Source: Geotalea uraniireducens Rf4 (lineage in GTDB: Bacteria; Desulfobacterota; Desulfuromonadia; Geobacterales; Geobacteraceae). Taken from it: 32,000 nucleotides of DNA. The stretch covers positions 2,910,001-2,942,000 of the forward strand of contig NC_009483.1 in the NCBI RefSeq assembly GCF_000016745.1, given 5' to 3'. The position numbers were made by a program, and so were the translations under genes. The notes below the pieces were generated by a model. The model ran no database searches, was not told the origin of the DNA, and saw nothing but the letters and a program-made list of their open reading frames with translations. Positions 1-32,000 of the stretch are shown in pieces; the first letter of the stretch is position 1, and the number at the start of each line of letters is the position of its first letter.

Positions 1-753
1 GTTTATGAGCCCCTCAAAGCTTATTTGAGACAGAGCGTTCATCACCGGTTGAAAATCAATGTCTCCGTCGCCGAAGAACAGATGTTCGTGCACGTCTCCT
101 TTTATGTCCTCTATATGGATGGTCTTGATCCTGTCTCTATAGGTGAGTATGGCTTCCTCGATACTTCGCGTTTCCGAGCATCGGACGTGGCCGATATCAA
201 GGGCGAGATGCAGGCGATCTTTCAACAACGGCTCTTCGCACAGCCTGTCGTATTCCGTCAGGTCGTCGATGTACATACCCGGCTCCGGCTCCAAAGCGAT
301 ATTCATCCCCTGCTTGTCCGCATATTCAGCCACATCTGCCAGCCCCTGTACCAGGATGGGCCACGCCAACTCCGCGTCCACCTGGGGGCTGAGCCTGCCG
401 GAACAGATGGTGATCGCCTCCGCCTGAAGGGTCTTTCCGAGATCGATTGCTTTTTTGGTGAAGGTGATTCTTTCTTCACGCCCCTCGTTGCTGACGAAAC
501 CCGGCTCATGCTTGCGCCAGCGGTCGAGGAAGTAGCGCGCCCCGGTTTCTACGACGACCTTCAGGCCGCGTTGCTCCAATATTCTCGATAGAGAGGCGAT
601 CTCCTCATCGGTGGTCTTCAGGATGTTGCAGTGATTATGGTCGACCGTAATGGCAATGCCGTCGTAGCCCAGTTCGGCAAGTATCTCGATGGCGTCCTCG
701 ATGCTGTGGTGTGCAAAGCCATTGGTGTTGTAACCGAACCTGAGTCTCTTCAA
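1..753 (-). CDS. Sugar phosphate isomerase/epimerase, xylose-isomerase-like TIM barrel (IolE/IolI-like fold), paralogue 1; the C-terminal end runs off the window
   Basis: Absent from the ORF track because it is open at the window edge. Hand translation of the minus strand in the frame ending at nt 1 gives 251 codons with no stop: (TTG)KRLRFGYNTNGFAHHSIEDAIEILAELGYDGIAI...LALDIGHVRC...IHIEDIKGDVHEHLFFGDGDIDF. It is collinear with the 2122..2985 product (YNSNGF, LDIGH, HFEDIK..VHNHLLPGDGDIDF). The TTG start at 751-753 overlaps the TGA of the upstream ligase (GCTTGAAG). Confidence 0.8.
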   Translation of the reverse strand, partial: MKRLRFGYNTNGFAHHSIEDAIEILAELGYDGIAITVDHNHCNILKTTDEEIASLSRILEQRGLKVVVETGARYFLDRWRKHEPGFVSNEGREERITFTKKAIDLGKTLQAEAITICSGRLSPQVDAELAWPILVQGLADVAEYADKQGMNIALEPEPGMYIDDLTEYDRLCEEPLLKDRLHLALDIGHVRCSETRSIEEAILTYRDRIKTIHIEDIKGDVHEHLFFGDGDIDFQPVMNALSQISFEGLIN

Positions 754-2168
754 GCCAATACTCCTTCACTTTCCTGTAGCTTATTCAAAAACATTTTCCT
801 GAGCTGGGGAATATCGATCTTGTTCAACTTTGCTTTCGGCAATGTTTCACAGTAGACGATATGTTTCGGGGTCTTGTAGTCCGGCAGGCGCGACTTGCAG
901 AATTTTCTCACTTCGCTGGGAGGAAATTCGCCTCTTGTCACCAGAAACGCGGCTAACGCCCCACCGGAGACCTCATCGTTCACGCCTATGACTACCGATT
1001 CTTCAATACGAGGGTGGTCCGAGAGAATTGCGTTGATTTCTTCCGGAGCCACCTTCTTCCCCGCGACGTTAACGATATTGCCGTAACGTCCATAAATAAA
1101 CAGTCTGTTGTCCTGGTCGAGCGAGCCAATGTCACCGGTGAAGAACCAGGTCGGATGCCTGTGCAACCCCATCACATTGCCATCCGGATCCAGATAGCCA
1201 AGGCTTATGGCAGGGGTCTTTACCAGGATGCGCCCCTCCTCTATCTTGACCTCCACGTTGTCCAGTACCGTCCCCACGCACTGAGGGGGGAGCTCTTCTC
1301 CCTCTCTTTCCACAGCCAGAAGGGAGGTTTCGCTGGTGGCGTACATCTCGCGCACCCATATGCCGTATTTCGCCAGCAGGAGCTCTTTTTCGCTTCGGGT
1401 CAGCCGGGATGAACCGGAATACCATCTGGTTCCCTGGTCGATGACCACATTCCTCACCACCGGCATTCTGCTAACGACCTGGTACATAAAAGCCGGTGCC
1501 TTGACCAACGAAGGTTTATGTTTGGTGACCAGCCCCAGAAAGGTCTTCGGCAGGAACTTTTTGATAAGCAGATTCTTGGCTCCTGTATCCAGGGCTGCCA
1601 TTACCGGCATAATGCCTGCCGAGTGATATATCGGCGCAGCGGTGAAGACACAGTCGCTCCCTGTGGTCCCGTATGCGGCATTGGAAAGTCTCGCCGCCTG
1701 CAAGATACTCTCTATGGAGTGGACAATCCCTTTCGGTTTCCCGGTCGTACCGGAAGTCAAAAGGAAAAGTGCAGGCGAACCGTAGTCTATTTCGATGTCA
1801 TAGTCTTGCGTCGGCGTCTTGCAGTCGGCTTTTTCCAGCGAGTCTTCCACTGCTATGTACGTAATGTCGAAGGTCTGCGACAGGTTTCCCTTTTCTCTTT
1901 GCAGCGTGGCGGGATCCAGGGGGAGTACCCCCATACCTAAACGTACAGCTCCGAAGAGTGTGGCTAGAAACTCGAAGGGATCCGCAATAGCAACTCCAAT
2001 GATGGCGCCTTTTTGCAGCTTTTCACGTTGCCATTTCCCACTCCACGCCATGGACCGCTCGATGAGTTGGCGGTAGCTATACTCCCGGTCCTCGTAAACG
2101 AGGGCAGGGCTGTCTGCTGCCTCAAACTGCAACGAAGCTTGCAGTATATGCTTCAGGGCACTTGTCAT
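750..2168 (-). CDS. AMP-dependent synthetase/ligase (adenylate-forming enzyme, acyl-AMP/acyl-ACP ligase-like)
   Basis: 472 aa. Adenylation motifs are present: LTSGTTGKPKGIVHS, MYATSETS (YGxTE-like), FFTGDIGSLD, GKKVAPEEIN and a C-terminal lysine region. The N-terminus ...SPALVYEDREYSYRQL is typical of the family. ATG 2168 lies 47 nt inside the upstream gene. An ACP gene lies two genes upstream. Confidence 0.9.
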   Translation of the reverse strand: MTSALKHILQASLQFEAADSPALVYEDREYSYRQLIERSMAWSGKWQREKLQKGAIIGVAIADPFEFLATLFGAVRLGMGVLPLDPATLQREKGNLSQTFDITYIAVEDSLEKADCKTPTQDYDIEIDYGSPALFLLTSGTTGKPKGIVHSIESILQAARLSNAAYGTTGSDCVFTAAPIYHSAGIMPVMAALDTGAKNLLIKKFLPKTFLGLVTKHKPSLVKAPAFMYQVVSRMPVVRNVVIDQGTRWYSGSSRLTRSEKELLLAKYGIWVREMYATSETSLLAVEREGEELPPQCVGTVLDNVEVKIEEGRILVKTPAISLGYLDPDGNVMGLHRHPTWFFTGDIGSLDQDNRLFIYGRYGNIVNVAGKKVAPEEINAILSDHPRIEESVVIGVNDEVSGGALAAFLVTRGEFPPSEVRKFCKSRLPDYKTPKHIVYCETLPKAKLNKIDIPQLRKMFLNKLQESEGVLA

Positions 2169-2985
2169 AGTTGATTCTCTTGAAGTAATTGAGACTGTGC
2201 AAAGCGGCTTCTGCCGGCTTCACATCATAGGTATAAAGCTCCACAGAGCAGTATCCCTCGTAGGAATTGCCAGAGAGTAGCTTCACGATCTTCCCAAAGT
2301 CAATATCTCCGTCCCCCGGCAACAAGTGGTTGTGAACCCGGTCTTTGATATCTTCGAAGTGCATGTGCTTGACCGATGCTCCCAACGAATTTATCGCCTC
2401 GCAGATATCCTCATTGGTGCACTGCGCGTGTCCGATATCCAAGGTAGCCCAGAGGGAGCCTTGGTATAATGGGAGCAGTTTAGCCAGATGTTCCACCCGC
2501 TCGACCAACATGCCCATCTCATTTTCTATGAGCAGATTGACGGTGCCGTCGCTTTTGGCCAGGATGGTATCAATCGATTCCCTAAGGCGGCGGTATCCCT
2601 CTTCTTCGCTGCATTGCTCCGGAAGAATCCCCGAGGTGATGGTCACGTTCTTGGCGCCGATGGCGGTGGCCGCTGCGATTGTGCTCAGTATGAGGTCGAT
2701 CCTTTTCTGTCGGTCGTTTTTGCTGTCGCTAATCAGCGAAGGCTCGAAATCGATGTCGCTCATCAGGTCCTTCGCCCCGGTGTGGAGATTGACGACGCTA
2801 ATGCCGGTGGCTTTCAACTTGTCCGTCAAACTATGCAGGTACTTGTCGGAATGATAGAGCGGGTCCAGATGATTGCGGTGGCAGGAGATCTCGATCGCCT
2901 GATAGCCTACCTCATGCAGGTCATCCAGAGTTAGTTCCATATCGAACCGCCTGAATCCATTCGAGTTGTAGCAGAGCTTGAACAC
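2122..2985 (-). CDS. Sugar phosphate isomerase/epimerase, xylose-isomerase-like TIM barrel, paralogue 2
   Basis: 287 aa: MFKLCYNSNGF...LIENEMG...LDIGHAQC...HFEDIKDRVHNHLLPGDGDIDF. The pattern of metal-ligand-like E/D/H/E residues fits the AP-endonuclease-2/xylose isomerase-like fold. The GTG start at 2983-2985 shares one nt with the ACP TAG stop. Confidence 0.8.
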   Translation of the reverse strand: MFKLCYNSNGFRRFDMELTLDDLHEVGYQAIEISCHRNHLDPLYHSDKYLHSLTDKLKATGISVVNLHTGAKDLMSDIDFEPSLISDSKNDRQKRIDLILSTIAAATAIGAKNVTITSGILPEQCSEEEGYRRLRESIDTILAKSDGTVNLLIENEMGMLVERVEHLAKLLPLYQGSLWATLDIGHAQCTNEDICEAINSLGASVKHMHFEDIKDRVHNHLLPGDGDIDFGKIVKLLSGNSYEGYCSVELYTYDVKPAEAALHSLNYFKRINYDKCPEAYTASFVAV

Positions 2986-3233
2986 TACGCGGCACCTCCG
3001 GTTTGAGTCGTGATAAAGCTATGGATGGTATTGACACTCTCCAGGACCTTGTAGATCTGGTCATCGGATATGGTGACGTCGTACTTTTCTTCCAGCGATG
3101 ACGCCAATTCCAAGGCGTTGATCGAATCAAGGCCTATCTCCTCGTTCAAAGACACGGCGTCTGGGATTTCTGCCGGAGTTATGGAAAGTTTCAGCGAACT
3201 GACTATCAACTCTTTGATCTCTTCTCTACTCAT
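2985..3233 (-). CDS. Acyl carrier protein
   Basis: 82 aa from the internal ATG at 3231-3233, which overlaps the TGA of the upstream KS-beta gene (ATGA). MSREEIKELIV...EEIGLDSINALELASSLEEKYDV carries the D-S-(L/I) phosphopantetheine attachment motif. The 128-aa form in the ORF track is an N-terminal over-extension into the KS-beta gene. Confidence 0.88.
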   Translation of the reverse strand: MSREEIKELIVSSLKLSITPAEIPDAVSLNEEIGLDSINALELASSLEEKYDVTISDDQIYKVLESVNTIHSFITTQTGGAA

Positions 3234-4459
3234 ACAAAGACCTCCTTGGTTGTTAATAACACAGAGGAATAATTCCCCATCGGGCTGAAATTGTTGATGA
3301 TTGCCGACTTCATGCGATGCTCGGAAATGACAGTTGGCGGCGCTTCTGCATCCACCTTTTGGCCTGGCCATTCAAGAAGAGGTGCTCCTCTGTTCTTGAA
3401 ACCACATAGTGCCGATACCAGTTGGAATAAGCCAGCCGCGCCAAACGTTTCCCCCAAAGCACGTTTAAGAGCCGTCACTGGCAAGCTCTTTTGACCCAGT
3501 AACCTTCGCAGGGCGTTTCTCTCCAATCCATCCATGACCCTGTCGCCATTGGCATTGGCAGAGATGTATCCCAGCAATACGTCGTCCACAACTGGCACTC
3601 TGTCCAGGCAGTCCATTATTGTCTCAGCCATCATTCTTACACGTTTAATTGAAGAGCTTGATGATGATCGTATCGATATCTCTTCTATGAAGCCGAGGAT
3701 ATCAGCCCCCCTGTTCAGGGCAGAATCCGCATCCTCCAGAAGGACTGCAGCGGCCCCTTCACCAAGGCAAAGCCCTTGTTTTTGCGGAAGATTACTGCTA
3801 CTACTCTGGCCACTGCCGTCGACGGCGATTTCTTCCAAAAGGCCCATCCCCCACAAGGATTCGATGACAAAGGGCGATAATTCCTCTGCTCCAACGACGA
3901 GCATGGCGCGCGCCTTTCCGGTCACGATCGCGAGGCTCGCCTGAAACAAGGCATCTACCGAGGAGGACGCAAAGCTTGAGACAATGGTGTTGTAACCCTT
4001 CAAGCCTAATTCCAGGCAGATGGTCCCGACCGATTCGTTGGGAACGCACCTGCTGGCTTTTAACGGTGAGACGCGCCCAGTTGGACGGGACAAGGCGCTG
4101 CAAACGCTTTCTCTGAACACGGTCCCGGAGAGTGCCGTTCCTACCAGCGCACCGACGTCCTTTAATCCATGGCAAGCCATCCCGCTCATGTCCAAGGCTT
4201 CTTTGCCAGCCAAGGCCGCCATCTTACTCAGCTTGGTCGCGTAACGACTGGTGTTCGGGTCCAGCCCTTCGGAAAACTCCTGCTCGTCTGCTAGAGATAC
4301 CCGGACCCGGACGTTACTTCCTTGAGCGGGAGCCATGAGTGCGAAATGACCCTGGCCCTGTTCCACGTTCCTGGAAAAAACGTCGATCCCTTTCCCAAAA
4401 ACGGAGACCGAACCCATCCCAGTTATGGCGATCTTTTTATTCAATTCTGAAAAACGCAC
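3230..4459 (-). CDS. Beta-ketoacyl synthase-like protein lacking the catalytic triad (KS-beta / chain-length-factor-like partner)
   Basis: 409 aa with a thiolase/KS fold, collinear with the adjacent KS. The aligned catalytic positions are substituted: SSFASS versus SACTAS (Cys to Phe), ISANANGD versus CAHGTGT (His to Asn), and LGETFGAAG versus IGHTNGAAA (His to Glu). Confidence 0.8.
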   Translation of the reverse strand: MRFSELNKKIAITGMGSVSVFGKGIDVFSRNVEQGQGHFALMAPAQGSNVRVRVSLADEQEFSEGLDPNTSRYATKLSKMAALAGKEALDMSGMACHGLKDVGALVGTALSGTVFRESVCSALSRPTGRVSPLKASRCVPNESVGTICLELGLKGYNTIVSSFASSSVDALFQASLAIVTGKARAMLVVGAEELSPFVIESLWGMGLLEEIAVDGSGQSSSSNLPQKQGLCLGEGAAAVLLEDADSALNRGADILGFIEEISIRSSSSSSIKRVRMMAETIMDCLDRVPVVDDVLLGYISANANGDRVMDGLERNALRRLLGQKSLPVTALKRALGETFGAAGLFQLVSALCGFKNRGAPLLEWPGQKVDAEAPPTVISEHRMKSAIINNFSPMGNYSSVLLTTKEVFV

Positions 4460-4463
4460 TCGT

Positions 4464-5687
4464 CTACTCCGATGTCTTGGTTATGAGGACCGAACTACAT
4501 TGTCCTCCGAAGGCATAAGCGTTTGAGAGGCAGACCGATACTTCAGTTTTCCTGGCCTTGTTCGAGACATAGTCGAGATCGCAGGACTCATCCCTTACCT
4601 CAAGATGTATGGTCGGAGGCACCACACCAGCCTCTATGCTCAGCACGCAGGTCGCCGCGGAGATGGCTGCGGCTGCGCCATTGGTGTGCCCAATGCAGGA
4701 TTTAATGGAACTGACCGGGATCTGGTAAGCCTGATTGCCGAACAGTCGCTTAATGGCAGCTGTTTCTGCCACATCGTTAAGCTTTGTCCCCGTCCCGTGT
4801 GCGCAGATGTAATCGACATCATGGATGTGTTTTCCTCCCGACTCCAGAGCAATTCTCATCGCTTCCGCGGCAGAATGTCCTGACGGATCGGGAGCCGTAA
4901 TGTCATAGGCATCATTGGTCAAGCCGTAGCCAGTCAAAAACGCCTTTGCTCTCTTCTTTCGCTGTTTCAGGTGTACTTGTGCTTCCAGCACCAAGGCTGC
5001 GGCCCCCTCTGAAAGGGCCAATCCGCTTCTATTGTTGTCGAAGGGCCTGCACCCTTTCTTCTCCAATGCGCGGTAGGAATCGAAGCAGGCATACTCAAAA
5101 GGGGTTAGGATGTCTACTCCAACCACGATGGCCATGTCGCACAACCCGCAGGCGATCAGGTCATAGGCGTAGCCGATTGCGGCATTGCTGGCGGTGCACG
5201 CCGATATGTTGGTCAAAGCTCCATTGCTGATGCTGTATTTCCGCACCAGCGAGTCGGTCAGGGCATGGTGCGGATAAGCCAGCAATCGGCCGTAGTCGGC
5301 TTTGGTGAGCTCGGCCCTCCCCTGATGTTCCTTAACCGCGAGCAGATGCGATACTCCACCGACGGCAGAGGCTACCACCAGTACGCAGTTCTGCTTTCTC
5401 AGTTGCTCGACGGAAAGTCCGGCTTCCAGCAGCGCTTCATCCATGACCTGGGTTGCCAGGGCGAGGGGCAGCTCCTCCTTGCAGGGGGTCTCTCGTCCCG
5501 GAACCCAGCTGACCTCCCCGCCGCAATGGGTGGAAAAGCGCGACGTGTCAAAGGACGCGATTGGGCTGATACCATCGGTTCCATTGACGAGATTGGCGAA
5601 AAACTCCTCCTTACCCGTTCCGATGGGCGAGGAAACCCCTACTCCTGAGATAGCTACTTTCTTAAGGAGTTTCATGACTTGCCTCAT
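4464..5687 (-). CDS. Beta-ketoacyl-ACP synthase II-like (FabF-type KS-alpha) with an intact Cys-His-His triad
   Basis: 407 aa with NISACTASNAAIG (active-site Cys), CAHGTGTKLND, SSIKSCIGHTNGAAAA and a C-terminal NAYAFGGQCSSVLI. An alternative start is ATG 5675 (MKLLKKVAISGVG), preceded by GAGG 6 nt upstream. Only 4 nt separate it from the downstream KS-beta gene. Confidence 0.9.
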   Translation of the reverse strand: MRQVMKLLKKVAISGVGVSSPIGTGKEEFFANLVNGTDGISPIASFDTSRFSTHCGGEVSWVPGRETPCKEELPLALATQVMDEALLEAGLSVEQLRKQNCVLVVASAVGGVSHLLAVKEHQGRAELTKADYGRLLAYPHHALTDSLVRKYSISNGALTNISACTASNAAIGYAYDLIACGLCDMAIVVGVDILTPFEYACFDSYRALEKKGCRPFDNNRSGLALSEGAAALVLEAQVHLKQRKKRAKAFLTGYGLTNDAYDITAPDPSGHSAAEAMRIALESGGKHIHDVDYICAHGTGTKLNDVAETAAIKRLFGNQAYQIPVSSIKSCIGHTNGAAAAISAATCVLSIEAGVVPPTIHLEVRDESCDLDYVSNKARKTEVSVCLSNAYAFGGQCSSVLITKTSE

Positions 5688-6447
5688 GGATCATCTCTGC
5701 TAGCCCCTGATACTTCTGAAAAACCAAGTCATGGAAATAATCCCGGTCGCTCCAGGGAAACTGATCCAGCGTTCCCCTGGCAACGGAGAGTATCGCCGAC
5801 TGTATGATCTCTTTGGAGAGACCGGACTCCTTGAGCCGGTGACAGATCTTCCCGGCAGCCAGCATGATCTCTTCAGCCGCCACCAGGTTGACATTCCGGT
5901 ACAGGCTCTCGTCGCGGGTTAGGGTCACTTTCCCGATTTTGCCGAAGATGCTTGCCAGGTATCTGGCGTCCGCATCGCTTTGGGCATTCACAATGAAATG
6001 CCCGATGTCTTCTTTGAGTAAATTGTCTGCTTCTCCGATCACCTTCATGCTAGCTGGCCGGGCGTACAGAAAATGGGTTGACTGCAGGTCTTCCAGCATC
6101 ACCGCGGTGGAGAGGTTCACGAGCAGGATGGGCTTGACGAGCAAGCCATCGAGCATTTTCATGCAGGGAAGGACTTCGCCTTTGGGCAAGGCGATCAGTA
6201 CCGCTTTCGCTTCTGCCATATCCTGTGGGGCAGAGTACACTGCCACGTTAGGCGTTTGTTCCAGCTTTGCAGTCTTGCTGCGGTCGGCGTCATGGACGAC
6301 TATGCGGTAATAGGGGGACAGCTTATGCACCAAAAGATTCCCCAGCTTTCCTGCGCCCCAAATGGCTATAGTCTCGTCGGTAAATTCCATTTCTCTCATA
6401 TCCCCAGGTCTGCTCTGCAAGAGAGCGGTGCAGCGGTGTCGAGGCAC
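5662..6447 (-). CDS. NAD(P)-binding oxidoreductase, pyrroline-5-carboxylate-reductase (ProC)-like
   Basis: An N-terminal Rossmann motif (IAIWGAGKLGNLL) is followed by a helical C-terminal half. The start is uncertain. GTG 6447 lies 18 nt after the upstream stop and is preceded by AAGGGG. ATG 6399 and ATG 6390 would give a shorter, more typical N-terminus. Confidence 0.6.
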   Translation of the reverse strand: MPRHRCTALLQSRPGDMREMEFTDETIAIWGAGKLGNLLVHKLSPYYRIVVHDADRSKTAKLEQTPNVAVYSAPQDMAEAKAVLIALPKGEVLPCMKMLDGLLVKPILLVNLSTAVMLEDLQSTHFLYARPASMKVIGEADNLLKEDIGHFIVNAQSDADARYLASIFGKIGKVTLTRDESLYRNVNLVAAEEIMLAAGKICHRLKESGLSKEIIQSAILSVARGTLDQFPWSDRDYFHDLVFQKYQGLAEMIHEASHETP

Positions 6448-6465
6448 CGCCCCTTGCAGCTAATG

Positions 6466-7770
6466 CTAATTTTGGTTGTTTTGATCGTTTCCGAACAGCA
6501 CTGCCTCGTAACCTTCCAGATCGAGAAAGCCATGACCGCTAAAGCAGGCCACGATCACCCTTTCCTTACCTTCCTCTTTGGCCTCGTATGCCTCATGAAA
6601 GACCCCTTTGATGGCGTGGCAGGTTTCCGGGGCCGGAAGAATCCCCTCGACCTTGGTGAAAATCCTCCCACAAGCAAATACATCGGACTGTTCATAGGCA
6701 ACCGCTTCCAGGTATCCCAGGTGCCTTAGCAGACTGACCAAGGGCGAGCCCCCATGCTGACGCAATCCCCCAACGTGCATCCTGGGAGGTACAAAGTCGG
6801 TCCCCAGTGTGTAGGCCTTGTTGAGAGGAGTGAGCTTGCCCGGATCTCCATGCTCATAGCGGTAAGTACCCTGGGTCAGACGGGGTGCCGCCGTCGATTC
6901 CACGGCCAGGAAGCGCAGTTTGTTCTGCAGTCGATCCTTAAGGAAGGGCATCATAAAGCCTCCCAGGTTGCTACCGCCGCCTACGCAGGCAATCAGTACG
7001 TCAGGCTTTTCGCCAGCCAGTTTCAGCTGTACCTCGGTTTCCAGGCCAATCACCGTATTGTGCAGCAGAGTGTGCATGGCGTTGCTGCCATTCAGATAAC
7101 AGATGCCTTCATTCTCCATGGCGAATTCCAAGGCATCGCTGATCCCGGAATTCACCGAGCCCGGGTGGTCCGGCATCTTTTCCAACAGCGCCCGGCCTGA
7201 CTTGGTATGACGGCTCGGTGATGGCAGGAATTCTGCGCCGAAGATCTGCGAGTGGATTCTCCGGTAAGGCTTCTGGTTGAATGACACTTCCGGCATAAAT
7301 ACCGTGCAGGAAAGGCCGTATTGAGCGCAGGCCAGCGCCACGGAAGTGCCCCACTGACCGGCTCCGGTCTGAGTGACCACCCCCTTGTATCCCTCTTTTT
7401 TCACATAGTAGGCTTGTGCCAGACTGGTGTTCGGCTTAAAACTCCCCGTGCAGAGAAGATCTTCCCGTTTGAAGTATATTCGCGCGGGAGTGTCCAGGTA
7501 TCTTTCCAGGTTGCGGGCGCGGTAAAGGGGTGTCGGCCTACCGATTACCAGGTATTTCTCCAAGATCTCTTCAGGGATGTCGAGCCAGCGCTCTTCCATG
7601 ACATCCTGTTCCTGGAGGGTTTTGGGAGTGATTTCCCTGATCTTCTGAATCCTCGAATCTGTTCCCTCAGGGTCTCTGGGAGGCGGCAGCTCTTCCGGCA
7701 AATCTTTCCGGCTGTTATACCACCTCCTCGGGACATCCTTTGCGTCTAAGCGTATGTGAGGACTATACAT
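6466..7770 (-). CDS. TrpB-like PLP-dependent enzyme (TrpB2 / trpB_rel type), paralogue 1
   Basis: FKREDLLCTGSFKPNTSLAQAYYVKKEGYKGVVTQTGAGQWGTSVALACAQYGL, VSFNQKPYRR, GGGSNLGG. The start is set at ATG 7770 (MYSPHIRLDAKDVPRRWYN) by alignment with paralogue 2 (MYMQEIRIDLPIEELPTKWYN). This start overlaps the upstream TAG by 8 nt. The ORF-track start at 7806 is probably an over-extension. Confidence 0.85.
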   Translation of the reverse strand: MYSPHIRLDAKDVPRRWYNSRKDLPEELPPPRDPEGTDSRIQKIREITPKTLQEQDVMEERWLDIPEEILEKYLVIGRPTPLYRARNLERYLDTPARIYFKREDLLCTGSFKPNTSLAQAYYVKKEGYKGVVTQTGAGQWGTSVALACAQYGLSCTVFMPEVSFNQKPYRRIHSQIFGAEFLPSPSRHTKSGRALLEKMPDHPGSVNSGISDALEFAMENEGICYLNGSNAMHTLLHNTVIGLETEVQLKLAGEKPDVLIACVGGGSNLGGFMMPFLKDRLQNKLRFLAVESTAAPRLTQGTYRYEHGDPGKLTPLNKAYTLGTDFVPPRMHVGGLRQHGGSPLVSLLRHLGYLEAVAYEQSDVFACGRIFTKVEGILPAPETCHAIKGVFHEAYEAKEEGKERVIVACFSGHGFLDLEGYEAVLFGNDQNNQN

Positions 7771-8971
7771 ATGCCGACCCCTGCTGGAGGTACTGTTGCG
7801 ATACATGATCAGTAAGCGTGCCCCACTGGACGAAGAAATCGTGGTTGGTAAAGTTGTAGGGCGACTTGAAATAGCATGCCAACTGAGTGAGAACCCCTTT
7901 CTCCCCCTTCTGATAGAAGAAGTCGGTCAGGCGGATCAGGTCAAGGATCAACGGGGCTGCAAGAATGGAATCCTTGCCCACCCAGTTGATCTTCATCGAC
8001 ATTTCCTCGCCGAGCCAGCCGCAGAAATCGATGTTATCCCAAGCCTCCTTGGCATCGCCTCTGGGCTTGTAGTAGTTGATCTTCACCTGGTGGTCGAAGT
8101 TGTCATAGCCCATGATCTCAGACAAGACGCCAGTCTTGGTCTCGATTTTGGTTTTCAGGTTTTCCGGGGAGTTGAGGACTTCGCCGTCCTTGTTGCCAAG
8201 GATGTTCACACTGTACCAGCCGGTCAACTTGAGTGACCGGGCCTTCAGCATCGGTGCAATGACCGTTTTGTAGAGGGTCTGCCCGGTCTTCCCATCCTTG
8301 CCGGCGACCACCACCCCTTTTTGATTCATGAGGTCCATGAGGGCGGGGATATCGACCGTGACAGACGGGGTGAAATTGACATACGGGGATTTGGTCATGA
8401 TGGCTGCATAGGCGTAGAGCATCCCAAAGGTGATCCGGCTACTGTCTTGATCAAGCCCACTTTCGAAGTTCTCGATGCTCTGATACTCCGGAACTCCCTG
8501 CACCTGGATAAATTTATCGGTGGAAGAGAGGTTGACCACGATGACATGGTCGAGGCCATGACGGCTCTTGAACTTCTCGATATCGTTGATCAACGCGGTG
8601 GTAATTGCCCTTCGGCTCGGCGCCTCGATGGCGTTCTCCCTGAAGCTGTCGATGATGCCGCCGTCGTTTGTTGCCGCCCCGGCCAAGACGACCACCTCTT
8701 GAAGCTTATTTTTTGTCGCCTCCAGGATTTTCTCTTTCACCACCTTGTGTTCCAATGCAGCGGTATAGAGGTCCTTTTTCACGATATCCCAGCCACCAAA
8801 GACGATGTCCTCAATTGGAACCAGGTTCAAGGCTTTGAGGGTCTGGTCGTTATCTGTGGTCAGATAACTTTCTTCCATAAGTCCCAGCTTCTTGGCAAAG
8901 GCTCCGGCGATGACCGTTGTTGAGATACTACCCAGTGCCCCAACGAATAATGCTCCGATTTTCTTTTTCAT
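7763..8971 (-). CDS. Inositol-3-phosphate (myo-inositol-1-phosphate) synthase family enzyme
   Basis: 402 aa, with an N-terminal Rossmann segment ALFVGALGSISTT. It closely resembles remembered archaeal/bacterial MIPS sequences: MLYAYAA...PYVNFTPS...IPAL...AGKDGKTGQTL.KT..APM, GWYSVNILGNKDGEVL, SILAAPLILDLIRL, YFKSP. Confidence 0.82.
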   Translation of the reverse strand: MKKKIGALFVGALGSISTTVIAGAFAKKLGLMEESYLTTDNDQTLKALNLVPIEDIVFGGWDIVKKDLYTAALEHKVVKEKILEATKNKLQEVVVLAGAATNDGGIIDSFRENAIEAPSRRAITTALINDIEKFKSRHGLDHVIVVNLSSTDKFIQVQGVPEYQSIENFESGLDQDSSRITFGMLYAYAAIMTKSPYVNFTPSVTVDIPALMDLMNQKGVVVAGKDGKTGQTLYKTVIAPMLKARSLKLTGWYSVNILGNKDGEVLNSPENLKTKIETKTGVLSEIMGYDNFDHQVKINYYKPRGDAKEAWDNIDFCGWLGEEMSMKINWVGKDSILAAPLILDLIRLTDFFYQKGEKGVLTQLACYFKSPYNFTNHDFFVQWGTLTDHVSQQYLQQGSAYV

Positions 8972-8999
8972 TTTCTGCTCCTTTAGTGTTTGATTAGTT

Positions 9000-10025
9000 T
9001 TATTTAACTTTCAAGATGGTCTTACACCCGCGGGTTACCACTGATTCGTCCTGACTATAAATCTGTGGGAATTCTCCAAGTTCGATCACGTTGGTGATCA
9101 ATCTCACTATTTCGCTACCTTTGCTGTCCAGAAGTTCGATCGCTTCCCTGAATTTCCCCGTTCCTCCGATGTTTCCGAAAATGTTAACCATTTTGCTGAC
9201 GAACAGGTCGGTGGAGAAGGAGACTTTCGGTTGCGAGAAGAAAAGGACGCTTCCACCCGGCTTTACCGTGTGGTTTATGACTTCTCCGACGTCAGAGAAG
9301 CCGCTGGTCTCCACGACCAGGTCAAATGAGCCTCTGCCGACGTGTGCCGGCATCAGTTTCATATCCATGGCAACGACCTGGTCCGCACCCAGTTCTCTGG
9401 CAATCTGCAGTCTTGTCTCATTGATATCCACGATCATCACCTTGGCATTGGGTTTACTCTTGATGATCATTGTGGCGAGGATGCCCAAGGTACCTGCTCC
9501 GAGAATGAGCACATCATGCGGATCCATATGAGCCGTGGCTTTATCGATCCCTTTCATCACAACCGCCGCAGGTTCAATGAGACAGGCGCTTTCGTCTGAT
9601 ATCTCACAGTCTTTCAGGGAATGCAGGGAGGACTGATTGACAATGACATAGTCAGCAGCAAACCCGTTTGCTGAGATGCCGTGCTTCTTGACAGAGGTGC
9701 AGAGGTCCTCGTTGATCTCTCTGCAGAACTGACACTGGCCGCAGTATATTGAGCATTCTCCGGTGACCCGCTCGCCCACGGAGAACTTCTGCACCCCTGC
9801 GCCTTTAGCGATAATTTCTCCCACCCATTCGTGGCCCGGCACCAGAGGATATACATGAGGTCCTTCATACCGGCCGGAGAACAGTTTCACATCACTGCCG
9901 CAGATACCAACATACCTGACACTTACCAGAACCTCGTGCTCTCTCAGAGTACGCAACTTCACAGGAGAGATAGTCAAGAGACCGGGGCTTTCGATCTTCA
10001 ATGCTCTGCCACCCGAAGTTAACAT
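9000..10025 (-). CDS. Zinc-dependent alcohol/polyol dehydrogenase (MDR superfamily, sorbitol/threonine-dehydrogenase-like)
   Basis: 341 aa with GICGSDVKL...PGHEWVGEI (catalytic Zn ligands), CGQCQFCREINEDLC (structural Zn Cys cluster) and ILGAGTLGILA (GxGxxG). The start overlaps the stop of the upstream TrpB-like gene by 7 nt. Confidence 0.88.
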   Translation of the reverse strand: MLTSGGRALKIESPGLLTISPVKLRTLREHEVLVSVRYVGICGSDVKLFSGRYEGPHVYPLVPGHEWVGEIIAKGAGVQKFSVGERVTGECSIYCGQCQFCREINEDLCTSVKKHGISANGFAADYVIVNQSSLHSLKDCEISDESACLIEPAAVVMKGIDKATAHMDPHDVLILGAGTLGILATMIIKSKPNAKVMIVDINETRLQIARELGADQVVAMDMKLMPAHVGRGSFDLVVETSGFSDVGEVINHTVKPGGSVLFFSQPKVSFSTDLFVSKMVNIFGNIGGTGKFREAIELLDSKGSEIVRLITNVIELGEFPQIYSQDESVVTRGCKTILKVK

Positions 10026-11332
10026 TGGTGACCTTCCTTGAACAAAATTGCCTCGTATCCGGCCAAATCAAAGAAACCATTGCCGCTCAGACAGAAAACA
10101 ATGACCCTATCTTCTCCCTCTTCCTTCGCCTCCAGCGCCGAGTCTATGGCCGCCTTGATTGCGTGACAGGATTCGGGTGCCGGCAGTATCCCTTCGCACA
10201 AGCTGAACAGCCTCCCGGCCTGAAACGCCTCCTCCTGGGAAAGTGCTGTTGCATCAAGTAGCCCTTCTTTACGCAGCAGTCCCACCAATGGTGACCCGTT
10301 GTGCTGCCGCAAGCCTCCTACGTGTATCCTGGGAGGTACGAAGCCTTGGCCAAGTGTGTAGGACTTTGTCAAGGGGGTGAGCCCCGAGGCGTCCCCGGCC
10401 CCGTATTCGTAGACACCTTTGGTGAGACGTGGCACCGAGTCCGACTCCGCTGCCAGGAACTGAAGGCTGTCCGGGTCCTTAAATTTTTCCGGCAGGAAGG
10501 GGAGCATCAAACCACCGCAGTTGCTACCGCCACCGACGCAGGAAATTAGCGTGTCAGGTTTCAATCCGGCCATTGCCAGCTGCTTCTTGGTTTCCAGGCC
10601 GATAATGGTTTGGTGCATCAGGACATGGGGGAGGTTACTCCCGGATACGTAGGCGTATTTCCCCTGATGCGCGAGCGCTGTTTCTATTGCCTCGCTGATT
10701 CCGGTGCCGATGGATCCGGGATGCTGAGGGTCGCTAAGCAGAAATGACTTTCCCGACTGAGTGAGGTTGCTTGGAGAAGGGTGGACCTCACCACCGCACA
10801 GTTTCATAAAATAGCGACGATACGGTTTCTGTTCGTAAGAAACCCTTGCCATGAATATCTTTGCACCGAGACCATACGACTGCGCCGCTATGCAGACAGC
10901 AGTCCCCCACTGGCCGGCTCCCGTTTCCGATATAAGGGCTTCAAAACCATCCTGCTTCGCGTAGTAGGCCTGGGCGATAGCCGAGTTCAATTTGAAGCTA
11001 CCGGTCGGCAGCACGTCTTCCCGCTTGAAAAAGATCTTGGCCGGAGTACCCAGATGCCGCTCAAGGGAAACGGCGCGCTGCAGCGGGGTAGGCCTGCCGA
11101 TCCTCAGATAAGCTTCCAGGACTTCACCGGGGATCGTTTCCCAACGCTTAGCTGAGTTGTCCTGCTCGTTCAACGCAACCGGACGAATGCGCCGGTTATT
11201 TTCGATAGTAGGAGTACCGTCAGCGGGATCCTTCGGTTCAGGTAGAATGGCAGGGAGGTCTGGCAGTGCGTTGTACCATTTGGTAGGCAGCTCTTCTATT
11301 GGGAGATCTATCCTTATTTCTTGCATGTACAT
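10019..11332 (-). CDS. TrpB-like PLP-dependent enzyme (TrpB2 / trpB_rel type), paralogue 2
   Basis: 437 aa with FKREDVLPTGSFKLNSAIAQAYYAKQDGFEALISETGAGQWGTAVCIAAQSYGL, VSYEQKPYRR and GGGSNCGG. It is collinear with the 6466..7770 product along the whole length. Confidence 0.88.
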   Translation of the reverse strand: MYMQEIRIDLPIEELPTKWYNALPDLPAILPEPKDPADGTPTIENNRRIRPVALNEQDNSAKRWETIPGEVLEAYLRIGRPTPLQRAVSLERHLGTPAKIFFKREDVLPTGSFKLNSAIAQAYYAKQDGFEALISETGAGQWGTAVCIAAQSYGLGAKIFMARVSYEQKPYRRYFMKLCGGEVHPSPSNLTQSGKSFLLSDPQHPGSIGTGISEAIETALAHQGKYAYVSGSNLPHVLMHQTIIGLETKKQLAMAGLKPDTLISCVGGGSNCGGLMLPFLPEKFKDPDSLQFLAAESDSVPRLTKGVYEYGAGDASGLTPLTKSYTLGQGFVPPRIHVGGLRQHNGSPLVGLLRKEGLLDATALSQEEAFQAGRLFSLCEGILPAPESCHAIKAAIDSALEAKEEGEDRVIVFCLSGNGFFDLAGYEAILFKEGHQC

Positions 11333-11350
11333 CCTCCATTGCAGCTTCGT

Positions 11351-12208
11351 TTAATCCATCTCAGGTTTTGCTCTATTGTGCCCGGCCCACACCCTGTTGC
11401 TGATTTCAATCTTTTTCCTGACAGTCAGCCACGCTTTGGTGCTCAGGAATGAATCTTCAAAACGGTTCACCATCTCTTTGAACATCGCATAGGGGATGGT
11501 AAAGGAGAGCTCGTCGGTCTGGAAATATCTTCTGGGCCACGGGTCCCATCCCCCCAGAACGGCCTTATTCCGTCCCTTGGCTAAATAATGCAGTGGCCAG
11601 GTGACGAGGCTCCCGCAGGCGGCGCCCCAGGGAGAAACTACTACTTCGGGATCATCGGTCACAAAAGCCGCTAAGAGGTTAAGCCCGCAAAGTGCTTCCG
11701 GCCGCGCAAAAAACGCCACTAACTCCGGTTGTTCGTGTTTTTCGAAGAGTGTGAGGGGCTTGACCACACAGTATCTTCCATGGGCCTCTTTCGGGTCGAT
11801 ATGCTCAAATATTTGTCTAACTACATCAGGGGAATTGTACAGAAGCTCCCCCTCGCATTGGCCGGACAGCCCCGTTGAGAGATAACAAATGACTCTTTCC
11901 GCTTGAGGTTTGTTGTAGCCCAACCAGAAAGCGGCCCCCGGGCAGCCGTAATGTTCTGCAGAAGCCCAAACAACTATCTTTCTTTTCCTGGCCTTCCAGA
12001 CATTACACATGATGCAGGAAAATCCGTCATAGATAGCTTGCCAGTCGATTTCATCCCGCTCCTCCCTTTCACGGGTAGGGAGCTTCCCAACTTTTGGAGA
12101 AAGGCCTTCCCTTGGCTCGCTTTCCGTGTAAAAGATTCCAAGTGGTTCCTCTTCCAAACCAAGGGCTTCAAGGAGTCCAGTTGTCCTCTCAATTATTTTC
12201 GAGTCCAT
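11351..12208 (-). CDS. Hypothetical protein, possibly DUF169 family
   Basis: 285 aa with no signal peptide. The Cys-containing segment GFSCIMCNVWKARKRKIVVWASAEHYGCPGAAFWLGY resembles my recollection of DUF169 (COG2043) proteins. The assignment rests on memory only. It is tightly linked to its neighbours (gaps of 18 and 19 nt). Confidence 0.45.
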   Translation of the reverse strand: MDSKIIERTTGLLEALGLEEEPLGIFYTESEPREGLSPKVGKLPTREREERDEIDWQAIYDGFSCIMCNVWKARKRKIVVWASAEHYGCPGAAFWLGYNKPQAERVICYLSTGLSGQCEGELLYNSPDVVRQIFEHIDPKEAHGRYCVVKPLTLFEKHEQPELVAFFARPEALCGLNLLAAFVTDDPEVVVSPWGAACGSLVTWPLHYLAKGRNKAVLGGWDPWPRRYFQTDELSFTIPYAMFKEMVNRFEDSFLSTKAWLTVRKKIEISNRVWAGHNRAKPEMD

Positions 12209-12227
12209 TTCCCACTCTCAAAAAGGC

Positions 12228-12686
12228 TCAAACTTCAGTACCCGGCTCATTATTTTTTTGCAATGCGTCCATAAGACGCTCTTGAGCATTAATGATCAGC
12301 ATTACGTCTTCCTGTGTAATACTGTTTACCCACTCTTGATTCCAAGAGTAAAATTTGGCCATACATTTTGCCCAAATATTTTCACCTAATTCGGTAGTCT
12401 TTACTATTGTTACTCTCGTATCAGTTGCTGAGCGCGTGACTGTCACATAACCAAGTGACTGCAGTTTGCTAATAATCTTTGATATATTTGATTTTTCATA
12501 TAGCAGGCTTCCGACTAAGTTTTTTTGGCATGTCTCCCCAGCTCGTTGAATTTCATTCAGAACCACAAATTGTTGCTGATTAATTGAGAACTCTGAAACT
12601 ATTTTATCGCCTAATCTATGAAGACATGCCCCTATTATGAGGAAGTTCTTAACCAACACCGAAGAATATTTATTCATAGCCACCAT
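12228..12686 (-). CDS. MarR family transcriptional regulator
   Basis: 152 aa with a winged-HTH pattern: QQQFVVLNEIQRAGETCQKNLVGSLLYEKSNISKIISKLQSLGYVTVTRSATDTRVTIVKTTELG. The gene is visibly more AT-rich than the genes downstream of it. An alternative start is ATG 12677. Confidence 0.85.
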   Translation of the reverse strand: MVAMNKYSSVLVKNFLIIGACLHRLGDKIVSEFSINQQQFVVLNEIQRAGETCQKNLVGSLLYEKSNISKIISKLQSLGYVTVTRSATDTRVTIVKTTELGENIWAKCMAKFYSWNQEWVNSITQEDVMLIINAQERLMDALQKNNEPGTEV

Positions 12687-12778
12687 TTACATACAGATTT
12701 CGTGTCACGAGATACTGCCCCCCCTTTTTCTCACTGAATGTGGATAATAAAACTATCCCTTAACTACTAATTGACAAG

Positions 12779-12858
12779 TGTCAGGACATCGGTTACCCGG
12801 ATGTGTCAAGACATCGGTTACCCTTAACGCCCTTTTTTGTGTCAAGACATCGGTTACC
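12779..12858. repeat. Left-end repeat cluster of the IS: three direct copies of the ~20-bp terminal motif
   Basis: TGTCAGGACATCGGTTACCC at 12779-12798, TGTCAAGACATCGGTTACCC at 12804-12823 and TGTCAAGACATCGGTTACC at 12840-12858. Confidence 0.9.
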
Positions 12859-12919
12859 TTCATTAGAAATATCAGCTACAATGTTCTCTGTGATTTCAAC
12901 TTGAGGGGAGAACATCCGC

Positions 12920-13384
12920 ATGGAAGAAGAACTCAGGAAACAAGCAGTCCAGCGCCATCTTGCAGGCGAATCACCCAAGGCAGTCTATACAAGCCTTGAT
13001 CGCTCCAAGAAGTGGTTTTTTAAGTGGTTGAACCGGTATCAATCTGGCGCGACTGACTGGTACAAGGAACACTCAAGAGCGCCACTTAAAAGACCGTCTG
13101 AACTCAGCATCGTAGATAAGGAGATTATTGTCTCCACCAGAAACCGCCTGGACTCGTCACCATTTGCACAGATTGGCGTTTCCGCTATCAAGTGGGAGCT
13201 GCATAAGCTGGGGTTACCGTTTCGCTCTGACAGCACCATTAACCGGACCCTGAAGCGGGAAGGACTCGTTAAAAAAAACGAGATATTCCCCCAAAGGGGT
13301 CGAGTACCCGTACTTTACCGAAGCCCTGTGCTGCAACAACATCCATCAGATGGATCTTGTTGGCCCCCGCTACATCAAGAGTGA
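12920..13384 (+). CDS. Transposase, N-terminal HTH part (upstream frame of a split transposase gene)
   Basis: MEEELRKQAVQRHLAGESPKAVYTSLDRSKKWFFKWLNRYQ... has an HTH-like N-terminus. The downstream frame is already open from the A8 run (13271-13278), where it reads ...KKTRYSPKGVEYPYFTEALCCNNIHQMDLVGP. Removing one A would fuse the two parts. Confidence 0.75.
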   Translation: MEEELRKQAVQRHLAGESPKAVYTSLDRSKKWFFKWLNRYQSGATDWYKEHSRAPLKRPSELSIVDKEIIVSTRNRLDSSPFAQIGVSAIKWELHKLGLPFRSDSTINRTLKREGLVKKNEIFPQRGRVPVLYRSPVLQQHPSDGSCWPPLHQE

Positions 13385-14090
13385 CGGCAGATTTTACTCG
13401 ATGAATGTGATTGATCTGTACAGCCATCGGGTCTTCATCGAATCAAATCGCACCAAGGAGGATGACAACATTGCACAGGGTTTGCTGCGCTGCTGGAAGT
13501 CAATGGGGCTTCCCGACTTCCTGCAAATGGACAATGAACTCAGTTTCCGTGGCAGTAACCGCTATCCGAGGTCACTTGGTCTGGTGCTGCGACTATGTCT
13601 CTACTTCGGCGTTCATCCTGTTTTTATCCCTGTTGCGGAACCGTGGCGCGATGGCGTAATAGAGAGCTTCAACGATACCTATGACAAAAAGTTTTTTCGC
13701 CGCCAGTGGTTCACAAGCTATTCCATGCTCAAGCGGCAAAGCAAGAATTTCCAGCAGTTTCACAACAAGAATCACCGTTACAGCTATCTCAAGGGGAAAA
13801 CGCCACTGGAGGTTATTGAAGCTGACAAATTCAAGCCCTTGACGCTGGGGCCAAATACCAGGATGCCAAAACTTGATTTTCTCCCGGACGGCACCATTTC
13901 GCTCATTAGATTTATCAGGAGCGATAGAACACTTAACATCTTTGGCGAAAAATTTGAGGTTTCAAAAGACCTCGTCTATTCATATGTGCGAGCCATGATC
14001 GTAACGGAAATTCACACGCTGCAAGTGTACCTGGGTGAAGACTTTGTTCAAAGCTTTGAGTACAGAATGCCTACAGAGTTCAGCTCATGA
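13350..14090 (+). CDS. Transposase, DDE (integrase-core/rve) catalytic part (downstream frame)
   Basis: DDE-like signature: HQMDLVGP (D), FLQMDNELSF (D), PWRDGVIESFNDT (E). This frame is +1 relative to the upstream part. Confidence 0.8.
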   Translation: MDLVGPRYIKSDGRFYSMNVIDLYSHRVFIESNRTKEDDNIAQGLLRCWKSMGLPDFLQMDNELSFRGSNRYPRSLGLVLRLCLYFGVHPVFIPVAEPWRDGVIESFNDTYDKKFFRRQWFTSYSMLKRQSKNFQQFHNKNHRYSYLKGKTPLEVIEADKFKPLTLGPNTRMPKLDFLPDGTISLIRFIRSDRTLNIFGEKFEVSKDLVYSYVRAMIVTEIHTLQVYLGEDFVQSFEYRMPTEFSS

Positions 14091-14114
14091 AATAGTATGC
14101 ATAATCAGGGGGTC

Positions 14115-14172
14115 GGGTAACCGATGTCCTGACACTTTTTAGAGTTAGGCTTGGGTAACCGATGTCCTGACA
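14115..14172. repeat. Right-end repeat cluster of the IS: two copies of the terminal motif in inverted orientation
   Basis: GGGTAACCGATGTCCTGACA at 14115-14134 and at 14153-14172. Confidence 0.9.
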
Positions 14173-14374
14173 TTTGACAACTAATCGAGTTTTCCCCAAA
14201 CCACCTGCTATGCAGGTCTATGATTTGCGAGTAAATCAATGTCGAATGGAGTTTTACAATAAAATAGTTTCCATGTCAACCATTTTATTATGCCTCTTCT
14301 AATTTGTATTTCCTTAATCCGCGAGAACCATGGAAGAAAAGGTAGCTGGCAGGCTCAAAATCTTTCAAAGCCCA

Positions 14375-14403
14375 TTGCCCTTAAAGCGGGAAACCGCTAT
14401 AAT
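14375..14403 (+). promoter_or_regulatory. Candidate sigma70-type promoter for the MFS gene
   Basis: TTGCCC (14375-14380), a 17-nt spacer, then TATAAT (14398-14403), about 70 nt upstream of ATG 14475. A GC hairpin GCGGCGTT-cattaa-AACGCC(C)GC follows at 14405-14427. This is a motif match only. Confidence 0.35.
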
Positions 14404-14474
14404 TGCGGCGTTCATTAAAACGCCCGCACCAATAGGACCAAAGCACTCCCAAGTCCCAGAAAAAGGTATTCTGC

Positions 14475-15719
14475 ATGAGTGATAAAACCCGCTGGCTGCT
14501 GCTTCTCTGCCTGACCCAGTTATTCATTATGCTGGTGTTCATCAATTACTCTGCCATCCTCCCCCTCCTGAAACAGGAATGGGGGATGAACAACACCATG
14601 GCCGGTTCGATTTTTTCCATCTACCAATTGGGCTACATAGCCTCGGGCGTCATACTCAGCGCCCTGACCGACCGGATCAATACCAAGCACATCTTCATTA
14701 TCTCGGCTCTCTGGTCAGGCATCGCCAACCTCCTCTTCGCCTTCTATGCCCATGATTATCTCTCCGCTATGCTGCTGCGGGCCCTGACCGGAATCGGCAT
14801 GGGAGGAACCTACATGCCGGGGCTGAAATTGGTGGCGGAGAAATTCGCTCCCAGTGAGCGTGGCAAGGCTGTGGGCATTTATGTCGGTTCGCTCGTGCTC
14901 GGGGCCTCCCTTTCCCTGGCAGTGACCGGCACAATAACATCCCTGGCCGGCTGGAGATGGGCCTTCATCGCCTGTTCCATAGGCGTATTTGTCGGCGCAG
15001 CACTTTCTCTTCTGGTATTCAAGGATTACCAGCCGATAGTGCATGCCAGGATTGAGCGCGGCTTTGAGGTGGAAATCATCAGAAACAAGCCCGCATTCCT
15101 GATGATCCTCGGCTACGGCTCTCACATGTGGGAGATGTATGGCATGCGCAGCTGGCTCGCACCATTTTTCACCGCCTCCCTCATCAGCCACGGCATTGCC
15201 GGGGGAATTGCCACCGGTTGGGCAGCCACTGCCGCTGCATTGATCATCGGTGTCGGCACTTTCTCCACCGCCATCACCGGCACCATTTCCGACAAACTGG
15301 GTCGGACGAAAACCATTACCCTGGTCATGTGTGGCAGCGCCACACTATCGTTTTTGTTCGGCTGGCTTGTCAATGTGAGCCCTTATCTGGCTTTTGCCGT
15401 GGGCATCCTCTATGGCTATCTGATCGTCGCAGAATCACCGGTTTTTTCCACGGGTCTCACGGAACTTGTTGCACCGGGCTACATGGGTGCAGCCATGGGA
15501 TTGCAGTCGCTGGTCGGCTATTCCCTCGGCATGGTGTCCCCCACCGTTTTCGGCTGGGCCCTTGATATGTGCCGGGGCTGGCAGCCGCTGCCGGGCGTCA
15601 GTGCTGACTGGGGAATCGCCTTTGCCACCGGCGGCCTCGGCGCCCTCACCGGGCCGGTTTTCATGTATCTCTTGCGTCGCTGTCCGGAGAGCAGGCGCAT
15701 GGCAGGTGGTAAGCAGTAA
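14475..15719 (+). CDS. MFS transporter
   Basis: 414 aa and highly hydrophobic, with about 12 predicted TM segments. An MFS-like loop motif LTDRINTKH follows TM2. Before the IS insertion it was divergent from the MarR gene. Confidence 0.85.
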   Translation: MSDKTRWLLLLCLTQLFIMLVFINYSAILPLLKQEWGMNNTMAGSIFSIYQLGYIASGVILSALTDRINTKHIFIISALWSGIANLLFAFYAHDYLSAMLLRALTGIGMGGTYMPGLKLVAEKFAPSERGKAVGIYVGSLVLGASLSLAVTGTITSLAGWRWAFIACSIGVFVGAALSLLVFKDYQPIVHARIERGFEVEIIRNKPAFLMILGYGSHMWEMYGMRSWLAPFFTASLISHGIAGGIATGWAATAAALIIGVGTFSTAITGTISDKLGRTKTITLVMCGSATLSFLFGWLVNVSPYLAFAVGILYGYLIVAESPVFSTGLTELVAPGYMGAAMGLQSLVGYSLGMVSPTVFGWALDMCRGWQPLPGVSADWGIAFATGGLGALTGPVFMYLLRRCPESRRMAGGKQ

Positions 15720-15902
15720 CGCTCAAAGTCAGCTCATCTTTCCCCGCCCCCACCCAAAGATTTAATAACACATCGCCGGCCGGCAGCAGCTCCCCGCTTT
15801 TTGAAAGTGCCTATCACATTCCGCGATTCCGTTGAAGAAATAACAACTTGCGCGGAACGCAAAAACGTCAATATATTGTCGATTAAATGAAAAACGGCAA
15901 AA

Positions 15903-15987
15903 AGTGGATAACTTTCAGCCTCTTAGGGCTAAAAGCACACTGGGTGGGCATATAATCCACAGAAACTGTGGATAACTCTGTGGGGAA
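15903..15987. promoter_or_regulatory. Cluster of DnaA-box-like 9-mers and a perfect 8-3-8 palindrome in a 475-bp intergenic region
   Basis: AGTGGATAA at 15903-15911 (1 mismatch to TGTGGATAA), TAATCCACA at 15953-15961 (1 mismatch to TTATCCACA), TGTGGATAA at 15967-15975 (perfect) and TGTGGGGAA at 15979-15987 (2 mismatches). ATCCACAG-AAA-CTGTGGAT at 15955-15973 is a perfect inverted repeat. GTGGATAACT occurs twice, at 15904 and 15968. Confidence 0.4.
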
Positions 15988-16100
15988 CTCATCCGTTTCA
16001 GGAAAAGTCCAATAGAAGTCTATGGGTATTTAACGTTTTGCACAAATAATAAGCAGAACAATGTTAACGCTTACTAACTACATAACCGTAACAAAAGTGC

Positions 16101-16134
16101 ATCAAAAAGGCCGCACCTGTTGTCAGATGCGGCC
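16101..16134 (-). terminator. Rho-independent terminator downstream of the transglutaminase-like gene
   Basis: The stem GGCCGCA (16109-16115) pairs with TGCGGCC (16128-16134), with an inner CTG/CAG pairing. On the minus strand a T5 run follows (plus-strand AAAAA at 16104-16108). Confidence 0.6.
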
Positions 16135-16194
16135 GGTCGTATCAAACGGATAAGCAGCCATCGTCAGCCGACTGACGGCCACCATGTCACATCA

Positions 16195-17211
16195 CTACTT
16201 CTCGCGATAAATTATTTTGTAGGTAAACGACTTCGGATCAAGCCAGTCTACGGTTTTGCCCCCCACCTCGGCATAAGGATAGCCGAAGGTGTTGAGCGGC
16301 GCCCCGGCCTGGAGCGGATTGAGAATCAGATCGCGGCCGACCGCAAGCCTGACGCGGTACGGATCGATGCCGCCCCAAAAATAATCGTGATATTCCCTGG
16401 TCTTGGCGTCTTCGGGTTTCAGCTTTTCCACGAGCATTGCCTTGCGCACATCCGCCGGATCGGCCGGCACCCATCCGTAACCGGGAAGAAAGAACTCCGC
16501 CCAGCAGTGCTGCCAACCGGTGATGTCTTCCTCAGCCTTCTTGCCGAGGCGAATGCCGAAAATTTCCCGGGCCGGCACACCGGCTGCCCGTGCCAGAGCA
16601 ATGAAGACCGAAGAAATATCCGTACATTTGCCGCCCGGCTTTTTCAAAAGAGCGCAGACATCCCCTTTGCCGCAACCGCGGGTGTCCGGATCGCGGTAAG
16701 TATTCTCGCAGGTCCAGTCATAGATTGCCTTTGCCTTTTCCAGCACGCTCTTTTTCCCGTTGGTTATCTTGTCCGCAAGCTGCTTTATTTCACCGTCGAC
16801 GGGACCGAGGCTGGTGGCCGCCAGGTATCGGCTGTAATCAAGCGGGCTCCAGGCAGCCTCTGTGGCGGGAAAATCACGACGTATCATCTCCTGCCTTTCA
16901 ACGGCAAAGGAAAATGACAGTTTACGGCTCCGGGCATCTTTGTCCCACTGTGCGTAAAGCATGGGAGTGCCGTAGGTACGATCGGTATAAACCGCAGACG
17001 TGGCATAATCGCCAATAACCTTCACGTCGGTGACGACCTGATCGACATCGGAAACCGGATAAGGAAGCCAGAGTTTCGTTTCCTTACCCGCGTCCCGGGC
17101 CGAAAGATCGACCTCGATAGTCACTACCCCTCCCCTGCTCTTGGCCCACGCCGCAGGAGCGGCAGCCACAAACATCACAACAACCAGCAACAACAGTAAT
17201 CTCTTCATCAT
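16195..17211 (-). CDS. Secreted transglutaminase-like (cysteine-protease fold) domain protein
   Basis: A Sec signal peptide (MMKRLLLLLVVVMFVAAAPAAWA) is present. The transglutaminase-core Cys/His/Asp pattern is GGKCTDISSVF, WQHCWAEFF and WVPADPAD. Confidence 0.8.
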   Translation of the reverse strand: MMKRLLLLLVVVMFVAAAPAAWAKSRGGVVTIEVDLSARDAGKETKLWLPYPVSDVDQVVTDVKVIGDYATSAVYTDRTYGTPMLYAQWDKDARSRKLSFSFAVERQEMIRRDFPATEAAWSPLDYSRYLAATSLGPVDGEIKQLADKITNGKKSVLEKAKAIYDWTCENTYRDPDTRGCGKGDVCALLKKPGGKCTDISSVFIALARAAGVPAREIFGIRLGKKAEEDITGWQHCWAEFFLPGYGWVPADPADVRKAMLVEKLKPEDAKTREYHDYFWGGIDPYRVRLAVGRDLILNPLQAGAPLNTFGYPYAEVGGKTVDWLDPKSFTYKIIYREK

Positions 17212-17233
17212 GCATCCCTTTCCTGAATCAGTG

Positions 17234-17992
17234 TTATTTCTCCACCGGCAGTTTCGCTTCCTTCCACTCCGTGAAAATAGTTTGATAAATGGTTGGATAT
17301 GCCAGTTTCATCAGCTTCCGATACGCCATATAGCTCCGTCCCCCCGTATTGCAGTACACTATGATCTTTTTCTCTTTGGGCAATACCCCCGATTTTACGG
17401 CAAAGGTCTCGGCCGGGATGTTGATGGCGGTGGGAATGTGTCCTTCCTCAAACTCGAACTCATCACGCACATCAACGAGCACGTAATCCTGCTTTTTTTC
17501 TTTTATGAACTTTTCGATATCGGCTGGAGACAATTTCGACGTCTCGATTTTTTTCGCATAATCGGGCCCGGCAACAATCGGCATCCCCTTCTCTTCCCAG
17601 ACAGGAAATCCTTCGCTGTAGAGGAGAATATTGTCGTATCCCGCAGCTTGCGCTTTGACGGCTACCTTCTTGCTCTTGCCGCACTTGATGCCATTGCAAT
17701 AGACAATCATCAGGGAATGTTTATCGACGGGCAGAAGGGAAACGAGTCCATCGAAGTCTTTATCGGGAATGTTGATCGCCTTGCCGATATGGGCTTCCTG
17801 GTATTCTGCCTTGGTCCGTGCGTCAATCAGGATAAATGCCTTATTCTCATCGACCATATCCTTCAACCTTTCACTGGAAATGCTTTTGAACTCCGCTTCG
17901 GCTGCCGGCAGCGGAGCTGAAACCGCCAGCAGCAAAAAAAGGCCGATCATCGGCATCAGATACTTACGGATTAAACGTGTGGGTGAATACAT
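17234..17992 (-). CDS. Periplasmic tandem rhodanese-domain sulfurtransferase
   Basis: It has a signal peptide and two rhodanese modules with active-site loops VYCNGIKCGKS and VYCNTGGRSYMA. A strong SD (AAGGAGGA) precedes ATG 17992. It lies 22 nt upstream of the transglutaminase-like gene. Confidence 0.85.
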   Translation of the reverse strand: MYSPTRLIRKYLMPMIGLFLLLAVSAPLPAAEAEFKSISSERLKDMVDENKAFILIDARTKAEYQEAHIGKAINIPDKDFDGLVSLLPVDKHSLMIVYCNGIKCGKSKKVAVKAQAAGYDNILLYSEGFPVWEEKGMPIVAGPDYAKKIETSKLSPADIEKFIKEKKQDYVLVDVRDEFEFEEGHIPTAINIPAETFAVKSGVLPKEKKIIVYCNTGGRSYMAYRKLMKLAYPTIYQTIFTEWKEAKLPVEK

Positions 17993-18084
17993 TGCATCCT
18001 CCTTATTTTTAAAATGGGTAATATCAATAAGCCGATTGACAGCAGAGAGTCAAATTGATAATTTTGATATATCCAATAACATCT

Positions 18085-18099
18085 ATCGTTATTAACGAT
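18085..18099. promoter_or_regulatory. LysR-type T-N11-A dyad (ATC-N9-GAT)
   Basis: ATCGTTATTAACGAT is a perfect 7-1-7 palindrome that abuts ATG 18100 of the LysR gene. Further ATTGA/TCAAT half-sites occur at 18023-18070 in the divergent intergenic region. Confidence 0.4.
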
Positions 18100-19014
18100 A
18101 TGGAGTGGACTTTGAACCTCAAGCAATTGGAAGTATTTCTCGCAGTGGCAGAAAGCGGCAGCTTCTCCAAAGGGGCCGAGGCGACTTTTATCACCCAGTC
18201 CACGGTAAGCCAGCACATATCCGCCCTGGAAAAGGAGTTTGGCGTCAAGCTTCTCGACCGGACCGGCAAGGGTGCGCTTTTAACCGAGGGGGGAAAAATT
18301 CTGCTGCAACATGCGCGGCAGATTATTGCCGACACGCGCCATATGACTACGGCCATGAACCGTTTCAAGGGGGTGGAACATACCTCCCTAATAGTCGGCG
18401 GCAGCAACATTCCCGGTGATCACATGCTTCCCGATGCCCTGCCTTTGCTCCTCCAACGTTTTCCCACCTTGACCGTCACCGTTTTGCATAGCGACAGCCA
18501 TGAAATCCTGGACAAGATAAGCAAGGAAGAGATCGAAATCGGAATCGTCGGAAGTCGATTTGAAGAAGAAGGCTTCACCTTCACCCCCCTCGGTCACGAC
18601 GAGATCAAACTCGCGGTAAGCCCTCGGCACCGATGGAATGGACGCAATGGGATAAGTATTTCCGAGCTTGGAGAAGAGACGTATGTGCTCCGCGAACCGG
18701 GATCGGGGACTGGAAAAACCGTCAAGGAAGCGTTGTCAAAGGCGGGTATCGACATTGCCGATCTGAAGGTGAAGGCGTTCATCGGCAGCAACGAGGCAAT
18801 TAAATACGCGGTCGGAAGCGGCCTCGGCATATCTTTCGTTTCCGAAATATCCATAAGGAAAGAGATTGGCCGGGGAGAGCTTGCAGCCCTGCATATCAAA
18901 GGGGTGAACTTGTCGCGCCAATTCTACCTGGCACAGCGGTCAGGACGTGAGCTGTCGCCTGCAGCCGCGGCCTTTGCGGAAATACTTTTGCAGATGTACG
19001 GTTTGCCTCAGTAG
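18100..19014 (+). CDS. LysR family transcriptional regulator
   Basis: MEWTLNLKQLEVFLAVAESGSFSKGAEATFITQSTVSQHISALEKEFGVKLLDRTGKG is a typical LysR HTH, followed by a substrate-binding domain. The start is set at ATG 18100. The ORF-track start at 18055 adds an implausible hydrophobic leader. Confidence 0.88.
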   Translation: MEWTLNLKQLEVFLAVAESGSFSKGAEATFITQSTVSQHISALEKEFGVKLLDRTGKGALLTEGGKILLQHARQIIADTRHMTTAMNRFKGVEHTSLIVGGSNIPGDHMLPDALPLLLQRFPTLTVTVLHSDSHEILDKISKEEIEIGIVGSRFEEEGFTFTPLGHDEIKLAVSPRHRWNGRNGISISELGEETYVLREPGSGTGKTVKEALSKAGIDIADLKVKAFIGSNEAIKYAVGSGLGISFVSEISIRKEIGRGELAALHIKGVNLSRQFYLAQRSGRELSPAAAAFAEILLQMYGLPQ

Positions 19015-19079
19015 TGTCCGTTAGATAATTGCACTGACTCTCCAAGCCATAAAAACCAGCACATTGCACCCTCCCCCAA

Positions 19080-19135
19080 CCCCTCCCATCAAGGGAGGGG
19101 AGCTTTAAAGTCCCCTCGCCCCTTGTGGGAGAGGG
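19080..19135. repeat. GC-rich REP-like hairpin pair between convergent genes
   Basis: CCCCTCCC-atcaa-GGGAGGGG at 19080-19100 is a perfect 8-bp stem. An imperfect hairpin CCCCTCGCCCC-ttgt-GGGAGAGGG lies at about 19112-19135. The motif resembles the CCCTCTCCCACAAGGGG(C/A)GAGGG-type intergenic repeats common in proteobacterial genomes. Confidence 0.5.
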
Positions 19136-19300
19136 CTAGGGTGAGGGGGGAAGTGCGGATGCAAAAACCTAACGGATAGTGCTGGGTTTGCCTGAAAGTG
19201 AGGGGAATCGTTCCCAGGAAGAAAAGATGAAAATACCGCAAGAGATATGAATTGGTATTTCGCCTCCGACATACGAACCGTCAGTTGAAACGGTCGACAG

Positions 19301-19627
19301 CTATTCGTCCTGGAAAGAGCGCAGTTTCTTCCGCTGGGAAACGGCCTTTTTGTCGGTGAGCCTTTGTTCCTTTGCCTTGCGCGGCACCCTGGATGCAACC
19401 CGCTTTTTCACCTTGCGCTCACGCTTGAGCAACGCCTCCTGTAACCGGTGCATGGCCACCTCGCGGTTTTGCGCCTGAGAGCGGCTTTCAGAAGCCTGAA
19501 CAACGATGCCGGTAGGAAGATGGCGGATGCGTACCGCAGAATCGGTGGTGTTCCTGTGTTGGCCTCCGGGTCCTGAAGCACGGTAAAACTCTATCTTAAT
19601 GTCGCTCTCTTTTATTTCCATGGCCAT
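19301..19627 (-). CDS. arfB: Peptidyl-tRNA hydrolase ArfB-like (class I release-factor GGQ domain with a basic C-terminal tail)
   Basis: [43 protein letters not shown] contains the GGQ motif, and the C-terminus is rich in Lys/Arg. The start is set at ATG 19627 (or 19621). The ORF-track start at 19792 would overlap the divergent HD gene. Confidence 0.7.
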
Positions 19628-19723
19628 AGATAACCCGATAACCCTTCTCACCCATATTTTCCGCATTGACTTGCAGGATACAGTCGTATTAATAATAACC
19701 TTAAATTTCTCCGGGGTAAACAG

Positions 19724-20266
19724 ATGGATGCAATCGCTCTTCTGAAAAAGTATTTTGTAAACCAGGAAGCGTTCGAAATTGTTGCGAAACACAGCCGCAT
19801 GGTCGCAGACAAGGCCTTGGGAATTGCCTCGGCTCTAAATGCCGGGATTGATTTAACCTTTATCGAAGAAGCGGCCCTGGTTCACGACATCGGTGTTTCA
19901 AAGATTTATGCCCCGAAGTTGAACTGCTATGGCAAGTCCCCTTACATATGCCATGGCGTGCTGGGGAGGGAGATTCTCGAAAAGGAAGGCTTTCCTGTTC
20001 ACGCCATGGTGTGTGAGCGCCATATCGGCGTCGGGCTCACAGTGGATGATATTATCCGGCAAAAAATGCCCCTGCCGGTCAGGGAAATGTGCCCACTCAG
20101 CCAGGAAGAAAAGATTATCTGCTTTGCCGACCTGTATTATTCCAAAAACCCTGAGAGCCTTTCCAGAGAAAACTCCCATGAGGAAGTGAGAACCGCCCTG
20201 AAGAAGTTCGGTACGCACAAGGTCGCTATTTTCGATCAGTGGCTTGCTGAATTGGGAAAGCCCTGA
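19724..20266 (+). CDS. HD/HDIG domain phosphohydrolase
   Basis: 180 aa with H...HD (KHS...LVHDIG) and later CHGVLG and ERHIGVG His residues, as is typical of HD-superfamily metal sites. Confidence 0.75.
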
Positions 20267-20501
20267 AAATTCCCGACCCTGTACCGGACTATTTATTGGC
20301 TCTCCTGACCGCATATATGCAGCCGAACTGTCTTCGATCAAGCCCAGGCCCCCATTGTAAATATATACCAATGTTACCCTGGATACAGACACAAGATTGT
20401 GTTATAATTTTTTAAGAAACAATCACAATAAGCTGTATGCAAACATGACTTGTCTATACAGTCACAAATTTTGCGAAAGATATATGTACGGAGATGCCTT
20501 T

Positions 20502-22415
20502 ATGAGTACACCGCTCCGAGTTTTAATAGTTGATTTCTCTGAAGACGATGTCGGACTTTTGGTCAGGGCACTTCAAGCCTGTGGCTATGATCCGGCATAT
20601 GATGTGGTTGAAACGTATGCGGCGATGAAGGAAGCAATCGTCAACCACTCATGGGACGTTGTCATTTCAAAATACGCCCTCCCCTTCTTCAACGCCCGCT
20701 CAGCCTTGTCCTTATGCAGGGAAATCAATCAGGACCTGCCGTTCATGATTATCTCCGATTCGACCGACGAATATACGGCAGCCCAGGCCATGACACCCGC
20801 AGCCAACGATTATTTCCTGAAAGCGTATCTGACACGATTGGTCCCGGCCGTTAAACGGGAACTGCAGGAGGCTGAGGAACGGCGCAAACGGAGGGATGCG
20901 GAAGAGGCCCTCGTCCGGAGTGAGCATAGGTACAAGCGGCTTGTCGCGGCAGTCACAGACTACATTTACACCGTCAAAATCGAGAATGGGCAGGTGAGCA
21001 GTACTTCGCATGGGCCGGGTTGTGTGACGGTAACCGGCTATACTCCTGAGGAATACCATGATAACCAGCATCTCTGGTATCAGATGATTCTCGAAGATGA
21101 CCGTCAGAGGGTGATGGAGCATGCCGGCGCGCTCCTTTCGGGCATGGATGTTCCGTCCATCGAGCATCGCATTATCCATAAGGATGACTCAATCCGCTGG
21201 GTAAAGAACACCATCGTTCCACGACACAACGAACTGGGCTCACTTGTTGGATACGATGGCCTTATTTCAGACATCACCGAACGCAAGCAGGCTGAAACGT
21301 CTCTCCGTCTCCAGAGCGCAGCATTGGAAGCCGCAGCCAACGCCATTGTCATAACCGATCACACTGGCGACATCATCTGGGTAAATCCGGCTTTTACCCT
21401 GCTCACAGGTTATTGCCAGGAAGAAGTCGTCCACCAGAATCTTCGTTTTCTCAAATCCGGCAAACATGATGACGGGTTCTATCGGCACCTGTGGGAAACA
21501 ATCAATAGCGGCATGGTCTGGCACGGCGAAACAACAAACCGGCACAAAAGCGGCTATTATTACCTGGAGGAACAGACCATTACTCCCGTAATGGATGAAA
21601 GAGGGAAAATATGTCATTTTGTTGCCGTAAAACAGAACATTACAGAACGTAAGCTGGCGGAAAAGGCCCTTTTGGAGAACATCCAGATGTCACGGGAGAT
21701 GGAAATCGCCAAGCGGATACAGCTTTCCCTCCTGCCGGCATTTCCTCCCAAGCTGTACGGTGTCCAGTGCGCCAGCCGATGTGTGCCGGCCACCCACGTT
21801 GGTGGTGATTACTATGATTTTTTCCACCACAGTGAAAACAGCATTGACATGGTTATTGCCGACGTTTCCGGGCACAGTGTCGGTGCAGCACTTATAATGG
21901 CTGAAACACGCAGTGCTTTGCGGGTACAGGTCAATGCCGCCAATTCGACGACTACGATCCTGTCCGACCTCAATGATCTTCTATTCGAAGATCTGAGCAA
22001 GGCGGAACTTTTCATCAGCATGTTTTACATCAAATACAATTCCCTCAAACGTCAGCTCACCTATTCCAATGCAGGGCACAATCCCCCCTTGCTGTTCCGC
22101 CCAAGCGAAATGTCTTTCACCGAACTTGACGCGGAAGGATTGATCCTCGGGGTACAACGAGACGTTGATTTTGAGGAAAAGAATATCCAGCTTTACGTAG
22201 GGGACCTTTTGGTACTCTATACAGACGGCATTGTTGAAGCGCGAAATGCAACCGGCGATTTCTTCGGCCGGGAACGTCTCTGCACTGTTCTCGCCGATAA
22301 ACATAACGACGCACCGGAAACGGTTGTGAATGCCGTACTTGAAGAAATAGCCTGTTTTACCGGCACCACGGTATTCCAGGACGACATATCATTGGTCATT
22401 CTCAAGACAGTGTGA
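20502..22415 (+). CDS. Receiver-like domain / PAS / PAS / PP2C (SpoIIE, RsbU-type) serine phosphatase
   Basis: The N-terminal CheY-like fold is RVLIVDFSEDD...DVVISKYALP...FMIISDS...YFLKAY. Two PAS modules follow (including NAIVITDHTGDIIWVNPAFTLLTGY). The C-terminal PP2C has GGDYYDF, VIADVSGHSVGAAL and LVLYTDGIVEA. ATG 20502 is preceded by GGAG 8 nt upstream. Confidence 0.88.
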   Translation: MSTPLRVLIVDFSEDDVGLLVRALQACGYDPAYDVVETYAAMKEAIVNHSWDVVISKYALPFFNARSALSLCREINQDLPFMIISDSTDEYTAAQAMTPAANDYFLKAYLTRLVPAVKRELQEAEERRKRRDAEEALVRSEHRYKRLVAAVTDYIYTVKIENGQVSSTSHGPGCVTVTGYTPEEYHDNQHLWYQMILEDDRQRVMEHAGALLSGMDVPSIEHRIIHKDDSIRWVKNTIVPRHNELGSLVGYDGLISDITERKQAETSLRLQSAALEAAANAIVITDHTGDIIWVNPAFTLLTGYCQEEVVHQNLRFLKSGKHDDGFYRHLWETINSGMVWHGETTNRHKSGYYYLEEQTITPVMDERGKICHFVAVKQNITERKLAEKALLENIQMSREMEIAKRIQLSLLPAFPPKLYGVQCASRCVPATHVGGDYYDFFHHSENSIDMVIADVSGHSVGAALIMAETRSALRVQVNAANSTTTILSDLNDLLFEDLSKAELFISMFYIKYNSLKRQLTYSNAGHNPPLLFRPSEMSFTELDAEGLILGVQRDVDFEEKNIQLYVGDLLVLYTDGIVEARNATGDFFGRERLCTVLADKHNDAPETVVNAVLEEIACFTGTTVFQDDISLVILKTV

Positions 22416-22451
22416 TTCGCGCAATATATAAAAACGGAAACGAAACCGCAG

Positions 22452-22520
22452 AACAGAGAGCCACTGTGAGCAGAGAGAAAAATCTCTGTCTCTTCAGTGG
22501 CTCTCTGTTTTCTGGTTTTA
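22452..22520 (+). terminator. Long compound hairpin / rho-independent terminator after the phosphatase gene
   Basis: A perfect 15-bp stem pairs AACAGAGAGCCACTG (22452-22466) with CAGTGGCTCTCTGTT (22495-22509). It encloses an inner CAGAGA/TCTCTG hairpin and is followed by the T-rich TTCTGGTTTT. Confidence 0.6.
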
Positions 22521-22598
22521 ATGTCTTTTTTGGGTTATAGTTTCTTTGTTCTTGTTATGCCTGCTGTATTGAAATTATTAATAATCAGGGGGGGAAGA

Positions 22599-23690
22599 AT
22601 GGCAAAAAAGATATTTATCGGTGCAACTGGTCAGAACTGTGGAAAGACCACCATAAGTGTATCTCTCATGCACCTGGCACGAAAGAAATACAACAAGGTG
22701 GGTTTCATCAAGCCGATCGGGCCTAAGATCGAGATTTACGATGACTTTATCGTGGACATGGATGCCGTGCTCATGGCAAAGGCATTCGGCCTGGAGGAAG
22801 ACATCGCCATCATGTCTCCGGTTGCGCTCCACAAAGACTTTACAAAAGATTATCTGAACGGCAGACTGGATGACCTCTCTCTCAGCGATTGCATTGTCGA
22901 GGCTGTCGAAGAACTCGACAGCAAATATGACTTATTGATTATCGAAGGTGCGGGACATGGGGGCGTAGGTTCGGTTATCGGCCTGAACAACGCCAGGGTG
23001 GCAAAAATGCTTAATGCCCCGGTCGTCATTGTCACCGACAGCGGCATAGGGAGGGTCATCGATGCGGTCCACCTGAACCTGGCCCTCTACGAACGGGAAC
23101 AGGCCGATGTTCGCGCAATCATCGTCAACAAGCTGCTCCCCAAGAAGCGGGAATCGGTCCTTGGTTACCTGGGAAAGGCATTTGTGAACACCGGCCTGCA
23201 GGTTATCGGCGGGTTCAACTTTTCGCCGGTCCTCGCCAATCCGACCCTCGGCCATATCTGCAAACTGCTTAAATTGCCACTGCATGGCAATCAAGACGAA
23301 AAGAGCCGCATCATCAACCATATTCAACTGGGAGCAGCCTCTTCCCAGCGGGTCATCGACGGGCTGCTCGATTCCACCCTGTTGATCCTGACCAGCTCCA
23401 GGGACGAGTTGATCGTAACCCTGGCTTCACTCTATCATATCCCGGAATACAAGGCCCAGATAGCCGGACTGGTGATAGCCGGACATGTGCCGGTGTCAAA
23501 GATCAGCCAGCAAATACTGGATGACAGCAATATCCCGTACATTCGCGTCGAAAAGACAACAGCCACCGTATTCACCGCCCTGTCGGAAGACGTCTCGAAA
23601 ATTACCGCCGAGGACCAGGAAAAATTGAACTGGATCAAGACGAATGCCGAAAGGGATGTGGATTTCGCGACGATCGATGCGTTGCTGTGA
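22599..23690 (+). CDS. BioD-like P-loop + DRTGG domain protein resembling the N-terminal (non-catalytic) half of long-form phosphotransacetylase
   Basis: MAKKIFIGATGQNCGKTTISVSL (P-loop), IIEGAGHGG and LLILTSSRDELIV (DRTGG-like) are present. The protein is collinear with the remembered E. coli Pta N-terminal region, but no PTA_PTB catalytic domain follows. ATG 22599 is preceded by a G7-containing SD (GGGGGGGAAG). Confidence 0.55.
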   Translation: MAKKIFIGATGQNCGKTTISVSLMHLARKKYNKVGFIKPIGPKIEIYDDFIVDMDAVLMAKAFGLEEDIAIMSPVALHKDFTKDYLNGRLDDLSLSDCIVEAVEELDSKYDLLIIEGAGHGGVGSVIGLNNARVAKMLNAPVVIVTDSGIGRVIDAVHLNLALYEREQADVRAIIVNKLLPKKRESVLGYLGKAFVNTGLQVIGGFNFSPVLANPTLGHICKLLKLPLHGNQDEKSRIINHIQLGAASSQRVIDGLLDSTLLILTSSRDELIVTLASLYHIPEYKAQIAGLVIAGHVPVSKISQQILDDSNIPYIRVEKTTATVFTALSEDVSKITAEDQEKLNWIKTNAERDVDFATIDALL

Positions 23691-23701
23691 CGAGGAAGAT
23701 A

Positions 23702-26344
23702 CTAGAAAACCCGGCTGTTTCTCCTGCGGCTCAATATCAGTTTCTCCGCCTCCGTGACCAACAAGACCACCGATGACAACACCAGAATGATAGAGAACTC
23801 AGTGAAGGAGAGTGGAGATGTGGAGAACAGGGAATTCAGGGCTGGAATCCATACCACGCAGGATTGCAGGGCGCACGTTATGATAATCGCGCCGACAAGG
23901 GGAATGTTGCCGAAAAGTCCCAGTTGAAACAGTGACAGCCGGTCTGAGCGAACAGAAACGGCCATGGCCATTCTGCTGATGACCAGGAAGCTGAAAACCA
24001 TTGTCTGCCATGGAAGGCCGCGTCCTGATGCATAGGCCTGAAGCGAAAGAGCCAACGCGCCGATCATAAGACCGTAACGCGCCATAAACCACCACCTTCC
24101 CTCGGCAAAGATCCCTGCCGCAGGGTTGACCGGCGGCCGGCACATGGTGTCCCGCTCCGCAGGCTCAACGGCCAGAGCCAGACCTGGAAGGCTGTCGCAC
24201 AGAAGGTTCAGCCAGAGGATCTGAACCGGAAGAAGCGGCAGAGGCATGCCGAAAAAAGGGGCGAGGACAACGAGCACGAGGGTTCCCATGTTGGACGTTA
24301 TCGAATAGGTTATGAACTTGAGGATGTTGGCGTAGATACGCCTCCCCTCCCTCACCGCATTGACTATGGTGGCGAAGTTGTCATCGAGGAGGATCATCGC
24401 CGCAGCCTCCTTCGCCACATCGGTGCCGGTCATTCCCATGGCAATGCCGATATCGGCCCGCTTCAATGCAGGAGCGTCGTTTACCCCGTCGCCGGTCATG
24501 GCAACGAAGTGCCCCTTGTCCTTCAGGGCCTGGACGATTTTCAGTTTCTGCTCCGGCGCCACCCTGGCATAGACCCGAATATGCTCGACCCGTCGTTCGA
24601 ACTCCTCCAGTGACAGATCATCCAACTCCCGACCAGTGAGCATCCTTTCGCCGTCTTCTTCCAGCATTTCCAGCTTTCGCGCTATGGCCAGCGCCGTAAC
24701 CGGATGGTCGCCGGTAATCATGACCGGGACTATGCCCGCAGACCTGCATAGCGACACGGCCGGCAAAGCCTCTTCCCGGGGAGGGTCCGTCATGCCTGCC
24801 AGCCCGAGCATCGTTAAATCCCTTTCCACCACGTCGCTGGATATGCTGCCCGGCATCTTGTCCCACTTTCTCATGGCAACGGCAAGTACGCGCATCCCTG
24901 AGGCAGCCATGAGCTCGTTCTGACGGATAAATACCCCCCTGTCCAGATGCTCGACACCGGCGGCGGACATGATGCCGCCAGCCCTGTCTACAAGCGCCTC
25001 TACAGCTCCTTTGGTAAAGGATACGATGCCGTCTGGCCCATGGTGAAAACTGGTCATGCATTTCCGGTCCGAATCGAAGGGAAGTTCAGCAATGCGTGGG
25101 AACTGAGCCGCCAACCTCAAAGGGTCAAGTCCATAACCGAGGGCCAGGACGTAGAGGGCAACATCCGTCGGATCGCCGGTCATGTTGTCTCCGTTGTCCT
25201 TCCGGGCATCGTTGCAAAGGGCAGCGGCTATCAAAAGGTGTGAAAGCGTTGATTCTGCGTCGACAGCGCCCCCTCCCGCCCCGTTGGCGGCAAAACCGGG
25301 CGAGATGGCAGCACCGTCAAGAAAGAGCTCTGTCACCGTCATCCTGTTCTGGGTCAAGGTGCCGGTTTTATCCGTGCAGATGTAGGTTATTGCGCCGAGG
25401 GTCTCTACGGCCGGAAGCCTGCGAATCAGGGCGTTCTGCTTCACCATCTTCCCCGCCCCGAGTGCCAGTGAAATGGTGACCACGGCCGGGAGGGCCTCAG
25501 GTATGACAGCCACGGCAAGGGAGATGGCGGTCATGAACATCAGGAGTGGAGATTCTCCGCGCAAATAACCGATAATGAAGACCATGGCGCAGACGAAAAG
25601 TACGACAACGGCAAGTCGTCGGCCAAAAGCAGCCAGTCTCCGCTGTAATGGGGTCTTCGCTTCACCTTCCGCCTGGATCATGGCGGCAATTTTACCAAGC
25701 TCGGTAGCCATGCCGGTTGCGACTACTATCCCCATACCCCGACCGGCAGACACAATGGTCCCCTTGTATGCCATGTTTTTTCGCTCACCCAAGGGAAGAC
25801 GGGGATCGCTGAGGCGCCTGCCATCCTTTTCCACGGGAAACGACTCTCCGGTCAGGGACGATTCCACCAGCTTCAGCTGCACCCCATCCACCAGCCGGAG
25901 GTCTGCCGGCACCACATCGCCCGTCTTAAGCAGCACCAGATCACCCGGAACGATTTCCCGGGCATCAATCGACTTCAGCTGACCAGCCCTCAGGACATCG
26001 GCCACTTGGCCGGCCATACGCTTGAGCGCGATGATTGCCCGTTCTGCCCGAAACTCCTGAATAAAACCAATGATCGCGTTGAGGATGACAATGGCAATGA
26101 TCAGCAGCATATCGCCCGGATTACCGGTACTTCCGGCCAGAAAAGCAGCTCCCAGGAGAACGAGGATCATGAAGTCGCCAAACTGGGAAAGAAACATAAC
26201 AAGTGGCATTCTTGCCCGTTTTTCCAGCAGTTCGTTAGGCCCGTTAACCGTCAGCCGCTGCTCCGCCTCGCCGTCACTGAGGCCCTGACGGGATGAACGG
26301 AATTCTGCGAACACATCCTCTATGGAAAGCTGATGCCACTCCAT
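23702..26344 (-). CDS. Cation-transporting P-type ATPase (type II, Ca2+/Mg2+-ATPase-like)
   Basis: It has a Cation_ATPase_N-like start (MEWHQLSIEDVFAEFRSSRQGLS), TGES, the phosphorylation site ICTDKTGTLTQN, PEALP in TM4 and MTGDGVNDAPALKRADIGIAMG. The start is set at ATG 26344 (SD AAGGGG). The ORF-track start at 26485 overlaps the divergent gene. Confidence 0.9.
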   Translation of the reverse strand: MEWHQLSIEDVFAEFRSSRQGLSDGEAEQRLTVNGPNELLEKRARMPLVMFLSQFGDFMILVLLGAAFLAGSTGNPGDMLLIIAIVILNAIIGFIQEFRAERAIIALKRMAGQVADVLRAGQLKSIDAREIVPGDLVLLKTGDVVPADLRLVDGVQLKLVESSLTGESFPVEKDGRRLSDPRLPLGERKNMAYKGTIVSAGRGMGIVVATGMATELGKIAAMIQAEGEAKTPLQRRLAAFGRRLAVVVLFVCAMVFIIGYLRGESPLLMFMTAISLAVAVIPEALPAVVTISLALGAGKMVKQNALIRRLPAVETLGAITYICTDKTGTLTQNRMTVTELFLDGAAISPGFAANGAGGGAVDAESTLSHLLIAAALCNDARKDNGDNMTGDPTDVALYVLALGYGLDPLRLAAQFPRIAELPFDSDRKCMTSFHHGPDGIVSFTKGAVEALVDRAGGIMSAAGVEHLDRGVFIRQNELMAASGMRVLAVAMRKWDKMPGSISSDVVERDLTMLGLAGMTDPPREEALPAVSLCRSAGIVPVMITGDHPVTALAIARKLEMLEEDGERMLTGRELDDLSLEEFERRVEHIRVYARVAPEQKLKIVQALKDKGHFVAMTGDGVNDAPALKRADIGIAMGMTGTDVAKEAAAMILLDDNFATIVNAVREGRRIYANILKFITYSITSNMGTLVLVVLAPFFGMPLPLLPVQILWLNLLCDSLPGLALAVEPAERDTMCRPPVNPAAGIFAEGRWWFMARYGLMIGALALSLQAYASGRGLPWQTMVFSFLVISRMAMAVSVRSDRLSLFQLGLFGNIPLVGAIIITCALQSCVVWIPALNSLFSTSPLSFTEFSIILVLSSVVLLVTEAEKLILSRRRNSRVF

Positions 26345-26459
26345 GACGCCCCTTTTTATAACTGCTGAGCGATAAAGAAAACATTGATAAGGTGCACGGT
26401 ATAAAGTATAAAGTCCTGAGCCATAACCGCAACTTTCACCGACATAAAGGGGCAAACCC

Positions 26460-27686
26460 ATGCAGTTTATTGCCGATCTCCACATCCATTCACGCTATTC
26501 AAGGGCGTGCAGCCGCGACCTCACCCCGGAAAACCTTTGCAGATGGGGACAATTGAAAGGGATCAACGTTATCGGTACTGGTGACTTTACCCATCCCCTC
26601 TGGATGGAAGAACTTCAAGAAAAACTCGAACCAGCCGATAACAACCTGTTGATTTTAAAGAAAAGTCTCCGGCCGAACAACGTGCCGCAATCCTGCCGCG
26701 GTGAGGTCAACTTTCTTCTCTCCACGGAAATCAGCTGTATCTACAAAAAAGATGGCAAAACACGCAAAGTCCACGCCCTCGTCTTTGTCCCCGATTTTGC
26801 CTCAGCATTGCGTCTCAACTCGGCTCTGGCTAAAATCGGCAATATCAAATCCGATGGCAGGCCGATCCTCGGACTGGATGCCAGGAAACTCCTGGAAATG
26901 GTCCTAGATATCTCCCCGACGGCAATGCTGGTGCCGGCCCACGCCTGGACACCACACTTTTCAGTCTTTGGCGCCGTATCAGGATTCGATTCACTGGAAG
27001 AATGCTTCGGCGATCTGACCCCTCACATTTACGCCATCGAGACCGGCCTCTCTTCCGACCCTGCCATGAACTGGCGGCTTTCGGCATTGGATCGGATAAC
27101 CCTCATTTCCAATTCCGACGCCCATTCGCCCGCCAAGCTGGGGCGGGAGGCGACGATCTTCGATACGGAAATGTCGTACAACGGCATCATGGAGGCGATA
27201 AAGAGCGGAAAAGGATTGAGCGGCACAATAGAATTCTTCCCGGAAGAGGGGAAATATCATAGTGACGGTCATCGGGAATGCGGCATGCGATTGACACCGC
27301 AGGAAACCGTGCAGTATGACTACCGCTGTCCGTCCTGCGGCAAGAAAGTCACTGTCGGAGTGTTGCACAGGGTCGGAAAACTGGCAGACCGACCGGAAGG
27401 ATTCAAACCGCCCGGTTCACCGTCATATTACTCCATCATACCGCTCCAGGAGGTGATTGCGGAGACATTAAAGGTGGGTCCTGCCAGCAAAAGGGTGCAG
27501 CAGATGTATTTCGGCATGCTGGAAAAGCTGGGGAATGAGTTCTCTATTCTCTTGAAAATACCGCCGGCAGAGATAGCTGCTGCCGCATCGCCGCAAATCG
27601 CCGACGCAATCGGCAGGATGCGCACTGGAAATATCCGTATCGAGCCGGGATATGACGGTGAGTTCGGCACGATACGGATATTCTGA
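26460..27686 (+). CDS. PHP-domain endonuclease Q (EndoQ)-like protein
   Basis: DLHIHSRYSRACS, GTGDFTHPLW, VHALVFVP, DGRPILG, PAHAWTP, ETGLSSD, SNSDAHSPAKLGRE, GKYHSDGH and the zinc ribbon CPSCGKKVTVGVLHRVGKLADR are all present, with a C-terminal PGYDGEFG. These are collinear with the remembered Pyrococcus EndoQ sequence. Confidence 0.8.
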   Translation: MQFIADLHIHSRYSRACSRDLTPENLCRWGQLKGINVIGTGDFTHPLWMEELQEKLEPADNNLLILKKSLRPNNVPQSCRGEVNFLLSTEISCIYKKDGKTRKVHALVFVPDFASALRLNSALAKIGNIKSDGRPILGLDARKLLEMVLDISPTAMLVPAHAWTPHFSVFGAVSGFDSLEECFGDLTPHIYAIETGLSSDPAMNWRLSALDRITLISNSDAHSPAKLGREATIFDTEMSYNGIMEAIKSGKGLSGTIEFFPEEGKYHSDGHRECGMRLTPQETVQYDYRCPSCGKKVTVGVLHRVGKLADRPEGFKPPGSPSYYSIIPLQEVIAETLKVGPASKRVQQMYFGMLEKLGNEFSILLKIPPAEIAAAASPQIADAIGRMRTGNIRIEPGYDGEFGTIRIF

Positions 27687-27709
27687 GCCGGGGATTTCCG
27701 CCCCCTTCA

Positions 27710-28417
27710 CTATTTGAGCAGTTGGTCGATCTTTGCCAGGTCGGCTCCGACCACTTGCTGTCCGCTGATGAAGAACGTAGGCGTTCCCTGGACACCCATT
27801 TTTTTCGCCAGTTCCATATGCTCCTGGGCCAGCGACTTCACCTCATTACTGACGGCAGGGGCAGCCTTTGGAATCTCCATGCCGAGCATCATCTCTCCAT
27901 AGGCCTTTGCCTTGTTCTCTGAACTGAGGATGTATTGGATCTTGCTGATCGCGGCGGGATGGGCCATGGGAGCAAAATAAACATAGCGGGTCACGTCGGT
28001 TTTCTTGGCTAAGAACTCAGAGGCTTTTCTGCAGTAAGGACAGTCGGGATCGGTAAATTCAATGACGACCTTCTTTCCGTCACCGATCTTCACTGCCTTC
28101 TCCAGAGGGAGGCTCTCCACGAGCTTCGCTGCCAGTCGCCCTTTTCTCTCCGCAGTGATGCTCTTACCATCCTTGGTGAAAATCTCTCCCAAAATCACGT
28201 AATCCTTCTCAGGCACGTAATAGAGGACATTCTGACCCGTGACCACCTGGTAAATGCCATTGATGTCTGCAGGTTCGAAACTGTCCACCTTTACCTGGGG
28301 GTAGGCCTGCTTGAAGGCCTCTTCGGGCTTCAAGGCTGCGGATGCGGCAAAAGCGGCCGAGGTGCAAGCCAAGGCCAGTAGCAATCCTGCGCAAAACTTT
28401 CTGCTGATGATCGTCAT
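27710..28417 (-). CDS. Periplasmic thiol:disulfide interchange protein, DsbC/DsbG family
   Basis: It has a signal peptide (LLLALACTSAAFAASA), an N-terminal dimerisation-like region and a thioredoxin fold with FTDPDCPYCRK (CxxC). Confidence 0.85.
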   Translation of the reverse strand: MTIISRKFCAGLLLALACTSAAFAASAALKPEEAFKQAYPQVKVDSFEPADINGIYQVVTGQNVLYYVPEKDYVILGEIFTKDGKSITAERKGRLAAKLVESLPLEKAVKIGDGKKVVIEFTDPDCPYCRKASEFLAKKTDVTRYVYFAPMAHPAAISKIQYILSSENKAKAYGEMMLGMEIPKAAPAVSNEVKSLAQEHMELAKKMGVQGTPTFFISGQQVVGADLAKIDQLLK

Positions 28418-28654
28418 TACTCTTCTCCCTTGTAATTATTATACAAATCTAGCTCTCATAATGCTGTTGAACTTACCTTAGCCCAACAAGGTTGTCAATA
28501 GACTGGGGCTTCGATACTGTTGTGTTTTTGCGACCGTAGCTTTTATTCCCGAAATGCAGAGTAAAAAGGCACAAATAATTGCTAACAAATTATTTTTTAA
28601 TAATAATTCAAAATTTTGACTGGGTTCATTTTTGCTAACTATTAGATTTTATTG

Positions 28655-28706
28655 TGTGACTGTAAATTTTTTTTACACTGTAAAAAATTTTTACACTTTT
28701 TTACAC
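28655..28706. promoter_or_regulatory. Repeat/palindrome block in the AT-rich region upstream of the ABC exporter
   Basis: A perfect 19-bp palindrome TTTTTTACA-C-TGTAAAAAA lies at 28669-28687. TTTTTACAC occurs three times (28670, 28688, 28698). TGTAAA also occurs at 28661. A separate dyad AATAATT-gctaaca-AATTATT lies near 28575-28600. Confidence 0.45.
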
Positions 28707-28874
28707 AAACTTAATATTGATTTTTTTAAGATATTTCGATAAGTGCTTTGAATCTATATATTTTACAAAAGAAGGACTAGGTGGTCTGGTAGCATCTGCT
28801 TCCATTCTCTTTGATCATGTGTTTTTTAAGTATAAGAATAATCACAAGCGTTAATACAGACGAGCCAAAACAGC

Positions 28875-31097
28875 ATGAGAGTTGCCCAATCCAGAAAAAT
28901 GCGACACAGGCACACCCCACCTGGCAACCTGGCCGGGCCGGACCTGTTGTGGCTGCTTGGCAGTCTCTGCCAACTGCACCGAGTGCCCTTCGATCCCCTG
29001 CTGGTTGAACGCCAGTTTCCTCCCCCCTGTTCATTTACCTCTATTCACAACGCCCTCCATGCCTTTGGTTTTAAAACCGGTGAACATTCCGTCCCCGCAA
29101 CCGGATTTGAACTGAACAAACTGCCGCTGCCGGTGGCCGGTTTTCTACCACTGCCGGTTACGGACGTCGGACCTCAGGAAACAAGCGCCAGCGAACCAAA
29201 TCTCACCCCGATCCTGATCGTTAAGGTGGATCAAGACAACATACTGTTCTTCCGTCCAGGCGCCCAGACACCGGAGACTCTTTCCCTGGCAGAGGCCCAG
29301 GGACAGTTATACCCTCAGCTGCTGCTTGTCTCCCGTAGCGAACAGGCAACAGGCAAAGTGGATGCGGACGGTCCGGACGGCCAGCCGGTTGCCAGCCGGT
29401 TCGGTTTTCGCTGGTTCATACCCGAGCTGCTCAAGCACAAGCTGATCTGGCGCGATGTCCTGATCGCCTCCCTGATCATTCAGCTGATCGGTCTGGCCAC
29501 GCCGCTCTTTACCCAGGTGGTAATTGACAAGGTAGTAGTGCACCAGACACAGAGCACTCTGATCGTAATCGGAGTGGGGATGCTGATGTTCATGGTCTTC
29601 AGCTCCGTCATGACATGGCTGCGCCAGTACCTGGTGCTGCACACGGGCAATCGAATCGATGCCGTGCTGGGTACTCAGGTCTTCAGCCACCTGCTGCGCT
29701 TGCCGCTTCCCTACTTCGAGCACCGGCCAACCGGCGTAATGGTAGCCCGAATGCAAGGGGTTGAGAACATCCGCCAGTTCGTCAGCGGAGCAGCCGCTTC
29801 GCTGGTACTTGATTTCCCTTTTTTGCTGATCTTCCTGGGGGTAATGTTCTGGTACAGCTGGCAGCTCTCCCTGATCGCCCTCGGGATGCTTACCCTAATC
29901 GCCTTTATCAGCTTCCTGGTCACCCCGGTTTTTCGTGAAAAGCTCAACAGGCAGTTCATGCTGGGGGCCCGCAACCAGGCCTTTGTCACTGAATACGTCG
30001 CCGGCATGTCCACCGTCAAATCATTGCAGATGGAACCGGTGCTGGAGAAGCGCTACGGCGACTACATGGCCTCTTATCTGGCAGCAGGGTTCTCCACCCG
30101 CCAGCTCTCCAACACCTACAATGTAATAGCCAATGCCCTCGAACAATTGATGACCTTCTCCATCCTGATCGTTGGGGCCTTGCTGGTCATGAAAAACGAC
30201 GGCTTCACCATCGGTCGACTGGTCGCCTTCCAGATGTTTGCCGGCCGGATGAGTCAGCCGATGCTGCGGCTGGTGGGGTTATGGCAGGAGTTCCAGCAGG
30301 CTAATATTGCGGTCAAGCGCCTGGGTGACATCATGGATATGCCGATGGAACCCTATGCCCTGGTTCCAACAAGGAGCTCCTCCAGCCAGGGCGGCGTGGT
30401 TGAACTGGCGGACTTAAGCTTTCGCTATTCGGAACAGCATCCCTTTCTCTACCGCAACCTCAACCTCACCTTCAAGGCAGGCCACCTGAGCCTGCTGATG
30501 GGGCCATCCGGCTGCGGCAAGAGCACCCTGGCCAAACTGCTGCAAGGCTTTTACCTCCCCACCGACGGCCAGATCAGGATCGACGGCCGGGATATCCGCC
30601 ACATGTCGGCCAATGAATTGCGCTCCATTTTTGGCGTCGTCCCCCAGGAAACGGTCCTCTTCTCCGGCACCATCTACGAAAACCTGAACCACGCCAACCC
30701 CCATGCCACCTTCCAGGACATCGTCACCGCCTGCCGCCAGGCCGAGATCCATAGCGTGATTGAAGGGCTCCCGCAAGGCTACCAAACGGAAATCGGCGAA
30801 CAGGGTGTAGGGCTCTCTGGCGGACAACGGCAGCGGGTTGCCATCGCCCGGGCACTGCTCAAGCGCCCCCGCATCCTCATCTTCGATGAAGCCACCTCCA
30901 ACCTGGATCAGCAGACCGCCGAGCACTTTGCCGCAACGGTCAACCAGCTGAAGGGAAAGGTATCGATGATTTTCATCACCCATCAACTGCCCAAGGGGCT
31001 GCAGGTGGATGATGTGTTCAGGTTTGGTCAGCAGCAGAGCCAGCCGCAGATGATGGAGGTGGTTGGGGAGGAGAAGCGGGATGGGGGAGATGAGTGA
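28875..31097 (+). CDS. Type I secretion system ABC transporter permease/ATPase (HlyB-type, with a degenerate N-terminal C39-like domain)
   Basis: 740 aa. The N-terminal segment of about 150 aa is C39-like but lacks the catalytic Cys-Gly (PDLLWLLGSLCQLHRVPFD). A six-TM ABC membrane domain follows. Walker A is GPSGCGKSTL, the signature is LSGGQRQRVAIARAL and Walker B is ILIFDEATSNLD. Confidence 0.88.
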   Translation: MRVAQSRKMRHRHTPPGNLAGPDLLWLLGSLCQLHRVPFDPLLVERQFPPPCSFTSIHNALHAFGFKTGEHSVPATGFELNKLPLPVAGFLPLPVTDVGPQETSASEPNLTPILIVKVDQDNILFFRPGAQTPETLSLAEAQGQLYPQLLLVSRSEQATGKVDADGPDGQPVASRFGFRWFIPELLKHKLIWRDVLIASLIIQLIGLATPLFTQVVIDKVVVHQTQSTLIVIGVGMLMFMVFSSVMTWLRQYLVLHTGNRIDAVLGTQVFSHLLRLPLPYFEHRPTGVMVARMQGVENIRQFVSGAAASLVLDFPFLLIFLGVMFWYSWQLSLIALGMLTLIAFISFLVTPVFREKLNRQFMLGARNQAFVTEYVAGMSTVKSLQMEPVLEKRYGDYMASYLAAGFSTRQLSNTYNVIANALEQLMTFSILIVGALLVMKNDGFTIGRLVAFQMFAGRMSQPMLRLVGLWQEFQQANIAVKRLGDIMDMPMEPYALVPTRSSSSQGGVVELADLSFRYSEQHPFLYRNLNLTFKAGHLSLLMGPSGCGKSTLAKLLQGFYLPTDGQIRIDGRDIRHMSANELRSIFGVVPQETVLFSGTIYENLNHANPHATFQDIVTACRQAEIHSVIEGLPQGYQTEIGEQGVGLSGGQRQRVAIARALLKRPRILIFDEATSNLDQQTAEHFAATVNQLKGKVSMIFITHQLPKGLQVDDVFRFGQQQSQPQMMEVVGEEKRDGGDE

Positions 31098-31134
31098 GGC
31101 AGTTTCTCTGCAATGATATGAAAAGGAGAAATGA

Positions 31135-31581
31135 ATGTACAAAAAGAAAATCATTTCAATCGCATTTTTTGTCTTGTTCCTTATGTCTTCATACTTCTGT
31201 TTTGCCACCGAAAATGAGTACGTGACTGAATGGATGCCGAGTCGCCAATTTCAGTCTACCTTCGACAGAATGGCAGATAATCGATTCTATACACATTTTG
31301 TGGAGGGAAGAACAATGAATGGAGCAATTCAATACCGTGCAGAGTTCCGGCCATTATTCAAGGAAATGAAAAGATGGTATTCGTTCCATGGGATGTCGGA
31401 TGAGTGGTATGCAAGGCGAAAGGCGGCTTTTGAAAAGGGAGGATTTAAGGAACTATATCACAACTTTTTCCTCGATTTTTCAGGGCAGCATGTTCATCAG
31501 GCATGCTGGGTCGAGCTTTTCGAATCTGCCGAGACACCTCCCCTGGAAAAGAAAGGCGTAAAGCCGTTGATATCATTCTAA
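31135..31581 (+). CDS. Small secreted hypothetical protein
   Basis: 148 aa with a signal peptide (MYKKKIISIAFFVLFLMSSYFCFA). AGGAG lies 6 nt upstream of the ATG. I recognise no family. The gene is AT-richer than the ABC gene. Confidence 0.55.
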   Translation: MYKKKIISIAFFVLFLMSSYFCFATENEYVTEWMPSRQFQSTFDRMADNRFYTHFVEGRTMNGAIQYRAEFRPLFKEMKRWYSFHGMSDEWYARRKAAFEKGGFKELYHNFFLDFSGQHVHQACWVELFESAETPPLEKKGVKPLISF

Positions 31582-31599
31582 ACGGAAAGGAACTCTATA

Positions 31600-32000
31600 A
31601 TGTACATTCAGGTAACCACAAAATGCAATATGCGCTGCGGTCATTGCTGTTATGCCTGTGAACCAGGCAAGGGCGAACATATGCCATTCGAGGTAATTGC
31701 GGAGGTTCTTGCACGATGGGGAAAGAAAATTCTTGATGACAATCAATGGATTGTTATCGGTGGAGGTGAACCAACCTTGCACCCTGATTTTTGGAAAATC
31801 ATAAGCCATGCGCTTTCCTATGGACCTGTTTGGGTTGCTACCAATGGTTCCAATACGGAAGACGCCCTTACGTTGTGCAGAATGGCGAAGCGGGGGGTCC
31901 TTCGGGGGGTATTGAGCCGCGACAAGTGGCATGAACCAATTGATCCCGTTGTTGTCGAAACATTCATGGCTGGTTTGGTTGAACAAGAGTTCGGTTACTG
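31600..32000 (+). CDS. Radical SAM enzyme (N-terminal part; continues beyond the window)
   Basis: Absent from the ORF track because it is open at the window edge. Hand translation gives MYIQVTTKCNMRCGHCCYACEPGKGEHMPFEV...WIVIGGGEPTLHPDFW...VATNGSN... This contains a CX3CX2C cluster motif and a GGGEP SAM-binding motif. GGAAAGGA lies upstream of ATG 31600. Confidence 0.8.
   Translation, partial: MYIQVTTKCNMRCGHCCYACEPGKGEHMPFEVIAEVLARWGKKILDDNQWIVIGGGEPTLHPDFWKIISHALSYGPVWVATNGSNTEDALTLCRMAKRGVLRGVLSRDKWHEPIDPVVVETFMAGLVEQEFGY

Follow-up and report, generated by a model that had tools for sequence, protein, structure and literature searches.

In the ebo pathway, a cyclitol and L-aspartate are turned into 6,7,8-trihydroxyquinaldic acid, and a DHQS-like cyclase (EboD) is interchangeable with myo-inositol-1-phosphate synthase (MIPS) plus isomerases/dehydratases (bioRxiv 10.64898/2026.05.21.724671). 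By analogy, this ebo/thallusin logic, in which a cyclitol and an amino acid give an aromatic heterocycle, seems the closest among known systems to that of the locus described here. The locus belongs to Geotalea uraniireducens Rf4, an iron- and uranium-reducing bacterium, and lies in a window of 32,000 nucleotides, the whole stretch of DNA analysed. The 13 genes in the left 12.7 kb of the window make up the greater part of a 20-gene operon that is rare, conserved and as yet uncharacterised. This orphan cluster probably directs the making of a small specialised molecule for export, which would combine serine with a ring derived from sugar and a short polyketide extension and be assembled solely by O2-independent enzymes. 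Literature searches found no characterised pathway matching the operon, as a previous sequence-only reading of this DNA had anticipated.

Organisation and conservation of the operon

ORF calls in the window place 13 co-directional and tightly packed ORFs on the minus strand, from 12686 down to nucleotide 1. Read from the sequence, the junctions are ATGA at 3230-3233 between a dead ketosynthase (KS) and an acyl carrier protein (ACP), TAGTG at 2985 between the ACP and TIM barrel 1, and TTGA at 750-753 between the ligase and TIM barrel 2. Overlaps measure 47 nt (TIM barrel 1/ligase), 14 nt (ProC-like reductase/KS) and 8 nt (MIPS/TrpB-like B), and the remaining gaps are of 4 or 17-28 nt. The row and these junctions had already been listed by the sequence-only reading and are borne out; a 7-nt overlap on the same list holds only with the Zn-dependent dehydrogenase starting at its longest-ORF ATG. 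Taking the ProC-like start conserved among relatives (alignment A1) opens a gap of 75 nt between TrpB-like B and the ProC-like gene, the largest within the row. The marR gene lies upstream of the DUF169 gene at a spacing of 19 nt, and GGAG/AGGAG Shine-Dalgarno-like motifs precede most starts. An Rfam scan found no RNA, and the 21 terminator-like sites in 1-14500 (15.6 expected) represent no excess over shuffled sequence. An insertion sequence (12768..14183, plus strand; HTH_23 and rve ORFs, 31-nt terminal inverted repeats) stands some 85 nt upstream of marR. This 1.4-kb stretch is missing from a 96.6%-identical metagenomic relative (L010); it is not in the pathway, but may influence expression of the operon.

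That the operon runs beyond the left edge, as had been claimed, is confirmed by a 100%-identical contig (L001). It adds eight genes, counting the remainder of TIM barrel 2, the others encoding an Fe-S flavoprotein, UbiD, a DUF362-ferredoxin, CMD-like and muconolactone-isomerase-like proteins, an MFS exporter and a small secreted protein. The UbiD protein clears the UbiD family cutoff, with the hydroxyarylic-acid decarboxylase VdcC as its top specific match. The cluster has no gene for an inositol-phosphate phosphatase, which counts against the route proposed below. The full operon is made of marR and about 19 genes (about 18 for enzymes and transport, and one for the small secreted protein) over about 19 kb, and 8 of the 20 genes are situated partly or entirely to the left of the window. 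The single conserved operon-like unit proposed earlier stands, with 20 genes and not 13.

A Nitrospirota MAG carries the same genes in near-identical order, at 33-75% protein identity, with one-to-one orthology and synteny to Geotalea and with TrpB-like A and B as separate orthogroups; since the order is so nearly kept, the comparison indicates that the arrangement is not due to chance. A variant in a Desulfobacter MAG has 14 families in common with the Geotalea cluster. There, an AroB-like cyclase, a carboxylic acid reductase and an aminotransferase replace MIPS, TIM barrel 2, the Fe-S flavoprotein and UbiD, and the exporter is MATE instead of MFS. Because an AroB-like DHQ synthase replaces MIPS in variants, the gene content indicates that the conserved feature is a carbocycle and not inositol as such, which the earlier reading had named in its example of a product. 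Co-occurrence in three phyla-level lineages supports a functional link between the cyclitol, ACP/KS and TrpB-like parts. The core (cyclase, Zn-dehydrogenase, TIM barrel, TrpB-like and ProC-like genes) is found in at least six lineages, with smaller cassettes holding parts of it. A TIM barrel gene and one or more TrpB-like genes persist in three of these cassettes (L012, L014 and L097); L014 additionally has the ProC-like gene, and L097 the ProC-like, Zn-dehydrogenase and AroB-like cyclase genes. As no cyclase lies within the available part of the contig in L012 and L014, the ring there might not come from a dedicated cyclitol.

Enzymes encoded by the operon

Pfam and NCBIfam searches, together with alignments and a profile search, uphold the families first assigned to all 13 genes, the dead KS, the ProC-like reductase and the DUF169 protein included. 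The row, all on the minus strand, begins with a MarR-family regulator (12228..12686; Pfam MarR/MarR_2/SarA-Rot), which likewise heads the Nitrospirota cluster. The DUF169 protein (11351..12208; PF02596, E 1e-39), for which a PDB search gave no relative, is encoded on the opposite strand at the 3′ end of the Nitrospirota cluster and in two copies in that of Desulfobacter.

Four proteins are of cyclitol type. The Zn-dependent MDR polyol/ketocyclitol dehydrogenase (9000..10025; Pfam ADH_N and ADH_zinc_N) shows GHE and a Cys-rich structural Zn motif; its top NCBIfam match, under cutoff, is the scyllo-inosose 3-dehydrogenase IolM, and orthologues are present in all variants, L097 included. The MIPS-family cyclase (7763..8971; PF07994 and PF01658), identical to ABQ26708.1 of G. 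uraniireducens Rf4, has conserved blocks and scores 274 bits against 7NWR MIPS and 216 bits against A. fulgidus MIPS. TIM barrel 1, of xylose-isomerase fold (2122..2985; PF01261, E 1e-33), is a putative ketocyclitol dehydratase/isomerase with weak NCBIfam matches to IolO/IolE/epimerase; its metal-ligand-type motifs are kept across five orthologues, and homologues adjoin a TrpB-like gene in the three smaller cassettes. TIM barrel 2 (1..753; PF01261) exits the window after its N-terminal 251 of 281 residues and is complete in L001. It co-varies with MIPS, being present in the Nitrospirota cluster and not in that of Desulfobacter, and its closest relatives outside the cluster adjoin MIPS in ebo-type loci.

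TrpB-like PLP enzyme A (10019..11332; NCBIfam TrpB-like equivalog, 597 bits) retains the catalytic Lys and Glu (motifs GSFKLN and ETGAGQWG), scores 429 bits against Sulfolobus TrpB2 6HUL, and is 68% identical to its Nitrospirota and 61% to its Desulfobacter orthologue. Enzyme B (6466..7806, true start probably at 7770; NCBIfam TrpB-like, 606 bits; orthologues 74 and 70% identical, in the same order) retains the Lys and has Gln for the catalytic Glu (motifs GSFKPN and QTGAGQWG). Among the 123 nearest TrpB2-like sequences this exchange is confined to five, all of them cluster-linked B paralogues, and the loss of the indole-activating Glu points to a non-indole nucleophile. Judging from gene co-occurrence, the nucleophile of the TrpB-like enzymes would be the cyclitol-derived ring. 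The ProC-like NAD(P)-dependent reductase (5662..6447, true start probably at 6390) belongs to a small unnamed family: a profile of four orthologues has the P5C reductase 5BSE as top match (E 8e-10), and 1.84 billion representative clusters contain 118 homologues at E<=1e-3, with three at E<=1e-30.

The active beta-ketoacyl-ACP synthase (FabF-like KS, 4464..5687) keeps its Cys/His/His triad in all three lineages (Geotalea, Nitrospirota and Desulfobacter). It scores 317 bits against the FabF and 211 bits against the AmcF model of NCBIfam, both under cutoff, and its top PDB match, 9S5H chain B, is a member of a heterodimeric KS pair. The partner (3230..4459) is catalytically dead (Cys to Ala, His to Asn, His to Glu), with equivalent losses in the Nitrospirota and Desulfobacter orthologues; among 5.8 billion protein clusters, a word-indexed search gave close relatives only at 97% and 38% identity. 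The discrete ACP (2985..3233; PP-binding, E 4e-10) has a GLDS motif and is presumably loaded by the adenylate-forming ligase (750..2168; AMP-binding and AMP-binding_C), whose orthologues are 45% (Nitrospirota) and 36% (Desulfobacter) identical. The ligase's top NCBIfam matches are long-chain fatty-acid and o-succinylbenzoate CoA ligases, all under cutoff; since fatty-acid ligases come first among these sub-threshold matches, its cargo could be an ordinary acyl chain instead of the amino acid.

Proposed pathway and competing explanations

We infer that the product is an exported cyclitol-derived amino-acid/polyketide hybrid and not a lipid, its structure and all steps of the route being deduced from homology and co-occurrence. 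MIPS would convert glucose-6-phosphate to a cyclitol phosphate, from which the Zn-dehydrogenase and the two TIM-barrel enzymes would produce, by oxidation and dehydration/isomerisation, a reactive ketocyclitol, enol or polyphenol. The TrpB-like enzymes, paralogue A with its canonical active site, would turn serine or O-phosphoserine into aminoacrylate and couple it to the ring. If a ring carbonyl adjoins the new alanyl side chain, the amine would close on it to form a pyrroline-5-carboxylate-like bicyclic imine, which the ProC-like reductase would reduce; this step would account for the constant association of that reductase with the cassette. The carboxylic acid would be adenylated and tethered to the ACP, and the KS/dead-KS heterodimer would extend it by one malonyl unit or a few. 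O2-free tailoring may fall to UbiD (with the Fe-S flavoprotein), which would either carboxylate a phenol or decarboxylate an aromatic, heteroaromatic or unsaturated acid, and to the DUF362-ferredoxin and the CMD-like and muconolactone-isomerase-like proteins. The MFS pump would export the product, and MarR would control the system. Ring hydroxyls would come from the sugar instead of oxygenases, as would fit strict anaerobes.

Might the ring instead become fully aromatic? The cyclitol would then be dehydrated to tri- or tetrahydroxybenzene, and the TrpB-like enzymes would act as aryl-alanine synthases, alkylating a phenol carbon to give a DOPA/TOPA-like amino acid with no ring closure onto nitrogen; UbiD would carboxylate the phenol or later decarboxylate, and the ligase, ACP and KS would take a hydroxy-aromatic acid as starter. 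Such a route agrees with the nearness of UbiD to VdcC, and with a TIM-barrel family (PF01261) that includes IolE as well as the 3-dehydroshikimate dehydratases, which aromatise carbocycles. It also agrees with the Desulfobacter AroB-like cyclase, whose product would already have a carboxylate and which stands in for the MIPS, TIM barrel 2, flavoprotein and UbiD of the two other lineages. Engineered TrpB "tyrosine synthases" are among the PDB matches (8EGY), and presumably depend on a mutation at the catalytic Glu position, where paralogue B has Gln. We nonetheless consider it unlikely: full aromatisation is an assumption of its own, the ProC-like reductase, among the most faithfully co-occurring genes, is left without a role, and the additional carboxylic acid reductase and aminotransferase of Desulfobacter mean that the two module sets need not share an intermediate.

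The lipid favoured by the sequence-only reading, an envelope component made of acylated or alkylated inositol and a serine-derived head group, with housekeeping FAS reducing in trans, is more doubtful still. MIPS supplies inositol lipids in other bacteria, and both the FabF top score of the KS and the fatty-acid leaning of the ligase are compatible with it, but all three complete clusters lack acyltransferase, glycosyltransferase, CDP-alcohol transferase, KR, DH and ER, so that the absence of KR, DH, ER and acyltransferase first noted in the window holds throughout. The proposal is further weakened by the replaceable MIPS, by exporters of MFS and MATE drug/metabolite type, and by the downstream genes, where an Fe-S flavoprotein and a DUF362-ferredoxin accompany UbiD, CMD-like and muconolactone-isomerase-like proteins indicative of aromatic or lactone chemistry; the cluster's rarity (2 of 185,579 species genomes with a CMD probe) is atypical of a structural lipid. 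Very improbable, finally, is a MarR-regulated operon serving the breakdown of an aromatic compound or a cyclitol, with the MFS protein, weakly similar to aromatic-acid symporters, as importer, and with UbiD, the CoA-type ligase, the CMD-like, muconolactone-isomerase-like and IolE-like enzymes and the dehydrogenase as degraders. Family names are indeed shared with iol genes and with the anaerobic aromatic and beta-ketoadipate pathways of catabolism; but MIPS, ACP, the KS pair, the carboxylic acid reductase and the AroB-like cyclase all serve anabolism, the catabolic equivalog models all score under cutoff, IolG, IolD, IolB, IolC and ring-reducing enzymes are missing, and the Desulfobacter variant has a MATE exporter.

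Comparison with known systems

The rhizobial acpXL and aryl-polyene clusters, offered earlier as analogies, share with the operon a discrete ACP and two KS-family genes, and aryl-polyene clusters an adenylating enzyme as well. These analogies fail on defining features: the three complete clusters contain no FabZ/LpxXL-type genes, nor the KR, DH, thioesterase and LolA/MMPL genes that define aryl-polyene clusters. Type II PKS-like single-extension systems (cispentacin AmcB/F/G/H; coronafacic-acid Cfa1-5) and minimal type II PKS also combine an adenylating enzyme and a discrete ACP with a heterodimer of active KS and inactive partner, and the KS matches AmcF and the dead KS, weakly, AmcG, both under equivalog cutoffs. 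Unlike them, the cluster has no KR, dehydratase, aromatase or cyclase of known type, and its presumed starter is a cyclitol-derived amino acid instead of 2-oxoglutarate or acetate; its dead KS is full length, with Ala where chain-length factors have Gln. The TrpB-like enzymes are about 55% identical to crystallised Sulfolobus TrpB2 and keep the PLP lysine and the GGGSN phosphate loop, together with, in A, the catalytic Glu. They differ in the Phe that replaces His before the lysine in both paralogues, in the Gln of B, and in context: there is no trpA or trp operon, and in place of tryptophan genes their neighbours always include a TIM barrel gene and in most cases also one for a dehydrogenase, a reductase or a cyclase.

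The ebo/thallusin-saccharoquinoline system (eboABCDEF) differs too. EboB (TatD), EboC (UbiA prenyltransferase) and EboF (phosphodiesterase) are missing from the Geotalea cluster, which adds the ligase, ACP, KS pair, ProC-like reductase, UbiD and Fe-S proteins. Ebo uses L-aspartate without TrpB-like enzymes, and 0 of 78 TIM-containing loci outside this cluster type has a TrpB-like gene; the Desulfobacter AroB-like cyclase is only 23-27% identical to the DHQS-like genes of these loci. Yet in both systems a sugar-phosphate cyclase and a xylose-isomerase-fold TIM barrel would give a cyclitol to be joined to an amino acid, the ebo cyclase swap is the one seen between the Desulfobacter and the Geotalea/Nitrospirota clusters, and distant relatives of the TIM barrels (25-43% identity) stand in ebo-type loci beside MIPS or DHQS-like cyclases.

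Extent and conservation of the operon

The operon is real, and it is both larger and better conserved than could be seen by the sequence-only reading, which had proposed it. From marR (12228-12686) down to nt 1 of the window, the ORF listing gives an unbroken, co-directional row of minus-strand genes. Direct reading of the sequence confirmed the coupled junctions claimed for it (ATGA at 3230-3233, TAGTG at 2985 and TTGA at 750-753) as well as the overlaps of 47, 14 and 8 nt, with gaps of 4 to 28 nt elsewhere. The further 7-nt overlap exists only with the longest-ORF start of the Zn-dehydrogenase (9000-10025), and so depends on the choice of start. Every protein family named in that reading was recovered with Pfam and NCBIfam. 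GGAG-type ribosome-binding motifs can be read ahead of most starts; scans for consensus promoters and terminators did no better than on shuffled sequence, and the Rfam search found no element present. The ProC-like gene (5662-6447) more probably starts at 6390, leaving a 75-nt gap upstream, because the N-terminus beyond this point is non-conserved in alignment A1. Read in this way, the junction between this gene and that of TrpB-B, the second TrpB-like enzyme (6466-7806), is the largest intergenic gap within the operon (75 nt, 6391-6465). The same junction measures 201 nt in a cluster from a Nitrospirota metagenome-assembled genome (MAG; L009 7835-8035) and 152 nt in a variant from a Desulfobacter MAG (L011 11288-11439), and an internal promoter or regulatory element could lie there.

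The operon was expected to run past the left edge of the window, and it does: L001, a contig found by exact-protein look-up and 100% identical to window 1-12168, carries eight genes further. Beyond the edge lie the remainder of TIM2, a TIM barrel whose gene occupies 1-753 of the window; an FMN_red flavoprotein (L001 12258-12950) next to a UbiD-family (de)carboxylase (L001 12959-14368); a DUF362 protein with a two-[4Fe-4S] ferredoxin tail; a CMD/AhpD-like protein of 116 residues (L001 15577-15927); a muconolactone-isomerase-like protein of 97 residues; an MFS transporter; and a 159-residue protein whose N-terminus resembles a signal peptide. The sequence of the flavoprotein shows a CxxCxxCx5C motif at its N-terminus, which we take to be of the iron-sulfur-flavoprotein type typical of anaerobes. 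UbiD passes its family cutoff (TIGR00148, 259.9 bits against 244.85) and reaches 222.6 bits with VdcC, below the 650 cutoff of that model; the cluster has no gene for a UbiX-type flavin prenyltransferase.

On its other side, the operon is bordered by an insertion sequence (about 12768-14183) made of HTH_23 and rve ORFs, with 31-nt terminal inverted repeats and a 21-nt motif repeated internally several times close to both ends. Situated about 85 nt upstream of marR, with a divergent MFS gene on its far side, it is missing from a metagenomic relative of 96.6% identity and may change how the operon is expressed in strain Rf4. The remaining genes of the window (14475-32000) are apparently unrelated to the operon, and encode an MFS transporter, a transglutaminase-like protein, a double rhodanese, a LysR regulator, an HD protein, a response-regulator/PAS/SpoIIE phosphatase, a P-type cation ATPase, DsbC and an ABC exporter (28875-31097), the last of these named "peptidase domain-containing" by NCBI.

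The cluster recurs in the Nitrospirota MAG, which carries marR, TrpB-A (the first TrpB-like enzyme, 10019-11332 in the window), the Zn-dehydrogenase, a myo-inositol-phosphate-synthase-family (MIPS) gene, TrpB-B, the ProC-like reductase, the ketosynthase (KS), its inactive-looking partner ("dead KS"), the acyl carrier protein (ACP), the TIM barrel TIM1, the ligase, the CMD-like protein, TIM2, the flavoprotein, UbiD, the DUF362-ferredoxin protein, the isomerase-like protein and the MFS transporter; DUF169 (11351-12208 in the window) is there on the other strand. Best-match identities to the Geotalea proteins range from 27 to 75%, and the two TrpB paralogues fall into separate orthogroups. The Desulfobacter MAG shares TrpB-A, the dehydrogenase, TrpB-B, the ProC-like reductase, ACP, TIM1, the ligase, the CMD-like protein, KS, dead KS, the DUF362-ferredoxin and isomerase-like proteins and DUF169 (in two copies). 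It has no MIPS, TIM2, flavoprotein or UbiD, and encodes instead an AroB-like DHQ synthase, a carboxylic acid reductase, a GSA-aminomutase-like aminotransferase and a MATE exporter. Smaller cassettes are found on three contigs: L012 (GC 59%) has a TIM2-type barrel, TrpB-A, a TIM1-type barrel and TrpB-B, followed by a B12-radical-SAM enzyme and a UbiA prenyltransferase; L014 (GC 71%) has a TrpB-like enzyme, TIM1, TrpB-B, a ProC-like reductase, an aminotransferase and an MFS transporter; L097 (GC 38%) has TIM1, a TrpB-A type enzyme, a Zn-dehydrogenase, a methyltransferase, a ProC-like reductase and an AroB-like cyclase. From these gene sets and those of the MAG clusters, the recurrent core is therefore a cyclase, a Zn-dehydrogenase, a TIM barrel, a TrpB-like enzyme and a ProC-like reductase. 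The L097 cassette (484-3411) stands directly downstream of an agrC/agrB/agrD/agrA-like quorum-sensing locus, which suggests density-dependent control of a related pathway there.

The full cluster is very rare. With the CMD-like protein as probe, 2 of 185,579 species genomes proved to carry it, the source organism Rf4 not being counted; a search of 5.8 billion protein clusters returned only two close relatives of the dead KS; and the ProC-like family comprises 118 representative clusters at E<=1e-3 among 1.84 billion, three of them at E<=1e-30. Several relatives were followed up and set aside: the MIPS homologue P0004 (50% identity) sits in an unrelated sugar-modification locus, the TrpB-like protein P0134 (57% identity, on L013) has no comparable cassette around it, and the weak dead-KS relatives P0123 and P0124 (27-28%) belong to unrelated KS-pair loci.

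Predicted activities of the conserved proteins

Both TrpB-like proteins score as members of the TrpB2 family, and the paralogue compared with solved structures, TrpB-A, shares about 55% identity with crystallised TrpB2. A Phe replaces the His before the PLP lysine in the two paralogues. TrpB-A keeps the PLP-binding Lys and the Glu of ETGAGQ(H/W)G; TrpB-B keeps the Lys, and Gln replaces the Glu. Among the 123 nearest TrpB2-like sequences, this change in ETGAGQWG is found only in five cluster-linked B-type proteins. In TrpB, the Glu promotes the attack of indole, and its loss argues for a nucleophile other than indole in TrpB-B.

The window's cyclase (7763-8971; ABQ26708.1/WP_011939394.1, an exact match from G. 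uraniireducens Rf4) is assigned to the MIPS family by its domains and catalytic blocks. It carries both Pfam domains (PF07994, 188 bits; PF01658, 116 bits), aligns over its full length with the solved structures 7NWR (274 bits) and 1U1I (216 bits), and conserves the GKDGKTG, NILGN-DG and DSILAAPL blocks. A four-orthologue profile of the ProC-like protein has pyrroline-5-carboxylate reductase as its best match. Compared with solved structures, the TIM barrels (TIM1, 2122-2985, and TIM2) match well solely an uncharacterised M. jannaschii protein, IolE being a weak match. The most conserved protein of the cluster is the CMD/AhpD-like one (L001 15577-15927, L009 13769-14122 and L011 20558-20890), with 66-75% identity across three distant lineages; in alignment A2, its identity to the Geotalea protein is 66-69%. 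Where AhpD has CxxC, it has one conserved Cys (GSKIGCAKISD), which suggests that its catalytic role is a specific one. In PDB sequence searches, DUF169 had no match and the DUF362 protein matched through its ferredoxin tail only; the models made by AlphaFold from single sequences (pLDDT 49 for the ProC-like protein, 34 for DUF169) were too poor for fold searches.

The acyl module is formed by the ligase (750-2168), the ACP (2985-3233), the KS (4464-5687) and the dead KS (3230-4459). As in the KS-alpha of minimal type II polyketide synthases (PKS), the Cys-His-His triad of the KS is intact in Geotalea, Nitrospirota and Desulfobacter (Cys of ACTAS, His of AHGTGT and His of GHTNG). Its partner has lost all three catalytic residues in the three lineages (Cys to Ala/Ala/Gly, His to Asn, and His to Glu/Glu/Ser). 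These losses point to a conserved inactive subunit and not to a chain-length factor, in which the active-site Cys is replaced by Gln. Two lengths are deposited for the dead KS, 368 residues (ABQ26704.1) and 409 residues (WP_041245442.1), the start differing between the GenBank and RefSeq annotations. The module resembles single-extension type II PKS-like systems, yet it stays below the NCBIfam equivalog cutoffs of the cispentacin-type AmcF/AmcG/AmcH/AmcB system (KS with AmcF, 210.7 bits against 325; dead KS with AmcG, 22 against 80). No gene of the three clusters encodes a ketoreductase, a TcmN/SnoaL-type cyclase domain or another known one, and the sole cyclase candidate among the cluster genes is the small alpha+beta barrel resembling muconolactone isomerase.

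A putative pathway and its alternatives

The mechanism considered most likely from this gene content would begin with the cyclisation of a sugar phosphate, whose product would become, by oxidation and dehydration, a reactive ketocyclitol or enol and would then be alkylated by a serine-derived PLP-aminoacrylate. Closure of the amine onto a ring carbonyl would give a substituted pyrroline-5-carboxylate, to be reduced by the ProC-like enzyme. The resulting acid, once adenylated, could be transferred to the ACP, where the KS pair would extend it; UbiD together with the Fe-S and unknown proteins would tailor it before export.

In the main alternative, the ring would be fully aromatised to a polyphenol, from which the TrpB-like enzymes would form an aryl-alanine, with carboxylation by UbiD. 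The sequence-only reading had offered an unusual inositol amino-lipid as an example of the product; an envelope lipid is rated less likely here and was rejected. The rhizobial very-long-chain fatty acid cluster invoked as an analogy is defined by acpXL with fabZXL, fabF1XL/fabF2XL, adhA2XL and lpxXL, and the likeness does not hold, the present cluster having neither a FabZ-type dehydratase nor an LpxXL acyltransferase; that with aryl-polyene clusters fails as well, their defining genes being missing. A catabolic operon of the iol type, also less likely and rejected, would be expected to contain equivalogs of IolG, IolE, IolD, IolB and IolC. Similarity to such enzymes exists but is sub-threshold only (IolE/IolO 53-65 bits against a cutoff of 290; IolM 173 against 450), and IolD, IolB and IolC are lacking. 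That the genes are unrelated neighbours is likewise rated less likely. Tryptophan supply for a Trp-derived product was considered and rejected; no trp genes occur in the window or in the related loci.

The cyclitol-alkylation route can be carried further, to a proposal that must be called improbable as a whole. The cluster would then encode an oxygen-independent route to a polyhydroxylated, redox-active, metal-chelating N-heterocycle (a hydroxy-indole/indoline-2-carboxylate or a quinoline-like compound), with ring oxygens coming from the sugar-derived cyclitol and a natural, Gln-bearing TrpB2-like enzyme attaching a carbocyclic nucleophile other than indole through a C-C (or C-N) bond. Once exported, the product would act as, or add to, the soluble electron shuttle or Fe(III) solubiliser that distinguishes G. 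uraniireducens. This species reduces Fe(III) oxide at a distance via a soluble mediator, unlike contact-dependent Geobacter species (PMC4923279), and it has been reported to secrete riboflavin (PMC6277576). To connect the cluster with extracellular electron transfer or with metal chelation is speculative, but the idea is directly testable, the host being a cultured, fully sequenced subsurface bacterium. Should the mechanism considered most likely hold, it would define a new gene-cluster family in strict anaerobes (Geotalea, Nitrospirota, Desulfobacter and the low-GC contig beside the agr locus), in which sugar hydroxyls, recycled through a cyclitol, would make oxygenases unnecessary for building oxygen-rich rings. 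It would also give the TrpB2-like subfamily a natural function, and provide a natural counterpart to the laboratory-evolved TrpB variants that alkylate non-indole nucleophiles.

Comparison with the ebo clusters

No description of the cluster came to light in full-text searches of the literature, which covered its combination of genes, clusters with TrpB-like enzymes, DUF169 with TrpB, PDB 9S5H and the locus tags Gura_251x-254x. It is rated as an orphan pathway with unusual enzymology, and not as a categorically new system. According to a 2026 preprint (bioRxiv 10.64898/2026.05.21.724671), thallusin is the product of the ebo genes, and its aromatic quinoline core is built from a cyclitol and L-aspartate; the DHQS-like EboD supplies the cyclitol, a task taken over in Actinomycetota by MIPS and two isomerases/dehydratases. 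The core genes are eboB (TatD), eboC (UbiA prenyltransferase), eboE (TIM barrel) and eboF (phosphodiesterase). Distant metagenomic relatives of our TIM barrels stand in the ebo arrangement, next to MIPS or DHQS-like cyclases and accompanied by TatD and phosphodiesterase genes, and none of these loci has a TrpB-like gene. Many metagenomic loci (L019-L096; for example L055 7951-14892) combine a TIM2-like barrel, one or the other cyclase, TatD and a type I phosphodiesterase; they belong to the ebo/thallusin type, and among them is the arrangement with MIPS that the preprint reports from Actinomycetota.

The same interchange of cyclases is seen in the present cluster, where cyclitol supply falls to MIPS and TIM2 in Geotalea and Nitrospirota and to an AroB-like cyclase in Desulfobacter and on L097, and its TIM barrels are related; the resemblance lies only in how the two would work. 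The cluster is not an ebo cluster, because eboB, eboC and eboF are absent, with no TatD, UbiA or phosphodiesterase domain beside the TIM barrels and cyclase, and because it additionally has the TrpB-like enzymes, the ProC-like reductase, the ligase/ACP/KS module and redox proteins of anaerobe type. Its front end plausibly works like that of an ebo cluster.

Follow-up and report, generated by a model that had tools for sequence, protein, structure and literature searches.

The two TrpB2-like proteins encoded in a single operon of Geotalea uraniireducens Rf4, copy A (6466..7770) and copy B (10019..11332), belong, as judged from alignments and phylogeny, to a distinct TrpB2 branch that is as yet uncharacterised. 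We named this branch the F/Q clade, since it carries Phe in place of the β-His86 that precedes the PLP lysine and Gln in place of the β-Phe306/Tyr of the indole sub-site. On comparative grounds, the two copies are not the tryptophan synthases of the cell, and we see about an even chance that these operon-borne PLP enzymes add a serine-derived aminoacrylate to a non-indole carbocyclic nucleophile, in two different additions. All coordinates refer to the window, which is the whole stretch of 32,000 nucleotides that was analysed, and all genes given with coordinates lie on its minus strand.

[quoted passage not shown] Both copies share full-length homology (E-values of 1e-121 to 1e-130) and the TrpB2-specific insertions with these enzymes, and they pass the TrpB2 models TIGR01415 (568.2 bits for copy A and 557.9 bits for copy B; cut-off 518.85) and NF009057 (605.9 and 597 bits; cut-off 366 bits), while falling far below the cut-off of the TrpB1 model TIGR00263 (just 147.5 and 144.9 bits; cut-off 392.45 bits). 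Their translations confirmed the motifs that an earlier, sequence-only reading of this DNA had listed for both proteins, namely TGSFK(P/L)N, GAGQWG, (Y/F)(E/N)QKPYRR and GGGSN(L/C)GG: copy A carries TGSFKPN, TQTGAGQWG, FNQKPYRR, GGGSNLGG and GGLRQHG, and copy B carries TGSFKLN, SETGAGQWG, YEQKPYRR, GGGSNCGG and GGLRQHN. Throughout the F/Q clade, both copies included, the PLP lysine is present, as are the GGGSN phosphate loop and the Ser that faces the pyridine nitrogen. A search of the ESM Atlas returned generic TrpB-like clusters only. Concerning the gene starts, that of copy A at 7770 appears right since its ATG (7770-7768) overlaps the stop of the myo-inositol-1-phosphate synthase (MIPS) homologue by 8 nt, since AGGGG lies upstream and since a 97% identical orthologue is 434 aa long. 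The start of copy B is more likely its third codon, an ATG at 11326, than 11332; GGAGGA is found 6 nt upstream of this ATG, where an orthologue of copy B and the Atlas record both begin.

The phylogeny placed both copies inside TrpB2, in one monophyletic clade of 68 sequences (support 1.0) that have Phe before the PLP lysine without exception. At this position (StTrpB His86), His is found in the characterised TrpB2 structures 6hul, 4qys and 6hte, as part of a TGSHK motif, and in 65/65 canonical TrpB2 neighbours. Thus, the His-to-Phe change that had been pointed out in both copies is borne out, and Phe is confined to the F/Q clade rather than scattered among ordinary TrpB2; that it might be a chance event or a sequencing artefact was ruled out, since the residue is fixed in the whole clade. 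The position of StTrpB Phe306, which is Tyr in TrpB2, holds Gln in 67/68 clade members, copies A and B among them, and Asn in the remaining one, and the two positions covary in the alignment: 65 sequences combine His with Tyr, while the 58 Phe sequences consist of 57 with Gln and one with Asn. In Salmonella TrpB, β-Phe306 is part of the indole sub-site (PMC9512447). Beyond Phe and Gln, about ten more clade-specific changes separate the F/Q proteins from other TrpB2, with further polar shifts at conserved positions (Val to Asn233, Met to Ser324 and Leu to Ser230) and a new Arg302 that is invariant throughout the clade; the substituted residues were placed in the pocket using the alignment and the literature, and positions 233, 302 and 324 using the alignment only. 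The roles of Lys87, Glu109 and Phe306 were taken from Salmonella TrpB1 (PMC9512447), an α2β2 fold-type II PLP enzyme performing β-replacement through an aminoacrylate, a chemistry that the two copies would share; unlike it, the copies have no TrpA partner nearby and score as described above for TIGR00263. Full-text literature searches gave no paper describing a TrpB2 of the Phe type, or a link between a TrpB-like gene and a sugar-phosphate cyclase.

The two copies differ from each other at the equivalent of β-Glu109, the residue that binds N1 of indole and that C-C bond formation requires (PMC9512447): this Glu is kept in copy B, as in 61/68 members of the clade in the tree, and it is Gln in copy A. 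The latter belongs to an A-type subclade of seven sequences that all carry this Gln (support 0.985), with E136Q, G209N and Q241N as A-type changes at positions otherwise universal in TrpB2, while copy B clusters with the partner copies from Nitrospirota and Desulfobacter. A recent tandem duplication was ruled out by this membership of different subclades and by the 56% identity between the two copies. Among the six other A-type sequences, 4/4 of those checked (on contigs from Nitrospirota and Desulfobacter, a 10.7-kb contig and a 78.8-kb contig) have a Glu-keeping partner on the same contig, and the Clostridium and Lachnospiraceae clusters contain two F/Q copies each, both of the Glu type. The fixed Glu-to-Gln change of copy A, so far always found with a Glu-keeping partner, would fit either two steps or a heteromer. 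A parallel to this change may be seen in TyrS4, a tyrosine synthase evolved from Thermotoga TrpB, which carries E105G at the catalytic Glu (PMC13174591). The engineered TyrS (PDB 8egy) set a precedent for a TrpB scaffold that joins the serine side chain to a phenol carbon, but TyrS was made in the laboratory from a TrpB1, whereas the changes in copies A and B are natural and occurred in TrpB2. Tyrosine phenol-lyase has a different fold from the TrpB2-like copies.

No trp family was detected by Pfam in the 33 principal ORFs of the window (including every non-nested ORF of at least 250 aa), and tblastn searches of the window with the genome's own TrpA, TrpC and TrpF gave no match, in agreement with the sequence-only reading, which had seen no other trp genes there. 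Elsewhere, the Geotalea genome encodes a His/Tyr TrpB2 between trpC and trpF, an arrangement that agrees with the Geobacter trp operon described in PMC2700814, as well as a TrpB1 and a TrpA, and ordinary TrpB genes are also present in every F/Q-bearing genome checked. Using a pattern scan for H-x-GGLRQH-x-GS codons, we sampled at least 120 loci; about 96 of the 120 matches listed are chance matches in GC-rich DNA. trpA, trpC and trpF were found near none of the 24 F/Q loci among those listed (0/24) and in none of the extended F/Q regions (0/5). Considering that Phe is confined to one clade, that Tyr is replaced by Gln at the indole sub-site, that trp neighbours are absent and that ordinary TrpB genes exist elsewhere, these comparisons argue that copies A and B are not the cell's tryptophan synthases, as had been proposed from the sequence alone. 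Compared with known TrpB2, they differ by Phe, Gln and the ten or so other clade changes, by the missing catalytic Glu of copy A, and by genes that are located in biosynthetic clusters and not in or near trp operons.

The operon counts about 19 genes and is headed by a MarR-family regulator gene (12228..12686), which occupies the same position in the Nitrospirota cluster; its first enzyme-sized gene encodes a DUF169 protein (11351..12208; PF02596, 136.9 bits). Between copies B and A are a gene for a Zn-dependent medium-chain dehydrogenase (9000..10025), whose ATG overlaps the copy B stop by 7 nt and whose best named relative, below cut-off, is the scyllo-inosose 3-dehydrogenase IolM, and the MIPS homologue (7763..8971; NAD_binding_5, 187.9 bits; Inos-1-P_synth, 116 bits), which matches PDB 7nwr (2e-80) and 1u1i (8e-63). 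Directly downstream of copy A, a pyrroline-5-carboxylate reductase-like (ProC-like) NAD(P) reductase (5662..6447) has a weak Pfam match to F420_oxidored, and a profile built from five of its cluster homologues gave P5C reductases as top matches (5bse at 7e-11, 2rcy, 2ahr and 3tri). Nitrospirota, Clostridium, Lachnospiraceae and Paenibacillus have such homologues in their F/Q clusters, and in the first three these adjoin a TrpB2-like gene. A type II PKS/FAS-like module (2985..5687) follows, with a KS (4464-5687), a CLF-like partner (3230-4459) and an ACP (2985-3371) showing sub-threshold matches to cispentacin AmcF, AmcG and AmcB, and then a block at 1..2985 with a xylose-isomerase-fold TIM barrel (2122-2985), an AMP-forming ligase (750-2168) and a second TIM barrel (1-753) that extends past the window edge; sub-threshold matches connect these barrels to IolE and IolO. 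Beyond the window, the operon continues with flavoprotein, UbiD, DUF362-ferredoxin, CMD, MIase-like and MFS genes. Its KS, CLF-like, ACP and AMP-ligase genes resemble the type II PKS-like machinery of the cispentacin/coronafacic-acid pathways (AmcB, AmcF, AmcG and AmcH), although the scores of the Geotalea cluster are all below curated cut-offs and these pathways are not known to include TrpB-like, MIPS or IolE-like enzymes.

A similar context recurs at other F/Q loci: among those listed, 20/24 have a xylose-isomerase-fold TIM barrel in the same 8-kb block and 15/24 a MIPS or DHQS-like sugar-phosphate cyclase (MIPS in Geotalea and DHQS-like elsewhere), compared to 0/16 canonical TrpB2 loci. 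In the Bacteroidales and Isosphaeraceae F/Q contexts, no recognisable cyclase was seen within 8 kb. At least 12 Streptomyces/Kitasatospora loci hold, whole or in part, a conserved cassette encoding TrpB2-like, DHQS-like, methyltransferase, TIM barrel, TatD-like, PLP decarboxylase, B12 radical SAM and Zn-ADH proteins, which is rearranged in Clostridia and Ferruginibacter, and the decarboxylase of the Clostridium cassette exceeds the MfnA tyrosine-decarboxylase cut-off. These sister cassettes bring side by side the kinds of proteins encoded by three genes of the ebo operon, the TatD-like hydrolase EboB, the sugar-phosphate cyclase EboD and the xylose-isomerase-like TIM barrel EboE (PMC5133447), a likeness at the level of protein kind; unlike in the ebo operon, no EboA, EboC (UbiA) or EboF was seen in them, and the cyclase of the Geotalea cluster is a MIPS rather than a DHQS-like enzyme. 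A Nitrospirota MAG contains this Geotalea cluster of roughly 19 genes, syntenic throughout; neither the pair of copies nor the cluster occurs in 238 other genomes from the order of Geotalea, and a metagenome scan with copy A gave two true relatives only, a near-identical contig and the Nitrospirota contig. The F/Q branch as a whole extends over Streptomyces, Kitasatospora, Clostridia, Bacteroidota, Nitrospirota and one Geobacter relative.

Since the F/Q clade is found beside ring-forming sugar enzymes and, at the loci listed, never beside trp genes, its members probably attach serine to a non-indole ring compound. The idea of a β-substitution using another nucleophile, which the sequence-only reading had also put forward, is the best-supported one on comparative grounds, considering the altered indole sub-site and the biosynthetic context. 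Copies A and B would then be part of a horizontally acquired biosynthetic operon and each would, like TrpB2, form a PLP-bound aminoacrylate from L-serine or O-phospho-L-serine as the likely donor, which would react with a non-indole nucleophile to give a new β-substituted alanine. Most likely, the nucleophile would be a carbocyclic enol or phenol that the MIPS cyclase, the Zn dehydrogenase and the IolE-like TIM-barrel proteins of the operon generate in situ, starting with a sugar phosphate. The two paralogues would catalyse two different additions, with the retained Glu of copy B activating an N-H or O-H nucleophile and copy A acting without that Glu. After that, the ProC-like reductase, UbiD and the ligase/ACP/KS module could convert the product further, and it would be exported.

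Other explanations appear less probable. That the copies are still tryptophan-type synthases, providing the cluster with a dedicated supply of tryptophan, or of a tryptophan whose substituents come from a substituted indole, is unlikely: an indole-type nucleophile would be compatible with scores above both TrpB2 cut-offs, with the Glu109 equivalent kept in copy B and in most of the clade (61/68) and with the TrpB2 Arg (GGLR) and Trp (GAGQWG) retained in both copies, and an aromatic heterocycle could be a substrate of the UbiD and the flavoprotein in the cluster, but Tyr/Phe is replaced by Gln at the indole sub-site clade-wide and other hydrophobic positions also turned polar, no trpA, trpC, trpF or other indole source is found near the 24 loci listed, every genome checked has ordinary TrpB genes, and copy A is without the Glu essential for the indole C3 attack. 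It seems very improbable that the cluster would make an indole-type ring de novo from glucose-6-phosphate and serine and then convert it into a tryptophan analogue. In such a scheme, MIPS and the dehydrogenase would produce an inosose, a cyclic ketone whose enol carbon would be alkylated with aminoacrylate by copy A, lacking the Glu; the adduct would close to a P5C-like bicyclic imine that the adjacent ProC-like reductase would reduce, two IolE-like dehydratases and the flavoprotein would aromatise the product, UbiD would remove the 2-carboxylate, and copy B, with its Glu, would attach another serine unit to the hydroxyindole thus formed. If this was the case, a relative of tryptophan synthase would be used twice, for the pyrrole ring and for the amino acid.

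There is also a small chance that copy A is catalytically inactive, or regulatory, and pairs with copy B in a heterodimer, with one reaction instead of two. TrpB enzymes are dimers, which would suit this idea, as would the Glu-keeping partners of the A-type sequences checked and the A-type changes at otherwise universal positions; nevertheless, copy A has lost neither the PLP lysine nor the GGGSN phosphate loop nor the Ser facing the PLP nitrogen, and the Clostridium and Lachnospiraceae clusters, where both copies are of the Glu type, point to two reactions. A heteroatom nucleophile, in the form of a thiol, amine or hydroxyl group on a pathway intermediate, giving an S-, N- or O-linked alanyl compound without any C-C bond, is just as doubtful. 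The polar clade-specific pocket with its invariant Arg302 would suit a charged or polar partner, for example a cyclitol phosphate, and fold-type II relatives such as the cysteine synthases offer a chemical precedent for β-substitution with heteroatom nucleophiles, but the data in hand equally fit C-alkylation and the MfnA-type tyrosine decarboxylase of sister cassettes suits an aromatic amino acid better. Finally, it is highly unlikely that the copies are eliminating enzymes, similar to serine/threonine dehydratases or lyases, instead of synthases: their S-F-K motif is that of threonine dehydratases, and a dehydratase-like ORF of the same genome has TGAFKIRGA, but no dehydratase model exceeds 51 bits, with cut-offs above 300, and the matches are limited to about 100 N-terminal residues, while the COMM-domain region and the nucleophile-side residues, which elimination would not need, are conserved within the clade.

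Annotation pipelines label F/Q proteins as TrpB-like enzymes or tryptophan synthase, and such labels can mislead metabolic reconstructions. TrpB is among the most heavily engineered enzymes for the production of non-standard amino acids, and changing its nucleophile took long directed-evolution campaigns. If the F/Q enzymes indeed use a non-indole ring compound, this branch of TrpB2, whose nucleophile pocket was remodelled by nature, would represent a new enzyme activity and a ready starting point for engineering, and the branch flags a widespread biosynthetic cassette composed of a cyclase, a TIM barrel, a TrpB2-like enzyme and a decarboxylase.

The motifs that the sequence-only reading had described in the two TrpB2-like genes are present in both translations: TGSFKPN, GAGQWG, FNQKPYRR and GGGSNLGG in copy A (6466-7770, minus strand), and TGSFKLN, GAGQWG, YEQKPYRR and GGGSNCGG in copy B (10019-11332, minus strand), the two proteins being 56% identical. 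Both scored above the curated thresholds of the NCBIfam pair of TrpB2 models (for TIGR01415, 568 bits for copy A and 558 bits for copy B vs a cut-off of 518.85) and stayed below the one for the TrpB1 model (about 146 bits each vs 392), assigning both copies to TrpB2. For copy A, two features support a start at 7770: an 8-nt overlap between this ATG and the stop of the gene upstream, and a Shine-Dalgarno-like AGGGG. Copy B more probably starts at 11326, two codons past 11332, as the ATG at 11326 (its third codon) has GGAGGA 6 nt upstream, at normal spacing, while the first, annotated-style ATG (11332) directly abuts GGAGGA, and as the start of a 435-aa orthologue and of an Atlas record corresponds to 11326.

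When both proteins and the housekeeping TrpB2 of the genome were aligned with the 120 best database homologues of the query, the residue before the PLP lysine covaried with the residue after GGLR: 65 sequences combined His with Tyr, and 58 had Phe, together with Gln in 57 of them and with Asn in one. Three solved TrpB2 structures display TGSHK and GGLRYHG. When 197 sequences were placed in a maximum-likelihood tree with TrpB1 of this genome as the root, the 68 Phe/Gln sequences, including copies A and B, formed a single clade (F/Q) nested inside TrpB2, with a support of 1.0 and zero exceptions. Among the sequences compared, the Phe singled out earlier is limited to this clade and is a marker of it. 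Seven members of the clade, including copy A, additionally have Gln in place of the catalytic Glu (A-type) and make up a subclade near the base of the clade (support 0.985); a Glu-keeping partner is encoded on the same contig for 4 of the 6 other A-type proteins, the contig of a fifth, P0009, not being among those read.

Residue equivalences were obtained by aligning the proteins with TrpB1 of this genome and counting Salmonella numbering from conserved motifs. The Phe then corresponds to His86, which contacts the cofactor in TrpB, the A-type Gln to Glu109, and the clade-wide Gln to Phe306. In the Salmonella enzyme, the ring of Phe306 forms part of the indole sub-site, and C-C bond formation requires Glu109, which hydrogen-bonds indole N1 (review, PMC9512447). 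At further conserved positions of the alignment, the clade shows hydrophobic-to-polar changes (Val to Asn233, Met to Ser324 and Leu to Ser230) and an invariant gain of Arg302. Both copies retain the PLP lysine and the phosphate loop as well as the Ser close to the ring nitrogen, and Phe naturally precedes the lysine in the same fold (TGAFKIRGA in a threonine-dehydratase-like ORF of this genome); copies A and B thus look catalytically competent, with a second-substrate site that appears different.

No member of the trp families was found among the 33 principal ORFs scanned in the window (including every non-nested ORF of at least 250 aa), and the genome's own TrpA, TrpC and TrpF gave zero matches when used as queries against it, bearing out the earlier claim that it holds no other trp genes. 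Elsewhere in the genome, a third TrpB2 (638 bits; AGSHKPN, TETGAGQWG and GGLRYHG) is flanked by trpC and trpF, and a TrpB1 and a TrpA are additionally encoded; trp operons of Geobacter have been described as organised in this way (PMC2700814). A separate TrpB1 and/or canonical (His/Tyr-type) TrpB2 was also found in all five other F/Q-carrying genomes checked. Judging from gene content, copies A and B are not needed for tryptophan.

Both copies belong to a long minus-strand operon of 19 genes that, as read in the neighbouring DNA, extends past the window. Its first 13 genes, all on the minus strand, encode, in this order, a MarR regulator, a DUF169 protein, copy B, a Zn dehydrogenase (nearest named relative IolM), a myo-inositol-1-phosphate synthase homologue (MIPS), copy A, a ProC-like reductase, a KS, a CLF-like protein, an ACP, a xylose-isomerase-fold TIM barrel, an AMP ligase and a second TIM barrel. 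Beyond the low end of the window follow an FMN-reductase-like flavoprotein, a UbiD-family decarboxylase and a DUF362-ferredoxin (region 8632-11911 of the adjoining stretch L008), then a CMD, an MIase-like protein and an MFS exporter. VdcC, the nearest named relative of the UbiD-family protein, is a hydroxyarylic acid decarboxylase; the UbiD-family gene, just outside the window, is directly flanked by the flavoprotein and ferredoxin genes, and the stretch read around it (L008) showed no UbiX. Positions 3230-5687 hold a pair of KS/CLF type, accompanied by an ACP and a ligase of its own; the second, KS-like gene begins 4 nt after the KS, scores much lower than the KS on the FabF model (119 vs 317 bits) and weakly matches cispentacin AmcG. 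An insertion-sequence transposase, made up of two overlapping plus-strand ORFs (HTH_23 and integrase-core rve) at 12920-14090, separates the MarR gene from a divergently oriented MFS transporter gene (14475-15719).

Scanning species-representative genomes for a codon pattern gave at least 120 loci, with true F/Q genes in 24 among the matches listed; these loci are a sample, and neighbourhoods were judged within the same 8-kb block. On that basis, a homologue of the window TIM barrel was found in 20 of the 24 loci and a sugar-phosphate cyclase in 15 (MIPS once, a DHQS-like cyclase fourteen times), usually directly adjacent to the F/Q gene, and trpA, trpC or trpF at none. By contrast, 16 canonical TrpB2 loci examined as a control all lacked a TIM barrel, a cyclase and other F/Q-type neighbours, and the six from Geobacterales genomes, this one included, were all beside trpC and/or trpF. 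Within the DNA seen, no sugar-phosphate cyclase was found in some Bacteroidota and Planctomycetota F/Q contexts.

Twelve Streptomyces/Kitasatospora loci among the matches listed (L063:1826-7998, L052, L031, L085, L029, L095, L090 and others) share one cassette, whole or partial: TrpB2-like protein, DHQS-like cyclase, SAM methyltransferase, xylose-isomerase-fold TIM barrel, TatD-like hydrolase, PLP decarboxylase, B12 radical SAM enzyme and Zn-ADH. Its cyclase/TIM-barrel/TatD-like trio resembles EboD/EboE/EboB, encoded by the ebo operon (PMC5133447). Of the cassette, at least three genes (TrpB2-like, DHQS-like and TatD-like) are retained in a Ferruginibacter MAG, and rearranged versions occur in Clostridium sp. 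KNHs205 (from L129:7593 to L130:16370) and in a Lachnospiraceae MAG (L131-L132), each with a pair of F/Q copies (spacings of 21 and 14 kb). The decarboxylase of the Clostridia clusters scored above the cut-off of the MfnA tyrosine-decarboxylase model (367 vs 299 bits). Besides this MfnA-type enzyme and the two F/Q genes, the roughly 29-kb run of co-directional genes at these loci encodes three CN-hydrolases, two HemN-like and one B12 radical SAM enzymes, several methyltransferases, two AMP-binding enzymes, a BtrH_N/DUF4872 protein, a SAM synthetase and GyrI-like/MerR regulators.

The TrpB2-like pair was found in only 1 of 239 genomes of the same order, namely this one; the other 238 have a single canonical TrpB2 (about 50% identity), with His/Glu/Tyr in the five inspected. 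A Nitrospirota MAG contig carries the same genes in nearly the same order (33-75% protein identity). This synteny, together with the absence from other genomes of the order, argues that the cluster is a rare, horizontally moved unit.

The clusters appear to share a logic in which a ring-forming sugar-phosphate enzyme and redox and dehydratase-type enzymes precede the TrpB2-like enzyme, a tyrosine-type decarboxylase then being present in many lineages with F/Q genes. From this logic we propose that F/Q enzymes would transfer a three-carbon amino-acid unit, taken from serine or O-phosphoserine, to a nucleophile, which may be a cyclitol-derived enol or phenol, yielding a tyrosine- or DOPA-like amino acid; donor, nucleophile and order of steps are each inferred. 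A passage of PMC11917138 quoting Busch 2014 gives O-phosphoserine as a substrate of TrpB2 enzymes, and a laboratory-evolved scaffold handles phenols after loss of the catalytic Glu (TyrS4 E105G, PMC13174591). We favour the reading that the two Geotalea paralogues would act at two steps; less probably, copy A may be a partner subunit of copy B. A literature search covering few subscription journals found no description of a Phe-type TrpB2 or of a link between TrpB-like proteins and sugar-phosphate cyclases. A library of representatives at 50% identity also contained additional diverged TrpB2-like groups in which the PLP lysine follows Phe, Tyr or Asp and GGLR-x-H is lacking (proteins P0129, P0141, P0147, P0158, P0230, P0161 and P0184), so that the F/Q clade is not the only unexplored branch of the family.
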